Assembly (NCBI GenBank): GCA_964532425.1
Contig: CAZHIA010000001.1
Coordinates: 270,846-334,845 of the forward strand
Length of the DNA stretch: 64,000 nucleotides
Direction of reading: 5' to 3'
Source of the DNA: an uncultured Candidatus Saccharibacteria bacterium
Lineage (GTDB): Bacteria > Patescibacteriota > Doudnabacteria > UBA920
The notes beneath the pieces were generated by a model. That model ran no database searches. It was not told the DNA's origin and saw nothing but the letters and a program-made list of their open reading frames with translations. The translations under genes were made by a program, and so were the position numbers. Shown piece by piece: positions 1 through 64,000 of this stretch (positions are counted from its first letter, which is position 1; every line of letters starts with the position of its first letter).

Positions 1-96
1 AAGGATTTCTTGCATCTACTCCCCGAATTACCCCTTTACCTCATAGGCTTATATAAAAAAACGGCGGCGAACGGTACTGTTCGCCGCCGGCTGGTC

Positions 97-1023
97 TTAG
101 TAAACCAGTTGGAGATTGCTGGACCACACAGCCAGCATTTGGTTGGCCTTTGCTGTCACGCCTTCTTGGGCCGATGCTTCGTTCAAGAGCTCTTGCATCA
201 TGGCCCTGAGCTGGTAGAACGTCACGGCCTCGGCTTTGGTCTTGGCCGGCTGATCCCGAAGCGCTTCCAGGGTTACTTCCTGGTTTCGTACGGTCGCGCC
301 CTGCTGCTTGAGTCCCTCGATGATCTTGGGATCAAGTCCTTCCTTGAGATGGAAGGTGGGCGGGGCTTTGCGGATGGACCTGGTGCGTTCTGATCTGGCC
401 AGAGAAGCTGCCGGCGCTTCTGCCGCGGCTGGGTACCCGTCGGGGAAGACCAGGTTTTCTGGTACTTTGTACGAGCGAAGCCCGAGCAGAAAGGAGAAAT
501 CGCTTCCTCCTTCGCGTGCCGCTCCAATAATGTCGTACAGCAAAGGGACGATGCCGCCTGACCGTTCGTACTTGGGTACCAGAATCGTACCTGCCGGCTT
601 GGTGAATTTTGCCAGATAGGCGTTGATGGCTTTATCATCGCCGTCGCCGACCGGGTCTTCCGCGTCATCGAGTGGGAGCAGAAATCGTGCTTGGACGAGG
701 CCGGAAAGCAGTGGCTCTGGGCTTACGCCGGGCTGTTGCACCAGGGTGAGCTCCAGTGAGCCGGAGTTCCAGCCGTTCTGGCTGACCAGCACGTTCGCCG
801 CAAACATCCAGCCGTCAGGAACGGACTGGGCTTGTAGAAAGTTGACTGGCGAGGGAAGTGCGAGTCCCTGGATGGTCTGGCCGGCCTGCCCTTCGGGAAA
901 AGCGAGCCGCACGGTGCAGCTGCCATCGGCATTGCAAGCCGAAGTAATGCTCGGCATCATGTCAGCACCTCGTGAGAGCGCGCAAAGCGCAATTGTAATC
1001 AGAATGAGTCTCGGAGTTTTCAT
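97..1023 (-). CDS. secreted hypothetical protein with N-terminal signal peptide
   Basis: 308 aa ORF. N-terminus MKTPRLILITIALCALSRG is signal-peptide-like. GGAGACGA RBS lies 5 nt upstream of the ATG at 1023. No recognisable catalytic motif. Confidence 0.5.
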   Translation of the reverse strand: MKTPRLILITIALCALSRGADMMPSITSACNADGSCTVRLAFPEGQAGQTIQGLALPSPVNFLQAQSVPDGWMFAANVLVSQNGWNSGSLELTLVQQPGVSPEPLLSGLVQARFLLPLDDAEDPVGDGDDKAINAYLAKFTKPAGTILVPKYERSGGIVPLLYDIIGAAREGGSDFSFLLGLRSYKVPENLVFPDGYPAAAEAPAASLARSERTRSIRKAPPTFHLKEGLDPKIIEGLKQQGATVRNQEVTLEALRDQPAKTKAEAVTFYQLRAMMQELLNEASAQEGVTAKANQMLAVWSSNLQLVY

Positions 1024-1038
1024 TTTTCGTCTCCTCGG

Positions 1039-1815
1039 TCAGAACCCCATAAATCCCAAGAACCCCATTTCGGATCCTTTACCCGCAAGGTGGAAAATGC
1101 CGTTGCCCCGCGAACTCGCGACAAAACCTTGGGCGAGCGCGAGGTAGCGGAAGAACTTATCGATCCCGGGTGGCACGGAAACATCCGCCTCCTTGCCGGT
1201 AAAGTGCTTTTCCGGTCCGGGCGGGCTTGTCCAGGCTAACGTAGTACAATACGTTCCCGCGCTGGGCAGGGCGATCCTGCCAATGATGAGCGGGCCGATA
1301 TTGCCCATTTGCATGGCTTGGCCGAGATTGACGAGGCCGTAAACCGTCCCTTGTGTCCCAAAGGAATTCATTGGGTGAATGGGATCGCCCTTGGGCGTGA
1401 CGTAGTCAGCTGCATTGTGGTAAGGGAGAAAGAAAAGACCTCCGTATCCGACAGCCATGTAGCTGTCCTTGATAAACACGTCCTCTGTGCTTTCGCCGTA
1501 TACCCGGTAGAGGCCGGAGAACTCGGGGAGTCGCCACGTGAAATGGATTTTTCCGTCCATGTCCGAAATCAATTCCAATTGCGTAATGACTCCGTTGGGC
1601 GGTATGCCGATATGGTTCATATGTCCACCGGTGTCATCGAGGCGCTGGACATGGACTGTTGCAGGTACTCCGGCCAGTGGCCTTCGTGACGGCAGCTCGA
1701 AAATTTCCAACACGCCGGCGACGAGTGCTCCTGGTGGTTTATAGGCAACTCCGTCGGACCGCGCAGGCACTTGCGTGACAACAAAAACGAAGCAAGCCAT
1801 CATGGCTTTCTTCAT
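1039..1815 (-). CDS. secreted hypothetical protein (start trimmed to the MKKAMMACFVFVV signal peptide)
   Basis: The ORF track gives 1039..1863. The internal ATG at 1815 is preceded by AGGAGG and begins a hydrophobic signal peptide. No known domain recognised. Confidence 0.5.
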   Translation of the reverse strand: MKKAMMACFVFVVTQVPARSDGVAYKPPGALVAGVLEIFELPSRRPLAGVPATVHVQRLDDTGGHMNHIGIPPNGVITQLELISDMDGKIHFTWRLPEFSGLYRVYGESTEDVFIKDSYMAVGYGGLFFLPYHNAADYVTPKGDPIHPMNSFGTQGTVYGLVNLGQAMQMGNIGPLIIGRIALPSAGTYCTTLAWTSPPGPEKHFTGKEADVSVPPGIDKFFRYLALAQGFVASSRGNGIFHLAGKGSEMGFLGFMGF

Positions 1816-1895
1816 GTGTGGTGTCCTCCTTCTGTTGCTCGAATGAGCCTTAGAATATAGCAAATATCGGCTTAGCTGTCAACAGTTTTAGCCTG

Positions 1896-1930
1896 CAAAA
1901 TAAAAACAAGAGCTGCGTACAGCTCTTGTC
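1896..1930 (-). terminator. rho-independent terminator for the 1952..2437 gene (minus strand)
   Basis: Hairpin AACAAGAGCTG-cgta-CAGCTCTTGT. On the minus strand it is followed by TTTTTATTTT. Confidence 0.55.
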
Positions 1931-1951
1931 TGAGTGTGGTGCCTGAGCCTA

Positions 1952-2437
1952 CTATCCCAAGCTTAACCAGCGGATTTGGCGGGGTACCTTCTGGGTTTTA
2001 TTAAGCGCTTCTATGAGCGCTCCGGCTGTGGTGACATCTTTTGGGATGCGGAAGATTTCGTACATCGCATTCCAGCCGAGACTCACCCCGAGCTCTTCCC
2101 GCACTTTCTGGTCTGAGGGGATCGGGGTCTCGTCAGTGATCAGTGAAGGGCGAATCTTCAGTAGGCAAGAGAGTTGGTATAGCGCAGCATAGCGAATGCG
2201 TTCAGAGCGGTCGTGGGTTTCGCGGGAGTTGGTTAAGCATTCCAAAGCTTCCTCTCTGCGGAGTTCTTCCTGCTCCGCCGCCGCCCAGTCGTCCTCGGGC
2301 GAGCCGGGTGTGCCGTTCTGTTCCCGCTCAAGAGATAAAAAGTAAGCGCGCACGCTGATGCGGTGCTGTCGCTTTTGGTCTTCCTTCATGTTGCGCCAGG
2401 TTTCTTCCGGCAGCATCCATTCATCGGTCATGGTCAA
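1952..2437 (-). CDS. hypothetical protein (161 aa, acidic)
   Basis: Clean ORF with GGAGGG RBS upstream of the ATG at 2437 and a terminator downstream. No recognisable domain. Confidence 0.45.
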   Translation of the reverse strand: MTMTDEWMLPEETWRNMKEDQKRQHRISVRAYFLSLEREQNGTPGSPEDDWAAAEQEELRREEALECLTNSRETHDRSERIRYAALYQLSCLLKIRPSLITDETPIPSDQKVREELGVSLGWNAMYEIFRIPKDVTTAGALIEALNKTQKVPRQIRWLSLG

Positions 2438-2516
2438 CCCTCCTTGGTGATAATAACGTTGTATTTAATCACATATAGGCTCCCGAGTCAACTGTAGTAT
2501 TGAGGTATAGAACCTC

Positions 2517-2547
2517 TTGACATATTGGATAAAATTTGTCATAATGT
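2517..2547 (+). promoter_or_regulatory. sigma70-like promoter (TTGACA ... TCATAAT) upstream of the 2593 gene
   Basis: ttgacatattggataaaatttgtcataat has a consensus -35 and a near-consensus -10 at appropriate spacing. Confidence 0.4.
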
Positions 2548-2592
2548 CGAGTTGTAGTTTTCCAAAGTAAAGGAGGTATAACCGATATAAGC

Positions 2593-4194
2593 ATGTCAGA
2601 GTACACGCTGGAAGAGCTTCAAGAGCTTGCCCTGCCGGCTCTGCGGCATGCGGAGCTGGTTACATTGGCAGGCAATCAGAGTCCCACCAGGACATACGAA
2701 CTTGCAATTGCGAAATGGCCTCGCCGACAGGCGAAGGCCGCGCGGTATCTGGCGATGCTGCGTACGCGTTTTGGACAGAAGGCATATAAAGCCTTCATAG
2801 CTTCTGTAGAGCACGTTCGGCCGCAAGGCACAGAGCACGCTCAAGGAGAGGAAAAGATGAGTAAGACAGTACAGAGCCGTCCGCCGGAGTTTTTGTATCC
2901 GACAATGCGGCAGTTTCCGTTCGATGAAGTTTGCGAGCAGATCGTTCGCGAACTTGAAAAACGTAACTGGAAAGTTCCTGGTGTTGAAACCGAGTTCAGT
3001 GAATACGGTTCCGGCGACCAGAAGTACCGCCATGTTCAGCAGATTAGCGGAGACGAGTTCAAACTGCATTTTTGTCGCAAGCAGCGAACCATGCCAGGCG
3101 GGCAGTGGAACGATGTTGCCGCCGTGACGCAGGTCAACATTCCCCGAGCAGAATTGCACGTCTACGAAGACGAGTCCGGGCCGACATTGTATTTGTATGC
3201 CGGCGACGACTGGGAACGCGACCGCGAAGGATTTGTCAGCGGTTCGAAGGTCAACAGCAAGCTGAACGGCAAGCCGCGCACCTATCTGAAGTACAAAGGC
3301 GCGTGGAGCAATCCGGCCAAATATATTTATCCAGGCCAGCGCCCTCCCTTGCTGGTCTCTGACAACGACCTCGGCCGCGAATATGATCCAGTTGTTAAGA
3401 TGGATGCGGTGGAATTGGCGCCGGGCTGTGTGGTCATCGATATCGAGTCCGAGCCGGTGCAGTTCAAAACGGCGGACGTCATGGACGGCTTCACCCGGTG
3501 GCTCCAAGACCACGTTCTAGCGCTCATCCTGTCCCATCCAATTGCCGAGACTGAACCGGAAACTATTCCGGCAGTTGTACCGTTTCCACAACTCACCATT
3601 CTGGGCGAGCTGTTCTGCTTCGGCGAATATCGCGATGCACAGCGGATCAAACAGGGCAAGGCCGACCCTTCCCAGCTGGAAGCGCACGAGCGCTACGGCA
3701 TGCAAGGGAACGGGTACCGGCTCGTACCCTTTGACGTTTCGGACGACGGAACTCTGCCCAAGATAGCCTACGAAGGCTTCTTGTGGTGCGGGATCGCCCC
3801 GGCGCACATTGTGGTTAGCCTGTCGGAACTGGAAGTGCCGGGTCACATGCGCTGGTCAGATCGTGACGGCTGCGTCATCCGTGTTCGGCCCAGGAGCGGC
3901 GATGGCATTTACATTGCCGACCATGGCGAGTACGAGCAGCGCCGCGCGGAGATCGAGGCATTTGCCTTTCAAACTGAACCGGAACGGACTCGGCTGACTG
4001 GTACCGAGGTCGCGGAATTTATCCGCGCCCGCGGCCGGACCATTGTTCCCATCACGGAGTATAAAGGCGGCTTCAGCAAGCCGGTCGTACTCATTTGCCG
4101 GGAGCTGGGGTTCGACGAAGTCGAGATTGTGGAAGGGCCATGGTTTGACGGGTTGCTAGTGAAAGGAGCGTCTTCACATGATGCTCAGGGATAA
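2593..4194 (+). CDS. large hypothetical protein (533 aa). A possible internal start at 2857 (MSKTVQ..., GGAGAGG RBS) suggests two fused or coupled ORFs.
   Basis: Long GC-rich ORF with no stop from 2593. No motif I can assign. The antisense ORF 2596..3513 is a shadow. Confidence 0.5.
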   Translation: MSEYTLEELQELALPALRHAELVTLAGNQSPTRTYELAIAKWPRRQAKAARYLAMLRTRFGQKAYKAFIASVEHVRPQGTEHAQGEEKMSKTVQSRPPEFLYPTMRQFPFDEVCEQIVRELEKRNWKVPGVETEFSEYGSGDQKYRHVQQISGDEFKLHFCRKQRTMPGGQWNDVAAVTQVNIPRAELHVYEDESGPTLYLYAGDDWERDREGFVSGSKVNSKLNGKPRTYLKYKGAWSNPAKYIYPGQRPPLLVSDNDLGREYDPVVKMDAVELAPGCVVIDIESEPVQFKTADVMDGFTRWLQDHVLALILSHPIAETEPETIPAVVPFPQLTILGELFCFGEYRDAQRIKQGKADPSQLEAHERYGMQGNGYRLVPFDVSDDGTLPKIAYEGFLWCGIAPAHIVVSLSELEVPGHMRWSDRDGCVIRVRPRSGDGIYIADHGEYEQRRAEIEAFAFQTEPERTRLTGTEVAEFIRARGRTIVPITEYKGGFSKPVVLICRELGFDEVEIVEGPWFDGLLVKGASSHDAQG

Positions 4195-4417
4195 GCTTGG
4201 CCGGTTCAAGACCGCAAAACCATACCGGGTAACCCTGCGGAACCTGAGCCTTCCTGAGAGCCAATCTTGGCTGAAGGAATGGAAGTATGCGAGTTATTCG
4301 GGAGCTCGCAAGAAATTCAACAAAGTCAAACGAGAGCTTGAGTACTTGCATGCGGTCAGCATGAGCCGAAAGATCGGCGTTGGCTGCTACGAGCTCATGG
4401 CTGGAGCGAGAGGATAG
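4178..4417 (+). CDS. small hypothetical protein (79 aa)
   Basis: AAGGAG RBS 8 nt upstream of the ATG. It overlaps the stop of the preceding gene, which suggests translational coupling. Confidence 0.35.
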   Translation: MMLRDKLGRFKTAKPYRVTLRNLSLPESQSWLKEWKYASYSGARKKFNKVKRELEYLHAVSMSRKIGVGCYELMAGARG

Positions 4418-4431
4418 GATAGGAGGAGAAC

Positions 4432-4665
4432 ATGACAAGCCCATACAAGAAATACCTGCAGGTGCTTCTGGATTCGACCGTTGAGGTCCGGATTGACCGT
4501 GATGGCGCTCCCAGCGTGGACGGCACGGTCAAGGAAGTCGAAGACGATGCCTGTGTCATCCAGAGCAGGGATGACAATCCTGAACTGGTGCGCGTGCACT
4601 ACATCGCGTACGACGACATTCGCGGCGTCAGCCGGCTTGACCATAACTACGACATAATCGGTTAA
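4432..4665 (+). CDS. small hypothetical protein (77 aa, acidic, possibly Sm/KOW-like beta fold)
   Basis: AGGAGGAG RBS. Followed by a strong terminator. Confidence 0.45.
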   Translation: MTSPYKKYLQVLLDSTVEVRIDRDGAPSVDGTVKEVEDDACVIQSRDDNPELVRVHYIAYDDIRGVSRLDHNYDIIG

Positions 4666-4687
4666 TGTACAAACAACAACGCACTGG

Positions 4688-4718
4688 GGAAACCCGGTGC
4701 GTTTTTTTATGTGGCATT
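4688..4718 (+). terminator. rho-independent terminator
   Basis: GCACTGGGG-aaa-CCCGGTGC followed by TTTTTTT. Confidence 0.65.
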
Positions 4719-4798
4719 GACGAGCCTGGTCAAAAAGAGTATATTGTGAAGTCGTACTATTTTGAGGCTGTCGAAAAGAAAAAGACAAGGAGGCGGGC

Positions 4799-5101
4799 AT
4801 GAAGAGATGGGTAATCGTTGAGCTGAGTGTGTTGATCCTCGTGATCTATTCGGCAGCGATGTACCAGGTCGGCTACCGCATGGCAGGAAACAATTATCGG
4901 GCCGAATTGCAGATTGCATCTGCGGAAGTGAAAAAGTCATCGGACCAGGCCGAAGAGATCTTGAAAAGTTTGCAGAAAGCCAAGCAGGACCAGGATGCTG
5001 AAACTGCCGCTATCAACAAGCAGCTGGACCGGGCTTTCCAAGACGTGAAGGAGTTGAAAGCGGAAACAGCCAGGCTGATGAAGCAGTGCGGCGTGAAGTA
5101 A
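4799..5101 (+). CDS. membrane-anchored coiled-coil hypothetical protein (100 aa)
   Basis: AAGGAGG RBS. N-terminal TM segment WVIVELSVLILVIYSAAMY followed by a charged helical region. Confidence 0.5.
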   Translation: MKRWVIVELSVLILVIYSAAMYQVGYRMAGNNYRAELQIASAEVKKSSDQAEEILKSLQKAKQDQDAETAAINKQLDRAFQDVKELKAETARLMKQCGVK

Positions 5102-5115
5102 CAAGGAGGAATACG

Positions 5116-5289
5116 ATGAAGTGGTTTACATACCAGCTTCGCTGTATGTTGGGTGAGAGCTACCTTATGTGGGCGCTCAAAATGTTTCCTCCGGATTCGG
5201 AGGAACGGCAAGAGCTGGTAGAATTCGTCGCCGGCTTTATGAGGCGGCGCACGGAATTGCGGCCTCACCTCGAGCAGGATCGCGGGTAA
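5116..5289 (+). CDS. small hypothetical protein (57 aa; ORF track 5086..5289, start moved to the ATG after the AAGGAGG RBS)
   Basis: AAGGAGGAATACG ATG context. Followed by the hairpin at 5298..5326. Confidence 0.35.
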   Translation: MKWFTYQLRCMLGESYLMWALKMFPPDSEERQELVEFVAGFMRRRTELRPHLEQDRG

Positions 5290-5297
5290 TATTGCAA

Positions 5298-5326
5298 AAG
5301 CCGTTCCGGTTTACGGAACGGCTTTC
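5298..5326. terminator. bidirectional terminator hairpin between convergent genes
   Basis: AAAGCCGTTCCG-gttta-CGGAACGGCTTT, a perfect 12 bp stem flanked by A and T runs. Confidence 0.6.
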
Positions 5327-5334
5327 TTATTGGT

Positions 5335-6180
5335 TTAGTCTTCGTTGCTTTCTCGCTGCTTCTCTTTCCGTTTTTCGCTTTGGTTGTGTTGGTCTTCCCT
5401 GTCCTTGGAACCACGAAAACCGCCCTTGAGCGAAGGCAGTGTCGAAGTGGTGCTGGTGCCCTGGACCTGGGCAGGGGGCAAGACCGGTGTGGTGGCTGGT
5501 GCGATGGATTGATCCTGTGCGTCAGTTTTTTCCTGGTCATGCGCTGCGCGCGCCCGGTCCCCGGGACCGTCCTCGCTGTTGTTCTTGTCCTGGTGCGGGA
5601 TGTTTACTTTGGCCTTTTTTGCGTGGGTCTTCAATTCTTGAATTGTGGTGTCGATGTCCTGGGCTTCATGGGATTGTCCGTGTTCTTCTTTATCCTTCTG
5701 AACATTCGAAAGGTCATCGATGGCCTGCTGGACCTGGGTCGCTGCCTCATTTTGGACCTGGGAAGGCACGGGCATATTGGCCTTTGGCGCGCTGGTCTGA
5801 ATTTTCTCGATCTCCTTCAGGCGCTGCTCGGCATGCTTGGCCTGGACCACGGCTTTCTTTTCCGGCGTGGGAGCCAGTGTAAGTTCAACTTTTTCCTTGG
5901 CCAATTTAACCGGATACAGCGGGTCTCCCGGTACGGTGCCTGATGCCGCGCCTACCGTGCCTGCCGTAATAGCTATGCCGGCAATGACCGCAGTACCAAA
6001 CTGGACCATGCGAATATGCGCGCGCCAAAAGGGAACTGTGCGCTGAGCCTCCGGCTGTTGCTGGGGAATGAGCGCGGCTTGCTGCAAGATGGCCGTGCGG
6101 ATGCGGGCTTTGGCGTGCGGTGCTAAGGAGAGTTTGCGGCGGAGGCTTTCGAATATGGAGTTGTCAGGCGTGCGGTTCAT
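5335..6180 (-). CDS. putative anti-sigma factor / sigma-associated single-pass membrane protein
   Basis: Overlaps the upstream ECF sigma gene by 17 nt. It has a cytoplasmic N-domain, one TM (VQFGTAVIAGIAITAGTVGAA) and an extracytoplasmic low-complexity region. The function is inferred from this architecture. Confidence 0.5.
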   Translation of the reverse strand: MNRTPDNSIFESLRRKLSLAPHAKARIRTAILQQAALIPQQQPEAQRTVPFWRAHIRMVQFGTAVIAGIAITAGTVGAASGTVPGDPLYPVKLAKEKVELTLAPTPEKKAVVQAKHAEQRLKEIEKIQTSAPKANMPVPSQVQNEAATQVQQAIDDLSNVQKDKEEHGQSHEAQDIDTTIQELKTHAKKAKVNIPHQDKNNSEDGPGDRARAAHDQEKTDAQDQSIAPATTPVLPPAQVQGTSTTSTLPSLKGGFRGSKDREDQHNQSEKRKEKQRESNED

Positions 6181-6727
6181 GGTCGTGGTTAATGAGTGCT
6201 TGTAATTTTTTTACGGCGCGGTGTTGGATGAGGCGAACTGCCAGGCTGCTCTTGCCGGTGATCTTGGCAGTTTCCTGGATTGAGTACTCGGAGAGATATC
6301 TCAGTTCCAAAATTGTGCGGTAGTGGGCGGGCAGTTTGGCAAGCAGTGCGGCTAATGCCCGGGCATCAATCTGCGCATCAATCGCAGCGCTATCGCGGGA
6401 TTCGACGGGAGTATCGAGATCGTCCAAAAGTTCCACTTCCTGCGGCTGGCGGACATTGCGGCGGTAATGATCGTGGCAGGTGTTGGAGGCAATGCGGTAC
6501 ATCCAGGCTGAAAAATTACCTCCCTGTTCCAGGCGGAACGTAGGCAGACCGCGCCAGGCTTTGAGGAACGTTTCCTGCAGCAGATCTTCGGCCGCTTGCC
6601 GTCCATTGACTTTAAGCCGAATGTAGCGGAATAGGGAATCAGCGAGCAGGTCGTAAATCTTTCCAAAAGCCTCGGTGTCGCCGTGCTGTGCCTTTTCTAT
6701 AAATGGGGTAAGTTCGTTTGTGTTCAC
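6164..6727 (-). CDS. RNA polymerase sigma-70 factor, ECF subfamily
   Basis: Sigma region 2 (DLLQETFLKAWRGL, FSAWMYRIASN) and region 4 (YRTILELRYLSEYSIQETAKITGKSSLAVRLIQHRAVKKL) are clearly present. Confidence 0.85.
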   Translation of the reverse strand: MNTNELTPFIEKAQHGDTEAFGKIYDLLADSLFRYIRLKVNGRQAAEDLLQETFLKAWRGLPTFRLEQGGNFSAWMYRIASNTCHDHYRRNVRQPQEVELLDDLDTPVESRDSAAIDAQIDARALAALLAKLPAHYRTILELRYLSEYSIQETAKITGKSSLAVRLIQHRAVKKLQALINHDHEPHA

Positions 6728-6800
6728 TCAGTATAACGAAAAATTTTCAGGACTGTTTCCCTGGTATTATAGGTCAGAAAGCCGCAAATTGCCACGTTGG

Positions 6801-7151
6801 CTATTCTTCTTCCAGGTCCCGGAGTTCCCGGGAATCGGGAGTTGCCCTATCATCATCGTCATCTGTGTCGCGTATTCGGACAGTATTAATGGCCGGCGCA
6901 ATTGCGGTGCTGCTTGATACTGTCTGGGCGGTTATCGGCTGAACAGCCCGCGCAGCTGCATTCAGGCGGGCTGGCTGCTCGGGCGCGGGTTTGGCGGATC
7001 GATCCGACTGCTGGGCTGTGGGCTGGGTTTTAGCCGCTGAATCAAAACTTCCCGCGCGTTTAATATTCCCGTGGGCTGCCGAAGCAATAATGACAGCACA
7101 GCCGCTCACCACGGCAGCTGTGGCTATGATCGAAAACAGATCATTTTTCAT
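6801..7151 (-). CDS. possible small lipoprotein (116 aa)
   Basis: N-terminus MKNDLFSIIATAAVVSGC resembles a signal peptide with a lipobox cysteine. No clear RBS. Low-complexity C-terminus. Confidence 0.3.
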   Translation of the reverse strand: MKNDLFSIIATAAVVSGCAVIIASAAHGNIKRAGSFDSAAKTQPTAQQSDRSAKPAPEQPARLNAAARAVQPITAQTVSSSTAIAPAINTVRIRDTDDDDDRATPDSRELRDLEEE

Positions 7152-7212
7152 AGGGGCTTATTATATGCTTATGCAAAGTATAACGGCAATTTTTCCGCTT
7201 TGTTTCGGATAC

Positions 7213-7238
7213 TAAAACCCCCGGGCCAGCCCGGGGGT
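7213..7238 (-). terminator. terminator of the histidine-phosphatase gene (minus strand)
   Basis: CCCCCGGGC-cag-CCCGGGGG hairpin with a U tract on the minus strand. Confidence 0.6.
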
Positions 7239-7250
7239 AAGGAAGTGATG

Positions 7251-7877
7251 CTATTTGAGCAATGATTTTAAATTGGCGATCTTGCCGTCCGTAACCACCC
7301 ATTCGTAAATGTCAGTATTGGCAATGTCCTTGCCTGTTTCGCCGGGATGGAAGATGCGGGAAATTTCCGGGAAGTGGAATAAAATGAGCCGAATGATGCC
7401 GCCGTGGGTAATAATACCAATGCTGTTATTGGAATAGTTTTGGACCATATCGAGCAGGGAACTGACCATGCGCTGACGCACGTCTTCGACTGACTCTCCG
7501 CCGAACGGATGGTAATCGTACATTTGCATCTGTTCGGAACGCTTCCAGTCCGGCACTAGGTGCTGGATCTCTTCCTCGGGTTTGCCGGAGAGTGAACCGA
7601 AGTCACGCTCGCGCAGCCGGTAATCGTGCAGAATGGGTACCGGCTCTTTCATGTGCTTATTCAGAATGGCGGCGCTTTCCTCGGCGCGGTAAAGGTAGGA
7701 GGTGAACAGGATGTCGAGGTCCAAAAAACTGACGAGCTTGGCCAGGTGTTCCATCTGCAGAATGCCGGTTGTATCCAGGTACTCATTAATATGGACCCCT
7801 TGCTTGATGTGGTCGGCATTACTGGCGGTCTGTCCGTGCCGGATAAAATAGAGGGTCGTTTGCGGTTTCAAATTCAT
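7251..7877 (-). CDS. histidine phosphatase superfamily protein (phosphoglycerate mutase-like)
   Basis: N-terminal catalytic motif LYFIRHGQT and the downstream conserved histidine region (ITHGGIIR). Confidence 0.8.
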   Translation of the reverse strand: MNLKPQTTLYFIRHGQTASNADHIKQGVHINEYLDTTGILQMEHLAKLVSFLDLDILFTSYLYRAEESAAILNKHMKEPVPILHDYRLRERDFGSLSGKPEEEIQHLVPDWKRSEQMQMYDYHPFGGESVEDVRQRMVSSLLDMVQNYSNNSIGIITHGGIIRLILFHFPEISRIFHPGETGKDIANTDIYEWVVTDGKIANLKSLLK

Positions 7878-8092
7878 GATACAATAACAAAATTATCTAA
7901 AATAAGCCCTTCAGTAGTATATCAGACAATAGTAGAAAGTGAATAGTGACGAGTGGATAGCGCTTGCGTACCTTGACTGCCGGAGTAATTCGCCGGTCGA
8001 TATATGCAAAAAGGACAGCCATTGAGGTATTCCAACAATGACTGCCCTATAAGCTATAACCTAAAAGCTATCAGCTAACGTTTCCGCTCGCC

Positions 8093-8509
8093 TTATTTTG
8101 CCGCAGGCTTGGCTGCTTTCTTGGCAGCCGGCTTGCGCTTGGGCGCGGTCTGGGCTTTTAAGTGCCCGGAAATGTTCTTCCAGTGCTTGCGCATATCCGC
8201 AGCCAGCTCGGTAATTTCCTGGGGATCGATGTTCTTGATCTTCTTGTACTTGTCCATGACCTGGTCAACCACCATATTGTAGTTGCCTTCGGACATATCC
8301 TTCATTTTTTCCAGACGCTCGACAACCTCGCCGCGGGCCTTGATCATCCAGCCGCGCATTTTTTTGCGGTTCTTGGCTGCGTCTTTTGAGCCGTAAAAAT
8401 AGAAGGCGCCAGCTGCGGCTGCGGCTAGGGCGGCCAGGGAAGCGGCACCAATGCCGACCTTGGCTCCGGTGGACATTTTTCCGTTATTGGATTCTTGCTT
8501 ACTTGGCAT
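8093..8509 (-). CDS. hypothetical protein with N-terminal TM and Lys/Ala-rich C-terminus (138 aa)
   Basis: Clean ORF. AAGGAA RBS. Confidence 0.5.
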   Translation of the reverse strand: MPSKQESNNGKMSTGAKVGIGAASLAALAAAAAGAFYFYGSKDAAKNRKKMRGWMIKARGEVVERLEKMKDMSEGNYNMVVDQVMDKYKKIKNIDPQEITELAADMRKHWKNISGHLKAQTAPKRKPAAKKAAKPAAK

Positions 8510-8524
8510 GATATTCCTTTCGTA

Positions 8525-8722
8525 AAGGACTTATGCGCTTGCCCGAGTACGACACCTTTTGGCCGGGCAAAGCCCGAGCCAAAGGCGTTTAGGTATTTTG
8601 TGAGGATTGACCGAGCCGTACTTGGAGGTACGGTGAGACCAACCGGAGCAAAATAACGAAGTAATCGGGCTAGCCCTCGTGGTTTCGCCCTGTGTTTAAT
8701 GTTGGGCGAAACGCATAAGTCC
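8525..8722. ncRNA. candidate structured RNA (closing stem GGACTTATGCG / CGCATAAGTCC plus several internal hairpins); class unknown
   Basis: Roughly 200 nt intergenic. Its two ends are complementary over 10-11 nt. Internal hairpins: TTTGGCCGGGC-aaa-GCCCGAGCCAAA, CCGTAC-ttggag-GTACGG and GTTTCGCCC...GGGCGAAAC. Confidence 0.2.
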
Positions 8723-8726
8723 GTTG

Positions 8727-8990
8727 TTATTTTTTGTGACGTTTATATATACTCGCAATGAACTTGCCGAGGTGCTTGAACTTCAAGCCTTCCTGGCGGG
8801 CGTTGGCTCGTAGGTCTTCCAAATCCTGGGCCAGGTTTTCTGTTTCGGTCTTGGCGGTTTGGGATATTTTTTTGACATCCCTCAGGATCTTGATAATGTA
8901 GTAACCTACCACCGCGATTACAATGATGAACATTATGACCGCGATCGTGGTTATCACAAAAAATACATCCATTTTTATAAAGTCATTCAT
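8727..8990 (-). CDS. small membrane protein (87 aa)
   Basis: One strong TM (FFVITTIAVIMFIIVIAVVGYYIIKIL) followed by a charged coiled tail. Confidence 0.5.
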   Translation of the reverse strand: MNDFIKMDVFFVITTIAVIMFIIVIAVVGYYIIKILRDVKKISQTAKTETENLAQDLEDLRANARQEGLKFKHLGKFIASIYKRHKK

Positions 8991-9120
8991 ATGGGTATTA
9001 TACCATACTAGACGTGCCGTCCTCTCATTTTTTACCGACAGTCATGCCAATAAACTAATAGAAAGATTAAAGATAGAAAAATAGAAAGATTTGAACTGGC
9101 AACTAACATATCCTCAAATG

Positions 9121-9150
9121 CAGGAGCGGGTTGAGACCCTGCCCCAATGT
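9121..9150. repeat. REP-like GC-rich hairpin (GGAGCGGGTTGAGACCCTGCCCC), part of a roughly 100 bp tandem duplication
   Basis: Same core as the REP family at 9219, 23056, 23374, 23626, 57006 and 57901. Confidence 0.5.
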
Positions 9151-9218
9151 AGTGCAAGCCCATGGCCTGCCTGTTGAAAGAAAGTTTAGAAAATAGAAAA
9201 ATAGCAAGATGCGTGACC

Positions 9219-9250
9219 TGTAGGGGCGGGTCGAGACCCGCCCGTCAAGA
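9219..9250. repeat. REP-like hairpin GTAGGGGCGGGTCGAGACCCGCCCGTCAAGAG
   Basis: GTAGGG head with a GGGCGGG/CCCGCCC stem. It is preceded by an AGAAAATAGAAAAATAG motif that duplicates the upstream unit. Confidence 0.55.
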
Positions 9251-9367
9251 GATCATTTCCGTGCTTCAAACAATCCTTCCTGGCCAGCCTTGACTTACTC
9301 GGTCATTTTTGATATGATGCCGAGTTACTGTTTTTGATGTCATTTCCAACTTGCAGGAGGATAAGTC

Positions 9368-10606
9368 GTGGGTAAAATCGCAACGTTGTTACTCATCTCA
9401 ATTGCCGCGCTGGCTCAACCGCCGCAGCAGACGAAGTTCAAACCCGAAACAGCTAAAGTGTTGGCCCCGTACAAGGTCCGCGTCGAGGGATTCTCCCAAG
9501 CGGCGCAGCAGGGGACTATCACGAAGGGTCAAGCCGATCAGCTGGTCGCTGTTGAATTACAGGCAGCCACCAAAGCCGCCGGCCAAACCGTAACCGCCGC
9601 CGACCTGGCTGCGCTTCCGGTGACAGACGGTTTGTTGAACGACGGGCAGTATTCCAGTGCCCAGCGCAAAGTGGCCAAAGCCGCAGCTGCACTCACTGGC
9701 TGGCTTTCTTTGGCCAATATCGCCAAGTTCATCGGTGTAGTGCTGGTTGTTATTGCGGTGTGCATTCTGTTTTGGCGTTTTGTCGTATTACTGCTCGAGT
9801 TATTCGTGCTCATCCCTGTCGTGGTCTACGAGTTCATCGCGCATGTCGCGGCGATCACATTCATCATATTCGACAAAGGGTGGGGCGGCGACGGCGTGAA
9901 TCAATATTACGGCCTCTGCGGCTGTCTGGTGGAGAGCGTGGCACTCGGTTATAGCCTCGGCACGCGCACCAAGTCAAAGAACTTGACCGGATTCTTCGCG
10001 ATAATTACGCTGCTCTTCGGCGTTTCGGCTGTGTACTACATGAGCAGCATGCTCGGTTATTTCGCTGTTATCGCGCTGATGTTCACTATGGGATTTTCCG
10101 CCGGCGTCGGTCCGCTCTGCGCTTTTATCGGCTTTAAGGATCATGACGCCCTGTCTCAAGGAACATTGACCGGTTTTACGGTCCTGATCGCCTATGTAAT
10201 TCTTCACGCGATGGGCATCCAGAACCAGTACCTGCAGCTTTACGAACCGGGCGCGCTCTTCATGGGCAGCTTCGTGGGCTACCTCGGGCTCATTATTTTG
10301 GGTTCGAGGTGGTATGACGAGTCGGATTGGCCATACGGGCTTCGGCAGGCACTTGTCATAGTGGCCGGATGTTTCGCCTTGTTTGGCGGCGCGTATCTCC
10401 AGATCCCGGAACTGCAGCGCATCGGCGGCACATTCTTCTGTTTTTGGCTTGCCGAAAAGATAGCTGAGATTGTCTCGATCTTGGACTTGGAAAGCGTTAC
10501 GGGTTACGCGTTCGTCGCGCTGATCATCGGCGGCTCGTTGTGGCGAGCTGGTATTTTTATCACGACACATCAGGAGTTCTTCCGACAGTATACGCTACTG
10601 CCGTAA
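9368..10606 (+). CDS. polytopic integral membrane protein (412 aa, GTG start after AGGAGG)
   Basis: N-terminal signal/TM segment followed by at least 8 hydrophobic segments. No known family recognised. Confidence 0.6.
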   Translation: MGKIATLLLISIAALAQPPQQTKFKPETAKVLAPYKVRVEGFSQAAQQGTITKGQADQLVAVELQAATKAAGQTVTAADLAALPVTDGLLNDGQYSSAQRKVAKAAAALTGWLSLANIAKFIGVVLVVIAVCILFWRFVVLLLELFVLIPVVVYEFIAHVAAITFIIFDKGWGGDGVNQYYGLCGCLVESVALGYSLGTRTKSKNLTGFFAIITLLFGVSAVYYMSSMLGYFAVIALMFTMGFSAGVGPLCAFIGFKDHDALSQGTLTGFTVLIAYVILHAMGIQNQYLQLYEPGALFMGSFVGYLGLIILGSRWYDESDWPYGLRQALVIVAGCFALFGGAYLQIPELQRIGGTFFCFWLAEKIAEIVSILDLESVTGYAFVALIIGGSLWRAGIFITTHQEFFRQYTLLP

Positions 10607-10619
10607 GGACTTTCGCAAA

Positions 10620-10650
10620 CCGGGGAAGGCTTCCTTCCCCGGTCTTTTTT
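10620..10650 (+). terminator. rho-independent terminator
   Basis: CCGGGGAAGG-ct-TCCTTCCCCGG followed by TCTTTTTT. Confidence 0.7.
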
Positions 10651-10738
10651 ATGCCTTGCAAAATTCCGGTTATCCTGTATACTAAGCGGAATGCGCAGAA
10701 TGCGCATTTCTCTGAAAAAACAGAAGACAGGAGGCTGT

Positions 10739-11506
10739 ATGGACTGGTTGGTTAATTGGTCCGTGCTTTTGGTGTTCGGAACCATCGGCTTTTGGGTGGC
10801 TACTGTCGTTGTTGTCACCATCATCGCGCCGTGCGTAATCTTCGACCGGAAGAAGTATACCGGCAGGATTGCGACTATCGCACTGCTCGCGTACCTTACT
10901 GCGCTGGCTTTGATGGGCGGCCCAAACGTTTTCAAGCTCGCACTTCACTACTGGTACCTGGTGCCGGTGGTCGTCGTAGTGCACTTTTTCGCAGGGCGAT
11001 ATTACGCGATCTATGTCCAGTGGAAGCTGCGCCTTTCAGAGCTGAGCGGCCGCTTGGAAGAAGAGATTCGCAAGTTCCTTCGCGAACGCAAGATCGAGGG
11101 TGATGCCATTCCGGCGGATCTGGCAGAAGAATGGCAGCGGCATCTGTCCCGGGTAGACCCTCCCATCGACATTGAACCGGATCCGGATAACTACAAGTAC
11201 GACATCTACTTCTGGATCGGATTTTGGCCGTTAAGCGCGGCGTGGACGCTTTTGAGGGATCCGCTGACACGCGCCGTAAAGCACCTGTACCGCATCTCGT
11301 ATCAACAGATGAAGAAAATGTCTGCCGACGAGTTTGCGAAGGCGAAGCAGAATCTTCCGCCTGCGCCACCGTCTCCGCCTGCGGGCTCATCGAAAAACGG
11401 TCCTGAACCTTCGGGGGGCAGGCCGTATGATCCGGACAATTTAGTCCAGAAGAAGCCGCGCCGCCCTGCGGATACAGGGTCGGGCGAGTTCGTAATCAGC
11501 CGGTAA
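10739..11506 (+). CDS. membrane hypothetical protein (start moved to MDWLVNW after the AGGAGG RBS; ORF track 10691..11506)
   Basis: CAGGAGGCTGT ATG context. Several TM helices. Pro-rich C-terminus. Confidence 0.55.
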   Translation: MDWLVNWSVLLVFGTIGFWVATVVVVTIIAPCVIFDRKKYTGRIATIALLAYLTALALMGGPNVFKLALHYWYLVPVVVVVHFFAGRYYAIYVQWKLRLSELSGRLEEEIRKFLRERKIEGDAIPADLAEEWQRHLSRVDPPIDIEPDPDNYKYDIYFWIGFWPLSAAWTLLRDPLTRAVKHLYRISYQQMKKMSADEFAKAKQNLPPAPPSPPAGSSKNGPEPSGGRPYDPDNLVQKKPRRPADTGSGEFVISR

Positions 11507-11510
11507 GTAA

Positions 11511-11555
11511 AAACCGCGTTCACCGTTTCGGTGGGCGCGGTTCCTTTTATTTTTA
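11511..11555 (+). terminator. rho-independent terminator
   Basis: AACCGCGTTCACCG-tttc-GGTGGGCGCGGTT followed by CCTTTTATTTTT. Confidence 0.6.
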
Positions 11556-11623
11556 ACGATAATATCACCTATACTATATTCTATAAATTCTATAATTCTA
11601 CATATAATACATAACATATTTTG

Positions 11624-11667
11624 CACACATTCCATTTTTGTCCGGTCGGACAAAAATGGAATGTGTG
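11624..11667. repeat. 44 bp hairpin palindrome CACACATTCCATTTTTGTCCG-GT-CGGACAAAAATGGAATGTGTG (P2 family)
   Basis: Perfect 21 bp stem. The same core (ATTCCATTTTTGTCCGGTCGGACAAAAATGGAAT) recurs at 29984..30037 and 30685..30718. Confidence 0.8.
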
Positions 11668-11712
11668 GGTGATACGGGTAAAAGATTAGAATGAGGAGTT
11701 AAAGAGGAGAGG

Positions 11713-12267
11713 TTATTTGTATCTGAACAACAGTTCTTCCAAAACAGCCTGATACTGTTTCCTTATGGATTCATCGTGGCCCACTTCGAGTACTTCATCG
11801 TTGAGGTTGGTAGCGGACGAAGTCCAGTTAAAGGAACCGGAGGCATAAGCCTTGTCCGTGACGATAGCCTTTAAGTGCATAATAGCCGCATGATCCTGGA
11901 GAACCACGGGAATACCGGCTTTGCGCAAACTGTCGATGATGTCCTTTTGTGAATCGAGTTGTTGGTACTGGGACCGGTCGGAGACGCCGCGGACATCCAG
12001 GCCGCGGTACTTGGCTGCCAGGAGAGCGTCGCGGATATCGGTGCGGGTAAAGGTATAGATGGCAAAGTAGACATACTTGTCCGCATCCTGCGTCAGCTGA
12101 ATGACCTCGCGGTTGAGCTGGTGCTGCTGGTTGTAATAAACTTTTATCTCGCGCTCATGCGCCGGCTTGTATTTGTAATCGTACAAAACCTGGCCGCATA
12201 AACCTAATAGCAGAATGATTACTACTATATAGAGTATGTCGCGCTTGAATTTCATAATAAAATCCAA
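11713..12267 (-). CDS. phospholipase D-like (HKD motif) family protein, Nuc-like endonuclease, membrane-anchored
   Basis: HLKAIVTDKAYASGSFNWTSSA matches HxK(x4)D(x6)GSxN. N-terminal TM. The true start may be the ATG at 12255 (MKFKRD), because codon 12267 is TTG. Confidence 0.75.
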   Translation of the reverse strand: MDFIMKFKRDILYIVVIILLLGLCGQVLYDYKYKPAHEREIKVYYNQQHQLNREVIQLTQDADKYVYFAIYTFTRTDIRDALLAAKYRGLDVRGVSDRSQYQQLDSQKDIIDSLRKAGIPVVLQDHAAIMHLKAIVTDKAYASGSFNWTSSATNLNDEVLEVGHDESIRKQYQAVLEELLFRYK

Positions 12268-12300
12268 ATTTCAAATTCCAAATTTCAAATCAATGACAAA
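12268..12300. repeat. left AT-rich inverted repeat flanking the four-helix-bundle gene
   Basis: aaatccaaatttcaaattccaaatttcaaatcaa is the reverse complement of the 12668..12712 segment (shared caaattccaaatttcaaatcaa). Confidence 0.6.
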
Positions 12301-12312
12301 ATGACCAATGCA

Positions 12313-12663
12313 TCAATTACGGCTTTTTGAAATAATCGTTGAAAATATTAGTACCAACTCGTGGGATTCTTTCCACAGTTGCCTGCATTCTGTTGCTCTG
12401 TCAGGGTTTGCGGTTGCTATCATCCGTGACCAGTGCATAGTCTCTTTGGCTTCCTTTTTGCAAATTCCGAGTTTATGGACAAAATCCTTTCTAGATTCGG
12501 CACCATCTGCTTCCATGTAATTAGCGCCGATGCTTGTGCTTGCTCTAATGAGCTGGCTGATAAGTGGTTTATTAATAGTAGAATCCAAAAGAGTGCGCGC
12601 GAAAATAATACTTTGCTCGCCCAACTTGGCTGTTCTTTCCTGCAAATCAAATGTCACTGTCAT
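12313..12663 (-). CDS. four-helix-bundle protein (23S rRNA intervening-sequence protein family, TIGR02436-like)
   Basis: Characteristic ...LIRASTSIGANYMEADGAESRKDFVHKLGICKKEAKETMHWSRM... motifs. 116 aa. Confidence 0.8.
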   Translation of the reverse strand: MTVTFDLQERTAKLGEQSIIFARTLLDSTINKPLISQLIRASTSIGANYMEADGAESRKDFVHKLGICKKEAKETMHWSRMIATANPDRATECRQLWKESHELVLIFSTIISKSRN

Positions 12664-12667
12664 ATTG

Positions 12668-12712
12668 GGATTTTGAATTTGATTTGAAATTTGGAATTTG
12701 ATATTTGAAATT
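12668..12712. repeat. right AT-rich inverted repeat flanking the four-helix-bundle gene
   Basis: tgggattttgaatttgatttgaaatttggaatttgatatttgaaatt; its reverse complement matches the left repeat. Confidence 0.6.
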
Positions 12713-12715
12713 AGT

Positions 12716-13147
12716 TTACGTAAACTTCCTAATTTCCTTCTCCGTCTCCCGTTTCTTTATATATTCCCGCTTGTCTGTCTTTTTGCGGGAGCGGCCCATG
12801 CCGATCCGCAATTTCAAAAGACCCCGTCCGGTTTGAAGGATCTCGAGCGGTACGAGGATCAGGCCTTTTTGTCTGCCGATGAGCTGGTCTATCTCTTTCT
12901 TATTGAGCAGTAAATTCCTGGTTTGGGTCGGGTTATAGCCTGGTTGGCGGGCATACGGATAGGGACCGATGTGGCAATTGATCAGTGTTGCGGAGTTGGG
13001 AGAGATGGTTACATAACTGCCGGCCAGCGAGACATTGCCACTTTTGGCAGCTTTAACCTCGGCGCCTGTCAGGACCATGCCTGCCACGAACGTCTCCTGA
13101 ATGTCATAGTCATACCGCGCTCGGCTGTTGTGTGCGAGAGTTTTCAT
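12716..13147 (-). CDS. smpB: SsrA-binding protein SmpB
   Basis: ARYDYDIQETFVAGMVLTGAEVKAAKSGNVSLAGSYV... is the canonical SmpB N-terminus. Basic C-terminal tail. Confidence 0.9.
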   Translation of the reverse strand: MKTLAHNSRARYDYDIQETFVAGMVLTGAEVKAAKSGNVSLAGSYVTISPNSATLINCHIGPYPYARQPGYNPTQTRNLLLNKKEIDQLIGRQKGLILVPLEILQTGRGLLKLRIGMGRSRKKTDKREYIKKRETEKEIRKFT

Positions 13148-13186
13148 AACCGTATTGTACCATGTGTTATACTATGTGTGGAATCC

Positions 13187-13222
13187 AACGTTAATCATCC
13201 GCGGCCGCGGATGATTAACGTT
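13187..13222. repeat. 36 bp palindrome AACGTTAATCATCCGCGGCCGCGGATGATTAACGTT (P1 family, NotI core)
   Basis: Perfect palindrome immediately upstream of the wHTH-Cas2-like gene. Relatives at 13786 and 22331. Confidence 0.8.
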
Positions 13223-13249
13223 GTAGACAATTTTATTAAGCTTTTTTAT

Positions 13250-13786
13250 ATGCCAGCTAAGAAAAGCGATTATATGTTGGAGGCTCTGGAGGTGCTATTT
13301 AACATCGGCAGCGAAATGATTCGATCCCTACCGCTACCGCTTGAAACGCCATACGAACATCTCCGTCGCGTGAGAAGTCTTCCGTATAAGACATACTATG
13401 ATTCCATGCACCAGCTCCACAAACGGGGTGTGGTTCGCATTTCGAAAAAGGATGACCGGTATTTTATAGAGTTAACACAGAAAGGCGCTTTGGAGATGCT
13501 GATGGAAAAGGCGGGGATGGATCATCAGGGAGCGTGGGACGGCAAATGGCGTTTGATTATTTTTGATATTCCGGAGAAGGCTCACTTGCAGCGCGATCGG
13601 CTGCGCTGGCTACTTAAAAAGAACGGCTTTATTAAACTACAAGCCAGCGTATTTATAAACCCATACCCGTTCAACCGTCAGGCGATAGCGTATTTGGAGG
13701 AAACCGGGCTGAATAAATATATTCGCATCCTTCGTGTGGACGATATGGGCGATGATAAAATCCTAAAAAAGAAGTTTAACCTGTAA
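13250..13786 (+). CDS. winged-HTH + Cas2-like (PaaX_C-type) protein, putative transcriptional regulator (paralog 1)
   Basis: N-terminal wHTH-like region. The C-terminal region WDGKWRLIIFDIPEKAHLQRDRLRWLLKKNGFIKLQASVFINPY matches the Cas2/VapD beta-alpha-beta pattern (vvvYDi..R.r..k.L..yG.rvQ.SVf.c). The ORF-track N-extension to 12923 overlaps smpB and is rejected. Confidence 0.6.
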   Translation: MPAKKSDYMLEALEVLFNIGSEMIRSLPLPLETPYEHLRRVRSLPYKTYYDSMHQLHKRGVVRISKKDDRYFIELTQKGALEMLMEKAGMDHQGAWDGKWRLIIFDIPEKAHLQRDRLRWLLKKNGFIKLQASVFINPYPFNRQAIAYLEETGLNKYIRILRVDDMGDDKILKKKFNL

Positions 13787-13821
13787 ACGTTGATCGTTCG
13801 CGGCCGCGAACGATTAACGTT
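13786..13821. repeat. 36 bp palindrome AACGTTGATCGTTCGCGGCCGCGAACGATTAACGTT (P1 family)
   Basis: Overlaps the stop codon of the wHTH-Cas2-like gene. Confidence 0.8.
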
Positions 13822-13887
13822 GTGGCATTTTGGATGGTTATTGTGTGTTCTGTCCGGGTTAATTTTTGCTGAGTTCTTGGTTTTAGG

Positions 13888-13920
13888 TTCACTGGTGAAA
13901 CAGGAAGATATTATGCTATA
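13888..13920 (+). promoter_or_regulatory. extended -10 promoter (TGCTATAAT) for argS, with a very short leader
   Basis: tgctataat lies 15 nt upstream of the argS ATG. Confidence 0.45.
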
Positions 13921-13934
13921 ATAACAGGGCATTT

Positions 13935-15740
13935 ATGAAAAGTGAAACACCCAAAAATCTCATCAGCCACTTGCTTTCGAGCGCGCTGGCTAATCTTGAA
14001 TTGACTCCGCACGCAGAGCGGGTCGAACTTACCGTACCCGATCCCAGATTCGGGGATTATTCAACGAACGTAGCCATGCTCCTGGCTAAGCATTTGAAGA
14101 TATCACCGCCGCAGGTCGCGAGTCAGATCATCGAAGAAATTATAAAGATCGACCAGGGCAAGATATTGTCTTCCTGCGAAGCGGCTGGAGGGTTTATTAA
14201 TTTCCGATTGTCGACTTCGCTTTTACTCCAACAACTTTCTGCTATTTTGGAGCAGGGTGATCTGTATGGCTGCAGTATGACGGGCGAAGGTAAAACAGTT
14301 CTTGTTGAATATTTTGCGAACAATGTGGCCAAGCCGCCGCATGTCGGACATTTGCGGAGTGCTGTCATTGGCGATTGCCTATACCGTATTTTAAAGAGCC
14401 AGGGCTATAAAACCATTTCCGATACGCATATCGGCGATTGGGGCGTACAGTTCGGTATACTTTTGTTTGCATATAAGGAGTACATCAAGAACGGCGGCAG
14501 CCGGGAAGTCATTGAGGCTGATCCGATCCAGGAACTGAACAAGCTGTATGTGGCCATGTCGGCGCGCATTGACCAGAATGCATCCTTGCGCGAACTTGGG
14601 AAGGAAGAATTCGTCAGACTGGAAAAAGGCGATGAGGAGAACCGCCAGCTCTGGGAGTGGTTCGTTAAGGTCTCTCTGGAGGATTTTGAACGTTACCGCC
14701 AGCTGCTCGATGTGTTGCCATTCGATCATAATCTGGGTGAGAGTTTTTATGAAGACAAAATGCCGGGTATTATTGAGGATCTGAAAGCCAAAGGTTTGCT
14801 GGTAGAATCCCAGGGTGCCCAGATCGTGAATTTGGAAGACAAAGGTCTCGGTGTGGCTATCGTCATCAAGTCCGACGGTGGTACTACGTATTTGCTGCGG
14901 GACCTTGCTACTGTTAAACACCGCTTGAATGAATTTAAGATCGCGAAGGCGCTCTATGTAGTAGACAACCGGCAGAGCCACCATTTTGACCAGGTGTTCG
15001 AGATCGCTCGCAGGGCCGGGTATTTAACTGAAGGGAATGATATTTGCACCCACGTGGACTTTGGCTTTATGAGCCTGCCGGAAGGCGCGATCTCGACCCG
15101 CAAGGGCACAACGGTGAGCCTGCAGAATTTGGTAGATGAAGCTCAAAAGCGGGCGCTGGAAATTATCCAACAAAAGAATCCGGAACTGGAAAATAAGGAA
15201 GCTGTGGCAAAACTGGTTGCACTTTCGGCCATCAAATACTTTGATTTGTCGCATAACCGCAAGACCGAGATCGTCTTCACCTGGGATAAGGCACTGTCAT
15301 TTGAAGGCAATACCGGGCCGTACTTGCAGTACACGCATGCAAGGATACATGGGATATTGAGGAAATCATATATTATTGGGCGTCATCTTGAGGGAGTGCA
15401 TCCGACCGAAGGATCTCAGGCAGAGATTCTTCATTCCTCGGTTGCACTCGGAATTCAGAATGACGCCGGGTTGAACGAACAGGAGCTTGCCGTTCTTCGC
15501 AAACTCGTCAAATTCCCCGAAACAGTCAAACAGGTCAGCGATGATTATTTGCCGAACCAACTTTGCAACTATCTGTTCGAACTTTCGCAGGTATTCAATC
15601 ATTTCTATGAAGAGTGTCCCGTACTTCAGGAACCGGATGCGACGAAAAAGCATTTCCGGCTGCAGCTTATCCAAGCTACGGCGCAGGTGATTGCGAACGG
15701 GCTGTATTTGCTCGGGATCGAGGCGCCGGAAGAAATGTAG
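13935..15740 (+). CDS. argS: arginine--tRNA ligase
   Basis: 601 aa. Class I HIGH-type motif PHVGHLRS. N-terminal Arg-tRNA-binding domain and C-terminal DALR anticodon-binding region (LCNYLFELSQVFNHFYEE). Confidence 0.95.
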   Translation: MKSETPKNLISHLLSSALANLELTPHAERVELTVPDPRFGDYSTNVAMLLAKHLKISPPQVASQIIEEIIKIDQGKILSSCEAAGGFINFRLSTSLLLQQLSAILEQGDLYGCSMTGEGKTVLVEYFANNVAKPPHVGHLRSAVIGDCLYRILKSQGYKTISDTHIGDWGVQFGILLFAYKEYIKNGGSREVIEADPIQELNKLYVAMSARIDQNASLRELGKEEFVRLEKGDEENRQLWEWFVKVSLEDFERYRQLLDVLPFDHNLGESFYEDKMPGIIEDLKAKGLLVESQGAQIVNLEDKGLGVAIVIKSDGGTTYLLRDLATVKHRLNEFKIAKALYVVDNRQSHHFDQVFEIARRAGYLTEGNDICTHVDFGFMSLPEGAISTRKGTTVSLQNLVDEAQKRALEIIQQKNPELENKEAVAKLVALSAIKYFDLSHNRKTEIVFTWDKALSFEGNTGPYLQYTHARIHGILRKSYIIGRHLEGVHPTEGSQAEILHSSVALGIQNDAGLNEQELAVLRKLVKFPETVKQVSDDYLPNQLCNYLFELSQVFNHFYEECPVLQEPDATKKHFRLQLIQATAQVIANGLYLLGIEAPEEM

Positions 15741-15800
15741 GACGCGGATTAGACGCGGATCCGCCAGCTGGCGGAGACTGCGGACGCTGAAATATCGCTG

Positions 15801-16175
15801 ATGAAGACTGCAACCGCTGATTTGGCGCTGATCATGCATCAATGTTATCTATCTAAGTTAGAGCGTATGACCGATGATTTTTATTGCGAATTTGTTTTGT
15901 CGAACAAAATCGCGGTGCAGAAACTTCACGAAACTGACGAGGTGCTGGCTTTTTACCACACCAAACCGCAGTACAAAGTACATGTTGTTGTTATTCCCAA
16001 AGATCATATTCGGCAGCTCATTGACGTAGAGAATTATTCGGTCATCAGCAAAATCTTTGAAGTGATCGCAGAAACGGTGAGAAAGCTGGGTTTGCAATCA
16101 TTCAGAATTATCACTAATTCCGGCAGTTATCAAGATAGCAAGCATTTACATTTCCATTTAATTTCAGATCAATAA
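15801..16175 (+). CDS. HIT family hydrolase (histidine triad protein); probable true start at 15867 (MTDDFYCEF)
   Basis: C-terminal histidine triad HLHFHLI. The N-terminal DFYCEF...DEVLAFYHTKPQYKVHVVVIPKDHI matches the HIT fold. Confidence 0.75.
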   Translation: MKTATADLALIMHQCYLSKLERMTDDFYCEFVLSNKIAVQKLHETDEVLAFYHTKPQYKVHVVVIPKDHIRQLIDVENYSVISKIFEVIAETVRKLGLQSFRIITNSGSYQDSKHLHFHLISDQ

Positions 16176-16179
16176 ACAT

Positions 16180-19100
16180 ATGTCCGAAGAGAAGCCACAA
16201 TCTACCGCACCAAATTTCGACCAGCTGGAACAAGAGGTTTTGAAGTTCTGGGACGAGAATCATATTTTCGAGAAGTCGCTGGAACAAACCAAGCACGGAA
16301 CACCGTACATTTTTTACGATGGCCCGCCGTTCGCTACGGGGTTGCCGCACTACGGCCATATTTTAGGCAGCGCGGTGAAAGATGCTTTCGGCCGCTACCA
16401 GACCATGAAGGGGCATTTTGTCCGGCGCCGCTGGGGCTGGGATTGCCATGGCTTGCCTATCGAGAACATCGTCGAACAGAATCTGAAAATCTCGGGCAAG
16501 AAGCAGATTGAAGAAGTCGGGGTGGAGCGTTTTAACCGCATCTGCCGCGAGAATGTGTTGCGATTTGCCGAAGAGTGGGGGAAGATGGTCAGGAGAATGG
16601 GCCGCTGGGTGGATTTTCAGAATTCCTATAAGACCATGGATACCACCTACATGGAAAGCGTGTGGTGGGGCCTCAAGCAGATTTGGGACAAGGGGCTCAT
16701 ATACGAAGACCGCAAAGTGCTGCTGTACTGTTCGCGCTGCGAAACGCCGATCAGTAATTTTGAAGTGGCCATGGACAACAGCTATCGCGATGTGACCGAA
16801 GAGTCCGTGTTCGCCAAATTCAAAATGCTGCCGCGCCAGCGCATCGTGAATGACCTGACCAATGACAAGACCTATGCCCTGGCCTGGACCACTACGCCGT
16901 GGACCCTGCCCGGCAACACCTCGCTTAACATCGGCCCGGACATAACGTATGTCATGGTAGAAATGGACAGTGGCGAGCGCTACATTCTCGCCAAGGACCG
17001 GCTGTCGGTCTTGTCCGAACCATATGAACTAGTGTCGGAATATCCGGCTCGCTCGCTGGAAGGATTGATGTACGAGCCGCTCTATCCTGGTGTAATCCGC
17101 GATCCGAACAACCGCGCCCACAAAATTTACCAAGCTAGCTTCGTGACCACCACTGACGGCACTGGCATCGTCCATAATGCGGCCATGTACGGTGAGGAGG
17201 ACTACCAACTGGCCAAGGAAAAGGGTTTGCCACGCGTGGATATGCTCGATCACAAAGGACAGTACTTGGAAATGGCACCGGAACATTTGCGCGGAGTCTT
17301 CTTTAAGGACGCGGACAAGATCATCCTGAAGGAGTTGAAAGAAAAAGGTTTGGTTTATAAGACCATGGCTTACCGCCACAGCTACCCGCACTGCTACCGC
17401 TGTGGCACGCCGCTGTTTTACAATGCCCTGCCTGCCTGGTTCATCAACATCCAACAGGTTAAGCCGCGATTGCGCCAGCTGAATAACCAGGAGATTAACT
17501 GGTATCCGGCGCATTTGAAGGAAGGCCGGTTCGACAAGAGCATGGAAAGCGCGCCGGACTGGAATATTTCCCGCAACCGCTATTGGGCTACGGCTTTGCC
17601 GTTTTGGAAATGCGATACTAAGGAATGTGGAAACGTCACATGTGTCGGGTCGGTTGCAGAGTTGAAAGAAAAAGCCACGAATTTTTCTCAAATTTATCCC
17701 AATTACGGATTACGGATTACGGATTCGGGGGCAACTGGCAGTGTTGCCGAACTGGATTTGCACAGGCCGTATATCGACCAGGTGGTGCTTAAGTGCGGGA
17801 AGTGCGGGGGAGAAATGCACCGCATTCCCGAAGTCGTGGACTGCTGGGTGGAAAGCGCGAGCATGCCGTTTGCGGAACTCCACTTTCCGTTTGAGAACAA
17901 CGCGGATCGAAACGCTGAACAATCGTTGATGTCGACTGCAGCCGCTGATGGCTCGCTGAATGACATGAATTTGTCAGGGATTATGGGTGGGTCTGATGTT
18001 GCCCCGACGACGCCTGCCGATGTTCAGCATCATTCCGCGTCAGATTCCGCGCCCTTCCGCGGTGTTGAAGACTTCCAGCATCGTTTCCCGGCGGATTTCG
18101 TGGCAGAGTATATCGCCCAAACACGTGCCTGGTTTTATGTCATGCACGTGGTCTCGACTGTCATCTTCGACCATGCCCCGTTCAGAAATGTGGTGACTAC
18201 GGGAACCGTACTGGCCGAAGACGGAAGCAAGATGAGCAAATCGAAGAATAATTTCCCGGATCCCTGGCTGCTTATAGAAAAATTCGGTATTGATGCCGTG
18301 CGGTTTTACCTGTTGTCCAGCCCGGTCATGAACGCCGATGATTTGAACTTCGCGGAAAAGAGCGTACAGGAAGTCAATCGCAAAGTGAGCCTGCTCCTCT
18401 ATAATTCCCTGACCTTCCTGCGCCTGTATACCTCGGGCAAGTTCGAAGACGTAAAACCTGAGTCATCAAATGTGCTTGACCGCTGGGTGCTGGCGCGCCT
18501 GGGTCAAACCAAGCGCGAAGTGACGCAGCAGATGGATGGCTACAATACGGTCAAAGCTTGCCGTGCCGTGGTTGATTTCGTAAACGACCTTTCCACCTGG
18601 TATTTGCGTCGCAGCCGCGACCGCATGAAGGCTGAGACCGAAGAAGGGAAAGTGGCTCTGTCTACGCTGGCATATGCCCTGGCTGAGACTGCCAAGCTGC
18701 TCGCTCCGGTTATGCCGTTCTTGGCGGATTACATCTATCGTGATGTGACCGGCAAGGAATCCGTGCACCTGGCTCAGTGGCCAGCCCAGACCGAGCATGT
18801 TGATGAGACTTTACTTAAGGCCATGGAAGCCGTGCGGGAAATTGTCTCGGTGGGTTTGAATGCCCGCAAGGAATTGAAGCTGCCGGTCCGCCAGCCATTG
18901 CAATCTTTGGCATACTCCGTCAAGGATGGTGCCGTTGAGGTTGCCGACAGTATGTATGTCCAGCTCATTCTCGATGAGCTCAACGTCAAGCAGTTGAATC
19001 CGCAGCTTCTGGACCAGCATACCCGTCCGGCGACAGCCAAGATCTTCACGGGTACCAACCTGGTCTCCCAGTTCTATTTGGACACAGCTTTAACGCCCGA

Positions 19101-19362
19101 ACTGAAAGCGGAAGGGTATGCCCGCGAACTGGAGCGGAGCGTTCAGGACCTGCGCAAGCGCAGCGGGCTGAAAGTGGGTGAATTAGTCGACGTCTATTAC
19201 AACACTCAGGAAGAATCTCTGGAGGAGCCACTGCTTAACCTGTTCGACCGCAAGAAGACTTACGTGAGCCAGATCTCCAAGAGTCTGGAAGTAGAAGCCG
19301 ACTTTGAAACTCAGGCCGACATTGACGGCAAGGGGATATGGCTGGGAATCGTGAAAATATAG
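16180..19362 (+). CDS. ileS: isoleucine--tRNA ligase
   Basis: 1060 aa. HIGH (PHYGHIL) and KMSKS present. It carries two low-complexity insertions, including an ATTACGG x3 microsatellite at 17697..17720. Confidence 0.95.
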   Translation: MSEEKPQSTAPNFDQLEQEVLKFWDENHIFEKSLEQTKHGTPYIFYDGPPFATGLPHYGHILGSAVKDAFGRYQTMKGHFVRRRWGWDCHGLPIENIVEQNLKISGKKQIEEVGVERFNRICRENVLRFAEEWGKMVRRMGRWVDFQNSYKTMDTTYMESVWWGLKQIWDKGLIYEDRKVLLYCSRCETPISNFEVAMDNSYRDVTEESVFAKFKMLPRQRIVNDLTNDKTYALAWTTTPWTLPGNTSLNIGPDITYVMVEMDSGERYILAKDRLSVLSEPYELVSEYPARSLEGLMYEPLYPGVIRDPNNRAHKIYQASFVTTTDGTGIVHNAAMYGEEDYQLAKEKGLPRVDMLDHKGQYLEMAPEHLRGVFFKDADKIILKELKEKGLVYKTMAYRHSYPHCYRCGTPLFYNALPAWFINIQQVKPRLRQLNNQEINWYPAHLKEGRFDKSMESAPDWNISRNRYWATALPFWKCDTKECGNVTCVGSVAELKEKATNFSQIYPNYGLRITDSGATGSVAELDLHRPYIDQVVLKCGKCGGEMHRIPEVVDCWVESASMPFAELHFPFENNADRNAEQSLMSTAAADGSLNDMNLSGIMGGSDVAPTTPADVQHHSASDSAPFRGVEDFQHRFPADFVAEYIAQTRAWFYVMHVVSTVIFDHAPFRNVVTTGTVLAEDGSKMSKSKNNFPDPWLLIEKFGIDAVRFYLLSSPVMNADDLNFAEKSVQEVNRKVSLLLYNSLTFLRLYTSGKFEDVKPESSNVLDRWVLARLGQTKREVTQQMDGYNTVKACRAVVDFVNDLSTWYLRRSRDRMKAETEEGKVALSTLAYALAETAKLLAPVMPFLADYIYRDVTGKESVHLAQWPAQTEHVDETLLKAMEAVREIVSVGLNARKELKLPVRQPLQSLAYSVKDGAVEVADSMYVQLILDELNVKQLNPQLLDQHTRPATAKIFTGTNLVSQFYLDTALTPELKAEGYARELERSVQDLRKRSGLKVGELVDVYYNTQEESLEEPLLNLFDRKKTYVSQISKSLEVEADFETQADIDGKGIWLGIVKI

Positions 19363-19480
19363 TAATCTCGAATATAACGAATACAGCGCAAATATACTTA
19401 TGCTGCTGGCCGTTCTTATCAACAAAGGATGGTGTGCGGTATTCGTATATTTGTGCTTGATTTGTATATTAGAGAATACT
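19363..19480. repeat. roughly 120 bp MITE-like intergenic element, copy A (terminal inverted repeats GTAATCTCGAATATAACG / CGTATATTAGAGAATAC)
   Basis: About 88% identical to 27667..27790. It begins at the ileS stop codon (TAGTAATCTCG...) and ends just before the recO start. Confidence 0.75.
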
Positions 19481-19484
19481 ACTT

Positions 19485-20219
19485 ATGTCCAGAGAGAATG
19501 CCTATAATGCCTTCATCCTCAAAAAGCAGCCCTACGGCGAAGGTGATGAACTGATTACGGTGTATACGGAGGAAGCGGGGAAGCTGCGGGTGCTAGCCAA
19601 GTCGGTTAAGTTCAGCAAAAGCAAGCTGCAGTACAATTTGCAGTCCTTGTTTTTGGTGCGTCTTTCCGTGGCAGGTACACATTTGCCGCGCATTATCGGT
19701 TCCGAAGCACAGCAAATGTATCCGCTCTTGCGGGAACGGATGGAAGCAGTCCAGGCAGCTCTCTACGGTACGGAACTGCTCCTGAAGTTCACCCCGGACG
19801 AACAAAAGAATGAGCACCTATTCCTCCTGTTTGGAAAATTTTTGTCGTTTTTGGACCGGCTTGGGGAGAATCCGGCCGCGCTGCCGTGGGGTCTCATTAA
19901 ATATAAGATAGAATTTATGGAAGCCATTGGACTTGGCGTCCAGCATAATGATACGCCCGCAGGTGTTCCGCTTGGATTCTCGATGTCGCGCGGCGGGTTC
20001 ACTGCCGATGATGACTCCTTGGACTTCCAGCCAGTTAGCCCGCTCGTGCTGGCCCAGTATAAAGCCATGCTTGCAGCCTCCTTTGACGATTTGCTGAAAC
20101 CGGCTGCCAATACCCACTTGCCGCAAGGTGAGCCGGCCGAGCTGCAGCAGCTGTTATCCGGCTTCGTTACCAGCCAACTGGAGCGGGACGTGAAGTCAGA
20201 GCGGTTTTTGAAATTGTGA
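19485..20219 (+). CDS. recO: DNA repair protein RecO
   Basis: N-terminal OB-fold region (AFILKKQPYGEGDELITVYTEEAGKLRVLAKSVKFSKSKLQ). Size 244 aa. Sits in a replication/repair gene context. Confidence 0.8.
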   Translation: MSRENAYNAFILKKQPYGEGDELITVYTEEAGKLRVLAKSVKFSKSKLQYNLQSLFLVRLSVAGTHLPRIIGSEAQQMYPLLRERMEAVQAALYGTELLLKFTPDEQKNEHLFLLFGKFLSFLDRLGENPAALPWGLIKYKIEFMEAIGLGVQHNDTPAGVPLGFSMSRGGFTADDDSLDFQPVSPLVLAQYKAMLAASFDDLLKPAANTHLPQGEPAELQQLLSGFVTSQLERDVKSERFLKL

Positions 20220-20227
20220 TATAATGG

Positions 20228-20328
20228 AATTGACAAATTAACAGATTAACAAATTAACAAATTGACTACAGAACTGCTCAATTGAGTCAATTTGTTAATT
20301 TGTGAATTATAAAATTTGTTAATTTCTT
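20228..20328. promoter_or_regulatory. AT-rich inverted-repeat array (GACAAATTAACA / TGTTAATTTGTC) containing TTGACA and TATAAAAT elements upstream of the 20329 gene
   Basis: gacaaattaacagattaacaaattaacaaattgac ... gtcaatttgttaatttgtgaattataaaatttgttaattt. Confidence 0.45.
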
Positions 20329-22215
20329 ATGTCTAATCAAGAAACAAATACCGAGGAATACGATCCCCAAGAATCCGAACCGGCGGATTTTCAACCCCGC
20401 CGGGTGGAGCAACCGATCGTCGACTCTGAACTTCGTTCGCGCGTGGAAGAATCCGACCAGGAGCCCGCGGCTGAGCCGAAGAGTTTTTATCAAGCCAATA
20501 AAGTGTTCATTTGGGCCATTGCCGGCGGATTGGTCATTATCGCTGCACTCTTTTTTGTATTGCTCAGAAAGCCCAAGCAGGTAGCGCCGACCCAAGCCAA
20601 AGTTGACGTGGCTATTACCCTGAACGGAGATCCTTCAGCCACTTCCGTGGCTAATAACGGTGAGGCGATCTATTACGTCAAAGTGGCCAATAAGGACGTG
20701 CAGAAGCTGACGAACGTCCAGTTGGAACTGGATTATCCGGAAGGCTTTGCCTACATTGACAGTACTCCGGCCGCCCAACCAAGCCTGGATAAGAGCCAGT
20801 CGATGTTTAGCATACCGGATTTGCAGCCGAACGGCCCTGAGGTCACCGTTATCGTCAAGACCAGAGCGTCCGGCAATGTGAATGACACCAAGACTCTGCA
20901 TGCCATTCTCCACTACCATTTCAGCAATTTCAATTCCGATTTTACGACGAAAAAGGATTTCGATATTCAGTTAGCTGCGGCACAAATTACGCTCGACCTG
21001 TCCGGTCCGCAATCGGTTACGCCGGGACAGATTGTGGTCTACACCGCTCATTATGTGAATAATTCAGACGGAGACCTAAAAAACGTCAAGATTCGCTTTA
21101 CGTATCCGCCTGGATTCTCCTTTGCTGCGGGTAATCCGCAGCCAAGCATTGGCAATAATGTCTGGAATCTCGGTACCGTATTAAAGGGCGGTGAGGGCAC
21201 GGTTGCGGTGCAGGGGTCGTTTACTTCGACCAATCCTGGCGAAAATAAGACCGTACAAACCGACCTCGTTACCACCGGTCCTGACGGCAGTGAACTGGTG
21301 CAAAATACTGCCCAGTTCTCTACGGGCATCGCCAGCACGCCGCTGCAGGTGACCCAGCAGCTCGATTCCAGCGAAGCGCCGATGACTGTGGATCCCGGCC
21401 AGACCATCACGTATGACATTAAATACCAGAATAATGCTTCGACCGCGGCTACCGGTGTGAACATTGTCATGACTCTGGATTCCAAGGCGCTTGATCTTTC
21501 CACGATTCGGGCTGAGGGCGCGCAGGTGACCGGCAGTACGCTGACCTGGAACGCTTCCATGGTACCGAAGCTTGAAACACTGGCGCCGAACGAATCAGGC
21601 GACGTAAAAGTGACGATACAGGTGAAAAATCCAGCCACGAAGGACTCTTCAAAGAATTTGAATGTGAATAGCTCTGTCAAAATCAAGTCCAATGAATACA
21701 TGTCGTATTTCAACGGCGGTGACTTGCAACTAAAAGTTACGAGCCCGGCGATCTTAAGCAAATCGCTCCTGTATTCCGACGGCCAGCTGCCGCCGCAGGT
21801 CGGCAAGACGACGACCTATAACGTCAGCTTGCAGCTATCGAACTCCACCAATGACTTCAGTAGCACGGTCGTAACTGCCTTCATCCCGCTCGGCCCTTCG
21901 GGTTTTGTCCAGGGAAGCGTGAACGCCGACCAGGTTTCCAATGTCAACTATGATCCTGCTACCGGCAAATTGACATGGAATGTCGGCAGCCTGCCGGCTC
22001 ATGCCGGACAGTTTAGTCCGGCCAAAGCGCTCCGTTTCCAGGTTAAGCTGAATCCATCATCCTCTATGGCCGGCAGCCAGCCGGTTCTGGTCAAGAATAT
22101 CCAGTTTACAGCCACTGACACCTATACCGGCCAGCAAGTTACGGGCAGCGCCGAAGATGTGACCACGGATGACATACCGGGCAATAGCTATGGCAATGGT
22201 TCGGTACAGCAGTGA
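20329..22215 (+). CDS. membrane-anchored surface protein with tandem DUF11/CARDB-like beta-sandwich repeats
   Basis: Acidic N-terminus, one TM (VFIWAIAGGLVIIAALFFVLL), then repeated roughly 110 aa modules rich in T/N/G/V (e.g. YYVKVANKDVQKLTNVQLELDYPEGF, VYTAHYVNNSDGDLKNVKIRFTYPPGF). Confidence 0.5.
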   Translation: MSNQETNTEEYDPQESEPADFQPRRVEQPIVDSELRSRVEESDQEPAAEPKSFYQANKVFIWAIAGGLVIIAALFFVLLRKPKQVAPTQAKVDVAITLNGDPSATSVANNGEAIYYVKVANKDVQKLTNVQLELDYPEGFAYIDSTPAAQPSLDKSQSMFSIPDLQPNGPEVTVIVKTRASGNVNDTKTLHAILHYHFSNFNSDFTTKKDFDIQLAAAQITLDLSGPQSVTPGQIVVYTAHYVNNSDGDLKNVKIRFTYPPGFSFAAGNPQPSIGNNVWNLGTVLKGGEGTVAVQGSFTSTNPGENKTVQTDLVTTGPDGSELVQNTAQFSTGIASTPLQVTQQLDSSEAPMTVDPGQTITYDIKYQNNASTAATGVNIVMTLDSKALDLSTIRAEGAQVTGSTLTWNASMVPKLETLAPNESGDVKVTIQVKNPATKDSSKNLNVNSSVKIKSNEYMSYFNGGDLQLKVTSPAILSKSLLYSDGQLPPQVGKTTTYNVSLQLSNSTNDFSSTVVTAFIPLGPSGFVQGSVNADQVSNVNYDPATGKLTWNVGSLPAHAGQFSPAKALRFQVKLNPSSSMAGSQPVLVKNIQFTATDTYTGQQVTGSAEDVTTDDIPGNSYGNGSVQQ

Positions 22216-22283
22216 CAGGGATAGTGCTGAGTGAATAGCGAATAGTGAATAGTCGAAAGTGAAAAGTTATCAAGTTGAAAGAA

Positions 22284-22312
22284 AATCCCGAAGCATGCGC
22301 TTCGGGGTTTTA
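22284..22312 (+). terminator. rho-independent terminator
   Basis: AAATCCCGAAGC-atgc-GCTTCGGGGTTTTAAT. Confidence 0.7.
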
Positions 22313-22330
22313 ATATCCTGCGGCTCCTAA

Positions 22331-22366
22331 AACGTTGATCGTTCGCGGCCGCGAACGATCAACGTT
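22331..22366. repeat. 36 bp perfect palindrome AACGTTGATCGTTCGCGGCCGCGAACGATCAACGTT (P1 family)
   Basis: Identical in architecture to the palindromes flanking the 13250 gene. Confidence 0.85.
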
Positions 22367-22425
22367 GGTGTATTTATGGATGTTCAGTGATTGCGAATCC
22401 TTTCGAGGTTTGATATGCTGCTGTC

Positions 22426-23043
22426 ATGAGAAAACTCTTTTTGACATCAGCTTTTGACCGGGTAGCGGCACCGGTCATGGAATATTTGTGGGAGCATCAG
22501 AAGACCAAGGTTGCTTATATTCCGACGGCTTTTGAAATATATAAAGAAGCACCGTGGGCTGAGGTAAACAGGAAGTTGTTTTCGAGGCAGGGTTTTACTA
22601 TGATTGATACACCAGTCTCGCGGATGACAAAAGATGATCTGATCAGCAAATTAGGCGAAATAAATGTTTTGTTTATCGAAGGAGGCAATACGACATACTT
22701 GCTGCAAAAGTGTTTGGAGAGCGGTCTTTGCGAGCTTATACTGAGCCTGGTTGAAACGGGGGTTGTGTATATCGGTTCCAGTGCCGGATCAATTGTGGCT
22801 GGGCCGACCATTGCGCCGTTTATTCCGGAAGACATGAAGGAGTTACCGAGAGGTTATCAAATTTTATCCGATCGCGGTTTTGGATTGGTGCCGGAAGTTG
22901 TTTTGCCGCATTATGATACCGGAGAATTTGCAGCTGAAAATGATATGATCAAGGCTGAGTATGGATCTGCTTTGAAGTTGGTGCCTTTAAATGATGACCA
23001 GTATTTGGAAGTGACAGGGGGGAAGGTGGAATTGAAAGGGTGA
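22426..23043 (+). CDS. peptidase S51 family (dipeptidase E-like)
   Basis: VLFIEGGNTTYLL and the YIGSSAGS serine nucleophile motif. About 205 aa, as in PepE. Confidence 0.7.
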   Translation: MRKLFLTSAFDRVAAPVMEYLWEHQKTKVAYIPTAFEIYKEAPWAEVNRKLFSRQGFTMIDTPVSRMTKDDLISKLGEINVLFIEGGNTTYLLQKCLESGLCELILSLVETGVVYIGSSAGSIVAGPTIAPFIPEDMKELPRGYQILSDRGFGLVPEVVLPHYDTGEFAAENDMIKAEYGSALKLVPLNDDQYLEVTGGKVELKG

Positions 23044-23055
23044 TGGTTATATGTT

Positions 23056-23657
23056 GTAGGGACAGGTCGCGACCTGTCCGTACAGGGAACAGCTATGTTT
23101 CAAAGAAAAGCCAATCGTTTGCAAGAATACGATTATTCCCAGCCGGGGTATTACTTTATTACCCAGTGCGTACAAGATCGGAGATGTTGTTTGGGAGCGG
23201 TGGTCGGTGGGGAGATGGTGTTGAATGAATACGGGAAGATCGTGCAGCGACAATGGCAATGGTTGGCCGAACATTTTCCAAATGTACAATTAGATGAATT
23301 TCAGATCATGCCCAACCACGTGCATGGGATTGTGATCATAACCCCGGCGGGAAACGGCCAGGGTGGTGTGTTTGTAGGGGACGGTCGCGACCGTCCCGTA
23401 CAGAAACCGCTTCCCGATTTAATCGGCGCATTTAAAACCACATCGTCAAAACTGATCCACCGTGCAGGTTTTACCGATTTCTCTTGGCACCGGTCCTTCT
23501 ACGACCACGTCATCCGCAAAGACGAATCGTTAGACAAAGTAAGGGAGTACATTCGTAACAATCCCAAGCAGTGGGAATTGGATGAGGAGAACCCAATCAA
23601 TATAAAGAAAAGTTAAATACCCCCTGTAGGGACAGGCATTGCCTGCCCTCCATACAG
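23056..23657 (+). mobile_element. IS200-like RAYT element: REP-associated tyrosine transposase gene flanked by, and interrupted by, cognate REP palindromes
   Basis: REP copies at 23056..23085 (GTAGGGACAGGTCGCGACCTGTCCGTACAG), 23374..23403 (inside the ORF) and 23626..23657 surround the HUH transposase ORF. Confidence 0.7.
23095..23616 (+). CDS. REP-associated tyrosine transposase (RAYT, IS200/IS605 TnpA-like Y1 HUH transposase)
   Basis: HUH motif MPNHVHGIVII and the C-terminal catalytic-Tyr region SFYDHVIRKDESLDKVREYIRNNPKQWE. A roughly 14 aa insertion (GQGGVFVGDGRDRPVQKP) is encoded by an in-frame REP copy. Confidence 0.75.
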   Translation: MFQRKANRLQEYDYSQPGYYFITQCVQDRRCCLGAVVGGEMVLNEYGKIVQRQWQWLAEHFPNVQLDEFQIMPNHVHGIVIITPAGNGQGGVFVGDGRDRPVQKPLPDLIGAFKTTSSKLIHRAGFTDFSWHRSFYDHVIRKDESLDKVREYIRNNPKQWELDEENPINIKKS

Positions 23658-23692
23658 GTCGGTCATTGTTGGGGAATCACCAATAGCTGCCC

Positions 23693-23727
23693 TTACAAAA
23701 ACCGCCATCCATTCGGATGGCGGTTTA
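23693..23727 (-). terminator. terminator of the LysM-CHAP gene (minus strand)
   Basis: CCGCCATCC-gaat-GGATGGCGG followed by TTTTT on the minus strand. Confidence 0.65.
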
Positions 23728-23762
23728 CTATTCGCTATTTACTCTCCGCACTTCGCTACTCA

Positions 23763-24926
23763 CTAGGGGTGTATAAATCCTTTCACGCTCGAGCTGCCGA
23801 TCGGAATCCAGCGGTAGTCGACTTTGCCGAATTTTTCGTAGTTCATTTCCGAAACCAGGAAGCGGTCGTCTTCTACCTGTTCAACCAGCGCAACGTGGCC
23901 GTAACGGCGGCTGTCATTGGTGACCACGATGGATCCGACTGCCGGCGTGTTGCTTACCACGGCGCCATATGCCTTGGCGTTGGCCAGCCAGGATTTGGCA
24001 TTGCCGCCCCACGGCACATGAACTTTAGTCGAAACATAGTAGGTGCAATAGCCCCATGGGAACAAGTGCCCCGTGCCTTCGTCGTATACGCGCGGCGTTG
24101 CCACGCCGGAACCGCCTACCTTGCTCGGGTCGGTTTTTGGTTTGGGTTTGGCTTGCGGTTTGGGCGCTGGCGGCAGCGGCATATGGCCGCCCGGAACGAT
24201 AATCAGTTGTCCCGCCGTGATATCTTCGGCATTCTCCAGGCCGTTATATGAAATGATGGTATCGAGATTACCGGAGTATTTTTTGGCGATGTCGGGCAGG
24301 GTGTCATTGCTGGTGGCTTTGACCAGGACGCCGTTAGTCGGCAGAATAATTAACTGCCAACCGGGCTTTAATACGGTCGAAGTCGAGATCTTGTTGGCAT
24401 CAGCCAGTGTTTGTACGGTGATGCCGTTGGCAGTAGCGACGGAAGACAAGGTGTCCTTGTCTTTAGTCTCGTAGATTTTGATCTGTTTGGCAATGAGGCT
24501 GTCTACGCTGTCTGGGTTTGGTTTGACTATCGCGTTCTCGTTGATGACCAGTCCGAAATCGTCGGAGTTGTCAAAATATGAGTCGTTGGCATTCAGGCCT
24601 TGGAAATCATCGGCGCTGGCCTGGCTGATAAAACCGCCCGGACTGACCATGACGGTGTTAATGCTCGTTTCCTTGGCATAGAGCTTGTTGTTCAGGGACA
24701 CGTGGTAGGAGAGAAGTTTGGCAGCGTGGCTGTCATCGGTATACATGCGCGTATGGAAGAATCCGAAGTAGTAAATGTTCAGCCCACCGACGACAAAAAC
24801 CAAGCCCAGGACGAGCATCTCACTGGAGAATTTCAAAGATATATCCATCCAATCCATCTTTTTGACATGGACCGCTGGGAATGCGTTTATGTGAACTCGT
24901 TTGAACTGAGGCAGCCGCCGGCTCAC
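23763..24926 (-). CDS. membrane-anchored peptidoglycan hydrolase with two LysM domains and a C-terminal CHAP domain
   Basis: LysM-like segments (DTLSSVATANGITVQTLADANKI, DTLPDIAKKYSGNLDTIISYNGL). C-terminal Cys/His CHAP signature (GYCTYYV ... RYGHVALVE). The true start may be internal (MDWMDISL...). Confidence 0.7.
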   Translation of the reverse strand: MSRRLPQFKRVHINAFPAVHVKKMDWMDISLKFSSEMLVLGLVFVVGGLNIYYFGFFHTRMYTDDSHAAKLLSYHVSLNNKLYAKETSINTVMVSPGGFISQASADDFQGLNANDSYFDNSDDFGLVINENAIVKPNPDSVDSLIAKQIKIYETKDKDTLSSVATANGITVQTLADANKISTSTVLKPGWQLIILPTNGVLVKATSNDTLPDIAKKYSGNLDTIISYNGLENAEDITAGQLIIVPGGHMPLPPAPKPQAKPKPKTDPSKVGGSGVATPRVYDEGTGHLFPWGYCTYYVSTKVHVPWGGNAKSWLANAKAYGAVVSNTPAVGSIVVTNDSRRYGHVALVEQVEDDRFLVSEMNYEKFGKVDYRWIPIGSSSVKGFIHP

Positions 24927-25485
24927 CTGGAACAGGAATTTCTTGGTGTAATACTGGCTGATGAATGCAAGCTTGGCGTAGAATTTTTTGTACGCCTGGA
25001 GCTGGATTTTGAGACGGTGTATAGTATCTCCCTTACCTTGCCTGTCCCTTTAAACTATCGAAGCATCGTCCTGAAACAGCGGACGGACAAGGTTTGATAT
25101 CCACGCGATTACGGGCAATTAAAAAAACATAGAAAAGGCCGGACTGTTCCAGTTAGGGTCTTGCTCTATGTATTGAATCTGCCATGGACATCTTTATGAT
25201 ATTCTGCAAATTTCTTAGTTTATGGTTATCTGTTAAAAGTCTACCAAAGCGGCACCGGCGGGGCAAGAAGATTCTCCACAGGATAGCTTAAATAAGCCTA
25301 GTATAAGCCAAAAAACATAAATTTCAGCTTAAGTAAGCAAAAATATCATGGTGCTGAAAAACCCTGCCGTACATACGCGGGGTTTGGGGTAGCTGACGGT
25401 GCAGCCTTTGTAGCTTTACATGCCGAGTTCATGAGTTCGAGAGTATGATATAATTCAGAAGAATTGAGAACGCGCATACCATATT

Positions 25486-27666
25486 ATGGATCTCAGTAGT
25501 TTGAACGACAAACAGTATGAAGCGGTGACGGCCCCTCTCGGGCCGGTTTTGATCTTGGCCGGGGCAGGCAGCGGCAAGACCCGCGCTCTGGCCTACCGCA
25601 TTGCGTTTTTGTGCCATGAGCATTTAGCCGAACCCGAGCATATTTTGGCTTTAACCTTTACCAACAAAGCGGCCAAAGAGATGGCCGACCGCGTCCAAAG
25701 GATCCTGCAGGACAATCCGTGCAGCGTGCCATATATGGGTACATTCCATTCCATCTGTGCGCGCATCCTGCGGCAGGAGATTATAAAGCTCGGCTACACT
25801 AAAGGATTCACTATTTACGATAGCGATGACCAGGCCAGGGTTGTCCGAGAGATTATCCAGGAGCTGCATATCGACAAACGGTATGGCCCCAGCTTTTTCC
25901 GGGCCATGATCTCGAGCGCAAAAAACATCCTGCAGGCACCCTCGGAACTCCAGATCGGTCTGGACCCGGATACGCACAACTTGGTCCGCGAAGTGTATGT
26001 GCGCTACCAGGATTACCTGTTCCACCAGAACGCGGTGGATTTTGACGACCTGCTCATGCTCACCGTGAAGGTCTTCCAAAATTTCCCGGAGGTTCTCGAA
26101 AAGTACCGCGACCTGTTCCGTTATATCTTGGTCGACGAATATCAGGACACCAACCATGCCCAGTATGTCTTTTTATATCTCCTTGCCGAAAAAACCCATA
26201 ACCTGTTCGTAGTCGGCGATGATGCACAGAGCATTTACGGTTTCCGCGGTAGCAACATCCGAAATATTTTGAATTTCGAGCAGGATTTCCCCGAATGCAA
26301 GGTCATTAAGCTGGAACAGAACTACCGCAGTTCCAAGAATATTTTAGCCGTGGCCCAGAAGGTTATTGAGTTGAACGCCGAACAAAAACCTAAAACGCTG
26401 TGGACGCAAAATGACGAAGGTCCCAAGGTGGAACTGGTCGAATGCGAGGATGAGACAGGCGAGGCCGAGCTGATCGCAAAGAAGATCATCAAAATATCCA
26501 CACTGAAAAACGCGGATGCGGAAACTGATAAACACGGATCAGGTGAACTCGAGTATGAGCCAGAGGAGAAACCTGCGGGCGGATTTTCCATTCTCGACCA
26601 TTTTTTGAAGAAAGCCCGTACCCAGAATAAAAAAGGCGGCCCGCAATTTCCCTCGTTTCTGCCCCAGCTGCCGCGCGATCATGAGCCGCTCAGGCAGTTT
26701 GCCGTGCTATTTCGCACTCACGCTCAATCTCGCGTGCTGGAAGAAATTTTCATCCAGTCAGCCATTCCATACCAGATCATCGGGGGAGTGCGGTTCTATG
26801 AACGCAAAGAGATTAAAGATGTTATAGCCTACTTGCGCCTGGCCATGAACTATCGCGACTTGGTCTCGTTAAAGCGCGTACTGAACGAACCTGCCCGGGG
26901 TATTGGCGAGCGCAGCTATCTGCTCATTAAAGATGCAGTCATGGCCGAAAGCGTGGCTGCGAAGACGGGGAGCCGCGAGCCGCTGCCCCTGGACCGGTTT
27001 GCTGCAAAACTGAAAGACATCAAGTTTGGGCCGAAGATCGCCGCAGCAGTGGATAATTTTTTCCTGTTGCTGGGCCGAATAGCCAGTTTGGACGCTGCGG
27101 AAAACTTGGGCGCGCTCATGCGGCTCGTTATTAAGCGAACCGGCTATGAGGAGTGGGTGCGCGACGGGACCGAGACGGGCGAGGCGCGTTGGGAGAACGT
27201 GGAAGAATTGCTGACCGTGGCGGAAAAGTTCGGTGGCCGGCCATGGAAGGAAGGTCTTGAAGCGTTTTTGGAAGAGGTGGCGCTCATTACGGAGATCGAA
27301 GAGTCGCAGGAAGAACGTGACTGCGTGACACTTATGACTCTGCATTCTGCTAAAGGCTTGGAATTCGATACAGTCTTTTTAATAGGTCTTGAAGAGGGTG
27401 TGCTGCCGCATTCGCGCAGCTTGATGGAGCCGGCTGAGCTCTCCGAGGAGATTCGCCTCGCATACGTGGGGCTGACGCGCGCCCGGAAGAATTTGGTTTT
27501 GACGTATGCCCGCCGCAGGCGCGCGTTTGGCAGCCTGCAATACAACCAGCCGTCGCGCATACTGCGGGTCCTACCGCGCGATAGAGTGAATTTTAAAGGC
27601 TCGTCATATGGCTCTCCGTTCGAGCAGGAAGAAGGGGAGAATACGTATGAAGAACTGGAGTTTTAA
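25486..27666 (+). CDS. pcrA: ATP-dependent DNA helicase, UvrD/PcrA/Rep superfamily 1
   Basis: Walker A AGAGSGKTRAL. Motifs II (ILVDEYQDTN), IV, V and VI (VGLTRARKNLVLTY). Confidence 0.9.
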   Translation: MDLSSLNDKQYEAVTAPLGPVLILAGAGSGKTRALAYRIAFLCHEHLAEPEHILALTFTNKAAKEMADRVQRILQDNPCSVPYMGTFHSICARILRQEIIKLGYTKGFTIYDSDDQARVVREIIQELHIDKRYGPSFFRAMISSAKNILQAPSELQIGLDPDTHNLVREVYVRYQDYLFHQNAVDFDDLLMLTVKVFQNFPEVLEKYRDLFRYILVDEYQDTNHAQYVFLYLLAEKTHNLFVVGDDAQSIYGFRGSNIRNILNFEQDFPECKVIKLEQNYRSSKNILAVAQKVIELNAEQKPKTLWTQNDEGPKVELVECEDETGEAELIAKKIIKISTLKNADAETDKHGSGELEYEPEEKPAGGFSILDHFLKKARTQNKKGGPQFPSFLPQLPRDHEPLRQFAVLFRTHAQSRVLEEIFIQSAIPYQIIGGVRFYERKEIKDVIAYLRLAMNYRDLVSLKRVLNEPARGIGERSYLLIKDAVMAESVAAKTGSREPLPLDRFAAKLKDIKFGPKIAAAVDNFFLLLGRIASLDAAENLGALMRLVIKRTGYEEWVRDGTETGEARWENVEELLTVAEKFGGRPWKEGLEAFLEEVALITEIEESQEERDCVTLMTLHSAKGLEFDTVFLIGLEEGVLPHSRSLMEPAELSEEIRLAYVGLTRARKNLVLTYARRRRAFGSLQYNQPSRILRVLPRDRVNFKGSSYGSPFEQEEGENTYEELEF

Positions 27667-27790
27667 TAGTAATCTCGAATATAACGAATATAGCGCAAAA
27701 TATGCGAATGGCTATTGGCCGTTCCAAGTAACAAAGGACGGTGTGCGGTATTCGGATATTTGTGCTTGATTCGTATATTAGAGATTACTC
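27667..27790. repeat. roughly 120 bp MITE-like intergenic element, copy B
   Basis: Begins TAGTAATCTCGAATATAACGAATATAGCGC right after the helicase stop and ends ...CGTATATTAGAGATTAC. About 88% identical to 19363..19480. Confidence 0.75.
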
Positions 27791-27802
27791 CTTGATACAT
27801 AT

Positions 27803-28720
27803 ATGAACGCTGACGGTTTAAAAGAATATTTACGAAGGTATCAGATAGCACCCAATTTTACGTACGGCCAGAATTTTCTCATTGACGATCTGGTACTGAT
27901 TGATATGGTCGAAGCTGCCGGTGTTACGAAAGGGGATGCGGTATTGGAAATCGGCCCGGGCATCGGCAATTTGACGCGCATGCTGTGCGAACATGCGGGG
28001 TTTGTGCTGAGCGTGGAGAAAGATCCGAAATTCTATCCGATTTTACGATCGATTAAGAAAGATTGTAAAAATTTTCGTTTTGAGGTGGCTGATGCGTTAA
28101 GGTATAATTTTCAGGATTTTTTCCGATCCGGATCTACAGATAGAAATCCGGATCAACGGATAACTACGGATTTGAGACATCAGCAGTTATCAGTAGATCA
28201 GGATGATATCAGTATATCCGGATCGGGTTATAAAGTAGTGGCAAATATCCCATACTACATCACCGGGAAGATCCTCCAGATGCTCTTGAATGCCAAGGAT
28301 AAGCCCACGAGCATCACGGTGCTCACGCAAAAGGAAGTGGCTCAGAACGTGACCGCTAAAACAGGCGACCTGTCTGTGCTGGCCATTTCCGTCCAGCTGT
28401 ATGGAGACCCGAAAATAGTCAAGATTGTCCCGGCAAGAAGCTTTTATCCGGCGCCGAAGGTAGACAGCGCGATTCTGCACATAGACCTGCACAGCAAACC
28501 GAAATATGAGATTGGGGATGAAAAGAAATTCTTTTCCCTGCTGAAAGCTTGTTTTGCAGGCAAGCGAAAGCAAATTCACAACACGCTGAAGAACAATTTG
28601 CGCATGACAGAGGAAGAGGTTAAGCGAGTCCTTGGCGCTACCGGTATCCGCCCTGAAGCCAGGCCGCAAGAACTTTCCATCGATGATTGGGTCAGGCTAA
28701 GCCAGAATTTAAAGATTTAA
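27803..28720 (+). CDS. rsmA: 16S rRNA (adenine1518-N6/adenine1519-N6)-dimethyltransferase RsmA/KsgA
   Basis: YGQNFLID, the SAM motif LEIGPGIGNLT, and NIPYYIT. It contains a roughly 35 aa repeat-derived insertion (CCGGATC repeats at 28120..28230). Confidence 0.9.
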   Translation: MNADGLKEYLRRYQIAPNFTYGQNFLIDDLVLIDMVEAAGVTKGDAVLEIGPGIGNLTRMLCEHAGFVLSVEKDPKFYPILRSIKKDCKNFRFEVADALRYNFQDFFRSGSTDRNPDQRITTDLRHQQLSVDQDDISISGSGYKVVANIPYYITGKILQMLLNAKDKPTSITVLTQKEVAQNVTAKTGDLSVLAISVQLYGDPKIVKIVPARSFYPAPKVDSAILHIDLHSKPKYEIGDEKKFFSLLKACFAGKRKQIHNTLKNNLRMTEEEVKRVLGATGIRPEARPQELSIDDWVRLSQNLKI

Positions 28721-28742
28721 GATTAAATGATTTAAAATTTAA

Positions 28743-28768
28743 ACCACTCCCGCACGGGAGTGGTTTTG
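28743..28768 (+). terminator. rho-independent terminator
   Basis: CCACTCCCG-cac-GGGAGTGG followed by TTTTG. Confidence 0.7.
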
Positions 28769-28859
28769 TATAGAGGTGGTCAAATGTCACCCTTCAACAG
28801 GTTCAGGATAACCCTGAGCGAAGCCCTGCTCAGCGGGGCGGAGTCAAATGGGCCAAAGG

Positions 28860-29348
28860 TCAATGGTTGCCCGCTGCCTGTTCGCCAATTGTCGTTCCAG
28901 CCTGGACCTCGTGCCGGTCGGACCAACCAGCATTGACTTCGAGCACTGCATCCACCGGCGCAGGCGGCGAGTATACCGGAAGCTGGCCGGTGCTGGTCTT
29001 GGGTGCAGGAATGTTTTTGGTGATACCAATAATGGTATTGTTTTTGATCCAGATCAGGTCCAGATCGAACAGCATGTCCTTCATCCAGAAGCTTGGCTCG
29101 GTGGAAGTGCCGGCACCGAAATCGAACAACATGCCCTGATCGTCGGTTAAAGGCGGCCTGCCGGAGAGTCCGTGTGCCATGTCCTGCGGAGTAGTGACGC
29201 GCTGCACATACAGAGGCGTTCTGCCTATCGTGACCCGTTCCGTGTACGGTTTTTCGGAGACCTGGTTAATGGGTTGCTGGGTTTGGCCGCATGCGGCTGC
29301 CAGGGTGAGCAGTCCGAGGATTGCACACGTTCGTTGGATGTATCGCAT
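28860..29348 (-). CDS. DUF192 (COG1430) family secreted/lipoprotein
   Basis: Signal peptide with AAACGQ. Conserved GMLFDF...FWMKDMLFDLDLIWI...VLEVNAGW pattern. Confidence 0.7.
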   Translation of the reverse strand: MRYIQRTCAILGLLTLAAACGQTQQPINQVSEKPYTERVTIGRTPLYVQRVTTPQDMAHGLSGRPPLTDDQGMLFDFGAGTSTEPSFWMKDMLFDLDLIWIKNNTIIGITKNIPAPKTSTGQLPVYSPPAPVDAVLEVNAGWSDRHEVQAGTTIGEQAAGNH

Positions 29349-29430
29349 GGTTTCAGTATAGGTAAAAATTTAAAATAATGCTATAATGGGGACGATGAAC
29401 GCCGGCCAGAGCCGTCGCTGATCCGATATC

Positions 29431-29925
29431 ATGGCAACCGCGAAACATAAACACAATAAGCATTTTCATTGGGGCAACCTCGTTGTTGTTTTAGTGGTGG
29501 CAGCATTTTTAGTTGTCGCTTCGTTGCTACGAACCGGAACACTCCATTTGGTTCCAGACCCCCAAGATGGTGGTATTGATTCGTATTTTACTTCGCTGGA
29601 AACCGTGCGTTCAGAGAATTATTTTTCTGATTTGGTCATTGAACCTGCAACTGGCAGCAAGCCGCAGCCTGCGGAGCAGGAACCCGTGGTTCCTGGTGCT
29701 CAGCCGATGAACGATCTGAATGTCCCCAAACAGCCGAAGCAGCCATCGGCTGCATCGACAAAGGACTCGATGCTGGTTTCGTTCACTCGAAATTTGAACA
29801 ATGCACTCCATCAGCAATTATCAGTCATGGCTCATGAGCAAGCGCAGGTTGCGGGGGCTGAGGCGAGCAAACCCATCGAACCCATCCGTGGCTGGACGCA
29901 GTATCCTATCAGGCTGGGAGAATAA
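29431..29925 (+). CDS. membrane-anchored hypothetical protein (164 aa)
   Basis: His-rich N-terminus, one TM, Pro/Gln-rich linker. Confidence 0.45.
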   Translation: MATAKHKHNKHFHWGNLVVVLVVAAFLVVASLLRTGTLHLVPDPQDGGIDSYFTSLETVRSENYFSDLVIEPATGSKPQPAEQEPVVPGAQPMNDLNVPKQPKQPSAASTKDSMLVSFTRNLNNALHQQLSVMAHEQAQVAGAEASKPIEPIRGWTQYPIRLGE

Positions 29926-29934
29926 CACGATTTT

Positions 29935-29965
29935 CAAAACCGGTACTAGCCGGTTTTATTTTATA
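29935..29965 (+). terminator. rho-independent terminator
   Basis: AAACCGGTACTAGCCGGTTT followed by TATTTTAT. Confidence 0.65.
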
Positions 29966-29983
29966 CTACTGACCTAAATAAAT

Positions 29984-30037
29984 CATGCGACATATTCCAT
30001 TTTTGTCCGGTCGGACAAAAATGGAATATGTCGCATG
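29984..30037. repeat. 54 bp perfect hairpin palindrome CATGCGACATATTCCATTTTTGTCCGGTCGGACAAAAATGGAATATGTCGCATG (P2 family)
   Basis: Immediately upstream of wHTH-Cas2-like paralog 2. Confidence 0.85.
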
Positions 30038-30091
30038 GACATGGGGGTGGAAAAAGTTTGAAAATAATTCCCTTAAACTGAGGGTAATCAT

Positions 30092-30649
30092 ATGGCAAGG
30101 AAACACAAGCGGAACAGTAAGGAGGTCAAATTGACAGTCGCTGGGCATATACTAATATATTTGCTAGTAGGAATAGATTTGTTGCCCCGGCCGTTTGAAC
30201 ATAAAACCGCCTACGTCAAAAGAATTTTTAAAGGACAAGTCGCTTACTCGGCCTATTGGTCAGCCGTACAGCGCCTTGAGCGGCTTGGTTTAGTGATTGA
30301 AAAAGAAGACGATAATGGAAATATTGTATTCGCATTGACTGAGAAGGGGAGACTCGAAGCTTTATTTGAGAAAGCGAAGATTCAGAAGCAGGAACCGTGG
30401 GATGGAAAATGGAGATTGATGATCTTTGATATTCCTGAAAAGGCCCGCCATCAGCGCAGATTATTGCGCTATTTATTGAGAAAGAATCAATTTGTTAAAT
30501 TGCAAGAAAGTGTCTTTATTAGCCCTTACGCTCTGAATGTTGAAGCGATTGCGTATTTAAAAGAAACTGGCTTGAATGTATATATTCGTCTGCTTCGCGT
30601 AGACCAAATGGATGATGATAAGGACCTTTGTAAGAAGTTTGGTTTATGA
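30092..30649 (+). CDS. winged-HTH + Cas2-like (PaaX_C-type) protein, putative transcriptional regulator (paralog 2)
   Basis: About 45-50% identity to the 13250 protein across the C-terminal half (WDGKWRLMIFDIPEKARHQRRLLRYLLRKNQFVKLQESVFISPY...AIAYLKETGLNVYIRLLRVDQMDDD). Confidence 0.6.
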   Translation: MARKHKRNSKEVKLTVAGHILIYLLVGIDLLPRPFEHKTAYVKRIFKGQVAYSAYWSAVQRLERLGLVIEKEDDNGNIVFALTEKGRLEALFEKAKIQKQEPWDGKWRLMIFDIPEKARHQRRLLRYLLRKNQFVKLQESVFISPYALNVEAIAYLKETGLNVYIRLLRVDQMDDDKDLCKKFGL

Positions 30650-30684
30650 GTTTAAAAATCATATTTGCTGCCCGAACCAGGAAC

Positions 30685-30718
30685 ATTCCATTTTTGTCCG
30701 GTCGGACAAAAATGGAAT
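30685..30718. repeat. P2-family hairpin palindrome ATTCCATTTTTGTCCGGTCGGACAAAAATGGAAT
   Basis: Directly downstream of paralog 2; same core as the repeats at 11624 and 29984. Confidence 0.8.
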
Positions 30719-30979
30719 ATAACAAATAGAAGAGGATGAGTATGGTTTTGAAGGTTGGGTTTGGATTAGAAATGAATCGGAAATGAATGGAAAATGGTTC
30801 CCGGTTTGTAGGATGTGGTTATTGGGAAAAAATTTTGTGGACAAACGGGGTTTGTGGTATAATATTTGCAAGAAATGTAGAGCGAGTTTCGGAAATAAAG
30901 GTTCACTCTGTAAACAGCACGGAAGTGAACCTGTATTAGCTCCTCGGCTCGCTCGTCCGCAAGCGGCCGGCCTCTCTCT

Positions 30980-33900
30980 ATGTCGCTAATTAAAACAGAT
31001 CTGGTGAGATTTCCTCTTTCTAAAATAAAATCAGCCATTTTTATAGTTTTGGCCGTGTTTTCCGTGGCAATCGGAGTTGCTGCGGCGTATCCGCGTCCGG
31101 TTTTAGCCCAGACAACCGCTTCGTCCGGGCCGATTTCCGATTGGGAGCCTGTGAATATCCGCGGCAGCGAACCGGCTACGACGACGGCCGAATCGCTCGG
31201 ACAAGTGGCTGGGACTTCAACTTCGGCGAGTAGCGAGAATGGCGCCTCAGGAGCCATTAAAGGGATGATTACACTGGTCAACTTGGTCATTCGCGCAATT
31301 TTGACTTTGATCAACAAGGTGATATTCGTTATTTTCACCACCCTGATCGCACCTTTTTTGGAGGCAATGCTGTCCATTCATACGTATAGCGACAAGTTCG
31401 TATCGATCATCTACCCCGGCTGGCAGATTGTGCGAAACCTCTCAAACATGGTTTTTATCATAGCCTTGATAGCCATTGCCATGGGTACGCTGTTCCAAAT
31501 GAGCAATTACCAGTTCAGGCAGCTCTTGATCAAGCTTGTTATAGCTGCGCTTTTGGTGAACTTCAGCCTGGTCATTGGCCAAGCGGTACTTGGTCTGGCG
31601 GATACGATACAAAACCAATTTTTGCCGAATAATTCAGAAGCCATCAGGACGCTTGCGAGAGATTTAATGGAGCGCGGCACTGTTGAGATTTTTAACAACG
31701 TTCCGGTTACTACCGACCCGTTTAGCGTAGCTGCCAACTTATTGTTTATGGAAATGGTGACGCTAGGAACTTTTGCAGTGTTTGTGGCTATGGTAGCATT
31801 TTTGGCGATACGGGTTATTGCCTTATGGATATTGCTGATGGTGTCGCCGCTTGCGTATGTGGCAGGAGTGTTGCCAACGACAGCGGGATTGCGCGGCAAG
31901 TGGTGGAGCGAGTTTTTGAAATACGCTTTCTTCACTCCAATCATGGCTTTCTTTATTAACCTGGTTGCCATGATGAATAAGGCGTATGGGGGAGGCCAGC
32001 TGCTCGGGCAATTGATCAGCAACCCGGTGACCAACAGTGCGATTGCAAACTTTTTCTTGCAAATTTCCAGCAACATTTTACTCGTAGTATTTCTGTTTTA
32101 TTCGCTCAAGTGGGCTGAAGGGGCTGGTGTATTCGGTTCGGCTGCCATTAGTAAAGTTGCACAAAAAGGATTCTGGGCGCCGATGAATGTATCCAGAGCC
32201 GGGTTGAATGCCGGGTATAACAAGACCAAAGAAGGTCTGAATACGGCTCGCATGAAGGCGGCAACGGCTTTGGGTAGTCCGGGTGCCGGCGGTAAAAAGC
32301 CGAACATGTTTGCCCGTGCCGCATCGTACACGCTCGGGTATCCGGAAAGCGCCAAGGCCAAGAAGGAAGCCAAGGAGAAAAAGCTGCACGATTTGCAGCA
32401 TGACTTACAGGCGGTGCGTTCTGATGCTTTAGTGGCTTCCCAGGGCGGACATCCGCACGAGCGCCTTCATAACATTGACCACCGCAAGGACGACAAAGTT
32501 AAGGCATCGCCATTCTTCAATGGTGCAACTTCAGCGCATGGGTTTGATGCCGCGCAAGACGATCCGAAGCTTTCTAAGGTGGACCGCATGGCTGCCCAGG
32601 CTGCGGAATTTGAGAAGACCGTGGACGGGGACGATGTGGAAGGCTTCTTGAAGAGCAAGGGCTACGCGCCAACCCGCGAAGGGTATGTGCAGTTTGCCAA
32701 TGACCTAACGACCAAATATGGCTGGGACCAGGATTATGCCAAGCATTATTTGGCTAAAATGGATTCCAAGTTCAAGAAGAATAACCAGTTGAATTACGTG
32801 GGCGTGGTGGATACGGAAAGTCATAATATGGATATGGTTAGTATGACGAACATTCCGGCTCAGATTGAGGGCACTAATATGCTGGAAGGCCAGGAAGAGT
32901 TCGAGCGCATCCAAAAATTACCATTTGACCAACGGAAGGGGGCAGCAGATGCCCTCTCCGGTGATGAGCAGCAGCGCTATGCCAAGTACAAGAACTTCTT
33001 TGATGCCCAACGCAATTATGACCGCATCGACAAAGGACAAATTCAGGAGAAAGATTTGTCAGATGCGGAGCGGGCGAATATGGCAGCGTACAAGCCATAT
33101 CTCAAGATGGTCAACGGCCAGTATAAGGCCCGGGCTAAAAAAGGCACGCGTGCGCTGGTGGCCGATGTTCCGGCTAATGTGTACTATGCCAAGGATAAGT
33201 CCGGTAAGCTCATAGTGACCGATCAGGCTGCCGAGTTGTTGACGACCGGCGGCGAAGACCTCTACCGCCAGTCTGGCGCTGTCAGCGAAGCCCATAAGCT
33301 GGCGTATGACAAGATCATCCATGAAAAGGGTGGCGCTAAAAAGATGGAAGATGCCTTTACGACAGCCATCTATCGCCAGCAGCAGATGGAGGGCAAGGAT
33401 GATATTAAGTTAGCCCGCACACAGGCTCGCCAGAAAGTTACCGAGGTTTCCAAGAATTTGTATAATACTGCGATCAGTTATAGCGAAGATACGGGGACTT
33501 GGTCAGAGCCGGTTAAACTGGTTTCCCAGACCAAATCTTTGCAGGATGTGGTCAAGGAAGATACCAATTTGAACCGCCATTTTTCAGGACTGGAGCAGAA
33601 GGATGCCAATCGTGTGGTCCAGTATTACTCTTCCGGCTGGAACGAACCGGAACGGTTTAAGAGCGGTTTATCTGAGAGTATGGTAAAGATGCGTGAGGGA
33701 CTTAAAACCGATGAGGAGCGTGCTTCATTCGATAATTTGGTAGATGGAATAAAAGACCAGCAAGCACAGGCTTTTGCTGGCCGGTTCCAACCCCAGCAAC
33801 TTTCCCAGCCTGGCCGCGAAGTGGTTATGGATGGAGGACAGCTACAGGAAACGTCCCAAGCCATCCAAACTTCATTCCGCACGGTTATGGATGCTAATCC

Positions 33901-34642
33901 AAATCTGGAAATGCGCGATTATCGGGATCAAGTGGCTGACCAGTTGCGATCCAATTTAACAAATGTATCATATACGGTCAAAGAGACTGGTGAGGTGAAG
34001 ACTCTGGGAGAAGACCCTGCAGAAATGGAAAAAGTCGTCAACGTTGTCATGGCCGGAGTGGAACAGCGCGAGCCGGTAGCGGGTGCGACGGCCGCTGCCA
34101 CAACGCGTACTCAGACCACGACGCAGACTACCGCTACTCAAACTCGGGAATCAACTATTACTACTCCGCCAGGAACATTTACGAATGCGGCCCGGGATAC
34201 GGAATTGCGCCAGGAAGCTTTGCGTACTGCCAATGCATCATTTGATTCGGTTAGCCGACCCGCACCTGCCACACCTTCAACTACCACCACTACGACGACC
34301 CGTGTTGTACAAGAACCCGCAGGTGCTCCGCCTGTAACCAGGGTGGAAGTTAATACGGCCGCGACGCCTTCAGCTTCAAATCCTGTTGAGGTGAATGTTT
34401 CCGCACCTCAAACCACGACCCGGACCGCGTCCGCGCCCAGCACACCCGCAACACCTTCCCAGCCGGGCCCGTCACCCATTGTGGCACCCCCTGGTACGTT
34501 TGGCAGGCAGCGCGATGAGACGCTTCGGCAGGATGCCATGAATGCTGCGAGGCGCGGATCTGGACCGCGTTCCAACAGACCGTCTCCCGGCATGCCTGGC
34601 CAGCCTCCTGCTCCGCCAGCCGGAGGGGGAGTATCGGCTTAG
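30980..34642 (+). CDS. VirB6/TrbL-like polytopic membrane protein of a type IV secretion-like system, with a roughly 800 aa hydrophilic C-terminal extension
   Basis: N-terminal signal peptide (cleavage about VLAQTTA), then at least 6 TM helices over the first roughly 400 aa, as in TrbL/VirB6. The long C-terminus ends in a Thr/Pro-rich low-complexity tail. Genomic context is VirB4 and a VirB1-like gene. Confidence 0.5.
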   Translation: MSLIKTDLVRFPLSKIKSAIFIVLAVFSVAIGVAAAYPRPVLAQTTASSGPISDWEPVNIRGSEPATTTAESLGQVAGTSTSASSENGASGAIKGMITLVNLVIRAILTLINKVIFVIFTTLIAPFLEAMLSIHTYSDKFVSIIYPGWQIVRNLSNMVFIIALIAIAMGTLFQMSNYQFRQLLIKLVIAALLVNFSLVIGQAVLGLADTIQNQFLPNNSEAIRTLARDLMERGTVEIFNNVPVTTDPFSVAANLLFMEMVTLGTFAVFVAMVAFLAIRVIALWILLMVSPLAYVAGVLPTTAGLRGKWWSEFLKYAFFTPIMAFFINLVAMMNKAYGGGQLLGQLISNPVTNSAIANFFLQISSNILLVVFLFYSLKWAEGAGVFGSAAISKVAQKGFWAPMNVSRAGLNAGYNKTKEGLNTARMKAATALGSPGAGGKKPNMFARAASYTLGYPESAKAKKEAKEKKLHDLQHDLQAVRSDALVASQGGHPHERLHNIDHRKDDKVKASPFFNGATSAHGFDAAQDDPKLSKVDRMAAQAAEFEKTVDGDDVEGFLKSKGYAPTREGYVQFANDLTTKYGWDQDYAKHYLAKMDSKFKKNNQLNYVGVVDTESHNMDMVSMTNIPAQIEGTNMLEGQEEFERIQKLPFDQRKGAADALSGDEQQRYAKYKNFFDAQRNYDRIDKGQIQEKDLSDAERANMAAYKPYLKMVNGQYKARAKKGTRALVADVPANVYYAKDKSGKLIVTDQAAELLTTGGEDLYRQSGAVSEAHKLAYDKIIHEKGGAKKMEDAFTTAIYRQQQMEGKDDIKLARTQARQKVTEVSKNLYNTAISYSEDTGTWSEPVKLVSQTKSLQDVVKEDTNLNRHFSGLEQKDANRVVQYYSSGWNEPERFKSGLSESMVKMREGLKTDEERASFDNLVDGIKDQQAQAFAGRFQPQQLSQPGREVVMDGGQLQETSQAIQTSFRTVMDANPNLEMRDYRDQVADQLRSNLTNVSYTVKETGEVKTLGEDPAEMEKVVNVVMAGVEQREPVAGATAAATTRTQTTTQTTATQTRESTITTPPGTFTNAARDTELRQEALRTANASFDSVSRPAPATPSTTTTTTTRVVQEPAGAPPVTRVEVNTAATPSASNPVEVNVSAPQTTTRTASAPSTPATPSQPGPSPIVAPPGTFGRQRDETLRQDAMNAARRGSGPRSNRPSPGMPGQPPAPPAGGGVSA

Positions 34643-34663
34643 TACTATAATTTTTAGGTCCAT

Positions 34664-35731
34664 ATGATCAGCATCCCCTTAGACCAACTGCAAAAGTCCA
34701 TTCAAAATCCGGCTCTCGACCCCGAGGAGCAGCGGTTATTGCTCAAGGCGGCTCCCGAGCTCGGTCCGAATGTCGGACTGTACCTGTTCCGCAAGGCAAC
34801 GGCGTACGATTTTGATATTTATGCCCACTCGGTCTTTCGTGCGGTGTTTGATAGTTTTATTGCCCTGCGGGCGCTGAAAGACGGGGATTTGGAATTTGTG
34901 GCCGGCTTCCTGCAGACTTCCCGAAAAAAAACCTACTATGAAAACGGCAAGCAGATCCTGCCGCTCGCACTCGACCTTTCCTACCTCATTTTTACGCGTA
35001 AGTTTTCGCCGAGCCATGAGTTTCTGGAGGTCCTCTATGATTTTGAATCCGCATTTTTCCAATTCCTCCCTTCGGAAGAAATAGAACGCATCGTACAATA
35101 CAATCTTCTCGCGTATGCCAGGCGGCTGGATTTGCTTTATGAATTCAAGAAGCTGGCCCTGGTCTCGAGCGGTGATCCGGAGTGGGGAGCCGCATATAAC
35201 ACCCACTTGCAGAATAACAGCGAAGTCCTTGGGCAAAAAGAGATCACCGTAAGCGGCAAGCGCGTTTCTCCGACCATAAAGAATTGGCTGCTGGATTATG
35301 TAGCAGAGGTCCCAAAAGCCCTGGACCAGCGCGGGGCATATGACCAGGTTCAGTATATGCGGGTTTCCCAAAATGTCGTCCTGCTGACTATTAATGAGCG
35401 GGCGATCTTACTCGAGATTCTGAAATTGTACCAATGGTTTATGCAACCGGTTGTGACTGAGCATGAAATCGAGACGTACGAAGAGGAGCGGGCGAAGCAA
35501 TTGCGGGCTGCAGCGGAGGTTGCAGCAACCGCGCCACCGCCCATCGTGCCCACGGTTAATAATCTCGAAGTTTTGGCGACCGGCAATCGGGGCCAGAATG
35601 TGGCAGCCGGGCTTGATCTTGGAGGATTGCGGAATGTAAACATTCCGCCAACCCGCCAAGTGGCCAGAGCGGAAGCGCCTCAAAGCGCTATCGATAGAAA
35701 ACTTGAGGAATTAAGAAAGAAGGTGCAATAA
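34664..35731 (+). CDS. hypothetical protein (355 aa), T4SS-locus associated
   Basis: Tightly linked (21 nt gap) downstream of the VirB6-like gene. No domain recognised. Confidence 0.5.
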   Translation: MISIPLDQLQKSIQNPALDPEEQRLLLKAAPELGPNVGLYLFRKATAYDFDIYAHSVFRAVFDSFIALRALKDGDLEFVAGFLQTSRKKTYYENGKQILPLALDLSYLIFTRKFSPSHEFLEVLYDFESAFFQFLPSEEIERIVQYNLLAYARRLDLLYEFKKLALVSSGDPEWGAAYNTHLQNNSEVLGQKEITVSGKRVSPTIKNWLLDYVAEVPKALDQRGAYDQVQYMRVSQNVVLLTINERAILLEILKLYQWFMQPVVTEHEIETYEEERAKQLRAAAEVAATAPPPIVPTVNNLEVLATGNRGQNVAAGLDLGGLRNVNIPPTRQVARAEAPQSAIDRKLEELRKKVQ

Positions 35732-35734
35732 CCC

Positions 35735-36940
35735 ATGCAACCGCAGATTGTAGATAAAATCAAAGCAATGGTCAGATCTTCCGCGCTGCTGGATGCAGCC
35801 GAGCGGACCGAGTGGCTGCAGCTTGTCGACTTAATGAACGACAAGCAGCTGCTTGAATTGCAGCGCATTCTGCAGGCGGCGGAAGACAGGCAGAAAGCCA
35901 TAGATATTCGTCCGACCACAGTTCAGCCGGCTGCCGCCAAGCCGACCCCGTCTGCCCAAGCCATGCATTTGTCGCACATTTTGAATTTGCCGAAGGATGT
36001 GAGAGGAATGCAAGGAAAGCCTGCAGGGGCCGCCCCGGCTCGCCCAACAGAAACTGCATCGGCTGCCCAGCCACAGCGACCGCCGATTGCAGCCGACAAG
36101 CCTGGCAAGTCGTTGTCGCTGAAAGATTTCTTGAATGAGAAAGAACTGCCCCCCGGCCATCCGGAAAACGAGCTCGAGATTCCGGCGCATTTTGACGGGC
36201 AAAATTCTTCCGGAACAGTCAAGCCGGGTCCGGCTGCGATGCCGGTGAAACCGACGCTTCCTTCATCAGTTACGCGCCAGCCGGGTATGTCGCTTTCGGA
36301 TAAGCCCGCTCCGGCTAAAACAGAGCAGACAGGCAAGCTAGCCGTTGCTCCGCTCATACCAGCTCCTCCCACACCGAAGCAGCCGGTAACCAAACCAGAG
36401 GTTGCTGATCATCCGATGGTAATAAAATCAGTGGAAGAGATTAATGCCTTAAAGAGTCCTGCGGCAAAAGCTGCGAGCCAGGAGCAGGCAGCTGTCCGGC
36501 CGGGTATTAAGGACACGAAAATTTATTTGGACGCAAAACTCAGCGCGCCCAAGCCGGTACACGTGGATCTGGCAGCCGATGTCGGGCTTCCGGCAGATCA
36601 GTCAGCAGCAGCGAGGGCTGCCCAAGCGGCCGCAACCGGCAACCAGTTAAAGACTTTGGATGACATTCAAAAGTTGACGCCGCCGGTCTGGCGCGCGTAT
36701 CCTCCTGGTGAATTTTTAGACAGGATCAAGGGGCTGGTTATCCGATACGGGTACCATGACGTGATCTTCAATTTCGAAAGAAGTCCGCTCCACCAGTCTT
36801 ACATTGACACCGGTTTGAAAATACTTCATGGACGCGTCAGCTTTGAAGCGCTGGGAGAAGAGGTTCCTGGTGCACAATATCTCTCCCGCCAGGAGTTCGA
36901 AAAACTGGTGGATGTGTTAAGACAGATACAGGCTGCATAA
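35735..36940 (+). CDS. hypothetical Pro/Ala-rich protein (401 aa), T4SS-locus associated
   Basis: 4 nt gap to the upstream gene. Extended P/A/K-rich middle region and a folded C-terminal roughly 100 aa. Confidence 0.5.
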   Translation: MQPQIVDKIKAMVRSSALLDAAERTEWLQLVDLMNDKQLLELQRILQAAEDRQKAIDIRPTTVQPAAAKPTPSAQAMHLSHILNLPKDVRGMQGKPAGAAPARPTETASAAQPQRPPIAADKPGKSLSLKDFLNEKELPPGHPENELEIPAHFDGQNSSGTVKPGPAAMPVKPTLPSSVTRQPGMSLSDKPAPAKTEQTGKLAVAPLIPAPPTPKQPVTKPEVADHPMVIKSVEEINALKSPAAKAASQEQAAVRPGIKDTKIYLDAKLSAPKPVHVDLAADVGLPADQSAAARAAQAAATGNQLKTLDDIQKLTPPVWRAYPPGEFLDRIKGLVIRYGYHDVIFNFERSPLHQSYIDTGLKILHGRVSFEALGEEVPGAQYLSRQEFEKLVDVLRQIQAA

Positions 36941-37085
36941 CGCATGGTATAATGACTTAGTGGACGTATCATGCAAAAACTGCAAAATGTTTGTGTAAAA
37001 CCTTTTTACTCGCCTGGTCAACATTTGACCGCAGACGTCCCATGTCAATTGTCAAAGGTTAATTGTCAAATGTAGCTCAACTCCT

Positions 37086-37535
37086 ATGCAATACCCAGTC
37101 CCACAATTCACTGATGTGGAAGACAAGTTGATCGGCTCCCTGACCGTTAAGCAGTTCGGGATTATTTTCGGCGCGGGCGTGGTGGTATTTTTAGGGTACT
37201 CGGCGACCAAAAGCATTCCTGTACTAGTAGTGATGATCCTGCTTGTAGGCCTGCCGGCTATTGGGCTTGCTTTTGCCCCGTTTAATGGCCGTCCGATGTA
37301 CCGAATGTTGCCGTATATTTTCAGGTTTATGACCTCTCCGAAAATGCTTATTTTTCATAAGGAAGCCAACGATTTAGGTGCAGCCACGACCGTCAGAGAT
37401 GCCGAGTTAAAGAGCGGAGAAGGGCAAGCAGCTCCAAAGCTGTCGAGCAGTGAATCCAAGAACCGCCTGATGGAAATAAATCGGACGTTGGAAGAACAAG
37501 CCGCGGAGGAAGAACAACTGCTCAAGAGATTGTAG
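37086..37535 (+). CDS. PrgI/VirB3-like small two-TM membrane protein
   Basis: 149 aa with two adjacent TM helices (FGIIFGAGVVVFLGY and PVLVVMILLVGLPAIGLAFAPF), positioned just upstream of the VirB4 gene as in Gram-positive-type T4SS. Confidence 0.4.
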   Translation: MQYPVPQFTDVEDKLIGSLTVKQFGIIFGAGVVVFLGYSATKSIPVLVVMILLVGLPAIGLAFAPFNGRPMYRMLPYIFRFMTSPKMLIFHKEANDLGAATTVRDAELKSGEGQAAPKLSSSESKNRLMEINRTLEEQAAEEEQLLKRL

Positions 37536-37547
37536 AATATATAATAT

Positions 37548-38243
37548 TTGAACGTTATGGCATTCGACATGGAGAAAAAAGATAAGATCTCGGGCAGCAC
37601 TAAGACGACGCAGAGCTTTTTGCGGCTGAGTGAGATTAAAAATGACTCGGTTGTCATGGATGACGGCACACTCAGGGCTGTGATTGCCGTTTCCAGTACG
37701 AATTTCGATCTTAAAAGCCAAGACGAACAGAATGCCATTATTTTCAACTTCCAGCGCTTTCTGAATTCTTTAGAATTCCCGGTCCAGATCCTGATGCAGA
37801 GCCGAAAGGTTGAGGTGGGGAGCTATATTGAAAAGCTTAAGCGCATTGCCGAGCGCCAGTCCAATGAACTTCTTCGCGTTCAGACTAATGAATATATAGA
37901 GTTCATCAACCGGCTTATAGAAAATGCCAGCATTATGAACAAGAATTTTTATATTATTGTCCCGCTTGGTCAAAGTATTTTTCCGCCGGCATCAGGTTTC
38001 TTTGGCAGGCTATTCGGCGGTGCACACAAAGAAGCGGCTGCCCGCATCGAAAACTTTGAGCGTGAAAAGATAGAATTGGATACGCGGATCAACCAGGTGG
38101 TTTCAAGCTTAGGAGGAATCGGCATCCGCGGCGTACGCCTGAAGACCGAAGAGATTATCCAGCTGTACTACAATTCATATAATTTTGAAGCCGGTCCGGT
38201 TATTGACCCCAGTCAATTGAAAGACGTAAAAATAGTCGAGTAA
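37548..38243 (+). CDS. T4SS-associated protein resembling the non-ATPase N-terminal domain of VirB4/TraC-family proteins
   Basis: Pattern ...VVMDDGTLRAVIAVSSTNFDLKSQDEQNAIIFNFQRFLNSLEFPVQILMQSRKVEV... resembles the VirB4 N-domain. 8 nt upstream of virB4. Confidence 0.35.
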   Translation: MNVMAFDMEKKDKISGSTKTTQSFLRLSEIKNDSVVMDDGTLRAVIAVSSTNFDLKSQDEQNAIIFNFQRFLNSLEFPVQILMQSRKVEVGSYIEKLKRIAERQSNELLRVQTNEYIEFINRLIENASIMNKNFYIIVPLGQSIFPPASGFFGRLFGGAHKEAAARIENFEREKIELDTRINQVVSSLGGIGIRGVRLKTEEIIQLYYNSYNFEAGPVIDPSQLKDVKIVE

Positions 38244-38250
38244 CCTCACT

Positions 38251-41200
38251 ATGTCCCTTTTTAAACCAAAATCACAAAATGACAGTGTCACCTCTTCCGA
38301 CTCGTTAACAGGGTCAAATTTCACAGTGCCCCAAGAACCGCCAATGCAGGCGGCGTCTCCGCGCACCTTTACCGGAAACGGAGGAGTACCGGTCCGCAAA
38401 CGCAAACTTATGGCACCTCAGGAGCCGCAGCCGGTAGAGCCGGAGTCATTCACACCCGCAGCGCGGCCTGCTGCCGTGACGCAACCAGAGCAGGCTCCGG
38501 CACAGCCGGAAGTTGCCTCAGTTCCAACACCTGTTCCTGCCACCTCGCCGTCAAAGTTTGAAGCGGCCGTTCCTGCGCCGGTTATAGAGCCGCCTGCGCC
38601 GATTATTGAGCCCGTGCCGGCAGCAAAGCCAGAGCCAGTAACCGCGTCTTTTGAACCGTCAGAAATACTCGAAGTTCCGGCGGCAATCCCCGAAAATGTT
38701 CCCGTGAATATACAAAGCGATGTGCGAGAGTCAGATGATTCACAGGCTGTCGTTCCGCAGCTTGAGCCGATTATTCCCGCCTATGCCGAATCGGTGCCTG
38801 CCCTGGAGCCCGAGGTATCAAAAGCCCAGCCTGCAGTAATACAACCCCAGCCCGCATTTGAGCGCTCGGTTTCGGCGCCTGAAGAACGTGGGGATTTCGC
38901 AGCGGCTAGTCAAGCCGTTGAGCCGCAAGACCTGCAGGAGCCAGAACCACAAGCCGATGTACAGCCGCAGACAAGAGAGGTTCGCATACAACCAGGGAAG
39001 CCGGGACTGGCCGGTTCGCTCCGCAATATATTGAAGAAAGCCAAGCCGATGCCAGCCCCCGTCATTGAGGAGCGTGTGGCTCAGCCCTCGGCTTTGAGGC
39101 CTATGAGCAAGCGAAAACCGGCTATACGGGAACCGGAACAGGTGGCAGATGCCGATATGAGCCAAGACTACCAGCCGGTTATTCAACAACCGGTGCGCAG
39201 GCAGCCTGCTCCGGCCAGAAATATGCCAATTCGTCCCCAACAGAACCGTACCATTCGCAGGCCGCAGGTTGCCGTGGAAAATTTTGATAATGGCGGGGAG
39301 CCTGCAGTTGATGCAGATGGACAGCTTTTCGAACAGCCGCAAGAGGTGCAGCCGGAATATCGGCCCGCGCGGCCAATGAAGCCCCAGCGTCCGGTTATGC
39401 GTCCGCATATTTCCATACCACAAGACATCGAAACCCAGGAGGAAGTTGCTCCTGAAGAATTCGTGCCGGCTGGAAGAACGAGAAGCAGGTACCCGGAAGC
39501 GGACATGGAAACTGACCAGGGGGACGCTGCTTCCGATGAAATGGAAACGCAGGAGACCGATTCAGGCTATGCGGAAGAGGAAGTAACCGAACGGCGCATG
39601 CCGCCGGCCCGTATGCGGCGCCCGGTGGAATCGTATCGCCAGCAGCGTCGACCTACCACCGCGGGTATGTCCCGGCGCCAGGCTGCCCCCAAGAGTTTTG
39701 GGGTCAAGGAAAAAGCCAGTGCGCCGGATGGTATTTTTGGCACGTTCTTCAAGCAAAAATCGCGGGAAGAAATTGAGGCCCAAAAACGAAAGCTGGAAAA
39801 ACTTGAAGAAGAAAAGAACGCTTCCAAGCGGCTCGGCGATATTGAGAAGACATATAAGGAAGGCCTGACTACATTGAAGGATCTTCTGGCGCCGGCCTCG
39901 CTCAAATTCGAGAGTTCATATTTCGAATTGAACGGAAGGTTCGGTAGAAGCTTTTTCGTGCTGACTTATCCGCGCTTTTTATCATCCAATTGGCTGTCAT
40001 TTATCATCCAGTCAGAAGGCGCTCTCGATGTTTCGATGTTCATATATCCGATCGATTCAGAAACGATCCTTAAGAAGCTTAAGTCAAAAGTCGGTGAGAT
40101 CGGTTCGCAAATAGCCATTAACCAGGAAAAAGGCATGGTCCGCGATCCGATGCTCGAGACGGCGTATAATGACGTAGAGAGTCTGCGCGACGACCTCATG
40201 CAGGGAACGGAAAAATATTTCCGTTTCGCCCTCTATTTTACCCTGTACGCCAGCGACCTGCAGGAACTGGATAAGAATTCGGCTACTTTGGAAAGCGCTC
40301 TGGGAGCCAAACTGATCGTGACCAAGCGGGCGCTGATGCAGACCCAGGACGGGTTCAATTCTACGCTGCCGCTGGGACTCGATGACTTGGATGTTGCCAA
40401 TAACATGAATACGAGCCCGCTCTCTACCGTTTTTCCGTTCGTGTCTTCCGACCTGACCGGCAATGACGGTATCTTGTACGGCATTAATCGTCATAACAAC
40501 AGCCTTATTTTGTTCGACCGGTTCGCCATGGAAAACGCGAATTCGGTTGTGTTCGCCAAGTCCGGTGCGGGGAAATCTTACGCGGTCAAACTCGAAGTGC
40601 TGCGTAGTCTCATGGTTGGTACGGATGTCATTATTATCGACCCGGAAAATGAATACAAGCATCTGGCCGATGCGGTCGGTGGCACGTATTTGAGTGTGTC
40701 CTTAAACGCCCAATCGCGCATTAATCCGTTCGATCTGCCCATAGGCCTTGAAGGGGAAGATGGTGCCGATATTTTGCGGTCAGCCGTGGTCAACTTACTC
40801 GGTCTGTTTAACTTGATGCTCGGCAAGCTCAATCCTACGGAAGAAGCCTTGATGGATAAGGCTATTTGGCAGACATACGCTAAAAAGGATATTACCGAAA
40901 ATTCGGATTTCCGCATGGTCGAGTACCCGACCATGAACGATCTGGTAGAGATTCTGGAGGGTATGGTCGGGGCAGAAAGCCTGGCTCAGCGCTTGTCCAA
41001 ATATACCGAAGGCACGTTTGCCGGGTTGTTCAACCAGCCGACGAACGTGGTACTCAACAACCAATTGGTGGTATTTTCCATTCGCGATCTTGAAGACGAG
41101 CTGCGCCCCATTGCCATGTATATCGTACTCAACTATATTTGGAACGCCATCCGTTCGGAGCTGAAGAAGCGCATCTTGGCGGTGGATGAAGCCTGGATCC

Positions 41201-41577
41201 TTATGCAGCATGAGGACAGCGCGCGTTTTCTATTTTCCATTGCCAAGCGCGGCCGCAAATACTACATGGGTCTGACGACCATTACCCAGGACGTGGCGGA
41301 CTTTATGGCAAGCCCGTATGGCAAGCCGATTGTGACCAACTCTTCCATTCAGTTGCTGTTAAAGCAGAGCCCAGCCGCCATTAATGTGATTGCGGAAACG
41401 TTCTTCTTGACTGAAGGGGAAAAGTACCTGCTGCTGGAAAGCGAAGTGGGGGAGGGGATCTTCTTTGCGGGTCTCAAACACGCGGCAATCAAGATATATG
41501 CTTCATATGTTGAGGACCAGATTATTACGACCGACCCCAAGCAGTTGCTGGAACAGGAACAACAGCAGGAACAGTGA
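38251..41577 (+). CDS. virB4: type IV secretion system ATPase VirB4/TrbE/CagE family, fused to a roughly 530 aa Pro/Ala/Glu/Gln-rich disordered N-terminal region
   Basis: Walker A VVFAKSGAGKSYAVK and Walker B ILAVDEAWILM. VirB4 N-domain features (FFVLTYPRFLSSNWLSFI...DVSMFIYP) begin at about residue 540. Confidence 0.85.
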   Translation: MSLFKPKSQNDSVTSSDSLTGSNFTVPQEPPMQAASPRTFTGNGGVPVRKRKLMAPQEPQPVEPESFTPAARPAAVTQPEQAPAQPEVASVPTPVPATSPSKFEAAVPAPVIEPPAPIIEPVPAAKPEPVTASFEPSEILEVPAAIPENVPVNIQSDVRESDDSQAVVPQLEPIIPAYAESVPALEPEVSKAQPAVIQPQPAFERSVSAPEERGDFAAASQAVEPQDLQEPEPQADVQPQTREVRIQPGKPGLAGSLRNILKKAKPMPAPVIEERVAQPSALRPMSKRKPAIREPEQVADADMSQDYQPVIQQPVRRQPAPARNMPIRPQQNRTIRRPQVAVENFDNGGEPAVDADGQLFEQPQEVQPEYRPARPMKPQRPVMRPHISIPQDIETQEEVAPEEFVPAGRTRSRYPEADMETDQGDAASDEMETQETDSGYAEEEVTERRMPPARMRRPVESYRQQRRPTTAGMSRRQAAPKSFGVKEKASAPDGIFGTFFKQKSREEIEAQKRKLEKLEEEKNASKRLGDIEKTYKEGLTTLKDLLAPASLKFESSYFELNGRFGRSFFVLTYPRFLSSNWLSFIIQSEGALDVSMFIYPIDSETILKKLKSKVGEIGSQIAINQEKGMVRDPMLETAYNDVESLRDDLMQGTEKYFRFALYFTLYASDLQELDKNSATLESALGAKLIVTKRALMQTQDGFNSTLPLGLDDLDVANNMNTSPLSTVFPFVSSDLTGNDGILYGINRHNNSLILFDRFAMENANSVVFAKSGAGKSYAVKLEVLRSLMVGTDVIIIDPENEYKHLADAVGGTYLSVSLNAQSRINPFDLPIGLEGEDGADILRSAVVNLLGLFNLMLGKLNPTEEALMDKAIWQTYAKKDITENSDFRMVEYPTMNDLVEILEGMVGAESLAQRLSKYTEGTFAGLFNQPTNVVLNNQLVVFSIRDLEDELRPIAMYIVLNYIWNAIRSELKKRILAVDEAWILMQHEDSARFLFSIAKRGRKYYMGLTTITQDVADFMASPYGKPIVTNSSIQLLLKQSPAAINVIAETFFLTEGEKYLLLESEVGEGIFFAGLKHAAIKIYASYVEDQIITTDPKQLLEQEQQQEQ

Positions 41578-41591
41578 AGCGAGAGATGTCG

Positions 41592-41665
41592 AAGATAACG
41601 ATAACAATAACTATAAGTATACAATTGTGAAGAGTTATGGTTATACTTATCGTTATTGTTATTTT
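41592..41665. repeat. AT-rich inverted repeat/hairpin between virB4 and the transglycosylase gene
   Basis: GATAACGATAACAATAACTATAAGTATAC ... TATACTTATCGTTATTGTTATT. Confidence 0.4.
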
Positions 41666-41678
41666 AATTGGGTAGCGC

Positions 41679-43589
41679 ATGCCGAACGACGATCAGACTA
41701 GTACTGTAATGGATCAAGATACCGACTCTGATGCCGGCGATTTTGGCAATGGAACACCAGGTAGTCAAACGGTATTTCAGCAAGACAATATCCGCACTTC
41801 CCACGCATATGTTAGAAGCGGTGAGAACGAAGAAGAAAAACGGGACAAAGAAAAAGACGAGCGGCCGATCGATAAGGCTCTGCGCCGAGAGGATAACCTG
41901 AATAAGCTTTTTGGAAAAAATCGGAAATCCGAACCGGTAAGGGGAAACGCTTTGCCGGTTTCTAAACCTGGGCAAACAGGTGGTTTGACTCCAAGCGGGG
42001 GGAAAGTTTCCGGTCCTGTGGCTAAGGGAGGGAGTGGTCAGGGATCAGGGGCGGCAACTGCAATAGCTATGGCGCCTTATGCCGCAGGGGTGGCAAAGGA
42101 ACTGGCTAAACATCCTGTAAATTCGACTAAAATTTTGTCCCCAAAGAGTCCTGGAAACCAGCCGGGTATTACTGACCCAAAGAAAGCGGATCCTCTACTT
42201 GAATTACAGGAAGGAAACCGGCAGTTGGAGGCTGAAAAGGAAAGAAGGGACCAGCAGCCGGCAGGTCTACAGCCGGATACTGGCAATGTAAATCGACAAA
42301 CTCCACCCCAAGAAGGTCAAATTGGATTGCCTAAATCTTTGAGAACGGGGCAAATGGATGGCTTGAATTCCTTAAAACGGAATGACCAGGCGCTTTCGGC
42401 GCGTCTTGGCAGTTTGCAGGCCGGGCGCGAACCGAAGGCTGGACAACAAGAGCAAGACAATATGAGACAGTATGCGCCTCCTCCGATTCCAGGCGAGCCG
42501 CGTCCGGCAACCCAGGTGACCGGAAAAGACGGACAACCGGCCCAACCGATTTCTAAAACTGCTCAGAGTGGTGCTTTGGCTGACAGGCAGGTCCCGGAAG
42601 ACGGGGCGGCCACGGCAGCAGAGAAAAAACAAGAGGAAGGGAAGGGTGCGAGCGGTCTTGTGGAGGACCCTGCATTTCAGGCGGCTCAGAATAAAGCACT
42701 CAGCGCAATGGGACCGGAAGGCGCCCTGGCGGCGAAAGTGCTCCAGACCAAAGCCGGGCAGGAATTGGAAGAAAAAGTAGTGGGACAAGCCGTCAAAAGA
42801 GGTTGGTGGTACGGTTTTGGCATTGCATCCGGTGTATTTTTTTCCGGGTTCGATTTCATGGTTGGTGCAATCATCATGGATGCGTACTGGTTTGCTCATC
42901 GCAAGGACAAACAACTCTTTCCGATGAAAGGCTGGCAAAAAGCTGTGACGCTGTTCGCCAATATTGCTCCGCTTTTATACGCGTTGGCGTTGCTGTTTAT
43001 TATTATGTTTACGCTTTGTAATACCTGGTCAACGAAATATGCGATAAAGGGTATTTCTTATTTTAGCGGCAGTACGGACTATTGCCAGTATTTTGATATT
43101 GATACATCGGCTGTTGGTAATTCCGGCGATGCATTGACCTCATTGCCGAATAACGGCGGCACAGGCTTGTGTAAATCCCAGGCATTCGGACCGGCAAGCG
43201 AGAGTACACTGTCGACTTCTTGTTTTGGCGCGAACGCATCCGCGGCTTCTGCCATTGCTGGCGCCGAGAGCGGTGGTGATCCTACTGCCAAGAGTTCAAC
43301 GGATAAGTGTGCGGACGGTAATTCAGTTTCCATCGGCTTGTTCCAGATTAATTTGACCAATCATCAGATTGGCGGTTTGAATTGCCCGGCCGCTTTTACC
43401 AGGCAGTATACGGCTGCTGATCATAGCTGCATCGTGAAAACCGATGCAGTCTCCCAAGCGTTGTATAATAACTGTGTGGCCGCGGCGCAGGATCCTGCCA
43501 ATAACATCCAGGCAGCATGTACCATCTCTTCAAATGGTGCCCATTGGGGGCAGTGGGGAGCAAACAATAAATGCGGTTTTACTCCGTGA
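41679..43589 (+). CDS. VirB1-like lytic transglycosylase (SLT/lysozyme-like domain) with a long disordered N-terminus and an internal TM
   Basis: C-terminal SLT signature AIAGAESGGDPTAKS...SIGLFQIN (ES...GLxQI). Hydrophobic segment WWYGFGIASGVFFSGFDFMVGAIIM. Confidence 0.65.
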   Translation: MPNDDQTSTVMDQDTDSDAGDFGNGTPGSQTVFQQDNIRTSHAYVRSGENEEEKRDKEKDERPIDKALRREDNLNKLFGKNRKSEPVRGNALPVSKPGQTGGLTPSGGKVSGPVAKGGSGQGSGAATAIAMAPYAAGVAKELAKHPVNSTKILSPKSPGNQPGITDPKKADPLLELQEGNRQLEAEKERRDQQPAGLQPDTGNVNRQTPPQEGQIGLPKSLRTGQMDGLNSLKRNDQALSARLGSLQAGREPKAGQQEQDNMRQYAPPPIPGEPRPATQVTGKDGQPAQPISKTAQSGALADRQVPEDGAATAAEKKQEEGKGASGLVEDPAFQAAQNKALSAMGPEGALAAKVLQTKAGQELEEKVVGQAVKRGWWYGFGIASGVFFSGFDFMVGAIIMDAYWFAHRKDKQLFPMKGWQKAVTLFANIAPLLYALALLFIIMFTLCNTWSTKYAIKGISYFSGSTDYCQYFDIDTSAVGNSGDALTSLPNNGGTGLCKSQAFGPASESTLSTSCFGANASAASAIAGAESGGDPTAKSSTDKCADGNSVSIGLFQINLTNHQIGGLNCPAAFTRQYTAADHSCIVKTDAVSQALYNNCVAAAQDPANNIQAACTISSNGAHWGQWGANNKCGFTP

Positions 43590-43598
43590 ACGTACGGT

Positions 43599-44039
43599 AT
43601 GAAGCATAAAGCGCTTAAAATTTTTGGAGGCGTGGTTGTAGCCGGTATATTCCTGTACTGCGTGTTCTTGGCAATGCAGCAGAGTCTGGACACAGTTTCG
43701 TCCCGTCTGGGGATTCCGACCGGGTCCGGTATGGTGCGCGTTAAGGATTTTACCGCGCATCCGGTGCAGCAAGTGCAGGATACCCAACTCATCGAACGTA
43801 CAGACCAGTTCAGCATCATGTACTATCCGAAAGAGCAAGCATTCAATATTACCGTAACCGGAAGCCAGATTCGGCAGGCGCGTGCTGCGGCAGAGTCTGA
43901 ATTTCTCCGAATGCTTGACATTGACAAAAACCAGGCCTGCCAGCTGCGCGTGTCGCTTATGGTCCCATATGCGGTAGCGCCAGACCTGGCTGGGCGCAAT
44001 TATGCCTTAAGTTTCTGCAAATCAGGCGTGTTGTTCTAG
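43599..44039 (+). CDS. membrane-anchored hypothetical protein (146 aa)
   Basis: 10 nt after the upstream stop. N-terminal TM. Confidence 0.45.
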   Translation: MKHKALKIFGGVVVAGIFLYCVFLAMQQSLDTVSSRLGIPTGSGMVRVKDFTAHPVQQVQDTQLIERTDQFSIMYYPKEQAFNITVTGSQIRQARAAAESEFLRMLDIDKNQACQLRVSLMVPYAVAPDLAGRNYALSFCKSGVLF

Positions 44040-44151
44040 ACTGGCGGGCTATGCCTTGAGTATGGTATAATACAATAAAGCGAAACTACATCCCCAACAT
44101 TTGATTATGTCAGAAGGCGGGGCAAACTTAAGCTAAGGATACAAAAATCAT

Positions 44152-45354
44152 ATGAATAAAAAGGCAATAGCGATTTTGGGGGCGATTTTTCTTTTGATTG
44201 TGGGAACGCTTGGTTTTTTGATTTTTTCCAAGTCATCCTCCAAAAACAATACTGGCAATAACCAGTTAGAGCCGCCCCAAACGCAGGCGAACAACCAGAA
44301 CCAGAATCCGATTCCGAACCCGCCGCCCTCCCAGGTGAATACCTCAACACCTCCGGTTGCAACGAGTACACCCCCCATCACGAATCCTAATCCGCAGACT
44401 CAGCGTACTCCGGTCAAGTTGACCGAGGAAACCGTAGTCTCTCCAGCTTTGTTCTATGATGGGAGTGCCGTAGCTTATTTCGGCACGCAAGGGAGTTTGT
44501 ACCAGGCCGTGTTGGACCAAACAGGAGACACTATTACGCTGAGCCGCAAACATACCATTGATATTCCGGCGAAGTCTAATATTTCGCGCATTCTATGGCC
44601 GAAGAAAGGCAGTGACCTGATTGCAGAGTTCGTCAATAGTGGCAAGAAAACTTGGAGTTATTTCAACAGCAAGACCGGGTCTTATACCGATCTGCCTTCA
44701 CAGATCTTTTCTTTGGACTGGATGCCGAGCGGGGATAAAATTCTGTACACATGGCTGGAAAATGGCAAGACTACTTTGAATATATCCGATCCCGATAGTA
44801 CTCATTGGCAGGGGGTCGCCGACATGTGGGAAAATGATGATGCCTTGAGCGTATCTCCCGACGGTTTGAACGTCTTATACTACCGTACGGCAAATCCGGC
44901 AGCTGACAATCCAATTTATATGGTATCCATAGACGGAAAGGTCTGGCGGACACTGGTGAAGACCGGATATAACTTTGGCGTCTCGTGGAGTCCTGATGGG
45001 CAAAAATTTATTTATTCCAAACGCGACCCATCCAACCAGAAGCCCGGGCTTTGGTACTATAATCTCGCTACGGGCGAAACCAAGAGCCTGAATGTGCCCG
45101 GCACGGCCGACAAGCTGGTTTGGGACAGCGCAAGCAAGTACGTCTATGCCGCTTCGCCAACCAGTGGGGACGTGCAAAACGGGCTCACTGTTGATACATT
45201 CAGCCGTATTGATACCGATACTTTGGAACAAAAGAATTATGACCTCGGCGGGGTGAACGTCGACTTCCGCGATATGTTCCTGAATCTTGCCGGCTCGGTC
45301 CTTTATTTCCGCAACGCACAGGATGGAGCGTTGTATTACCTCAATCTGAATTGA
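44152..45354 (+). CDS. secreted TolB-like beta-propeller (PD40 repeat) protein with an N/Q/P-rich linker
   Basis: Signal/TM anchor, then repeated motifs SPDG(x)K(x)Y... (VSPDGLNVLYYRT, WSPDGQKFIYSKRD). Confidence 0.45.
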   Translation: MNKKAIAILGAIFLLIVGTLGFLIFSKSSSKNNTGNNQLEPPQTQANNQNQNPIPNPPPSQVNTSTPPVATSTPPITNPNPQTQRTPVKLTEETVVSPALFYDGSAVAYFGTQGSLYQAVLDQTGDTITLSRKHTIDIPAKSNISRILWPKKGSDLIAEFVNSGKKTWSYFNSKTGSYTDLPSQIFSLDWMPSGDKILYTWLENGKTTLNISDPDSTHWQGVADMWENDDALSVSPDGLNVLYYRTANPAADNPIYMVSIDGKVWRTLVKTGYNFGVSWSPDGQKFIYSKRDPSNQKPGLWYYNLATGETKSLNVPGTADKLVWDSASKYVYAASPTSGDVQNGLTVDTFSRIDTDTLEQKNYDLGGVNVDFRDMFLNLAGSVLYFRNAQDGALYYLNLN

Positions 45355-45394
45355 CATCAGGGGTTCGGTATAGTAGGATTGAACAAAATTTAAA

Positions 45395-45484
45395 AAATTG
45401 ACAAAATTGACAAAATTAAACTGCAGATGCGGTTATACAATTTTGTCAATTTTGTACAATTATGTCATTTTTGTCAATTAATTT
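45395..45484. promoter_or_regulatory. AT-rich TTGACAAAA / TTTTGTCAA inverted-repeat array upstream of radA
   Basis: aaaaattgacaaaattgacaaaatt ... caattttgtcaattttgtacaattatgtcatttttgtcaatt. Confidence 0.45.
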
Positions 45485-46810
45485 ATGGCCAAAACGCAAA
45501 CAATTTTTGTCTGTTCGAGCTGCGGGTTCAGAACCCCTCGCTGGCAGGGGAAGTGCCCGAATTGCGGAGAATGGAACACATTGCAGGAACAGCGCACGAC
45601 TACAGGTCCGGTTCAAGGGGCCGGAAGACTGGCGGCATCGCCGGTCAGTCTTCAAGATGTCCAAGTGGGCGAACGCCAGCGGGTCTTAAGCGGTATGGGT
45701 GAGTATGATGAAGTAGTGGGTGGTGGTATGGTACCTGGCAGCCTTATTTTGCTTGGTGGCGATCCGGGGATTGGTAAATCTACGCTGGCCTTGCAATTGT
45801 CGCTTAAACTTCAGGGACGGGTGTTGTATGTTTCGGGGGAAGAATCGGTTCACCAGGTTAAATACCGGGCGGAACGCCTCAGTCCCGGCCAGCAGCTTTC
45901 GGTATTGGCGGAGACCGACTTGGAAGCCATTTTAGCGACCATTGAAGCATCGGCTCCGGAGGTGGTAATTGTTGATTCCATCCAGACTATGTACTCCGAA
46001 CAAGCGAGCGGTGTGGCAGGCGGTGTGGCCCAGGTTACGTATGGCGTTCAGCGCATTATGCGCCTAGCAAAACAGTTGCATATTACCTTCATAATTATTG
46101 GACATGTGACCAAGGAAGGATATCTGGCAGGCCCGAAGACTTTGGAGCATATGGTGGATACGGTTTTGTACCTTGAAGGGGAACGGTTCCAGAGTTTCCG
46201 CATTCTCCGCTGCGTGAAGAACCGTTTTGGGACTACGAACGAAGTGGGTGTGTTCGAAATGCAGCGGGAAGGCTTGATCGAGGTCGTCAATCCGTCCCAG
46301 CTGTTCTTGGGAGACAGTTCCATAAAGGCGAGTGGTAATGTTATTACTTCGGTTATGGAGGGGAGCCGCGCGTTGCTCCTCGAGATCCAGGCACTGACAA
46401 CGGTAACTAATTTCGGATACCCTAAGCGCACGACGGCTGGATTCGATAATAACCGGCTGCAGCTGCTCGCCGCTATTCTTTCTAAGCGGGCCGGCGTCAA
46501 TCTAAGTAATCAGGATATTTATATCAATGTAGTCGGAGGCATTAAAGTAGATGAGCCGAGTGCGGACCTGGCGGTAGCGATAGCCATTGTCTCGAGTATG
46601 AAGGATCTGGTACTGGATGGTACGGTGGTTATGGGTGAGCTGGGGCTTTCCGGTGAAGTTCGGTTCGTGCCGAATTTGGAGAAGCGCATCCGCGAGGCGG
46701 AAAAGCTTGGATTTACACGGATTATTTGCCCGCACGGTAAATTCTCAACTAAGGCAAAGGCGGAAATCGTGAAAGTCAGGACGTTGGCGGAAGCAGTCAG
46801 TCAATTATAA
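45485..46810 (+). CDS. radA: DNA repair protein RadA/Sms
   Basis: N-terminal C4 zinc finger CSSCGF...CPNCGEW. Walker A GDPGIGKST. KNRFG motif. Lon-protease-like C-domain. Confidence 0.92.
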   Translation: MAKTQTIFVCSSCGFRTPRWQGKCPNCGEWNTLQEQRTTTGPVQGAGRLAASPVSLQDVQVGERQRVLSGMGEYDEVVGGGMVPGSLILLGGDPGIGKSTLALQLSLKLQGRVLYVSGEESVHQVKYRAERLSPGQQLSVLAETDLEAILATIEASAPEVVIVDSIQTMYSEQASGVAGGVAQVTYGVQRIMRLAKQLHITFIIIGHVTKEGYLAGPKTLEHMVDTVLYLEGERFQSFRILRCVKNRFGTTNEVGVFEMQREGLIEVVNPSQLFLGDSSIKASGNVITSVMEGSRALLLEIQALTTVTNFGYPKRTTAGFDNNRLQLLAAILSKRAGVNLSNQDIYINVVGGIKVDEPSADLAVAIAIVSSMKDLVLDGTVVMGELGLSGEVRFVPNLEKRIREAEKLGFTRIICPHGKFSTKAKAEIVKVRTLAEAVSQL

Positions 46811-46825
46811 CTTTCGAATAAATGA

Positions 46826-46856
46826 AAACGGGACACCGATCGGTGTCCCGTTCTTT
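46826..46856 (+). terminator. rho-independent terminator
   Basis: AAACGGGACACCGATCGGTGTCCCGTTCTTT. Confidence 0.7.
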
Positions 46857-47381
46857 ACAAGCCTGAAAGCGCCTGGTGCGCAGGCTTCGGTCAAGTGCTG
46901 AGGATGCTGTGAATGAAATGGATATCCCGCGGGGTTGGGACGTCCCATGAGCGATATATATTCCGCTATTTCATTTCGGGTATCCTCGGCAATTGCTAAC
47001 TGATATGGGCGTAGCTGAGACTCTGCGGTCTGACCGGGGTGCGGTTCTTCTTTTCAGGTACAGCGACCTGAATCGTTTTTGTAAGCGCCGTTTGTCCCTT
47101 GGGAGGGGTGGGAAGGGTCTCTTCCGTCGGAAACGGCATTCCGCATCCGTGTACGCACCTGCCGGCACTGCGCGGCTGCCACATGAAACAGCAGAGTATG
47201 TACTTCACTCCTGTCTTTTCGGTTCTTGTCTGGTAGTGTTTTGCGATTTGTCGTAGTTTTTGTTGCGCCATATTCACCTGTAATAAAACTGGACACTGGA
47301 ACATTCCCAGAGATTATGCATCGCCCATGCCCCCTTTGGATTTGTAAGCATTATAATATGGATTGGTAAAGCCGGCAATAG

Positions 47382-49439
47382 CTATTCAAAATGCACGGTT
47401 TTTCCTTTGAGCTTCTTTGCAAGTTCGGAATGTTGAGCAAGCAGGAAGTCGCTTTCAAGCAATCCTCGAGCTTCCTGACGGGCAGGTTCAATCAGGTGTA
47501 CGTATGAAGGGTTAAAATATTTAAAATTCCATCCTGACTGCAGGGAACCGTACAATTCACCGAAGCCGCGCAATTTTAAATCGAGCTCTGCCAAGGCGAA
47601 TCCGTCGGTGGTGTTGCTAAATTGCTGCAAGCGGCTCAGTGCTTCCGTATCCGAACTTTCAGTGAACACAAAGCAGTAACTCTGGTGCTGTCCCCGGCCG
47701 ACGCGGCCGCGGAATTGGTGGAGCTGGGCCAGACCGAACCTCTCCGCACCCTCGATGATCATCACACTGGCATTGGGGACATCAACACCCACTTCCACTA
47801 CCGAGGTGGACACCAGGATTTGGGTAGTATTGGCCAAAAAATCCGCCATGGACTGTTCCTTGTGCTTAGCTGTCATACGGCCATGGAGCAGGCCAACGGT
47901 AAACTGCGGAAACATTTTTTGGAGGCGTTCCTGCTCGGTGGTGGCTGCCTTCACGTCGAGCTGTTCACTTTCCTCGATGAGCGGGGTGACCACAAACACC
48001 TGGCGGCCGGCCGCGACCTGTTTGGCAATAAAATCATAGGCTTTCTGGCGGTCTTCCGCGGTTACGAGTTTGGTAATGATCGGTTTCCGGTCCTTGGGTT
48101 TGGTCTTTATCTGGGAGATTTGGAGCTCGCCATAAAATGCCAGCTGTAGTGTGCGGGGGATTGGGGTTGCGGTCAGGGAGATCAGGTGCGGGACCTTACC
48201 TTTGCCTTCCAAGAGCTCCATGCGTTGGTCAACTCCGAACCGGTGTTGTTCGTCAATCACAGCCATTGCCAAGTTCTTAAACGAAGTTTTTTTGGATATT
48301 AGTGCATGCGTGCCGATCACTAGGGCTGGCATGCCTTCCTTAAGGAGGGCCTGCAGTTTTGGTTTGGGTAATTTTTCTCCGTCCAATTCCGACTGGGTAC
48401 CGGTTAAAAGACAGCAGCGGACGTGAAGCGGCGCGAGGTATCTTTTAGCGGTTTCGTAATGCTGGCGGGCCAGAATCTCCGTCGGAGCCATTAATGCTGC
48501 TTGCTGCTGCTGCAACACTGCCTCGGCAACCGCGATCAGTGCGACGAGGGTTTTACCGCTGCCAACATCTCCTTCGATCAACCGAGCCATGGGAATTGGT
48601 TTTTCCATATCCTGCAAAATCTCCCAGGCCGCTCTTTTTTGGCCCGGGGTTAACTCGAACGGCAGCTGGGCGAGTAATCCTTTGACTACCTCCTGGCGGA
48701 ATGGGATTGTGACCGCTTTTCTGCGTTCGAGTTCCATTTTACGTTTTTGAGCTAGAAGCTGGTTCAAAAATATTTCCTCGAATGCCAGTCGCTTGCGGGC
48801 GGCAGCGAGTTGTTCGAACGATTCGGGAAAATGTGCGGCCTGCACGGTTTGCCCAATACTCAATAGTCCCTGCCTGAGTAAAATTTCCTGTGGGAGCGGA
48901 TCATTCAAATTGGCTGCGAGTGGCAAGACCGAAGCGACGAGGTTACGGAAGGTCTTAGGGTACACCTGCTGGCTTAAATGGTAGAGCGGTACGAGTCGGG
49001 CGGTGTGTCTCGGGAAATCCGATACTTTTTCATACAACGGATTCGTCAGCTGCAAGGAATGATTATAGTAATCGGGCTTACCGGCCAGGTAAACCTCGTC
49101 TCCTTTTTGGAGAGCTTTGGCTATATACGGTTGGTTGAACCATACTACTTTCATGGAACCGGTCTCGTCTGAAACGATCGCTTCGGCCATGGACAGGTGG
49201 CTCTTGAATGAAAAGCGGATTTGGATAGTTTTGACGGTCGCATGGATGGTGGTTGGCTGGTCTGCCACAAGTTCGCGGATGCTGCTCGTTTTGCTGAAAT
49301 CAAGGTACCGGTATGGGAAATATAAAAGCAGGTCGGCAACAGTTTCGATGCCGAGCTTTTTTAAAGCCGCCACCATGGGCTTGGCAATCCGCGGCAGTGT
49401 GTTGATAGGAGAATCTACATTTGCCATATTCGGCAGCAT
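47382..49439 (-). CDS. recG: ATP-dependent DNA helicase RecG
   Basis: 685 aa. Wedge/OB N-domain. Helicase motif I GDVGSGKT, motif II DEQHRFG, motif VI QLHQFRGRVGRG. Confidence 0.92.
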   Translation of the reverse strand: MLPNMANVDSPINTLPRIAKPMVAALKKLGIETVADLLLYFPYRYLDFSKTSSIRELVADQPTTIHATVKTIQIRFSFKSHLSMAEAIVSDETGSMKVVWFNQPYIAKALQKGDEVYLAGKPDYYNHSLQLTNPLYEKVSDFPRHTARLVPLYHLSQQVYPKTFRNLVASVLPLAANLNDPLPQEILLRQGLLSIGQTVQAAHFPESFEQLAAARKRLAFEEIFLNQLLAQKRKMELERRKAVTIPFRQEVVKGLLAQLPFELTPGQKRAAWEILQDMEKPIPMARLIEGDVGSGKTLVALIAVAEAVLQQQQAALMAPTEILARQHYETAKRYLAPLHVRCCLLTGTQSELDGEKLPKPKLQALLKEGMPALVIGTHALISKKTSFKNLAMAVIDEQHRFGVDQRMELLEGKGKVPHLISLTATPIPRTLQLAFYGELQISQIKTKPKDRKPIITKLVTAEDRQKAYDFIAKQVAAGRQVFVVTPLIEESEQLDVKAATTEQERLQKMFPQFTVGLLHGRMTAKHKEQSMADFLANTTQILVSTSVVEVGVDVPNASVMIIEGAERFGLAQLHQFRGRVGRGQHQSYCFVFTESSDTEALSRLQQFSNTTDGFALAELDLKLRGFGELYGSLQSGWNFKYFNPSYVHLIEPARQEARGLLESDFLLAQHSELAKKLKGKTVHFE

Positions 49440-49572
49440 AAAAATAAAATAACCCTTCGACTCCTGTTGGTCGCTCAGGGTATTCGACTCATGTATATAC
49501 TAGATGTGTTGTACGGGCATGGCAGAGGCGGTCATAGACCATGAGCGAATCCGCTTTTGCGGACAAGTCGAA

Positions 49573-49649
49573 TGGTGACCTCGGCTGGAATCGAACCAGC
49601 GGCCTTTCCCTTCGGAGGGGAACGCTCTAATCCACTGAGCTACGAGGCC
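49573..49649 (-). tRNA. tRNA-Arg (anticodon CCG), CCA encoded
   Basis: Manual fold of the minus-strand sequence GGCCTCGTAGCTCAGTGGATTAGAGCGTTCCCCTCCGAAGGGAAAGGCCGCTGGTTCGATTCCAGCCGAGGTCACCA: 7 bp acceptor, D arm GCTC/GAGC, anticodon loop CTCCGAA, T arm GCTGG-TTCGATT-CCAGC. Confidence 0.85.
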
Positions 49650-49677
49650 ATGCAAAGAATCCGTAAAATCTATTATA

Positions 49678-50148
49678 TCAAAACTTGAACCGGTGGGCAA
49701 TGCTCTGGGTAAGCGCTTCGTGTTCTTCATCGTGCTCCTTGAGGTGGGGGAGCAGGAATTGTCTGACTTCGTCGGGGTCCTGGTCCTCAAGCTCGAAAAC
49801 CAGAAAGTGGTTCAGGTAGGCAGTCGTGTGAATATTTAAAGTTTTGTGGTGAGCGTTATGCACCACCCAGAAGTGTTTGATCTGTTTATAGGGAACGAAA
49901 AGGGTCCCAAACTTAATGCCCCGGTGGTTCAGTTCGATGGTCAGCATCTGGGGTTGTTGGCGGGAAAAATAGACAATAATCGCAGCCACAACCACCATAG
50001 TTACCGCACTGAAGAATTCCCGTTGGATAATGAAGTAACCGATGACAAGGATGGCAATGGCTATAAACGTGGTGTACCAGCCCGCAGTCTTTTCGTAATG
50101 TTTGAACTCCGGCGCTTGCCAGGATAGAGTTTGGTTTTGGGATGACAT
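49678..50148 (-). CDS. membrane hypothetical protein (156 aa, two TM)
   Basis: Hydrophobic helices AGWYTTFIAIAILVIGYFII and AVTMVVVAAIIVYF. Confidence 0.5.
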   Translation of the reverse strand: MSSQNQTLSWQAPEFKHYEKTAGWYTTFIAIAILVIGYFIIQREFFSAVTMVVVAAIIVYFSRQQPQMLTIELNHRGIKFGTLFVPYKQIKHFWVVHNAHHKTLNIHTTAYLNHFLVFELEDQDPDEVRQFLLPHLKEHDEEHEALTQSIAHRFKF

Positions 50149-50163
50149 AATGTCAAATAAATT

Positions 50164-50436
50164 TTATTGGTGGCTAAAATATTCTGTAATTGCTGCGCGT
50201 ACTGCCGGGAATCGGTACTTCGTTGCAAGAAAGTCGTCCAGTGTACCGGCCTTGTACATGTGCTCCATCTCGGCAATGTCCTGGGGGAGGATCGTGTAAT
50301 CAGACCTTCCGATCACATTGTTCACCGGCTTTGTCCAGGTGGGAGGAGTAAACTTTCCGATAAAATCTTGCAGTAAAATAGCCCTGTATTCTGGATTGCC
50401 CGTTTCCCTTGCGGGTGATTGTTCTAGTTTGAGCAT
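50164..50436 (-). CDS. hypothetical protein (90 aa)
   Basis: Clean ORF co-directional with the neighbour. No domain recognised. Confidence 0.4.
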   Translation of the reverse strand: MLKLEQSPARETGNPEYRAILLQDFIGKFTPPTWTKPVNNVIGRSDYTILPQDIAEMEHMYKAGTLDDFLATKYRFPAVRAAITEYFSHQ

Positions 50437-50580
50437 GCTATAAAGACTCCAATTTTCTGCAACCCTTCGCTTAAGCTACGGGTTACACCTTTCGCTAAAG
50501 TTGCAAGTGTTGTGGCCGCAGGCGCACCCGTCGCTGTTAGCTATGGATGGCCGCAGGCCACCTGAAGCTTTAGCGAAAGG

Positions 50581-50669
50581 TGGCGGAAGGGGAGGGATTC
50601 GAACCCTCGAGGCCTTTTGGGCCTGTCGGTTTTCAAGACCGATGCACTAGACCACTATGCGACCCTTCC
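50581..50669 (-). tRNA. tRNA-Ser (anticodon UGA), class II with long variable arm, CCA encoded
   Basis: Minus-strand sequence GGAAGGGTCGCATAGTGGTCTAGTGCATCGGTCTTGAAAACCGACAGGCCCAAAAGGCCTCGAGGGTTCGAATCCCTCCCCTTCCGCCA: anticodon loop CTTGAAA, 17 nt variable arm, T arm GAGGG-TTCGAAT-CCCTC. Confidence 0.85.
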
Positions 50670-50969
50670 GTATATAATCATGAGCTGTTTTCAGTTGATG
50701 CTATCGGACCGGGTCGAATGACCCGGCAAGACCGGCACACTCGACCACTCGGCAACCTTTCCCTAAATCCTATTTATTATAGCATTTTTTGCAGAAAATC
50801 GGCAATTTTTGGCAAACTAAAACGGCCTAAACTCTAGAATATAGGCCGTTTCGTACATTGATAGGCCATGGGAATGGCCGTGGACTGCTTAAGGCAGTTT
50901 TTGCTGCCCTAATGTGTCCGCCAGATTTGAAAATCGAACGAAGGCGGACTGATCAGGGTATCAAATGTG

Positions 50970-52196
50970 TTAAGGAGCGTATTGCGGAGCGGGATCTTCA
51001 ATAATATAACCTCCCATAGTCTGTTTGCCGTCCGCTGGTTGTATGTCCGTGTCTTGTGTATTTGTTGCGGTATTCTTTGCTGGCTGTTTTAAATTCAGGG
51101 GGATCGTGCTTGTCGAAGCTGAAGGGGAAGCGGGGTTGGCGGGGGTAGTAGTCGGCAAGTTGCTGTCCGAAGTGGAGGTTCCCTTAACCGTGCCTGCCGG
51201 TTGGTTGGCGGGGTCGAGTACGGTGATCTCCCGAGCAACGATGGTGTTATTGGTCTTCTTACCCACAATATGGATTAGGGTACCGGAAGTAAGTGAGGTT
51301 GTGGCATTCCCTTCTTCATCCTGGGTGGTGGTTTCGGCGGAAAGGTAGAAAATGGTTTTTTCGATAGTTACAGAGCCTTTATCCGCCCTGGTAACAGTAC
51401 CGGACATAGTAACAATGTTCGGATCATTATTGAGTTTGGTCAGACTTTCGTCTTGGGCAACGGTTGCAATTTGGATGAGCTTGTTTACTTCCGTAACTGT
51501 CTGCGCATTCGCTTGTTGGGCTGCGGTGGCTGCATCTTGAGCTTGTACATCGGGTTTAATGGTATTCAAGAGGTTCTGTTGCTCTTTGGTAATATTCTGG
51601 AGCGAGGCAACGATCGGGTGGTCCTTAGCGGTATTCAAGTTGCTGAGCGCGGCGGTTTTAACCTCTGCGGTGGTTTGTTGGGTCTGGTTCGAGAGTTCTG
51701 CCAAGGCCGCAATCTCCAAGGCAGGGTTTTCATTGTGATTTTCAAATACCTGCCGGGCTTCGTTCATACGCCGCTGGGTAAGAGCTAATTGCAAATTTGC
51801 GCGCTCAACGGGATCATTCGTCATTTTCAATTCCAGCTGTTCAGCTGTGCGTTTGACCGCAAACAGCCGTTGTCCTGGCAGGCTGTTTATTGCGCCGTAC
51901 GCAGTGGCTCCAAAAGCCGCAAGAAGCAGCAGCATACTGGTGCTAACCGCTGCAAAACGTGAGAAGTGCATCCAGGTTGTCCAGATGCTAGCTTTGGCTG
52001 GGGCGGTCAGGTATAGTCGGCGCATGGCAGGTTCGGGGGCAGGGATGGTTGGTATCCGCATAAACGGCTCCGCGGTTTGCAACAAGCCGAGTAGGAGCTC
52101 TTTATGTTCCGGGTACTTTGAAACTATCTGGTCAGCCGGCATGCCGGACTTCAGATCTTTCAAAGCCTTATCCAAAATGTAGTCAATCTCTGCCAT
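50970..52196 (-). CDS. putative anti-sigma factor / sigma-associated single-pass membrane protein (408 aa)
   Basis: Overlaps the upstream ECF sigma gene by 14 nt. Cytoplasmic N-domain, TM (FAAVSTSMLLLLAAFGATAYGAI), long extracytoplasmic region with a T/N/Q-rich tail. Confidence 0.5.
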   Translation of the reverse strand: MAEIDYILDKALKDLKSGMPADQIVSKYPEHKELLLGLLQTAEPFMRIPTIPAPEPAMRRLYLTAPAKASIWTTWMHFSRFAAVSTSMLLLLAAFGATAYGAINSLPGQRLFAVKRTAEQLELKMTNDPVERANLQLALTQRRMNEARQVFENHNENPALEIAALAELSNQTQQTTAEVKTAALSNLNTAKDHPIVASLQNITKEQQNLLNTIKPDVQAQDAATAAQQANAQTVTEVNKLIQIATVAQDESLTKLNNDPNIVTMSGTVTRADKGSVTIEKTIFYLSAETTTQDEEGNATTSLTSGTLIHIVGKKTNNTIVAREITVLDPANQPAGTVKGTSTSDSNLPTTTPANPASPSASTSTIPLNLKQPAKNTATNTQDTDIQPADGKQTMGGYIIEDPAPQYAP

Positions 52197-52776
52197 GGTA
52201 TTTGTAGTGTAGTTCCTTCAATTTGGCGATGGCACGGTGTTGGATAACCCGGATAGCGCCTTCATTCTTTTCGAGTAAGCTGGCAATTTCATCGTTTTCC
52301 AGCTCTTCGACAAATTTCATTTTAATGACCGCTTGTTGTTCGGGGGTTAGCTCGCTTACCAGTTTTAGGAAGTATTTTTGCTCTTCCTGGAGGCTGACCA
52401 CGTCGATAAGATTCATCTCGTATTCTAACGTGTTCTCTAATTCGTCCAGTGACACGGTCATCTGTTTCTCCCGGTAGTAGTCTATTACCCGGTTTCGTGC
52501 GATCTGGTAGAGCCAGCCTTCAAAAGCGCCTTTCTCCTTGAGGCCTTTGATTTTACCGTACGCTTTTATGAACACGTCTTCAGCCAGGTCTTCCGCAATC
52601 TCCTTGTGGCCGACTCGGTAGAAAACAAAGCGGTATATTCGTTTGAAAAAGAGGTTGTACAGTTCGCCAAAGGCCGATTCTTCGCCGTGCTGGGCCCTGC
52701 CAATACAGTCATGCAAAGCCTCGATATTCTCCCCAATATTTGGCGGACTACCCCTAAAGACGTCAAATTGATCCAT
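52183..52776 (-). CDS. RNA polymerase sigma-70 factor, ECF subfamily
   Basis: Region 2 (FFKRIYRFVFYRVGHKEIAEDLAEDVFIKAY, FEGWLYQIARN) and region 4 (LTPEQQAVIKMKFVEELENDEIASLLEKNEGAIRVIQHRAIAKL). Confidence 0.85.
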   Translation of the reverse strand: MDQFDVFRGSPPNIGENIEALHDCIGRAQHGEESAFGELYNLFFKRIYRFVFYRVGHKEIAEDLAEDVFIKAYGKIKGLKEKGAFEGWLYQIARNRVIDYYREKQMTVSLDELENTLEYEMNLIDVVSLQEEQKYFLKLVSELTPEQQAVIKMKFVEELENDEIASLLEKNEGAIRVIQHRAIAKLKELHYKYHGRD

Positions 52777-53236
52777 TTTGTTACAATGCGGTTAGGTATA
52801 CTGAAAATTCAGGAAAAAAGCAAAATCCGGGAACCTTCCAGTATTTTACCATATTTCTAGGGACTACGGCTCTCTTTCCCTATACGAAATTGGGAGAGCA
52901 ATGGTCACGTACAGTACGGGTACTCAAGCTCTTAAAGAGCACAAAAGGTGTTCCATTGCAAGTTGTTTGGATGTCAGTAGACTGATTCGCCTCATTGAGA
53001 CTTTAAAAAAAATTTAATTGCTGGCAATTGAAAGCTTAAATGGCAGACTGTGTATAAAATCCTCGACTTTTCCTCTCTGCCCTTGTTACAATTATTGCTA
53101 CCAGATCATTAATCTGCATGCAGATTGGAAACAAAAATAAACGTTTCCAAAATTCCTCTTAAATCCGCACCGGGAATGCCGGAACGGTTTTTACGAGGGT
53201 ATGCACTGGCAAAATATTTAAATCAAGGAAGGAACA

Positions 53237-55159
53237 ATGGGTAACCCTTTGCTTCCCAAACAAAAACACGAATCGATTCTAAAAACAATAAAAAAAATTT
53301 CCAGCCCGGAATTCTGGTCCGCGCTGGAAATAAAAACGAGCCGTTTATTTTCTAATTTGTATCATGTAGTGACGCTCCGTGCGCCATCTACTTACAAGCC
53401 ATCCCAGCAAGTTCGGCGCGGTGCCCGTCTGGCAGTCAAACTTTCCGTTGTGGCTTTGGTTGGCACGCTGGCAGCCTTTTTGCCGCCAACGCTTGCCGGC
53501 AGACAGGCTGGACATGGTCCGGTCTCCCAGTCCATCGCTATTGCCAGTACCTGGGGGGACTCTAATATCGACATTTGGTGGCCGACTGATAGCGCCAAGG
53601 TCACCGGAGTCCAGCCCTTTAAAGCGGTGGTTAATAACCGGGCTATCGACCAGTACCGCATGGTCTGGCAGGTGGACGGCGGACAGCAAAATCAGATGGC
53701 GACCAGCATGCAGGATTGGCCGCACAAAGAAACCAATGTCGATTTGACCGGGTGGAATTGGAAAGGGAGTGGTCCGTATACGCTTTCGTTCACTGCTTTT
53801 GACAATTCCGGGTCGCAGATTGGACAGAAGTTCGAAGTTATTTATATTACGAGCGGGCAGTCCGCACCGGTAGTATCAACGCCTGCTCCCGTGAAAGCCA
53901 TCGCTCCTGCACCAATCCAAGCAGCAACTCTATCGCAACAAAAGCTGGATGTGTGGTGGCCGACCAACAATGTTTCGGTTTCCGGTACGCTGCCGGTCAA
54001 GGCTATGCTCGAGAATACGGCGGTTACGGATTACACCATGACCTTCAGGGTCGGTAGCGGTCCCGAGCAGGACATGGGCACAAACTATTCCGATTATCCT
54101 CACAAAGAAACGTCTGCCAACACGAGTCAGTGGGGCTCAGGCAGCGTTACTTTGAACTTTACGGCTAAGAACGTGGCTGGACAGGTAATAGGCACCAGCT
54201 CGGTTACGGTGAATGTCCAAACACCTGCTGGACAGCCGGCGGCAACTGCCGCTACCCAACCGGCTGCGGTGCCAGTTTCTGGAAATCCATTCAGCGGGGC
54301 CAAGCTGTTCGTGGATCCCAATAGTGATGCGAAAAAACAAGCTGATGCGTGGCGCTCCAGTCAGCCGCAAAACGCTTCCTTCATGGATAAGATTGCGAAC
54401 CAGCCTACGACTTTCTGGATGGGTAATTGGAATAGCGATATTACCGGTGACACGCGCCGGAATGTCCAGGCGGCCCAGTCCCAGGGTGCCATGCCCGTGT
54501 TCGTGGCTTATAATATCCCGCAGCGCGATTGTGGCGGGTATTCAGCCGGTGGCAGCGGTAGCCCGGATGCATATAAGCAGTGGATCCGCAGCATGGCCGC
54601 AGGCATCGGTTCTGCCAAATCGGCTGTGATCATCGAGCCGGATGCCATCGCTCTGATTGATTGTCTGTCTGGGAGCGACCAACAAACCCGGTACAGCCTT
54701 ATTCGCGACGCAGTGTCAGTGTTTAAGTCGCTTGGCAATACCGCGGTCTACATCGACGCGGCCCATCCGGGGTGGCTCTCTGTCGGTGACATGGTTTCGC
54801 GTTTGAAGAATGCCGGTATCGACCAAGCTGACGGTTTTTCCCTGGATATCTCGAACTTCTATACGACGCAAGACAATGTGAATTACGGAACCTCCATCTC
54901 AAACCAAGTTGGCGGCAAACATTTTGTCGTCGATACGGGGCGCAACGGAAACGGTCCGACGCCGGATTATCAGTGGTGCAACCCTTCAGGTCGTGCCCTC
55001 GGCCAGCGGCCGACTACCGCCACCGGAAACGCCCTGGTTGATGCTTATTTGTGGGTCAAAGGACCGGGCGGCAGCGACGGCAACTGCAACGGCGGACCGA
55101 ATGCCGGAGTCTTCTGGCCGGATTACGCATTAGGGCTTGCACAAAGAGCCTCTTGGTAG
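53237..55159 (+). CDS. secreted glycoside hydrolase family 6 (cellulase/endoglucanase) with two N-terminal roughly 100 aa beta-sandwich repeat domains
   Basis: The C-terminal roughly 300 aa align motif by motif with Cel6A-type GH6 as I recall it: VFVAYNIPQRDCGG, VIIEPDAIALI, VYIDAAHPGW, VVDTGRNGNGP, WCNPSGRALG, DAYLWVKGPGGSDG. Two tandem WWPT...V(S/T)G..P(F/V)KA... modules precede it. Confidence 0.8.
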   Translation: MGNPLLPKQKHESILKTIKKISSPEFWSALEIKTSRLFSNLYHVVTLRAPSTYKPSQQVRRGARLAVKLSVVALVGTLAAFLPPTLAGRQAGHGPVSQSIAIASTWGDSNIDIWWPTDSAKVTGVQPFKAVVNNRAIDQYRMVWQVDGGQQNQMATSMQDWPHKETNVDLTGWNWKGSGPYTLSFTAFDNSGSQIGQKFEVIYITSGQSAPVVSTPAPVKAIAPAPIQAATLSQQKLDVWWPTNNVSVSGTLPVKAMLENTAVTDYTMTFRVGSGPEQDMGTNYSDYPHKETSANTSQWGSGSVTLNFTAKNVAGQVIGTSSVTVNVQTPAGQPAATAATQPAAVPVSGNPFSGAKLFVDPNSDAKKQADAWRSSQPQNASFMDKIANQPTTFWMGNWNSDITGDTRRNVQAAQSQGAMPVFVAYNIPQRDCGGYSAGGSGSPDAYKQWIRSMAAGIGSAKSAVIIEPDAIALIDCLSGSDQQTRYSLIRDAVSVFKSLGNTAVYIDAAHPGWLSVGDMVSRLKNAGIDQADGFSLDISNFYTTQDNVNYGTSISNQVGGKHFVVDTGRNGNGPTPDYQWCNPSGRALGQRPTTATGNALVDAYLWVKGPGGSDGNCNGGPNAGVFWPDYALGLAQRASW

Positions 55160-55200
55160 GACACAGATGAACACTGATTCAAAACAGATAAACACGGATA

Positions 55201-55232
55201 AAGGCCGGCGCTATTGCGCCGGCCTTTTTTGT
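55201..55232 (+). terminator. rho-independent terminator
   Basis: AAGGCCGGCGC-tatt-GCGCCGGCCTTTTTTG. Confidence 0.75.
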
Positions 55233-55313
55233 TTACTGTATCGAAAATCGCTTGACAGAAAGGGAAAACGGTATATGATAAGGTGAAATCATAGTTAGGC
55301 GAAGGAGGGAAAG

Positions 55314-55694
55314 ATGGAAAGGGTGCGGGTATTTTTGGTAGAAGACGACCCCTCTGTGCGGGAAGTCATAAAGGCATTTCTTTCTGAAGATGAACATGCA
55401 GTAGTATTGGAGGCGGCCACACTGGAAGATGCTTTACGGAAAATCCGTGAAGGAAATCTGGAGACCGCAAATATCACGGTGGCAATCGTCGACGGATATT
55501 TGCCGAAAAGCTCGGAAGACAGGAAAGAGGTGTGGGGTGGACCGGATGTCGCTCAGGCCATTCGAGCCAGCCATATGGGTGTGAAAATCATCTCCTTTAG
55601 CTCAAGACCCGAAGAATATTGCCGCTATGGCGATATTCACCTCAGCAAGGACTGCGGTGCGGGTAAACTGCTAGAAACGATGGCCTCGATTTGA
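55314..55694 (+). CDS. single-domain response regulator (CheY-like receiver)
   Basis: VRVFLVEDDPSVREVIK (acidic pocket), the phospho-acceptor Asp context AIVDGYLP, and a conserved Ser/Lys later. No output domain. Confidence 0.55.
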   Translation: MERVRVFLVEDDPSVREVIKAFLSEDEHAVVLEAATLEDALRKIREGNLETANITVAIVDGYLPKSSEDRKEVWGGPDVAQAIRASHMGVKIISFSSRPEEYCRYGDIHLSKDCGAGKLLETMASI

Positions 55695-55716
55695 AGATTG
55701 GCTTATATGCCTTAGC

Positions 55717-55746
55717 GCGGAACATTCGTGTTCCGCGTTTTCATTT
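55717..55746 (+). terminator. rho-independent terminator
   Basis: GCGGAACA-ttcg-TGTTCCGC followed by GTTTTCATTT. Confidence 0.6.
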
Positions 55747-55814
55747 GTTTGAAAGGGATTTAAAAATTTGTCACCAAAGAAAAAATGGCACCGCGAGGCG
55801 GTGCCATTTGGAGG

Positions 55815-56333
55815 TTACTTGAGCGATTCGGGCAGAATGCTCTTGATCCGTTCCTTCAGGAACGAACTGATAAAACTTTCAAGCTTGATGAGCGCATCGG
55901 CGAAATCATCGAATACGATCTCGGCTATCACCGCAGGATTGCCGCGGATAAGCCGACTGATGAGCCTTTGTTCCAGACGGTTCCGCTGATGAAGAAGAAC
56001 AACAGGCTTGGCGGCGTGGTTCGCTATCTCGATCTCTTCACCGACACCGAACGAAGGATTATCGGTTACGGCAATGACAAGCTCCGCTGAGGTCACCGCG
56101 GTTCGGTCGATAAGATCGACCTGCGCCGGGGTGACGTGCTTATGCCGTACGGGATCAGTGTTGAGATGGGGTACGTACGCTATAAGTTCCAGGCTTTCGA
56201 CCAAACGGCCGATCGCTTCGTAGAACTCAAGGTACCGAGGGCGAATATCCGCCGGGACGTCGCTGAGCGCGCCGGAAATGTAAACAAGTTTGTTCATGAC
56301 GATCTCCTTTAGAGGAAAAGGAGGATTCGCCAC
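55815..56333 (-). CDS. nucleoside 2-deoxyribosyltransferase-like (Rossmann) family protein; probable start at 56297 (MNKLVYISG)
   Basis: Architecture VYISGA ... SAELVIAVTDNPSFGVGEEIEIANHAAKPVVLL matches the NDT-like D..G..fE.G.A.a.gKPv pattern. Confidence 0.4.
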   Translation of the reverse strand: MANPPFPLKEIVMNKLVYISGALSDVPADIRPRYLEFYEAIGRLVESLELIAYVPHLNTDPVRHKHVTPAQVDLIDRTAVTSAELVIAVTDNPSFGVGEEIEIANHAAKPVVLLHQRNRLEQRLISRLIRGNPAVIAEIVFDDFADALIKLESFISSFLKERIKSILPESLK

Positions 56334-56417
56334 ATTAGGGAAGGCCCAAAAAGGGCCGCATTAAGGACAGCTACTCCTCGGGTTAGTGGTTTGCAAACAT
56401 CGGTGAGAATGTCCGCA

Positions 56418-56870
56418 TTATGCTGTACAAGACAAGAAAATATACTGGCCCGGCGATCCCGTGCTTTCCAGAAGGCTGATGATATGGCCTTCGTCATCCG
56501 GGTCTGGTGGTGAGCTCGTGACGCGCAGCCTCCAGCATGGAGCTGTTTGGGACTGGTCAGAGGTGCACTGTAATTTCCAATACCTCACACCTCGCTTGTC
56601 ACACTCTTCACTGAGTTCCGCGGCAAATCCATCGTACGCAGTGCGCGAACTGAAACCCATGCGCACCCAGGGAATGAGTGTCCCGATTCCGTTGCCAAAC
56701 AGAAGGTATTCCTTGGACCGCAAGATGCTGCCGTCTTTGGGTTGTGCTCCACAGGCTTTGAGTGCGAGCGCATTACTGTCAAGCGGCTGCATGTTGTAGG
56801 GATAGAGCTGGTCAAAAAAACTATAAGGTACAAATGCCCGAATACGTCTCATAGTCCTCCTTTGTTGCAT
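56418..56870 (-). CDS. hypothetical protein (150 aa)
   Basis: ORF with no recognised motifs. An alternative start exists at MRRIRAF. Confidence 0.35.
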   Translation of the reverse strand: MQQRRTMRRIRAFVPYSFFDQLYPYNMQPLDSNALALKACGAQPKDGSILRSKEYLLFGNGIGTLIPWVRMGFSSRTAYDGFAAELSEECDKRGVRYWKLQCTSDQSQTAPCWRLRVTSSPPDPDDEGHIISLLESTGSPGQYIFLSCTA

Positions 56871-56940
56871 CTTTACCCGTCCAGTAATATGGACAGTAAG
56901 GACTTCTTAGTATACCAAAAGTATAGAAAATGTCCAGAAT

Positions 56941-56976
56941 CGAAAAACTTCGACACTATTCAGTGTCGAAGTTTTT
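56941..56976. terminator. bidirectional terminator hairpin (perfect 15 bp stem) at the 3' end of the minus-strand glycosyltransferase operon
   Basis: AAAAACTTCGACACT-attc-AGTGTCGAAGTTTTTT. Confidence 0.7.
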
Positions 56977-57005
56977 TCTCTTTTTAGGTACGCGTCCATT
57001 TAAAC

Positions 57006-57036
57006 CTGTAGGGGCAGATCCCGACCCGTCTCTGCA
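57006..57036. repeat. REP-like element CTGTAGGGGCAGATCCCGACCCGTCTCTGCA
   Basis: Shares the CTGTAGGGG head with REP copies at 9219 and 23626. Confidence 0.45.
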
Positions 57037-57093
57037 ACTATTCGCTCTTCGTTCGGCTCTCTTCACTATTTACTTCGCACTCTTCGCTTGTGA

Positions 57094-57849
57094 TTATTTA
57101 TACCCGAACTTCTGCCATTCATTGTAGTAATAGAACAGTTCGCGGAAGGCACGGAAAATGACGTCCAGTTTGGCTCCGGTCGGTTTGCCGGCCGTGCGGG
57201 GGTAGTGGTTTACCCCTACTTCCGCGATCTTAAATCCGTTCTTTTGGGCTTTGACCAACAGCTCTGTGGAAATCATGGCCCCAGTGGTTTGGAGTCGGAA
57301 TTTTTGAAAAACTTGCCGCCGGACAATCTTGAAGCCGCAATCGATGTCGCGCACGCCATGAAGGCGGAACAAGTTGATGACCAAGGTTTTCCAAGCCCAT
57401 GAATTGAACTTGCGCAGTGTATTATCCGCGCGTTTGATGCGATACCCGATGACAAGGTCATAAGCAGGCATGAATGGCAGGAATTTTTCGATTTCCGCCA
57501 CGTCAAATTGGCCGTCACTATCGGTAAAGAATATCCACTCCATTTTTGCTGCGGCAAAGCCCGAGGCGAGCGCTGCGCCATAGCCGCGATTCGTTTCGTG
57601 CCTCACGAGACGGATTTTTGGATTATATTCTGACATTCGAGCGACAATTTCGGGTGTCCGATCCGTACTGCCGTCATCAACGATGATAATCTCATAGTCC
57701 TGGGATATTTGCCAAAGTACCGCACTCGTGCGGTCGATAACCCGGGCGATATTATCCTGCTCATTATATGCCGGGAAAAAAGCTGTGATAGTGGGGCGGT
57801 TGGTCTCAATTTCCTCTGGTCTTACTGATTCGGTGGTCTGATGTGGCAT
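57094..57849 (-). CDS. GT2 family glycosyltransferase, polyprenol-phosphate mannose/glucose synthase (Ppm/DPM1-like)
   Basis: ITAFFPAYNEQDNIARVI, IIIVDDGSTDRT, the DxD context FFTDSDGQFD. About 250 aa, typical for the Dpm1-type enzyme. Confidence 0.8.
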   Translation of the reverse strand: MPHQTTESVRPEEIETNRPTITAFFPAYNEQDNIARVIDRTSAVLWQISQDYEIIIVDDGSTDRTPEIVARMSEYNPKIRLVRHETNRGYGAALASGFAAAKMEWIFFTDSDGQFDVAEIEKFLPFMPAYDLVIGYRIKRADNTLRKFNSWAWKTLVINLFRLHGVRDIDCGFKIVRRQVFQKFRLQTTGAMISTELLVKAQKNGFKIAEVGVNHYPRTAGKPTGAKLDVIFRAFRELFYYYNEWQKFGYK

Positions 57850-57900
57850 ACCGCTCCTTTCGTGATTAATTACTCATTGTTTTATGGGTGTTCCCGTTAG

Positions 57901-57929
57901 GTAGGGGCGGGTTTGAAACCCGTCCCTAC
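57901..57929. repeat. REP-like hairpin GTAGGGGCGGGTTTGAAACCCGTCCCTAC
   Basis: Same family as 9219 and the RAYT-associated REPs. Confidence 0.6.
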
Positions 57930-57968
57930 GGATATGTTTATTCTGTGGTGCATGGTTATGGTTGATTG

Positions 57969-59528
57969 TCATTGATACCGCAATTTGTATACGTACAAGT
58001 CCATTCCGGGCGAGAAATTTTTAGCTTCCAGCCGCTGGTAGTGAGTATCAAAGTAATTTTTAACTTCTTGTTGGTATCCCTGATCGTACGACAGTAGCAG
58101 ATAGATATTCTGGTGTCCGGCAGTTACTTGAGCAACTTCTGACGGGAACGTTTCCGGTACATATGGCGGTATGCCTCCGACGACAAAGCGATTCCATATG
58201 GGTAGCGTGTTCACCGCGGCCGAACCGGTGTAATAATATTCGAACGGGTAGACAGTAAATGGAGCAGAGAGCGCTACGACATCTTGCGGGGTAGCTTCCG
58301 ACGCGATGTATGCCGCCGCATCACGATAATCTTCCTTGACCGGTGTGCTGGCACTGGCAATCTGGGTGGCGAGGGTTGCTCCCATAACGCTGACCAATAC
58401 GATCCTCATTACATACGCCAGGGGTTTTGGGTAAATAGAAAAGAACCAAGCTATAAATATATAGAGTGCAGGGGTGGCGAGGATGAGATACCTCGAAAGG
58501 AAAATCGGCCTGAAGGAGACGCTGACTAAAAATGCTGCTGTCACGGGGAAAATGGCGGCAATGAACAGATATATCGCCGGCAGGTTCAAGGCTTTGACCT
58601 TTCTGAGGGATAGGAAACCGAACAGTACCGCGAGCGGCCAAAGCGATAGAATGATGGTATTTAAGTGGTCGTTTTGGAAGCCGAATAGGTACTCGGAATA
58701 GGCGCTGAATAAGTTGACTGTAGTAGGTTTGAACAGCAGAGGCTGTTCGGTACTGGCAAAACCCAAATGTTTAACATAGTACAGCCAGGGAGCTATGGCT
58801 GCGATGAGAATTAATCCTACGACCACGAACCGTTGCAAGGAATTGATGGGAAAGTGTTTCCTATACAGGAGGAAAAAGAGTCCCTGGCCTCCCAGGACAA
58901 ACCAGAAAAAATAGTGGGAGTAAATGCCAAGGAGCGACGAGATGCAGAATCCAACCCAGTACCACGAGAGTGTTTCGGACCGAGCCGGGCCCCGAAAGTT
59001 CAGGATTTTCAAAAAGAACAGTTGACTCAATATCGTGCATAGCACCATAAGACTGTACATTCGTATCTCATTGGCATACCAATTCATGAATGGGGAAATG
59101 GTGAGCAAGAGGGTGGCAAAAATTGCGGTGCCGCGAGAAAAGGAAGTTCGCGCCAGGAGGTACATGGCTGGGATAGAAAGCAAAAAGAATATAAGGGAAA
59201 AGGCTCGGATCGTATCTACAGAATTACCGAGCCAAAGGATCCAGAAATGCAGCGCAAAACCATACAGCGGAAGATGGACATCCTGGCCGATCGTATGCAG
59301 GAACCCTCTCGGGTTATGGCTGCTCTGCCAGATACTTTGAGCTTCGTCGAGCCTGAGACTCTGTCCGAAAAGAAAGAAATGGGAAATAGCGAACGCAGCC
59401 AGCATGCACAAGACGATAAATCCGACTGTTGCGGCCGTGCGGAGTGCCTGCGACCCGTTGCGTGCCGAAAGCTCCTCTTTTTGGATAGCGGGATACCGGG
59501 GATTGATTTCTACGGTAGTGGTAGTCAT
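57969..59528 (-). CDS. GT-C fold membrane glycosyltransferase (ArnT/PMT, GT39/GT83-like)
   Basis: At least 10 TM helices. An acidic DE motif (RLDEAQSIW) sits in the first extracytoplasmic loop, as in ArnT/Pmt enzymes. Large C-terminal soluble domain. Confidence 0.55.
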   Translation of the reverse strand: MTTTTVEINPRYPAIQKEELSARNGSQALRTAATVGFIVLCMLAAFAISHFFLFGQSLRLDEAQSIWQSSHNPRGFLHTIGQDVHLPLYGFALHFWILWLGNSVDTIRAFSLIFFLLSIPAMYLLARTSFSRGTAIFATLLLTISPFMNWYANEIRMYSLMVLCTILSQLFFLKILNFRGPARSETLSWYWVGFCISSLLGIYSHYFFWFVLGGQGLFFLLYRKHFPINSLQRFVVVGLILIAAIAPWLYYVKHLGFASTEQPLLFKPTTVNLFSAYSEYLFGFQNDHLNTIILSLWPLAVLFGFLSLRKVKALNLPAIYLFIAAIFPVTAAFLVSVSFRPIFLSRYLILATPALYIFIAWFFSIYPKPLAYVMRIVLVSVMGATLATQIASASTPVKEDYRDAAAYIASEATPQDVVALSAPFTVYPFEYYYTGSAAVNTLPIWNRFVVGGIPPYVPETFPSEVAQVTAGHQNIYLLLSYDQGYQQEVKNYFDTHYQRLEAKNFSPGMDLYVYKLRYQ

Positions 59529-59594
59529 GGTTCTGATCCAGTTAAGATCTTAGTTCGATAGGAGATTATTTCTTTTGCTGCGGTGCGTGCTGGT

Positions 59595-61244
59595 TCACTC
59601 AATTCGGCGGGTGATTGGACGGGATATGCGGAGGTTTCGGTTGTACAGTGCCGGTCGGCTTGTGGAAAAACCCGGAGCGCGGCCTATCGGGTTTCCTGCG
59701 GCGGATAGTGCGGGTTTGGACTGGTAGGTGATTTGTGCTTCGCTGAGCTCTGACTCGGAAGGGAGGGCTGCAAATATGAATGGGACAAACGCTGCCGCGT
59801 TGAACATGGCCCAGCTTAGATTTGTGATTACTGCGGCGCTCGCACCCTCGCGGACAATGGCAACGAAGACGCCGGACAGAATCAGTCCGAAATAGAGCAG
59901 GTGGGGAATGACGAGTTTGATGTAATTCCCGGACTGTCGCTTTTTAGCCGTCACGGAAAAACCGCTCTTCTGATTGGTCAAGACCGCCCAAAGTGCCTGC
60001 AGATGGATCGTAAATGATCCCATGGAGAATGCGAGCGCCCGGAAGGTGTACGCATCGTTGCTTGATAGCCGCAAAATGATCACGTTCAGAAAGATATATG
60101 GCATAAAAATCGCTGCCACCGCCATGGTCGAGTTCTGGACTGGCACCAGCCCGGTAAAAAAGAAAATGATCGGGAGCAGTGCGTTCATCAGGACGATTGC
60201 ACCGGAAAAGTAGTAACTTGCCGAAGCGAGATATTGTACTTTTTGTCTGAATGACAAACCTTTCCGAAAGAGAGGGTTGAAGCGGAACATGACCTCTAGG
60301 CTGCCCCTGGCCCAGCGGAATTGCTGCTTGTAGTAAGACTGAAAATCCTCTGGTGCTAAACCCTCAGCCAGCACATCCGGCACGTAGACGGATTTCCAGC
60401 CTTGCTCATGAATGAACAAGGAGGTGAGAAAATCTTCTGCAATATTAAATTCGCACATGCCGCCGACTCCAAGCATGGCGCTGCGGCGCATGACCATGTT
60501 CGTTCCGCACATGAATGTGCTATTGAGCCGGTTTTTCCCTTTGCAGATGGGGCCAAAGAATAACTCCTGTTGTTCCCAGGCGCCCTGGGTAATCTCATTT
60601 AACTCATAATTTTTGTAGTATTGCGGAGACTGGACAAATCCGACCGCTGAGTCTGCAAAGTACCCTACCGTCTTTTCCAGAAAGTCGGGATGAGGTACCT
60701 GGTCGGCATCAAAAATCGCGACGAGCGGGCTGCTCGTCTGACGTAATCCGTTGTTGAAATTTCCAGCTTTGGCGCCTCCCGCAACCGTGCGGGTTATGCA
60801 GGTAATGCCGAGTCTTTGTGCCAGTTCCTCTATGTCTTTCCAATTTGGTTTCTTGGCGACGTAGCCGTCATTGAGCAGGTAGACATGGAAATCCGGGTAT
60901 TGCATTGCAAGGGCGGCTCTGGCCGTCTGCTCAACGATCTCTACCGGTTCCCCGGCTGCAGTAATAAACACATCTACTGCGGGCCGGTGGGTCTGGTCGA
61001 AGCGGGCCGAATACTCCATATCCCAAACCGTATAGAGATAGGTGAATACAAGCCAGAGGTGAAATATCTCGCCGGCTACAAGGAGCCAGAATAGAACCGG
61101 GTTGCCCGGCGTGAATCGGAGTAGGAGCAGTCCAAAGTACAGGAACGCAAAAAGCCCGGTCAGTGCCAACAGGATGCGATTGCGTCGCGCATCTAAAAAT
61201 TCGGTTGAAGGGAGGAATAATATCCTTTTGGCTTGGGTATCCAT
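59595..61244 (-). CDS. processive GT2 beta-glycosyltransferase, cellulose-synthase-like (BcsA/CesA/NodC-type catalytic core, no PilZ domain)
   Basis: Motifs in order: LNDG (DDG-like), AIFDADQVP (DxD), NIAEDF (TED-like), QQFRWARG (QxxRW). 2 N-terminal and 4-5 C-terminal TM helices. Confidence 0.7.
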   Translation of the reverse strand: MDTQAKRILFLPSTEFLDARRNRILLALTGLFAFLYFGLLLLRFTPGNPVLFWLLVAGEIFHLWLVFTYLYTVWDMEYSARFDQTHRPAVDVFITAAGEPVEIVEQTARAALAMQYPDFHVYLLNDGYVAKKPNWKDIEELAQRLGITCITRTVAGGAKAGNFNNGLRQTSSPLVAIFDADQVPHPDFLEKTVGYFADSAVGFVQSPQYYKNYELNEITQGAWEQQELFFGPICKGKNRLNSTFMCGTNMVMRRSAMLGVGGMCEFNIAEDFLTSLFIHEQGWKSVYVPDVLAEGLAPEDFQSYYKQQFRWARGSLEVMFRFNPLFRKGLSFRQKVQYLASASYYFSGAIVLMNALLPIIFFFTGLVPVQNSTMAVAAIFMPYIFLNVIILRLSSNDAYTFRALAFSMGSFTIHLQALWAVLTNQKSGFSVTAKKRQSGNYIKLVIPHLLYFGLILSGVFVAIVREGASAAVITNLSWAMFNAAAFVPFIFAALPSESELSEAQITYQSKPALSAAGNPIGRAPGFSTSRPALYNRNLRISRPITRRIE

Positions 61245-61415
61245 GGGAGGTGAAATAATTAACTAGTGGGGTAGGGGGTAGAGTAGCACGCACCAGGATC
61301 AATTATATATAGCATATGAGCATGGGAGGCGAGGCGGCAGGCAAAATTTTTTGTTTTCCGCCTTGCCTTCGTAAGAATATTTTTAAGCGGACTTTTTAAG
61401 TATCAATCCTAATCC

Positions 61416-62645
61416 TTAGTGAGCAGAATCGGCTGTAGTGGTCGTGGCAGGATAGAGGTTGGCGAGTAGGTTATTATAGAGGGCCAATCCGAACCATGAC
61501 CAGTTATCGTCGTAGTAACTCATCTCGGTTCCCCATGATTGGCTGTCGGGATTGTAGAGCGTTAGGAGTTTTTGCTGGTAGATATTTTTAGCCTGCGCAG
61601 GGTTTTCCGTGACAAAATAACCGAGACTGCCTCCGTACATGGCCGGGGTTTCCAGCGTGGAGAGTTGTTGGCCGTCATGCGCATATGCGGTGTAGAGCAC
61701 ATGGTCATTCTGCCAACTCGAGCCCAGCGCGGAGAATTTTTCCAGTATGCTCTTGTCTCTCGGATCCTTATACCACTCATAATCCAAGGCAAGCCGCCAG
61801 GGGGTACGCAGGGCATCGTAACTGTAGTTGGTTGTCAGTGTGCTGGAAGCGGTTGGCACCGCTGTGAGTTCTCCCGTTGTTTTATTGATTGCTACCCAGT
61901 CTGGAGGCAGCCCGGCAGCTGACTGCTTGTCCAACTTTTGTACTGTCGACTGCTCAAGAACCGTATAGGAGGTATCCACTACCTTTTGCCAGTCATGTTG
62001 GGGATCTATCTGGGCAAAGATGCGGTAGGAATAGGGGGAATAGTAGGATGGATTCAAAACCGCTACCGACGAAGCCGGGCCACCTTCGACATTATCTGCA
62101 ACCAAATACGGCTCGCCTTGTATCGGTATTACCTCGCGGGCCCATATATCGCCGATAATTTGTTTCGCCTGGTCCAAATATCGCGGATCTTGCCATCGCT
62201 GTGAGGCGAAGACAAGCGCCAAGGCGATATCAGTATCGGCGTCGGCTGCCGAATTTTGGCCTCCTTGCTGGCTCAAGACACCCACCGAACCGTCCGGGCG
62301 CTTACCGTACAGCCAGGAAAACAGATGGTCGTTTTGATGCTTCAAGTTGGACTGTGTCCATTCCCATGTCTTGTCAAATGTGGTTTTATCGTCTATCCAA
62401 ACGGCACGGAGCATCGTATAACTTTGCCCTTCAGAAGTAGTGATGTCGTTGCGTTGCCGGTCGAGCGTGCGGCCGGTCGAGGAATCCCAATAGACTTGTT
62501 TATAGGTATTCCACAAGGCGCTGACCATGCCTTGGGGAGAATAGACCAGCGGTTGTTGCCGCCTCTGATTGTTGTGGTAAAGTACGGCGGTAAAAATTAC
62601 GGCCCCAAGAAGTATGAGGAATAAACCGATTAACTTATATTTCAT
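61416..62645 (-). CDS. glycoside hydrolase family 8 (endoglucanase, BcsZ-like)
   Basis: N-terminal membrane anchor. GH8 signature region SEGQSYTMLRAV ... ADADTDIALALVFASQRW. Confidence 0.8.
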   Translation of the reverse strand: MKYKLIGLFLILLGAVIFTAVLYHNNQRRQQPLVYSPQGMVSALWNTYKQVYWDSSTGRTLDRQRNDITTSEGQSYTMLRAVWIDDKTTFDKTWEWTQSNLKHQNDHLFSWLYGKRPDGSVGVLSQQGGQNSAADADTDIALALVFASQRWQDPRYLDQAKQIIGDIWAREVIPIQGEPYLVADNVEGGPASSVAVLNPSYYSPYSYRIFAQIDPQHDWQKVVDTSYTVLEQSTVQKLDKQSAAGLPPDWVAINKTTGELTAVPTASSTLTTNYSYDALRTPWRLALDYEWYKDPRDKSILEKFSALGSSWQNDHVLYTAYAHDGQQLSTLETPAMYGGSLGYFVTENPAQAKNIYQQKLLTLYNPDSQSWGTEMSYYDDNWSWFGLALYNNLLANLYPATTTTADSAH

Positions 62646-62690
62646 AAGCCCCCTCGTGAATTCTGGAATTGATTAGAATTGATACCGCGT

Positions 62691-63356
62691 CTATTTAAAC
62701 GAAAAATGCGCGGTGCGGATTACTTGGCGCGTTCGTCTGGCTTTAGTGGCGCCCGCAAAAAGGGCGATGCCGAACAGGACGCATGCAGCTGCTGCGCCAT
62801 TCAGTATGTTGGTGGCCTTAGTGCTGAGCGGGGTGAAAGTATAAGGAGAATAGGTTAAGAGAGGTTCCCAGACATTAAGCAAGGGCACGGAGAAATCGGA
62901 GATGGCAGCCAGGGTTTCTCCGGCAGATACTGAACTGGCTCTGGGCAGTTTAAAGTTAAAAGCAAGTTCACTTGCTGCCGGTGCAGTTTTCACTGCGGTC
63001 TTTGTTCCGACTTTACGCGGGGCTGGAGTGCGTGGTGCAGTTGGTGCGGACGGCTGGGTAGTGTTGTCTGTTGCAGAGGTTGCTGGCTGGTCTTGGGGTA
63101 CCGCGGGGTCAGCCGGTTCCGGCTCCTGGCCAGGGGGCATTTGCAGACCGGAAGGCATTTGCAGACTTGGTGGGTCTTGAAGGTTGCTGTCTGTGGCAGA
63201 TTGGCGTGCCGGGTCAGAGGTGGTCGTCCCGGCTTGCTCTGTGGTTGTCGTACTGGTGTCAGCGGCACGGACTAATATGGCCGCACCGAATAACCCGGTT
63301 GCCACCAGGAGAAAGAGAGCCGCACCATAGTAAGGCAATCGGGAGGAAGTTCGCAT
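62691..63356 (-). CDS. secreted Thr/Pro-rich hypothetical protein with C-terminal TM anchor (first gene of the glycan operon)
   Basis: Signal peptide, T/P/Q-rich low-complexity region, C-terminal hydrophobic helix AAAACVLFGIALFAGA followed by a basic tail. Confidence 0.45.
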   Translation of the reverse strand: MRTSSRLPYYGAALFLLVATGLFGAAILVRAADTSTTTTEQAGTTTSDPARQSATDSNLQDPPSLQMPSGLQMPPGQEPEPADPAVPQDQPATSATDNTTQPSAPTAPRTPAPRKVGTKTAVKTAPAASELAFNFKLPRASSVSAGETLAAISDFSVPLLNVWEPLLTYSPYTFTPLSTKATNILNGAAAACVLFGIALFAGATKARRTRQVIRTAHFSFK

Positions 63357-63563
63357 AGGGAAGAAGGATAAGTGATCGTTAATGTAATTGACGGTACATA
63401 TAATTTTTCCTTACGCCTTGAGCAGCTTTTTCACCCATAGGAATAAGCAAAAGCGAAAATATTTTATGAAACACAACTGATGTTTTGTACGTATTATGAT
63501 TAACACATTTTAACCAACAACACTCAAGATACTTGACTGTAGAAATGGTTGTTTATTACAAAT

Positions 63564-63600
63564 AAAATTCCCAATAGTCGTAAAGACTATTGGGAATTTT
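63564..63600. terminator. bidirectional terminator-like hairpin AAAATTCCCAATAGTC-GTAAA-GACTATTGGGAATTTT
   Basis: Perfect 16 bp stem flanked by an A4 and a T4 run. Confidence 0.6.
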
Positions 63601-63961
63601 ATAGCCTTGTACCAGTCATCCGCCTCAGGCGGATGCCGGTACAGGGCATGAACCACTGGCCGATAGAAGCGTTCGTATTAAAGACACAGCTTTATGGCTG
63701 TGCCATGATACCCGATCCGCCAGAGGCGGAGAGTGGTTCATGGCGGAGAGGGAGGGATTTTCGTCTCGGCTCTCTGCTGAAAGCCTCGTTGTCCGGGGCA
63801 GCTGAAGGGGGAGGGATTCGGTCGCCCACGGCGGACTTTCAACTCCCTCCGGTCGTTTCAAGTCTCGCCTAGCGCGACCCCGCCGCTATTATTTGCTCGC
63901 TTGCTCGCAAATAATTTTTCCCTTCGGGAAAACCGCTCTTTTCGAATCCCCCTTCCAATAT
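63601..63961 (-). ncRNA. candidate structured non-coding RNA (roughly 360 nt, GC-rich, unknown class); strand assignment tentative
   Basis: No credible ORF. UUCG-tetraloop hairpin TTTTCCC-TTCG-GGAAAA. Long-range complementarity ATGAACCACTGG / CCAGTGGTTCAT. Several local GC hairpins. Bounded by two covarying hairpins (63564 and 63962). On the minus strand it would end at the 63600 hairpin plus a U tract. Confidence 0.25.
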
Positions 63962-63998
63962 AAAATGACCAATTGCCGTAAAGACAATTGGTCATTTT
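63962..63998. terminator. bidirectional terminator-like hairpin AAAATGACCAATTGCC-GTAAA-GACAATTGGTCATTTT
   Basis: Same architecture and loop as 63564..63600, with compensatory changes in the stem. Confidence 0.55.
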
Positions 63999-64000
63999 AT

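Follow-up and report, generated by a model that had tools for sequence, protein, structure and literature searches.

A palindrome-bracketed short PaaX-family gene in the candidate phyla radiation: a candidate autoregulator with its own DNA sites

The proteins considered here have their closest described relative in PaaX, a repressor of E. coli and Pseudomonas that responds to phenylacetyl-CoA (PDB 8A39) and in which a winged helix is followed by a Cas2-like middle domain and a helical, ligand-binding PaaX_C domain in a chain of 316 aa. The E. coli protein represses its own promoter, and its dyad-symmetric operator, TGATTC(N27)GAATCA, spans about 39 bp (PMC9493321). Cas2 itself offers a second point of comparison: it is a stand-alone protein of ~90-110 aa, encoded with cas1 beside a CRISPR array, whose ferredoxin-like fold and FDxP...QxSV(F/Y) motifs recur in the C-terminal domain of the proteins described below. 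In the Cas1-Cas2 complex, the Cas2 dimer lies along a duplex of ~23 bp. As for gene arrangement, a cognate site at the promoter paired with another some hundreds of bp distant is familiar from lambda cI, which lies between OL and OR, and from the auxiliary operators of lac, gal, and deo, while short palindromic repeats that bracket a gene and have further copies in intergenic regions are known from REPtrons (REP plus RAYT) and pdif modules. The bacteria of interest here, the Patescibacteria or candidate phyla radiation (CPR), are ultra-small and have tiny genomes with few recognizable regulators, and their gene control is, to our knowledge, almost undescribed. Searches of the accessible literature returned no description of a gene-between-palindromes layout and no work joining PaaX to Cas2 or to the CPR, and those for orphan Cas2 as a transcriptional regulator in Patescibacteria returned unrelated papers only.

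The 64-kb stretch of DNA analysed here (the window) carries two paralogous genes of this kind. Paralog 2 (30092..30649, + strand) encodes a short PaaX-family protein of 185 aa, comprising a winged helix-turn-helix (wHTH, residues ~16-96) and a Cas2-like, ferredoxin-fold PaaX_M domain (~104-185). The first-pass annotation had described it as the second of two wHTH plus Cas2-like paralogs, and this description is borne out by profile, model, and fold comparisons alike. The Pfam model PF20803 PaaX_M ('central Cas2-like domain') matches residues 101-174 with an E value of 2.5e-20 (72.8 bits against a cutoff of 24), the AF2 model (pLDDT 85.5) places a wHTH (H16-26, H38-45, H52-64, wing E68-72/E78-82, H84-96) before a beta-alpha-beta-beta-alpha-beta domain, and the top Foldseek matches in the PDB are PaaX 8a39, Rv0674 3kfw, and 3l09. 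Taken separately, the two domains are matched in Foldseek by Cas2 proteins (5zyf, 8ia4, 5xvn, 6jhz) and by wHTH proteins, in agreement with a PDB profile search, and the fold and profile matches to the wHTH half include PaaX, MarR, PadR, F-93, and AspA. Winged-helix models in Pfam match only weakly, the direct wHTH match being HTH_27 (E 0.008). Against the Cas2 models, paralog 2 falls below the cutoffs of PF09827 (E 1.2e-4, 22.6 bits against 23.8) and TIGR01573 (22.8 bits against 24.5), while paralog 1 exceeds the latter with 27.0 bits.

Paralog 2 differs from both reference proteins in architecture and context. PaaX_C has no match in it at E<=1, the chain ending with the Cas2-like domain, at residue 185, and the two paralogs reach 31.4 and 42.9 bits against the PaaX equivalog model TIGR02277, whose cutoff is 264.55. 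The family is uniformly short, about 165-200 aa (about 180 aa as against the 316 aa of PaaX), and there are no paa genes near the window paralogs, whose neighbours are smpB, argS, PLD-like, ksgA, uvrD, and giant-membrane-protein genes. The family also keeps two Cas2 motifs that E. coli PaaX has lost, FD(I)PE, whose Asp aligns with the metal-binding Asp of Cas2, and LQxSVF; an alignment to II-A Cas2 pairs 'iiFDIPE...LQaSVf' with 'lmFDMPTD...HQFSVY'. Unlike Cas2, however, these proteins carry a fused wHTH and are encoded in conserved housekeeping neighbourhoods, and the window holds no array-like direct repeats of the CRISPR kind, nor were cas genes present among the flanking genes examined. Public annotation nonetheless names many members Cas2 in a family that amounts to 4405 clusters at 50% identity (E<=1e-10), with several paralogs per genome.

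Paralog 2 is bracketed by copies of the palindrome ATTCCATTTTTGTCCG-GT-CGGACAAAAATGGAAT, which occurs exactly three times in the window, with a chance expectation of none. The 34-nt core sequence ATTCCATTTTTGTCCGGTCGGACAAAAATGGAAT recurs without change at 11629-11662, 29994-30027, and 30685-30718 (0 expected from 100 dinucleotide shuffles), the GT centres of all three copies share one orientation (+ strand), and isolated half-sites are absent elsewhere in the window. The exact scan thus agrees with the earlier placement of one copy upstream, one 35 nt downstream, and a third at 11624..11667. The upstream copy (29984..30037) had been called a 54 bp perfect palindrome; it is a perfect 54-nt hairpin, with 26-nt arms (29984-30009 and 30012-30037) fully complementary around a 2-nt centre, but not a strict palindrome, because that GT centre is non-palindromic. 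The part it has in common with the other copies extends from 29990 to 30031. It ends 54 nt before the ATG of paralog 2 and abuts or overlaps the -35 hexamer TGGACA (30036-30041) of a predicted sigma-70-like promoter (30036..30065, + strand, TGGACA-18-GAAAAT), a consensus match only. The downstream copy (30685..30718), with perfect arms of 16 nt or arms of 18 nt with one mismatch (30683-30720), begins 35 nt past the stop codon, and some 140 nt beyond it lies a promoter-like site (30838..30865, + strand) for a gene encoding a 1220-aa membrane protein, whose extended -10 motif TGgTATAAT is kept in the related loci L001, L024, and L009. The orphan third copy (11624..11667) has 21-nt arms built with extension sequence unrelated to that of the upstream copy, and its neighbours on either side are the convergent genes 10691..11506 (+) and 11713..12267 (-, PLD-like), with a separate canonical terminator at 11512-11542; a search for a small ORF or sRNA next to it yielded no credible ORF and weak promoter matches. 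No homology extends beyond the palindrome in the flanks of the three copies, which leaves the palindrome alone as the repeat unit. An exact-pattern scan of GTDB representative genomes for this palindrome gave 0 matches.

Paralog 1 (13250..13786, + strand) repeats the arrangement with a different palindrome. It encodes a 178-aa short PaaX-family protein that is 55% identical to paralog 2, and it is bracketed by palindromes of the form AACGTT(R)ATC..CGCGGCCGCG..GAT(Y)AACGTT, again present in three copies in the window. The upstream copy (13186..13223), a perfect palindrome of 38 bp centred on GCGGCCGC, sits between paralog 1 and the divergent smpB (12716..13147, -), whose promoter-like site (TCCACA-17-TACAAT) runs from 13182 to 13154. 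The downstream copy (13786..13821, 36 bp, one mismatch) overlaps the stop codon by its first base and lies ahead of a promoter-like site for argS at 13895-13922. The orphan copy (22331..22366), a 36-bp perfect palindrome, stands just past a canonical terminator (22282-22311) and 60 nt upstream of a peptidase S51 gene (22426..23043). Within each palindrome family the core is identical among the three window copies, and the sites of orthologs are wholly different. The first-pass annotation had proposed that each paralog is paired with its own palindrome family through duplication and co-diversification of protein and site, and the data point the same way: there are two three-copy families, each belonging to one paralog, the pairwise alignment counts 36% identity over the winged-helix half and 68% over the Cas2-like half, and the layout recurs elsewhere with different arms.

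How general this layout is can be seen in a sample of 82 related loci plus the window, which together comprise 1.245 Mb and 88 family genes. CGRYCG-centred palindromes are concentrated at these genes: 74 of 84 lie beside or overlap their ends, in ~3% of the 1.245 Mb, whereas 182 of 205 other palindromes in the same sequence lie far from them. In a relaxed search, copies flank at least 46 genes both upstream and downstream, with the two dyads 554-844 bp apart (median 600 bp), and 35 of the 88 have no palindrome by the criteria used. Arms differ between paralogs of one genome and also between orthologs, the syntenic ortholog in L001 being bracketed by a different palindrome. Orphan copies accompany the pairs, and of the 8 orphans in loci outside the window, 5 share the palindrome of their own locus's family gene. 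In a palindrome-first metagenome scan, orphans are about as common as gene-flanking copies or commoner (31 orphan against 14 gene-adjacent among long-arm sites far from contig ends), so the sites are not exclusive to brackets.

A stable hairpin just past a stop codon resembles an intrinsic terminator, and one alternative is that the palindromes function as RNA hairpins (terminators, 3'-end stabilizers, or RNase targets), with the Cas2-like domain binding or cutting RNA. If transcribed, the copies would indeed be very stable (-20.7 to -42.1 kcal/mol, z -5.4 to -10.5, the lowest values being those of the upstream copy of paralog 2), the downstream copy is placed where a terminator would be, changes in one arm of a copy are mirrored in the other, and Cas2 proteins are annotated as endoribonucleases. 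Yet the tails past the palindromes, ATAACAAATA from 30719 onward and GGTGATAC from 11668 onward, have no U-tract, no T-tract or other terminator-like site stands between the downstream copy and the next promoter, and only 16% of 3' copies in the family have at least 5 T in the next 8 nt. The symmetry is a property of the DNA: among mismatches read on the sense strand, G:U is not favoured over A:C (13 against 11 in downstream copies, 20 against 20 in upstream copies), and many upstream copies precede the inferred transcription start. Rfam matches are sub-threshold and to generic hairpins only, and the organism uses ordinary terminators elsewhere. One of these, a canonical one at 29936..29957 (+ strand), serves the upstream gene 29431..29925, so the 54-nt hairpin is not needed for ending that gene. 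The intrinsic terminators of the window are of the AAA-stem-TTT type, unlike the palindromes, which have long AT-rich stems and a GC centre, are paralog-specific, and occur upstream of genes as well. A role as RNA is, on balance, very unlikely. Generic terminators with no enrichment near the paralogs, which the first-pass annotation had raised as a possible undoing of its proposal, were likewise rejected, given the missing T-tracts, the strong concentration at family genes described above, and the separate terminator at 29936-29957.

The geometry of the element suits a dimeric DNA-binding protein better. Symmetry within a copy is at least 95% to position 15, 79% at position 18, and at baseline (~30%) beyond position 22, which sets the element at 36-40 bp, close to the span of the PaaX operator; here, in contrast to that operator, the whole site is palindromic around a CGRYCG centre rather than at its ends alone, and sites flank the gene on both sides. 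The two copies of a locus are highly identical at positions 1-4 and 12-16 and dissimilar at 5-11, a pattern indicative of a bipartite half-site. Such 36-40 bp dyads, with outer boxes at 12-16, lie upstream of most family genes, often over the -10 box: a strong -10-like box at the gene-proximal edge is found for 43% of upstream copies, compared with 9-14% in controls, and the distance from dyad to ATG is concentrated at 26-36 nt, as would suit leaderless transcripts.

We consider it probable, at roughly 65%, that paralog 2 is a minimal PaaX-family regulator and that the palindromes are its putative cognate sites in double-stranded DNA, through which it would control its own gene. The protein, built of an N-terminal winged helix and a Cas2-like dimerization domain without PaaX_C, may bind its ATTCC...GGAAT palindromes as a dimer on a dyad of ~38 bp, with the conserved Cas2-like dimer over the conserved centre CGRYCG (here CGGTCG) and the two variable winged helices reading outer boxes that differ between paralogs and lie about 12-16 bp from the dyad. 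The upstream site, which would overlap or abut the gene's own promoter, could then mediate autoregulation. Repression would be expected in most family members because their dyads lie near -30; in the window, the dyad at 30010/30011 appears to lie near -61 from the inferred start, as placed by a weak promoter prediction, and the sign of regulation is uncertain for paralog 2. This apparent position off the core promoter counts against autoregulation. The post-stop and orphan sites are presumed to be bound by the same protein, and may serve as auxiliary operators that loop across ~600 bp, as protein roadblocks or insulators at 3' ends, or as both. Paralog 1 would act likewise through its own palindrome, the two protein-site pairs probably descending from an ancient duplication after which recognition domain and site co-diverged. 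The analysis demonstrates the sequences, the assignment to fold and family, the association of gene and palindrome throughout the family, the paralog specificity, the bipartite half-site, the symmetry at the level of DNA, and vertical inheritance, and we infer the binding itself, the sign of regulation, and the roles of the 3' and orphan sites. A Mantel-type test for covariation between protein domains and half-sites gave a weak signal confounded by phylogeny. The parallel with looping repressors is also incomplete, as the spacing of the flanking sites has no helical phasing (Rayleigh p 0.38) and the 3' site is tight against the stop codon.

The position of the 3' copy would fit a different reading, in which the protein would chiefly bind specific sites at gene 3' ends and in intergenic regions as punctuation, a roadblock that stops or insulates transcription in a compact genome, and control of its own gene would be a side effect. 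In most loci this copy begins about -11 to +30 nt from the stop codon, and it is the commoner of the two. It is also, on average, the more perfect and symmetric, and it is no less present where the next gene downstream is convergent (14 of 42 cases), two features that count against simple autoregulation. Moreover, no canonical terminator was found after either window paralog. Orphans in the metagenome scan lean towards convergent over divergent intergenic positions (7 against 2, with null expectations of 15% and 21%), seven lie inside ORFs, and L162 has the order gene - palindrome - cysS - palindrome - dnaB. These orphan contexts are not predicted by a plain promoter-operator model. The numbers behind the convergent lean are small, however (p about 0.03-0.06), canonical terminators are about as frequent with a 3' palindrome as without one (14/43 and 9/42, background 23%), and the upstream copies are enriched for a -10 box at the proximal edge, with a fixed dyad-to-ATG distance. 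A roadblock as the primary function is accordingly a possibility to be kept in mind but an unlikely one.

That a gene is bracketed by repeats both direct and inverted also raises the question of mobility. The unit palindrome-gene-palindrome could be a selfish, mobile, or recombining cassette in the style of REP/RAYT elements, IS200/IS605 ends, or Xer-site pdif modules, the orphans being solo footprints; the several paralogs per genome, the orphans, including those in frame inside ORFs, and the retained nuclease-like Cas2 motif would all be in keeping with this. But position and orientation are kept over deep divergence, as expected of vertical inheritance: the smpB/argS neighbourhood is conserved in 5 loci (smpB <-> gene -> argS, as for paralog 1, in L011, L053, L064, and L079), that of cysS/dnaB in 6-7, and that of the giant protein in 4-5. 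No paralog within a genome is a recent one, identities among them being only 37-70%. The three window copies have unrelated flanks, the unit has no associated transposase or recombinase, the protein itself being neither a Y1 transposase nor a tyrosine recombinase, and the window orphans are core-identical to the sites of a living paralog, unlike a decayed relic. With no relative found in viral contigs and only three copies per family in 64 kb, the features of a mobile element are wanting, and the selfish cassettes suggested in the first-pass annotation seem extremely improbable. Two narrower variants were rejected, an invertible or Xer-type cassette, orientation being constant within synteny groups, and a link to the window's IS200/RAYT-like gene, the repeat family being different. 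The window does contain a separate REP/RAYT-like set with a repeat of its own.

The arms themselves hold a further puzzle. Where the two copies of a locus differ, the differences are still mirrored inside each copy (35 of 55 positions), and single copies are extended by palindromic sequence, up to 26-29 nt, that is unrelated from copy to copy; one dimer reading one sequence does not explain these features. Long, perfect, copy-specific arms suggest that hairpin or cruciform formation matters, and the Cas2-like domain might accordingly be an active metal-dependent nuclease that nicks or cuts an extruded cruciform or the CGRYCG centre, the palindromes being substrates as well as binding sites. 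The FD(I)PE motif with its metal-binding Asp and the LQxSVF motif are absent from the PaaX 8a39 and Rv0674 3kfw structures, and D104, D113, R122, R126, Q138, and S140 are invariant in the family. These residues may equally serve folding, dimerization, or backbone contacts, however, cutting the chromosome beside essential genes seems costly, and template switching at quasi-palindromes could yield perfect arms without a nuclease; active cleavage therefore strikes us as highly doubtful. A more speculative extension, which we hold to be quite unlikely, is that living wHTH-Cas2 fusions form a catalytically competent dimer that measures, and possibly nicks, a ~38-bp palindrome at CGRYCG, with the hairpin or cruciform as a functional state. 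Such a function would account both for arms that evolve as mirror images and for extensions peculiar to single copies. Were this true, it would define a new class of sequence-specific, structure-dependent DNA punctuation in the CPR, and might show how the duplex-measuring property of Cas2 arose outside CRISPR.

Under the preferred reading of a self-regulating DNA-binding protein, the layout points to a group of little-studied regulators in the CPR that are often mislabelled as CRISPR Cas2. The results suggest that the family consists of minimal DNA-binding proteins of PaaX-like type, each paired with a private palindrome of ~38 bp, and their genes adjoin essential ones such as argS, cysS, dnaB, smpB, and groES. 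Each predicted pairing of protein and site could be tested directly, even in organisms that have not been cultivated, and the set of diverged paralog-site pairs offers natural material for asking how regulators come to differ in specificity while avoiding cross-talk. Together with the mirrored arms, the retained Cas2 motifs may also prove relevant to the origin of Cas2 and PaaX.

Paralog 2 (30092-30649, plus strand) had been described in the first-pass annotation as bracketed by hairpins of its own, with a third copy at 11624-11667, and this proved accurate when exact copies, arms and coordinates were located anew. The window contains just three exact copies of ATTCCATTTTTGTCCGGTCGGACAAAAATGGAAT (11629-11662, 29994-30027 and 30685-30718), against an expectation of none from dinucleotide shuffles, and no isolated half-sites of this family lie elsewhere in the window. 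The upstream copy (29984-30037) has 26-nt perfectly complementary arms around a 2-nt centre, GT; the downstream copy begins 35 nt past the stop codon and has arms of 16-18 nt; the third, an orphan away from any family gene, lies between convergent genes and has 21-nt arms whose extension is unrelated in sequence. Beyond the palindrome itself, the three copies likewise have unrelated flanks. Paralog 1 (13250-13786, plus strand) has a different palindrome, AACGTT.ATC...CGCGGCCGCG...GAT.AACGTT, at 13186-13223 and 13786-13821; its third copy (22331-22366) precedes a peptidase gene by 60 nt.

This palindrome-gene-palindrome layout is a property of the family as a whole. In L001, a related locus fetched for comparison, the syntenic ortholog of paralog 2 (context uvrD-ksgA-DUF192...gene-giant membrane protein) is bracketed by another palindrome, ATGATTGCATTTTAGACGGCCGTCTAAAATGCAATCAT, which is perfect past the stop codon and imperfect upstream. 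With 80 further loci added from species-representative genomes, hairpins and palindromes were then scanned in all 1.245 Mb, the window included. Of 84 CGRYCG-centred palindromes with arms of at least 12 nt, 74 adjoin or run into the ends of family genes; with 88 such genes, this zone makes up about 3% of the sequence. The remaining palindromes, by contrast, number 205, mostly ordinary terminators, and 182 of these lie away from family genes. When the criteria for the partner copy are relaxed, 46 genes have a flanking site at each end. Median distances are 45 nt from the upstream dyad to the ATG, 23 nt from the stop codon to the downstream dyad and 600 bp between the two dyads. The centre is CGGCCG in most clades, CGATCG in one and CTATAG in a few distant members (the CGGTCG of family 2 in the window still fits CGRYCG), and the arms are distinct in every paralog and ortholog. 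The earlier proposal that regulator and site have co-diversified is thus supported and extends to the whole family. No description of this architecture was found in the searchable literature.

The alternative offered at the same time, that the paralogs are two related selfish cassettes flanked by hairpins, is not supported. Neighbour clustering recovers smpB <-> gene -> argS at paralog 1 and in L011, L053, L064 and L079, gene -> cysS -> dnaB in 6-7 loci, and the neighbourhood of paralog 2 in L001, L009, L020 and L024, with gene positions and orientations conserved across deep divergence. Paralogs within one genome are 37-70% identical and so are not recent copies, and no relatives were found in viral contigs.

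The window does contain what looks like a REP/RAYT-type set: an IS200/Y1-transposase-like ORF at 23095-23616 (PF01797, E 1.2e-6; segment 23055-23616), with the palindrome TGTAGGGACAGGTCGCGACCTGTCCGTACA just upstream and again within its coding sequence (23373-23402), and related GTAGGGGCGGGTC-type hairpins scattered at 9116-9140, 9216-9245, 57004-57028 and 57901-57929. This repeat family differs from the palindromes of both paralogs. Another repeat, about 125 nt long and intergenic, occupies 19359-19484 and 27666-27793 (87-97% identity); each copy ends right before a gene start (19485, and ksgA at 27803), and the repeat could be a shared promoter, leader or small RNA. At 63562-64000, two related hairpins (ATAAAATTCCCAATAGTC...GACTATTGGGAATTTTAT and ATAAAATGACCAATTG...CAATTGGTCATTTTAT, the second coinciding with the window end) surround about 350 nt of GC-rich sequence in which ORFs are few. 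The region has no Rfam match at threshold, and its minus strand carries GAAAGTCCG, reminiscent of RNase P P4; it may represent a structured RNA gene that has gone unrecognised, with a further hairpin family on either side.

Against Pfam, paralog 2 (185 aa) hits PaaX_M, the 'central Cas2-like domain' (E 2.5e-20), and gives weak matches to Cas2 and winged-helix models; it lacks PaaX_C and scores far under the PaaX equivalog cutoff. Its AlphaFold2 model (pLDDT 85.5) predicts a winged helix-turn-helix, with recognition helix at residues 52-64 and wing at 68-82, followed by a ferredoxin-like domain. The top Foldseek PDB matches are E. coli PaaX (8a39), Rv0674 (3kfw) and 3l09; taken by half, the C-terminal part resembles Cas2 structures and the N-terminal part MarR, PadR, F-93 and AspA, a picture with which the family sequence profile agrees. 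Paralog 1 (178 aa) is 55% identical to paralog 2 overall; counted by half, identity is 36% for the winged helix and 68% for the Cas2-like part. The Cas2 hallmark motifs FD(I)PE and LQxSVF, which align with 'FDMPTD...HQFSVY' of type II-A Cas2 and include several polar residues invariant within the family, are kept across the family but not in the solved PaaX and Rv0674 structures. Because these motifs are kept, and paralog 1 scores above NCBI's Cas2 cutoff, many members are publicly annotated as 'CRISPR-associated endonuclease Cas2'. The window holds no CRISPR-like array, and the neighbours of its two genes are housekeeping genes. A profile search (E<=1e-10) returned 4405 clusters at 50% identity, and homologs come from Patescibacteria/CPR MAGs, including Doudnabacteria and many labelled Saccharibacteria, Moranii- or Giovannonibacteria.

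Arm complementarity is at least 95% to position 15 from the dyad and 79% at position 18, falling to 0.45-0.38 at positions 20-22 and then to baseline (~30%), which defines an element of about 36-40 bp. Between the two copies of a locus, identity is 95-100% at positions 1-4, 67-84% at 5-11 and 84-95% at 12-16, declining beyond 17; each half-site is thus bipartite: an inner core is separated by about one helical turn from an outer box. Since Cas2 dimers lie along a duplex of ~23 bp in Cas1-Cas2 complexes, it is plausible that the conserved Cas2-like dimer would sit over the conserved centre, leaving the paralog-specific outer boxes to be read by the winged helices, which evolve fast. Site size and outer-box geometry agree with the known family: the operator of E. 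coli PaaX, which represses its own promoter, is TGATTC-N27-GAATCA and spans 39 bp (PMC9493321).

Transcripts of the sites, if made, would fold into very stable hairpins, but the 3' copies lack T-tracts, and sense-strand arm mismatches show no excess of G:U over A:C (13 vs 11 downstream, 20 vs 20 upstream). Moreover, a strong -10-like box lies at the gene-proximal edge of 43% of upstream copies, against 9-14% in three control positions, and dyad-to-ATG distances cluster at 26-36 nt, placing the dyad near -30 of a leaderless transcript. Together, these four features argue against an RNA role and place the constraint on double-stranded DNA. Judged from sequence, the upstream site in many loci covers the putative core promoter, the classical geometry of autorepression. 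This geometry is less clear at the window paralogs: the only consensus promoter match of paralog 2 (TGGACA-18-GAAAAT, 30036-30065) puts the dyad near -61, and the paralog 1 palindrome sits between a leaderless-looking smpB promoter and its own weak candidate promoter.

Many genes in these genomes look leaderless, lacking a Shine-Dalgarno and with a good and often TG-extended -10 box ending 5-8 nt before the ATG; instances are smpB and argS in the window (13154-13182 and 13895-13935) and cysS in the related loci L006, L014, L016 and L021. An extended -10, TTTGTGGTATAAT, is conserved at 30850-30862 and in L001 (~6722-6735), L024 and L009; it lies ~120-130 nt ahead of the gene encoding the giant 1220-aa membrane protein. 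This gene follows paralog-2 orthologs in several genomes, and its long 5' leader regions look conserved too.

Several features fit a plain operator poorly. The 3' copy is conserved at least as well as the promoter copy, is slightly more symmetric, occurs with co-directional and convergent next genes alike, and lies ~100-170 bp upstream of the next gene's promoter, not on it. A palindrome-first metagenome scan for WWWTTGACGGCCGTCAAWWW returned 132 sites; those with long arms and far from contig ends comprise 14 next to a family gene and 31 orphans. The orphans are mostly intergenic (7 convergent, 2 divergent and 15 co-directional, against null proportions of 15%, 21% and 64%), with 7 of the 31 inside ORFs; their locations include the cysS-dnaB and miaA-thrS intervals and the region ahead of groES. 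The contexts of the window orphans at 11624 and 22331 are similarly mixed, and a locus-based estimate of ~8 orphans per Mb is compatible with both sets. The sites are therefore not confined to gene brackets and lean towards gene 3' ends. In two metagenome contigs (L087 3389-3430 and L193 4034-4075), groES is preceded at ~76 nt by AAATCCTGCCTAAATTGACGGCCGTCAATTTAGGCAGGATTT, a perfect palindrome of this class 42 bp long, a hint that the chaperonin operon is under the control of one paralog in some CPR lineages. Two orphan CGGCCG-centred palindromes also lie in coding sequences of the related loci L007 (11615-11650) and L008 (9548-9577), in frame and without disrupting them, the hosts being one RecG-like helicase and one Fpg/MutM; the copy in Fpg seems not to have been inserted, as the segment matches E. 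coli Fpg in length. Finally, where the two copies of a locus differ in sequence, the change is mirrored within each copy at 35 of 55 positions, and individual copies carry unrelated palindromic extensions, such as the 54-nt hairpin upstream of paralog 2. One dimer reading one sequence does not explain these last features; they may stem from selection on the DNA to form cruciforms or hairpins, or from quasi-palindrome template-switch correction, a known mutational bias.

Most likely, then, a minimal PaaX-like dimer would bind a private dyad of ~38 bp at its own promoter for autoregulation, and would also bind the second site behind its gene and a few orphan sites. These additional sites may serve as auxiliary operators, roadblocks or insulators. 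What we infer comprises binding, whether regulation is positive or negative, and what the 3' and orphan sites do. Experiments would be most worthwhile on two traits of this family: its kept Cas2 catalytic motifs and the mirrored way in which the palindrome arms evolve.

Follow-up and report, generated by a model that had tools for sequence, protein, structure and literature searches.

A chromosomal type IV secretion operon of the Patescibacteria kind in Candidatus Doudnabacteria

Introduction

What purpose does a type IV secretion system (T4SS) serve when the genes around it encode neither a relaxase nor a coupling protein? The question is raised by a locus of nine genes in a stretch of 64 kb (hereafter, the window) within a contig that is at least 335 kb long, from a genome of Candidatus Doudnabacteria (Patescibacteria/CPR); the run SRR11567520 contains the sequence. 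It has been reported that TrsD, PrgI, VirB6 and VirB4 occur widely across the Patescibacteria, in which relaxases are nearly absent, and that ksgA, radA and recG are frequent neighbours of the T4SS (PMC12102498). In Candidatus Southlakia epibionticum ML1 (hereafter, S. epibionticum or Southlakia), the genes SEML1_0013 to 0006 encode, in this order, a VirB6-like protein, two further products, PrgI, a TrsD-like protein, VirB4, another product and a lysozyme; the genes of this cluster are essential in Tn-seq, and for the cluster, which epibiotic growth requires, a role in contact-dependent exchange with the host cell was proposed (PMC10633639). The analysis reported here indicates that the nine genes are a T4SS operon of the published Patescibacteria kind (Wang 2023; Quinonero-Coronel 2025): the system itself, a chromosomal T4SS cluster of ultra-small Patescibacteria, is already known, and the locus adds some local peculiarities.

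Results

Organisation of the locus

All nine open reading frames listed on the + strand by the initial annotation, between 30980 and 45354, were present (Table 1). Their spacing is tight, as had been claimed, with gaps of 21, 3, 145, 12, 7, 101, 9 and 112 nt, but the range of 3-110 nt originally given does not hold, since g3 and g4 are 145 nt apart. The upstream flank encodes ArgRS, IleRS, RecO, UvrD and KsgA, and the downstream flank RadA, RecG and tRNAs. The order g1-g2-g3-g4-g5-g6-(g7-g8)-g9-radA-recG(-), together with the housekeeping flanks, is repeated in most of 80 related genomes, which argues for vertical inheritance rather than for an integrative element. The G+C content is 0.45-0.55 across the locus and equals that of the flanks. 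A search for non-coding RNAs found two tRNAs and nothing else, and the terminator scan returned counts equal to the shuffled expectation.

Table 1. Features of the T4SS locus and of the region immediately upstream (positions in the window).
Feature	Description	Positions	Strand	Match or basis
Palindrome copy 1	core ATTCCATTTTTGTCCG-GT-CGGACAAAAATGGAAT	29984..30037	.	just upstream of PaaX-like gene
PaaX-like regulator	winged helix + PaaX_M/Cas2-like domain	30092..30649	+	Pfam PaaX_M E 2.5e-20
Palindrome copy 2		30683..30720	.	between PaaX-like and VirB6-like genes
g1	extended VirB6/TrbL-like polytopic membrane protein, 1220 aa	30980..34642	+	
g2	conserved syntenic protein, 355 aa, no transmembrane segment	34664..35731	+	synteny
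g3	conserved syntenic protein, 401 aa, no transmembrane segment	35735..36940	+	synteny
g4	PrgI/VirB3-like, two transmembrane segments, 149 aa	37086..37535	+	Pfam PrgI
g5	TrsD-like, detached VirB4 N-terminal domain, 231 aa from TTG (start uncertain)	37548..38243	+	NCBIfam
g6	VirB4 ATPase, 1108 aa; core nt 39736-41577	38251..41577	+	NCBIfam CD1110
g7	VirB1-like hydrolase, 636 aa	41679..43589	+	SLT_3
g8	small membrane-anchored exported protein, 146 aa, two invariant Cys	43599..44039	+	
g9	membrane-anchored PD40/TolB-like beta-propeller, 400 aa	44152..45354	+	PD40

The membrane complex and its ATPase

The product of g1 begins with a signal or anchor helix (residues 13-35), followed by a helical membrane domain (residues ~90-431, nt 31247-32272) and a hydrophilic tail (residues 432-1220), Pro/Thr-rich at its end; it supplies the VirB6-like polytopic protein that chromosomal T4SS of Patescibacteria carry near virB4. 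It falls below every current Pfam threshold, and the VirB6 alignment, used as a profile against the PDB, gave coiled-coil noise only. The extension had been taken for an unusual fusion; it is instead normal for the clade, as the homologues in related loci measure ~740-1430 aa and SEML1_0013 1088 aa. Compared with the extended VirB6 proteins reviewed in PMC12857230 and with TrwI/VirB6 of R388 (PDB 7o3v), the g1 tail is set apart by its ~800 residues, the sequence of which is not conserved even between close relatives.

Near virB4, g4 encodes the PrgI/VirB3 homologue typical of these systems: the proposed PrgI assignment was borne out by Pfam PF12666 (E 1.5e-10, 41.9 bits against a cutoff of 27), and the transmembrane segments lie at residues 16-34 and 46-64. 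The TrsD-like gene expected beside virB4 in Patescibacteria T4SS is g5, which ends 7 nt before it. Its proposed likeness to the VirB4 N-domain stood up, with matches that remain under the family cutoffs to NCBIfam VirB4_plasma (positions 88-233, E 4.9e-10), to TrsD/TraD of the same collection (E 2.6e-6) and to CD1110 (model positions 9-135, E 1.2e-3); the product read from the TTG start had no exact match in the protein collection. Taken together, g5 (positions 9-135) and g6 (176-728) tile the CD1110 VirB4 model.

The identification of g6 as VirB4 was confirmed by NCBIfam conju_CD1110 (362.8 bits against a cutoff of 325, E 3.5e-108, model positions 176-728), and both Walker A (AKSGAGKS) and Walker B (DEAW) are found in the translation; the match to the VirB4 C-domain structure (PDB 4AG5) has E 8e-47. 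The core shares 62-89% identity with VirB4 of the 80 genomes, which for the most part bear the label Candidatus Doudnabacteria or Patescibacteria, and by similarity g6 is assigned to the MPF-FATA/Patescibacteria lineage of VirB4. Most relatives of g6 are 603-630 aa long and start with MSLFGPK..., whereas g6 carries, right after the conserved MSLFxPKS start (residue 8), a Pro/Ala/Glu/Gln-rich insertion of ~490 residues (residues 9 to ~495, nt 38275-39735), the frame of which contains 0 stops, compared with 13 and 18 in the other + frames. This proline/glutamate-rich insertion is among the unusual traits of the locus.

Conserved syntenic proteins, wall hydrolase and propeller

Syntenic homologues of g2 were found at 36-37 loci, and those of g3 at 40-50 loci, varying with the threshold. 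In the g3 protein, an Ala/Pro-rich linker connects two conserved domains, one N-terminal and one C-terminal; the g3 family comprises 469 clusters (50% identity) at E<=1e-3. Scanning 30 and 29 family members of g2 and g3, respectively, gave no Pfam match, PDB profile searches gave none either, and unannotated relatives were all that was retrieved when homologues were sought by word index and by full HMMER against 1.84 billion representatives.

The SLT domain attributed to g7 was recovered as SLT_3 (33.9 bits against a cutoff of 27) in a Cys-rich, lysozyme-like C-terminal domain (residues 517-627, nt 43227-43559), behind a disordered N-terminal region of ~370 residues and a membrane module (~380-447); the motifs AESGG and GLFQI are present, as are 10 Cys residues. 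This membrane module is kept in 46 loci and the SLT_3-type domain in just 9. It is with g7 of the SLT_3 type that g8, which is not VirB8-like, co-occurs. An unusual feature of the locus is that the genes for the lysozyme and its partner form interchangeable cassettes. The beta-propeller predicted for g9 is likewise found (PD40 32.5 bits against a cutoff of 20.9; partial TolB match, E 1.2e-10), behind a transmembrane segment (residues 6-24) and a Pro/Asn/Thr/Gln-rich linker, and g9 is syntenic at 69 loci.

Components searched for in the window

As the initial annotation had stated, the scanned open reading frames of the 64 kb, all large ones included, contain no VirD4-type or relaxase domain; nor do they contain an integrase domain, and the set that distinguishes a conjugative T4SS or ICE (relaxase, VirD4-type coupling protein and integrase/replication module) is not found within these 64 kb. 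Such a chromosomal setting, free of relaxase and coupling protein within 64 kb, is that of the Patescibacteria T4SS. Because VirD4-type homologues, present in most Patescibacteria genomes, are nearly always distant from virB4 (PMC12102498), little can be concluded from the lack of a coupling protein in the window; moreover, since the window covers only part of the contig, genes for a coupling protein, relaxase or pilin may be elsewhere. A hydrophobicity screen of small open reading frames outside known genes, with inspection of all intergenic gaps, revealed no pilin-like pair of hydrophobic segments and no VirB2-like pilin in the window; such pilin genes are frequent, not universal, near virB4 in Patescibacteria T4SS. 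The window also holds no VirB8/PrgL/TcpC-like gene (membrane anchor plus NTF2-like domain), a candidate for which occurs in 14 related loci, and neither comEC nor comF. A 180-aa protein encoded in related loci (in L013 at 15065-15610, for instance) may be the VirB8 equivalent.

A candidate regulator

A PaaX-like gene precedes the VirB6-like gene, also directly 5' of it in the related loci L002, L013, L018 and L039, and its product is a candidate regulator of the operon. A palindrome of 34 nt is present in 3 exact copies in the window, with 0 expected; two of them flank the PaaX-like gene, another unusual trait of the locus. A promoter-like TGGACA-18-GAAAAT (30036-30065) abuts copy 1, which may be an operator and part of the T4SS system. 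In L002, L018 and L039, palindrome pairs flank the PaaX-like gene, matching within a genome and different between genomes. One may imagine, as a doubtful proposal, that the PaaX-like regulator switches the operon via palindromic operators flanking its own gene and before the VirB6-like gene, and that the machine diversifies by modules, namely a VirB6 tail of 800 residues that is hypervariable, disordered insertions that can expand at VirB4 codon 8 and the interchangeable hydrolase-plus-partner cassettes. If true, regulator and modular diversification would be the pattern expected of an episymbiont host-range or arms-race interface.

Discussion

Comparison with known systems

The suggested comparison with CPR/Saccharibacteria T4SS loci shows that the locus and the S. 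epibionticum cluster share their core order. Like Southlakia SEML1_0006-0019, the locus has an extended VirB6-like gene (~1100-1200 aa), two genes, PrgI, TrsD-like, VirB4 and a lysozyme-like hydrolase, and, as in Southlakia and the Patescibacteria T4SS clade, it is chromosomal, has housekeeping neighbours and forms a cluster with no relaxase or coupling protein. On the other hand, Southlakia has a VirB2-like pilin array and an NTF2/VirB8-like gene, neither of which is in the window, so that the architecture may differ; its exported protein has a PEGA domain where a PD40 propeller is found here; its hydrolase bears three lysozyme-like domains, whereas g7 has one SLT_3 behind a membrane module; and the ~490-residue disordered VirB4 insertion is a feature of g6.

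The locus also resembles the Gram-positive conjugative T4SS of the MPF-FATA class (pCF10 PrgH-PrgI-PrgJ-PrgK-PrgL; pGO1/pSK41 Trs; C. difficile CTn2 CD1110) in the order of its genes (VirB6-like, VirB3-like, VirB4 and wall hydrolase), in the lack of outer-membrane core genes, in the TrsD-like gene and in a VirB4 above the CD1110 cutoff. By contrast with these systems, the locus does not lie on a mobile element, and the window encodes neither a relaxase nor a coupling protein nor a PrgB-type adhesin; the hydrolase has no CHAP domain, and a VirB8-like homologue of PrgL/TcpC is missing from the window.

Possible function

The locus encodes a membrane translocon set, that is, an extended VirB6-like channel protein, PrgI/VirB3 and VirB4 with a separate gene for its TrsD-like N-domain, followed by a lysozyme-like wall hydrolase and a beta-propeller, both anchored in the membrane, with a small exported partner encoded between them. 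We consider it, with a probability of about 0.8, a vertically inherited chromosomal T4SS operon of Doudnabacteria, which belongs to the Patescibacteria T4SS lineage, is related to the MPF-FATA conjugation machinery of single-membrane bacteria and presumably acts in contact-dependent exchange with a host. The VirB4 ATPase would energise assembly and transport via the VirB6/VirB3 membrane complex, the g7 hydrolase would open the cell wall, and the machine would serve exchange with the host cell (protein export or some other non-conjugative task), not the transfer of a plasmid or ICE. By analogy, the genetics of Saccharibacteria suggest such a non-conjugative interaction with the host, and this reading agrees with the published view of the Patescibacteria T4SS (PMC10633639, PMC12102498). 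The earlier proposal of a T4SS with no nearby coupling protein or relaxase in a small-genome, episymbiont-type bacterium is supported, the relatives of its VirB4 being mostly from Doudnabacteria/Patescibacteria.

Could the same T4SS act on DNA instead, by import (as in Helicobacter ComB or archaeal Ced-like systems) or by export of chromosomal DNA, coupled to radA/recG and with a coupling protein possibly elsewhere? The start of radA lies 131 nt past g9 on the same strand, with recG next on the opposite strand, an adjacency repeated in most related loci and noted for the ABY1 class too; however, a promoter-like site lies directly upstream of radA, and in more distant Doudnabacteria relatives the T4SS is kept while radA does not adjoin it. 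In Southlakia, comFC (K02242, SEML1_0021) adjoins the cluster, but deletion of comEC abolished transformation and left the cells viable, while the T4SS is essential. The VirD4-type homologues of most Patescibacteria genomes could supply the coupling protein, but the distant homologue in Southlakia is not essential, and the weak, VirB4-level match of g6 to CedB (E 1.3e-10) reflects the shared ATPase fold only. A role in DNA transport is, in our opinion, distinctly unlikely.

Still far less probable is an integrative conjugative element, either decayed or incomplete, from which the relaxase and the coupling protein were lost. It is true that the best matches of g6 are families of conjugative elements (CD1110, Mycoplasma ICE), that tRNA genes lie ~4 kb downstream of the locus and that an IS200-like fragment is found at 23095-23616. 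Nevertheless, gene order and housekeeping flanks are conserved over many species of the lineage, none of the nine genes is disrupted and even the insertion of 500 codons is open, no integrase was found in the window and there is no compositional break at the locus; synteny, composition and the lack of an integrase largely rule out such an element.

Conclusions

Among T4SS, that of the Patescibacteria was the first to be reported as essential to the growth of the bacterium carrying it, and the current picture of it is left unchanged by the Doudnabacteria locus, which is a well-resolved example of the system. PrgI, TrsD and the propeller stay constant, as do the membrane domain of VirB6, the core of VirB4 and the membrane module of the hydrolase; the variable parts are the tail of VirB6, the insertion in VirB4, the hydrolase domain together with its partner, the pilins and the VirB8-like gene. 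This map of constant and variable parts may aid in picking structural targets, and the locus indicates a candidate regulator.

Operon structure and genomic context

ORF calling confirmed that the locus consists of nine genes in one direction, as the initial annotation had described (g1 to g9, Table), with successive intergenic gaps of 21, 3, 145, 12, 7, 101, 9 and 112 nt. Upstream lie ArgRS, IleRS, RecO, UvrD and KsgA, downstream RadA, RecG (opposite strand) and two tRNAs, and the G+C content is constant across the locus. The VirB4 core has 362 relatives in a species-level genome collection; the best 80 of them share 62-89% identity and are mostly labelled Candidatus Doudnabacteria, Patescibacteria or generic "uncultured Saccharibacteria". 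When all window proteins were compared by tblastn with these 80 loci, the order g1-g2-g3-g4-g5-g6-(g7-g8)-g9-radA-recG(-) was seen wherever contigs were long enough, radA being gone from its place beside the operon only in more distant relatives. The claimed absence of VirD4 and relaxase also stood, as the scanned ORFs of the 64 kb revealed neither a VirD4-type, relaxase or integrase domain nor a comEC/comF one. The operon is chromosomal and vertically inherited. An integrated element was rejected in view of the housekeeping flanks, the conserved order, the even G+C and the lack of an integrase domain in the scanned ORFs.

Other genes of the window were also recorded. Two ECF-type sigma genes each overlap a downstream DUF5667 (and DUF5666) gene, a layout resembling sigma/anti-sigma pairs. 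A polysaccharide cluster comprises a GH6 glycoside hydrolase (E 9.5e-65), a cellulose-synthase-like GT2, a GH8 endoglucanase-like protein, a further GT2 and a PMT_2-type glycosyltransferase; these domains suggest beta-glucan synthesis and/or cleavage at the cell surface of a bacterium whose genome is small.

Coordinates of the features (window positions; those with L handles, which denote related genome loci carrying VirB4 relatives, are local to each locus)
Feature	Position	Strand	Remarks
g1, VirB6-like	30980-34642	+	
g2	34664-35731	+	
g3	35735-36940	+	
g4, PrgI family	37086-37535	+	Pfam E 1.5e-10, above cutoff; two hydrophobic segments
g5, VirB4 N-terminal-like/TrsD-like	37548-38243	+	profile matches
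g6, VirB4 ATPase	38251-41577	+	CD1110 family of VirB4-like conjugal ATPases
g7, hydrolase	41679-43589	+	C-terminal SLT_3 lysozyme-like domain above cutoff
g8	43599-44039	+	
g9, propeller	44152-45354	+	PD40 repeats above cutoff; partial TolB match; one N-terminal membrane segment
trsD-virB4 junction, window counterpart	38243-38251		
trsD-virB4 junction insertions	L004, L005, L010, L013, L014, L015, L018, L019, L021, L022, L025, L028, L046, L047, L063, L075		
180-aa anchored protein	L013:15065-15610, L022:8910-9455, L004:14897-15448		and 11 other loci
PaaX-like gene	30092-30649		directly upstream of g1; PaaX_M E 2.5e-20
Palindrome copies, PaaX-like gene upstream of g1	29984-30037, 30683-30720, 11624-11667		
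Palindrome pair, second PaaX-like gene	13184-13225, 13786-13821		sequence unlike first pair
Palindrome pair, L002	1557-1594, 2154-2177		
Palindrome pair, L018	1133-1170, 1878-1919		
Palindrome pair, L039	477-498, 1076-1097		
173-aa transposase-like ORF	23095-23616	+	
23S_rRNA_IVP gene	12313-12663	-	
LysM-LysM-CHAP hydrolase	23763-24926	-	
DUF11-repeat surface protein	20329-22215	+	
ECF-type sigma/DUF5667 pairs	5335-6727, 50970-52776	-, -	
Polysaccharide cluster	53237-55159, 59595-61244, 61416-62645, 57094-59528	+, -, -, -	

Components of the secretion system

The PrgI-like, SLT-domain VirB1-like and TolB-like identities proposed for g4, g7 and g9 were recovered by HMM searches. The weakest of the initial claims was the VirB6/TrbL-like nature of g1, because this protein matched nothing in current Pfam and NCBIfam. 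A weak precomputed TrbL_3 match is recorded for the exact g1 protein, and its homologues are annotated TrbL_3 and match Pfam TrbL in 8 of 20 cases (best E 2.7e-5), so that, judged from these profiles, the VirB6-like assignment holds. The reported extension is a hydrophilic tail (residues ~432-1220), Pro/Thr-rich at its end and, from the positive-inside pattern of the g1 loops, probably cytoplasmic, if uncertainly so. It is not unusual: full-length homologues span ~740-1430 aa and always carry the tail, the sequence of which varies, conservation being limited to residues ~80-420 (in 54 loci).

As for the small protein said to resemble the VirB4 N-domain, g5 matched VirB4 models in their N-terminal region (VirB4_plasma, model positions 88-233, E 4.9e-10; CD1110, 9-135) and also matched TrsD/TraD (E 2.6e-6). 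The bona fide ATPase is g6, which scored 362.8 bits against CD1110 (curated cutoff 325; model positions 176-728, g6 residues 530-1074) and matched the solved VirB4 C-domain 4AG5 (E 8e-47). The two proteins jointly tile the VirB4 model; TrsD is therefore an N-domain of VirB4 that has become detached.

VirB4 relatives are mostly of 603-630 aa and start with MSLFGPK, with the conserved core directly after; g6 starts with MSLFKPKS, followed by ~490 residues in which Pro, Ala, Glu and Gln abound and only then by the core. Its frame is free of stops over 495 codons, whereas the remaining + frames contain 13 and 18, so the insertion is coding. In-frame disordered insertions just past VirB4 codon 8 occur in five genomes, the window included, those of L007, L008, L075 and L078 being shorter and at the same point. 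In ~14 other loci a small gene is inserted in the trsD-virB4 gap instead, belonging either to PDDEXK_3 (GxxExxY) or to the 23S_rRNA_IVP four-helix-bundle family. The junction is an insertion hotspot. A 23S_rRNA_IVP gene is also present elsewhere in the window.

The hydrolase g7 contains ten cysteines and the paired motifs AESGG and GLFQI. It is modular: its membrane module recurs in 46 loci, whereas only 9 have the SLT_3-type C-terminal domain, and all 9 are among the ten loci carrying g8. Gram-positive VirB1-like proteins have a CHAP domain, whereas g7 has none. A LysM-LysM-CHAP peptidoglycan hydrolase gene and a DUF11-repeat surface protein gene lie 6-10 kb upstream of the operon, and nothing but this proximity connects either of them with it. 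At the position of g8, after the hydrolase gene, 14 other loci encode a membrane-anchored protein of 180 aa whose matches to TcpC (Pfam TpcC E 9.5e-5) and NTF2 are weak. This protein is a candidate counterpart of VirB8 in the Doudnabacteria system, and its gene is absent from the window. The syntenic g2 and g3 lack membrane segments and yielded no annotated relative in Pfam, PDB profile and homologue/HMMER searches; the g3 family comprises 469 clusters at 50% identity. Neither a hydrophobicity screen of small ORFs nor a check of the intergenic gaps revealed a pilin-like small gene in the window.

A possible regulator

PaaX-like genes, which combine a winged helix with a Cas2-like PaaX_M domain, lie directly upstream of the VirB6-like gene, each with its own palindrome pair, in four cases (the window, L002, L018 and L039). 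In the window, this gene has a 34-nt palindrome on each side, the two copies being exact, and a third copy lies at 11629, with none expected by chance. The paired palindromes are long and near-identical within a pair, and their sequence differs among genomes and between the window's two PaaX-like genes. Such a pattern fits regulator-operator co-variation, with the PaaX-like gene as a possible regulator of the operon. Alternatively, the palindromes could mark the edges of a small module bordered by repeats, or act as hairpin terminators; a hairpin role is favoured by the lone copy at 11629, which sits between two convergent genes. A 173-aa ORF partially matches IS200-like Y1 transposases (E 1.2e-6), over the C-terminal part of the model alone; it may encode a transposase that is decayed or of the REP-associated type, and could bear on the repeated palindromes. 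We regard what is peculiar to this locus, and its candidate regulator, as leads rather than findings.

Relation to known systems and possible function

In Southlakia epibionticum, an unusual T4SS cluster (SEML1_0006-0019), most like Gram-positive conjugative systems and without recognisable coupling or relaxase proteins, is essential to epibiotic growth; its order is VirB6-like (1088 aa), NTF2-like, 998-aa, PrgI, 293-aa, VirB4, 1113-aa, lysozyme and pilin array (Wang et al. 2023, PMC10633639). The window shares this core order. VirB4 has been found in 2,417 of 3,035 Patescibacteria genomes, mostly as one clade nested in MPF-FATA, with TrsD, PrgI and VirB6 close to virB4, coupling-protein homologues mostly distant from it, relaxases nearly absent, and ksgA, and in the ABY1 class also radA and recG, as frequent neighbours (Quinonero-Coronel et al. 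2025, PMC12102498). Extended VirB6 and the Patescibacteria T4SS are regarded as established in a 2025 review (PMC12857230). Our literature search found no paper linking Doudnabacteria with type IV secretion. The T4SS locus is therefore confirmed as a further member of a system already described and, since the published systems have the same features, the initial interpretation, including a presumed non-conjugative use, is supported.

The analysis establishes which genes the locus contains, their folds, and that the operon is conserved and chromosomal. The main rival explanation, that the T4SS handles DNA in connection with the neighbouring radA and recG, seems to us unlikely. From established T4SS knowledge, VirB4 and its detached N-domain would dock on the VirB3/VirB6 membrane complex, and the docked VirB4 would drive assembly and transport. 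In g7, the SLT_3 domain probably lies outside the cell, judging from the membrane module and from the cysteine-rich nature of the domain, and would cut the wall locally, with g8 and the anchored propeller g9 as extracytoplasmic accessories. By analogy with Saccharibacteria genetics, we infer that the system may serve host-cell interaction, not conjugation.

Follow-up and report, generated by a model that had tools for sequence, protein, structure and literature searches.

A GC-rich tract near one end of the window, by which we mean the whole 64 kb of DNA analyzed, is best explained as the scar of recombination at a tRNA-Ser locus, or a mosaic of pseudo-tRNA pieces there, with terminators insulating it. 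We give this explanation about an even chance of being correct. Most likely, the tract does not encode a catalytic or regulatory RNA, whether known or novel. Its pieces would be the product of repeated rounds of recombination, insertion, and local duplication, direct as well as inverted, at a tRNA gene. Site-specific integration and excision could have been responsible, as could the activity of an endonuclease cassette; either leaves displaced tRNA fragments behind. The tract would owe its high GC content and strong folding to tRNA stems and inverted duplications rather than to selection for a new RNA function. The parts of the tract and its borders are as follows.

63562..63602, minus strand: hairpin T1, with an 11-bp core stem and a 5-nt loop, extended by A and U runs to 18 pairs
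63604..63647, no strand assigned: palindrome HpA, 44 nt, with the tip AUCCGCC-NNN-GGCGGAU and helices of 10 bp and 8 bp
63648..63741, no strand assigned: domain closed by the perfect 10-bp helix 63648-63657/63732-63741 (inverted repeat I6)
63702..63744, no strand assigned: palindrome HpB, 43 nt, an imperfect paralogue of HpA with arms 75% complementary (I5, D2)
63741..63763, minus strand: fragment (i), CGAAAATCCCTCCCTCTCCGCCA, comprising a tRNA-Ser T-loop remnant, T-stem 3' strand, acceptor 3' strand, discriminator G, and CCA
63764..63799, minus strand: linker with small hairpins, including CAGCAGAGAGCC at 63768-63779
63800..63887, minus strand: degenerate tRNA-Ser-like stretch (ii), with D-arm-like, anticodon-loop-like, and T-arm-like pieces
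63821..63840, minus strand: 20-nt insert GAAAGUCCGCCGUGGGCGAC, which splits a T-loop-like UU/CGAAU and forms the palindrome GUCCGCC-GUG-GGCGAC
63888..63932, no strand assigned: two perfect local hairpins, AUUAUUUGC...GCAAAUAAU (63888-63915) and UUUUCCC-UUC-GGGAAAA (63916-63932)
63941..63956, plus strand: possible inverted copy (iii) of a tRNA-Ser 3' end, TTCGAATCCCCCTTCC
63960..64000, minus strand: hairpin T2, a paralogue of T1 with three compensated stem pairs and one U-G pair (C-A on the plus strand)

Composition, folding, and coding potential

Between the two hairpins the tract measures 361 nt, and its GC content of 56% compares with 32% in the spacer at 63357-63561 and 51% in the whole window. 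Its minimum free energy is -159.7 kcal/mol on the plus strand and -160.4 kcal/mol on the minus strand (z = -6.1 and -5.8, respectively), values that none of 100 shuffled sequences equaled. An earlier note on this DNA had described a 12-nt long-range pairing, which is real and measures 10 bp (63648-63657 with 63732-63741); the domain that it closes contains a hairpin at 63683-63704 and the 5' arm of HpB. The UUCG tetraloop that it had placed at 63916-63932 gives way to a 7-bp stem with a UUC triloop in the best fold, as the cUUCGg arrangement leaves only two G-C pairs.

Every part of the tract has a local paralogue (direct repeats D1-D3 and inverted repeats I4-I8). HpA and HpB, for instance, form the direct repeat D2 at 73%, and palindromes of their type are confined to the tract within the window. 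The helices of 9-10 bp are perfect, and G-U pairs make up only 8 (plus) or 4 (minus) of about 115. Because both strands are equally stable and the helices are almost purely Watson-Crick, DNA-level duplication fits these data better than a strand-specific RNA does. The near-perfection of the helices on both strands, as DNA-level inverted duplications predict, had escaped the earlier note.

The tract is non-coding and highly self-complementary, in agreement with the first description of it as a GC-rich non-coding segment. A small protein-coding gene on either strand is very improbable, even though open reading frames of 107 amino acids (plus strand) and 78 amino acids (minus strand) span the tract. 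Neither these nor a 45-amino-acid frame on the minus strand has a Pfam match. The 107-amino-acid frame, which starts at a TTG ahead of T1 and runs through T1 and approximately 270 nt of paired tract, has no homologue among 5.8 billion proteins. The 78-amino-acid frame matches only three tandem-repeat proteins through summed weak matches, which are repeat-driven and each have a pairwise E of about 0.01. The 107- and 45-amino-acid frames have never been called as genes in any recorded assembly.

Flanking hairpins

Both terminator-like hairpins were confirmed where they had been reported, as copies of a 41-nt repeat (63562-63602 and 63960-64000) with 83% identity in pairwise comparison. The pattern AAAAT-NNN-CAAT-NNN-C-GTAAA-G-NNN-ATTG-NNN-ATTTT occurs at two sites in the 64 kb, both of them these hairpins, with none expected from 100 shuffles. 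The compensatory stem changes previously claimed for the pair also hold, since all 18 minus-strand pairs are kept in T1 and T2: 14 are invariant, three are double changes (U-A/G-C, C-G/A-U, and A-U/U-A), and one is a one-sided change from U-A to U-G, where the plus strand reads a C-A mismatch. With two sequences this covariation is statistically weak, as 53 of 500 shuffles equaled it, but slid controls had only zero or one such pair.

T1, which lies upstream of the promoter region of a gene for a 221-amino-acid protein, has a folding energy of -24 to -25 kcal/mol on either strand and its best U-rich tail, UUUUAUUUGU, on the minus strand; it resembles a bidirectional terminator. T2, which coincides with the window edge, is more stable on the minus strand (-23.2 kcal/mol) than on the plus strand (-19.1 kcal/mol) and has the minus-strand tail UUUUAUAUUG. 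A simple consensus terminator scan lists neither hairpin because the U run is absorbed into the stem. Like bidirectional Rho-independent terminators, T1 and T2 have a stable stem-loop between an A run and a U run and are positioned between transcription units. Unlike them, the stems are AU-rich (5-6 G-C pairs of 11), and the two are mutual paralogues found nowhere else in the window. We interpret T1 and T2 as probable intrinsic-terminator-like hairpins that would act most effectively on the minus strand, which is that of all neighboring genes. T2 would end transcription of an upstream unit beyond the window, and T1 would halt read-through ahead of the promoter of the operon containing the 221-amino-acid and GH8 genes. 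The compensatory changes may reflect selection on the hairpins themselves and not on the intervening tract. Scarring at a tRNA locus does not directly explain the paralogy of T1 and T2.

The hairpins also bear on whether the tract is a small mobile element that cannot move on its own, or one end of an element that has integrated, a possibility that we regard as quite unlikely. Its ends would be T1 and T2 or the inverted tRNA-like repeats 63941-63956 and 63801-63820, and it would be mobilized in trans by a hairpin-recognizing transposase, a tRNA-targeting integrase, or a GIY-YIG-type endonuclease cassette. T1 and T2 keep the loop, flanks, and CCAAT/ATTGG while differing elsewhere in the stem, which resembles the left- and right-end hairpins of hairpin-recognizing transposons, and TTAC lies just 5' of T1; they equally resemble ordinary A-tract/U-tract bidirectional terminators. 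A break in the Logan unitig L001 falls at 63890, where the tRNA-like stretch has its 5' edge, and this fits a repeat or polymorphism, although unitig breaks have many trivial causes. On the contigs L099 and L112, tRNA-like units with a T-loop palindrome adjoin a small open reading frame, which in L112 has a GIY-YIG domain. Against this, there is one copy in 64 kb, and the hairpin family had no matches in the metagenome scan and was absent from the viral collections scanned. No transposase, integrase, or endonuclease is present among the genes checked, which extend about 14 kb to the left, and Rfam gave no match to HEARO or other element-associated RNAs. Similarly, the single copy and the absence of TnpA, TnpB, and IscB among the checked neighbors argue against an IS200/IS605-type derivative or a HEARO or omega RNA.

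Similarity to tRNA-Ser

One link to tRNA-Ser is the minus-strand segment 63759->63741, which matches the consensus of a profile of 84 tRNA-Ser at 19 of 19 positions, including CCA, and is identical to the 3' end of the tRNA-Ser(UGA) of a Doudnabacteria MAG (L005). Compared with the window's own tRNA-Ser(UGA), these 19 nt of fragment (i) agree at 17 positions, and a second segment, 63820->63801, agrees with the 3' end of that gene at 18 of 20. Minus-strand local alignment to two tRNA-Ser(UGA) genes gave z = 4.8-5.0, with 0 of 300 shuffles as good. The tract thus holds copies of the 3' portion of a tRNA, in tRNA orientation, at a locus syntenic with tRNA-Ser(GCU), as expected of displaced fragments. 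Much of the GC-rich sequence is tRNA-Ser-derived, a point missed in the earlier note.

Apart from these two 3'-end copies, similarity to tRNA is of marginal significance, with E = 0.05 in nhmmer and E = 1.4 under the covariance model. When the whole window was searched by nhmmer with the 84 tRNA-Ser, the real tRNA-Ser was followed by an orphan 5' half (E 0.011), the tract at 63867->63806 (E 0.053), the real tRNA-Arg (E 0.23), and the tract at 63759->63741 (E 0.36), both tract matches being on the minus strand. The tRNA-Ser covariance model R1 scored the tract at 10.5 bits (E = 1.4), versus 93.2 for the real tRNA-Ser and 50.5 for the tRNA-Arg. Judged by its sequence, stretch (ii) appears to be derived from a tRNA whose fold has been lost. 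It comprises a D-arm-like UCGC-GCUAG-GCGA, a stemless anticodon-loop-like heptamer CUUGAAA at 63862->63856, and a T-arm-like GGAGGGA...UCCCUCC at 63850->63810, and it terminates in CGAATCCCTCCCCCTTCAGC (63820->63801). Interruptions comparable to the 20-nt insert in its T-loop-like site are present in L099 and L112.

Other parts of the tract carry traces of the same gene. On the minus strand, the first arm of HpB, GCCAUGAACCACUCUCCGCC, begins with the GCCA of the tRNA 3'-end copy and holds a further CUCUCCGCC. At its 3' end, tRNA-Ser reads TCCGCC just ahead of the terminal A, and GGCGGA is complementary to these six bases. The linker sequence CAGCAGAGAGCC may, we infer, represent a tRNA-Ser 5' start (GAGAG-CCGAG) fused to fragment (i). 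Copy (iii), whose alignment contains a 3-nt gap, is a weak match, its E of 0.08 coming from a small search space; within this copy, 63947-63955 pairs over 9 bp with 63804-63812, closing a 152-nt right-hand domain. We treated as chance a likeness between 63916-63940 and the tRNA-Arg anticodon arm (z = 1.7; E = 0.02, from a tiny search space).

A functional tRNA was rejected by Rfam, ARAGORN, and the tRNA-Ser covariance model, and CUUGAAA has no flanking stem. RF00005 gave no match to the tract at E<=10. ARAGORN reported nothing in the tract with introns of up to 3000 nt, in tmRNA mode, or with the threshold lowered to 85%; at 80% its lone call, 63631-63722 (minus strand, anticodon undetermined), falls outside the tRNA-like pieces. 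By reading, no U-GCU-R context for a serine anticodon loop occurs anywhere on the minus strand of the tract. Like bacterial tRNA pseudogenes, the tract resembles tRNA-Ser in its D-arm-, anticodon-loop-, and T-arm/acceptor-like parts and fails covariance models. Unlike them, it has a T loop broken by a 20-nt palindrome, lacks an anticodon stem and variable arm, and forms its acceptor-like helix with an inverted copy 150 nt away.

Comparison with known structured RNAs

That the tract might be a divergent known large RNA (RNase P RNA, tmRNA including the two-piece form, a T-box or other riboswitch, 6S RNA, or SRP RNA) is effectively refuted, and we consider it extremely improbable. Its length of approximately 360 nt suits RNase P RNA or tmRNA, the spacing of GAAAGUCC and CAGCAGAGAGCC is RNase P-like, the 5' end of the minus strand has GGAUUCGA nearby, and there is an internal ...GCCA. 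Yet among all 4227 Rfam families, cmscan at gathering score found only the two real tRNAs in the whole window, and with permissive filters over 63300-64000 it returned nothing relevant at E<=10, only noise. This is the Rfam search that had been called for; it gave no RNase P, tmRNA, or riboswitch match, and no significant match to any cis-regulatory family, T-box leaders included, covers the tract. The initial judgment that an RNase P call is not supported thus stands.

The two minus-strand motifs that had been noted for their RNase P-like spacing, GTTGAAAGTCCGCC at 63830-63843 and CAGCAGAGAGCC at 63768-63779, are present as described, but the former is tRNA-derived, lying in the disrupted T-arm-like site. 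The 20-nt insert in that site is the source of the RNase P-like GAAAGUCC and accounts for it. The tract resembles RNase P RNA (RF00010/RF00011) in length and in having GAAAGUCC-like and ACAGAGAGC-like motifs about 60 nt apart. It differs in that it has no covariance-model match, its motif sits within a tRNA-derived site, and the CR-V/P4 helix partner is absent: by reading, no complementary ACNNNANNNNGNNUA-type strand for CR-V lies downstream on the minus strand. Instead, GAAAGUCCGCC pairs locally, as GUCCGCC-GUG-GGCGAC or with GGCGAGACUU. The J11/12 and J12/13 elements are likewise absent from the tract. With respect to tmRNA, ARAGORN in tmRNA mode was negative, Rfam gave no tmRNA-clan matches, and the acceptor-like end lacks alanine identity, since its discriminator is G and it has no G3-U70; its acceptor strand is of the serine type. 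A plus-strand riboswitch-like reading from a promoter-like site at 63540-63568 was set aside because promoter-like sites are no commoner than in shuffled sequence; any plus-strand gene that such a leader might precede would lie past the window edge.

The locus in relatives and metagenomes

The DNA belongs to a Patescibacteria (CPR) bacterium, which occurs in the read sets SRR11567520 and SRR11567528. The closest available relative is the Doudnabacteria MAG (L003/L005), which is collinear with the window over about 14 kb. The shared gene order runs GH8, cellulose-synthase-like GT2, PMT_2, GT2, GH6, sigma-70, and DUF5667, and continues with tRNA-Ser(UGA), a 156-amino-acid gene, and tRNA-Arg. In the slot of the tract, upstream of a small membrane protein and GH8, the MAG has an intact tRNA-Ser(GCU) (8769-8859) and a trailer of approximately 200 nt that differs from the tract. 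Conservation of structure in related genomes, whose lack the earlier note had said would refute its proposal, is not seen in the one collinear relative. In a genome scan for GH8, over a collection that lacks the window's own genome, this MAG alone shared the tRNA-Ser context, and four further GH8 relatives have PPDK-type genes upstream instead. The adjacent 221-amino-acid protein has no homologues and is not alignable to the 199-amino-acid protein at the same position in L003.

Searches for the tract itself, comprising one scan of genomes, two of metagenomes, and three of viruses along with the phage and plasmid collections, yielded no homologue; BLAST against phages and plasmids gave no match, and the viral scans with three patterns gave chance matches or none. 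Structural conservation therefore cannot be demonstrated, and the earlier proposal of a novel structured RNA, riboswitch-like leader, or mobile RNA element is not borne out by these scans.

Structured tRNA 3' trailers and spacer-derived RNAs are known, an example being 3'ETS-leuZ of E. coli. Like these, the tract has structured sequence directly downstream of a tRNA 3' end and a terminator at its end, and such trailers follow intact tRNA-Ser genes of both the window and L005; unlike them, the tract has no functional tRNA upstream within the window. The trailer of the window's tRNA-Ser(UGA) folds strongly (z = -5.1), as does the tRNA-Ser(GCU) of L005 with its trailer (8769-9100; z = -5.6). The L005 trailer is present in three copies, in which one hairpin is altered in sequence and is still a hairpin. 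When the window is searched with the profile of the L005 trailer, the top matches lie inside the tract and are not significant (E = 0.5-4), and we do not claim homology of the left half of the tract to the L005 trailers.

These trailers lend some plausibility to a different explanation, that the tract is an expressed, lineage-specific, tRNA-Ser-derived structured RNA of two domains, read from the minus strand and ending at T1. We regard this as possible but doubtful. Transcription of such an RNA would rely on read-through or on a promoter beyond T2, and putative roles for it are those of a stable trailer or spacer RNA, an RNase P or RNase Z substrate, or a decoy or platform for tRNA-Ser-binding proteins. 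A folding z of about -6, 56% GC kept within a 32% GC spacer, both terminator tails and the U-G pair of T2 (which favor the minus strand), the long structured trailers of the lineage, the hairpin kept despite sequence change in the threefold L005 trailer, and a trailer-profile match inside the tract, not significant at E = 1.6, are consistent with this explanation. The absence of tract homologues in the collections searched, and hence of covariation evidence, weighs against it, as do the equal stability of the two strands with almost no G-U pairs, the loss of the tRNA fold in the covariance model, and a scan between T2 and the tract that found no sigma-70-like promoter on the minus strand.

A search of metagenomes for tRNA-Ser 3' ends with a CCGCC-NNN-GGCGG hairpin after them gave over 120 loci. 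Most of these are ordinary tRNA-Ser genes that have a terminator, and nhmmer with the tract found no homologue among them. In the metagenome loci retrieved, about 15 tRNA-Ser genes are followed 50-500 nt downstream by a partial repeat of their 3' end in direct orientation. The tRNA-Ser loci of the window's own lineage appear to be recombination-prone, as an orphan 5' half, duplicated trailers, and displaced 3' ends are all present.

The tract may also belong to an undescribed class of tRNA-Ser-derived elements in which loops are replaced or split by UCCGCC-NNN-GGCGGA and which have spread or persisted beside tRNA-Ser genes in several unrelated lineages, a proposal that we consider unlikely. 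The palindrome sites in this class would be the T-loop-like site of the tract, the D and anticodon loops of L050, the T loops of L099 and L112, and the trailers and orphan 5' half of L005. Its members might be transcribed, protein-binding tRNA-like RNAs or the footprints of a mobile cassette that targets tRNA-Ser. If the proposal is true, an uncharacterized family of tRNA-Ser-derived elements with a specific palindrome exists across distant bacteria and merits a systematic survey.

Discussion

Displaced tRNA fragments are treated as marks of integration sites (Islander, PMC4383910), and scattered partial tRNAs, including tRNA-Ser(TGA), as remnants of older integrations (bioRxiv 10.1101/2020.12.28.424599). 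The fragments at integration hot spots (tDNA att repeats; Islander, PMC4383910; tycheposon islands) resemble those of the tract: a direct-orientation 3' tRNA copy extends from the T loop to CCA, it adjoins native downstream sequence at a tRNA locus, several are clustered, and tRNA-Ser is a known target. In contrast to integration hot spots, no integrase, island, or regenerated tRNA is seen up to T2, where the window ends, and the fragments of the tract are only about 60 nt apart rather than kilobases and sit within palindromes and a decayed, near-full-length tRNA-like copy.

The interpretation of the tract as a recombination scar has to contend with the fact that an intact partner tRNA, an integrase, and an endonuclease were not found in the window up to T2; the side on which they would be expected lies past position 64000. 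A relic in an AT-rich spacer should also lose GC and gain mismatches, and its helices are perfect instead; the tract is therefore either young or under selection for structure. A scar likewise leaves unexplained the recurrence of TCCGCC-NNN-GGCGGA in tRNA-Ser-like copies on unrelated contigs (L050, L099, L112, and L005), which hints at a specific process.

On this interpretation, a GC-rich tract, a strong folding z, and "covarying" flanking hairpins can stem from tRNA debris and inverted duplications, and such tracts in AT-rich Patescibacteria genomes need not be new RNA genes.

Composition and coding potential of the tract

The 361-nt tract between hairpins T1 (63562-63602) and T2 (63960-64000) has a GC content of 56%, compared with 32% in the adjacent spacer and 51% in the whole window. 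Its minimum free energy z is -6.1 (plus strand) and -5.8 (minus strand), in keeping with the GC-rich, structured segment described in the earlier note. That note's view of the tract as noncoding also holds, as its ORFs have no Pfam match. For a 107-aa ORF, a search of 5.8 billion proteins gave no homologue, the hits of a 78-aa ORF are confined to three tandem-repeat proteins and come from summing many weak matches, and neither the 107-aa ORF nor a 45-aa ORF is on record as a called gene.

With cmscan (Rfam 15), the whole window yields only its two real tRNAs, and positions 63300-64000 yield no hit of note, even with the cutoff at E <= 10. ARAGORN is negative for tRNA and tmRNA in the tract with introns allowed, in tmRNA mode, and with lowered thresholds. 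Because both searches are empty over the tract, its identification as RNase P RNA, tmRNA, riboswitch, 6S, SRP, or HEARO-type RNA is unsupported; the earlier decision against an RNase P call is borne out, and the riboswitch-like leader proposed alongside it gains no support from Rfam. A 12-nt long-range pairing described between 63647..63658 and 63732..63744 is real, its extent being a perfect 10-bp helix (63648-63657/63732-63741). The hairpin reported to carry a UUCG tetraloop exists, with a UUC triloop in the best fold, and CAGCAGAGAGCC belongs at 63768-63779 (minus strand), a corrected position.

tRNA-Ser ancestry

The most likely reading of the tract, to which we give about an even chance, is a recombination scar at a tRNA-Ser locus. 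It would combine displaced 3' ends with a decayed tRNA-like copy and with palindromic duplications, and the two paralogous terminator-like hairpins that bracket it may insulate minus-strand transcription units.

Repeated features of the tract
63763->63741, minus: displaced tRNA-Ser 3' end, reading CGAAAATCCCTCCCTCTCCGCCA
63820->63801, minus: second tRNA-Ser 3'-end copy, CGAATCCCTCCCCCTTCAGC, 18/20 to the 3' end of the window's tRNA-Ser(UGA)
63941-63956, plus: possible inverted tRNA-Ser 3'-end copy, a weaker match, forming 9 bp with 63804-63812 and closing the right-hand domain
63604-63647: palindrome HpA, 44 nt, tip AUCCGCC-NNN-GGCGGA, paralogue of HpB
63702-63744: palindrome HpB, about 44 nt, tip AUCCGCC-NNN-GGCGGA, paralogue of HpA

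The two minus-strand 3'-end copies make a solid case for tRNA ancestry. The last 19 nt of 63763->63741 are identical to the consensus from 84 tRNA-Ser genes and to the tRNA-Ser(UGA) 3' end of a Candidatus Doudnabacteria MAG (L003/L005), the closest genome available, and agree with the tRNA-Ser(UGA) of the window itself at 17/19 positions. Upstream of the 63820->63801 copy, on the minus strand, lie a D-arm-like UCGC-GCUAG-GCGA, a CUUGAAA heptamer, and a T-arm-like GGAGGGA...UCCCUCC whose T-loop-like UU/CGAAU is interrupted by a 20-nt insert, GAAAGUCCGCCGUGGGCGAC. The motif GAAAGUCC, previously called RNase P-like, is indeed on the minus strand and sits in this insert. All of these pieces, 3'-end copies and arm-like parts alike, occupy the strand of the neighboring genes.

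In local alignments, the minus strand scores z = 4.8-5.0 against the two tRNA-Ser(UGA) genes (0/300 shuffles as good), and the plus strand scores z = 0.8 against the window's gene and z = 3.2 (2/300 shuffles) against that of L005. When a tRNA-Ser profile is run over the whole window, the real tRNA-Ser ranks first, an orphan tRNA 5' half second (E = 0.011), the tract third (63867->63806, E = 0.053) and fifth (63759->63741, E = 0.36), and the real tRNA-Arg fourth (E = 0.23). A longer pseudo-tRNA is a plausible reading of the sequence but a statistically marginal one. Under a tRNA-Ser covariance model, the real gene scores 93 bits and the tract, in which the tRNA fold is lost, 10.5 bits (E = 1.4).

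The orphan half (50728-50762, minus; nhmmer E = 0.011, covariance model 14.3 bits) comprises an acceptor strand, D arm, and 5' anticodon stem, ends in ...GGTCTT, and precedes the intact tRNA-Ser(UGA) by ~60 nt. A similar half lies upstream of tRNA-Ser(UGA) in the MAG (L005 20130-20166), followed by TCCGCC...GGCGGA.

Duplicated architecture and flanking hairpins

Every part of the tract has a nearby paralogue, T1/T2 and the two 3'-end copies being examples, and its long-range helices are formed by inverted repeat pairs; this architecture points to DNA-level duplication. In the tRNA-Ser 3' end, the six bases just before the terminal A are TCCGCC, to which GGCGGA is complementary. Read on the minus strand, HpB opens with GCCA from the displaced 3' end and includes another CUCUCCGCC. 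The recurrence of this tRNA-Ser-end palindrome is the sole feature we could not explain.

Strand-specific RNAs under long-term selection usually look unlike near-perfect helices shared by two strands. In the tract, DNA-level inverted repeats are favored because the predicted helices (9-10 bp) are perfect, G-U pairs are few (8 of ~115 on the plus strand, 4 on the minus), and both strands are equally stable. A search of the minus strand between T2 and the tract turned up no sigma-70-like promoter. The main weakness of the scar reading is that a relic in AT-rich spacer ought to decay; with its perfect helices, the tract must be young or else under selection. We consider a functional tRNA-derived RNA rather unlikely.

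Both hairpins are present where the earlier note had located them, as a 41-nt repeat of 83% identity whose common pattern has only two sites in the 64-kb window (0 expected from shuffles). On the minus strand, 18/18 pairs form in each copy. Fourteen are invariant, three are changed on both sides with pairing intact, confirming the compensatory changes reported there, and one is changed from U-A to U-G. This U-G pair reads as a C-A mismatch on the plus strand, where T2 is ~4 kcal/mol less stable than on the minus strand.

Genomic context

Positions 49573-62645 are collinear with the MAG over ~14 kb, though GH8 identity is only ~58%, in the order GH8, cellulose-synthase-like GT2, PMT_2, GT2, GH6, sigma-70 (ECF-type), DUF5667, tRNA-Ser(UGA), a 156-aa gene, and tRNA-Arg. 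GH8 homologues place the organism among the Patescibacteria (CPR). The GH8 protein has no database relative above ~59% identity over its full length, and the 221-aa small membrane protein adjoining the tract, upstream of GH8, has no detectable homologue anywhere. The slot that the tract fills in the window is taken in the MAG, upstream of the small membrane protein and GH8, by an intact tRNA-Ser(GCU) with a good promoter, a ~200-nt structured trailer, and a terminator. Different genes lie there in four relatives that are more distant. The sole other assembly of the region, Logan unitig L001 (SRR11567528), ends at 63890, the 5' edge of the tRNA-like stretch, which could reflect a second copy or strain polymorphism, or merely low coverage.

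The ~200-nt L005 trailer is common to tRNA-Ser(GCU) (8860-9060) and tRNA-Ser(UGA) (20348-20475 and 20475-20650, in tandem), and its copies keep a hairpin of differing sequence (UCCGCC-UCG-GGCGGA vs CGUCCG-CGU-CGGACG). The matches that a profile of this trailer scores highest in the window fall within the tract (TCCGCCTCTGGCGGATCGGG, UUUUCCC hairpin), at E = 1.6 only. Directly 3' of the window's tRNA-Ser(UGA) is a ~130-nt trailer (50450-50580, minus; MFE z = -5.1) with a closing 14-bp helix, CCUUUCGCUAAAG/CUUUAGCGAAAGG, and no Rfam family except a sub-threshold sX4 match that spans the tRNA too.

Other tRNA-Ser loci

In the literature, displaced tRNA fragments are taken as integration markers (PMC4383910), and scattered partial tRNAs, including tRNA-Ser(TGA), as remnants of older events (bioRxiv 10.1101/2020.12.28.424599). 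Nothing resembling the tract was found by a metagenome scan for the hairpin family, by three viral scans, or by phage and plasmid BLAST, and nhmmer with the tract found no homologue in >120 fetched metagenome tRNA-Ser loci. We regard a small mobile element as improbable. In about 15 of the loci, part of the tRNA 3' end is repeated in direct orientation 50-500 nt farther downstream, but frequencies among them are meaningless because the fetch pattern itself required a palindrome after the tRNA-Ser end (loop replacements were not demanded).

In two loci (L099, reverse, ~440-640; L112, reverse, ~4250-4700), one or two tRNA-like ~70-nt units ending ...CCTCCGCCA, with the T loop split by CCGCC-GRA-GGCGG, come after tRNA-Ser, and a small ORF and another TTCGAATCCGCC-GAA-GGC... 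repeat come next in turn. The L112 ORF has a GIY-YIG domain (Pfam E = 3e-11), and that of L099 was read by eye only; the arrangement looks like a tRNA-Ser-associated endonuclease cassette. In the last ~250 nt of the reverse strand of L050 (Ga0209515_10001677), pseudo-copies flank a real tRNA-Ser(GCU); TCCGCC-NNN-GGCGGA replaces their D loop and, in one copy, the anticodon loop as well. Five low-GC metagenome contigs (L042, L071, L089, L126, and L127) carry a hairpin pair immediately 3' of tRNA-Ser, GCCGCC-NNN-GGCGGC and then AAAAGGCGGATGCCGG...CCGGCGCCGC, which recurs at least once, whole or partial, in L042, L126, and L127.
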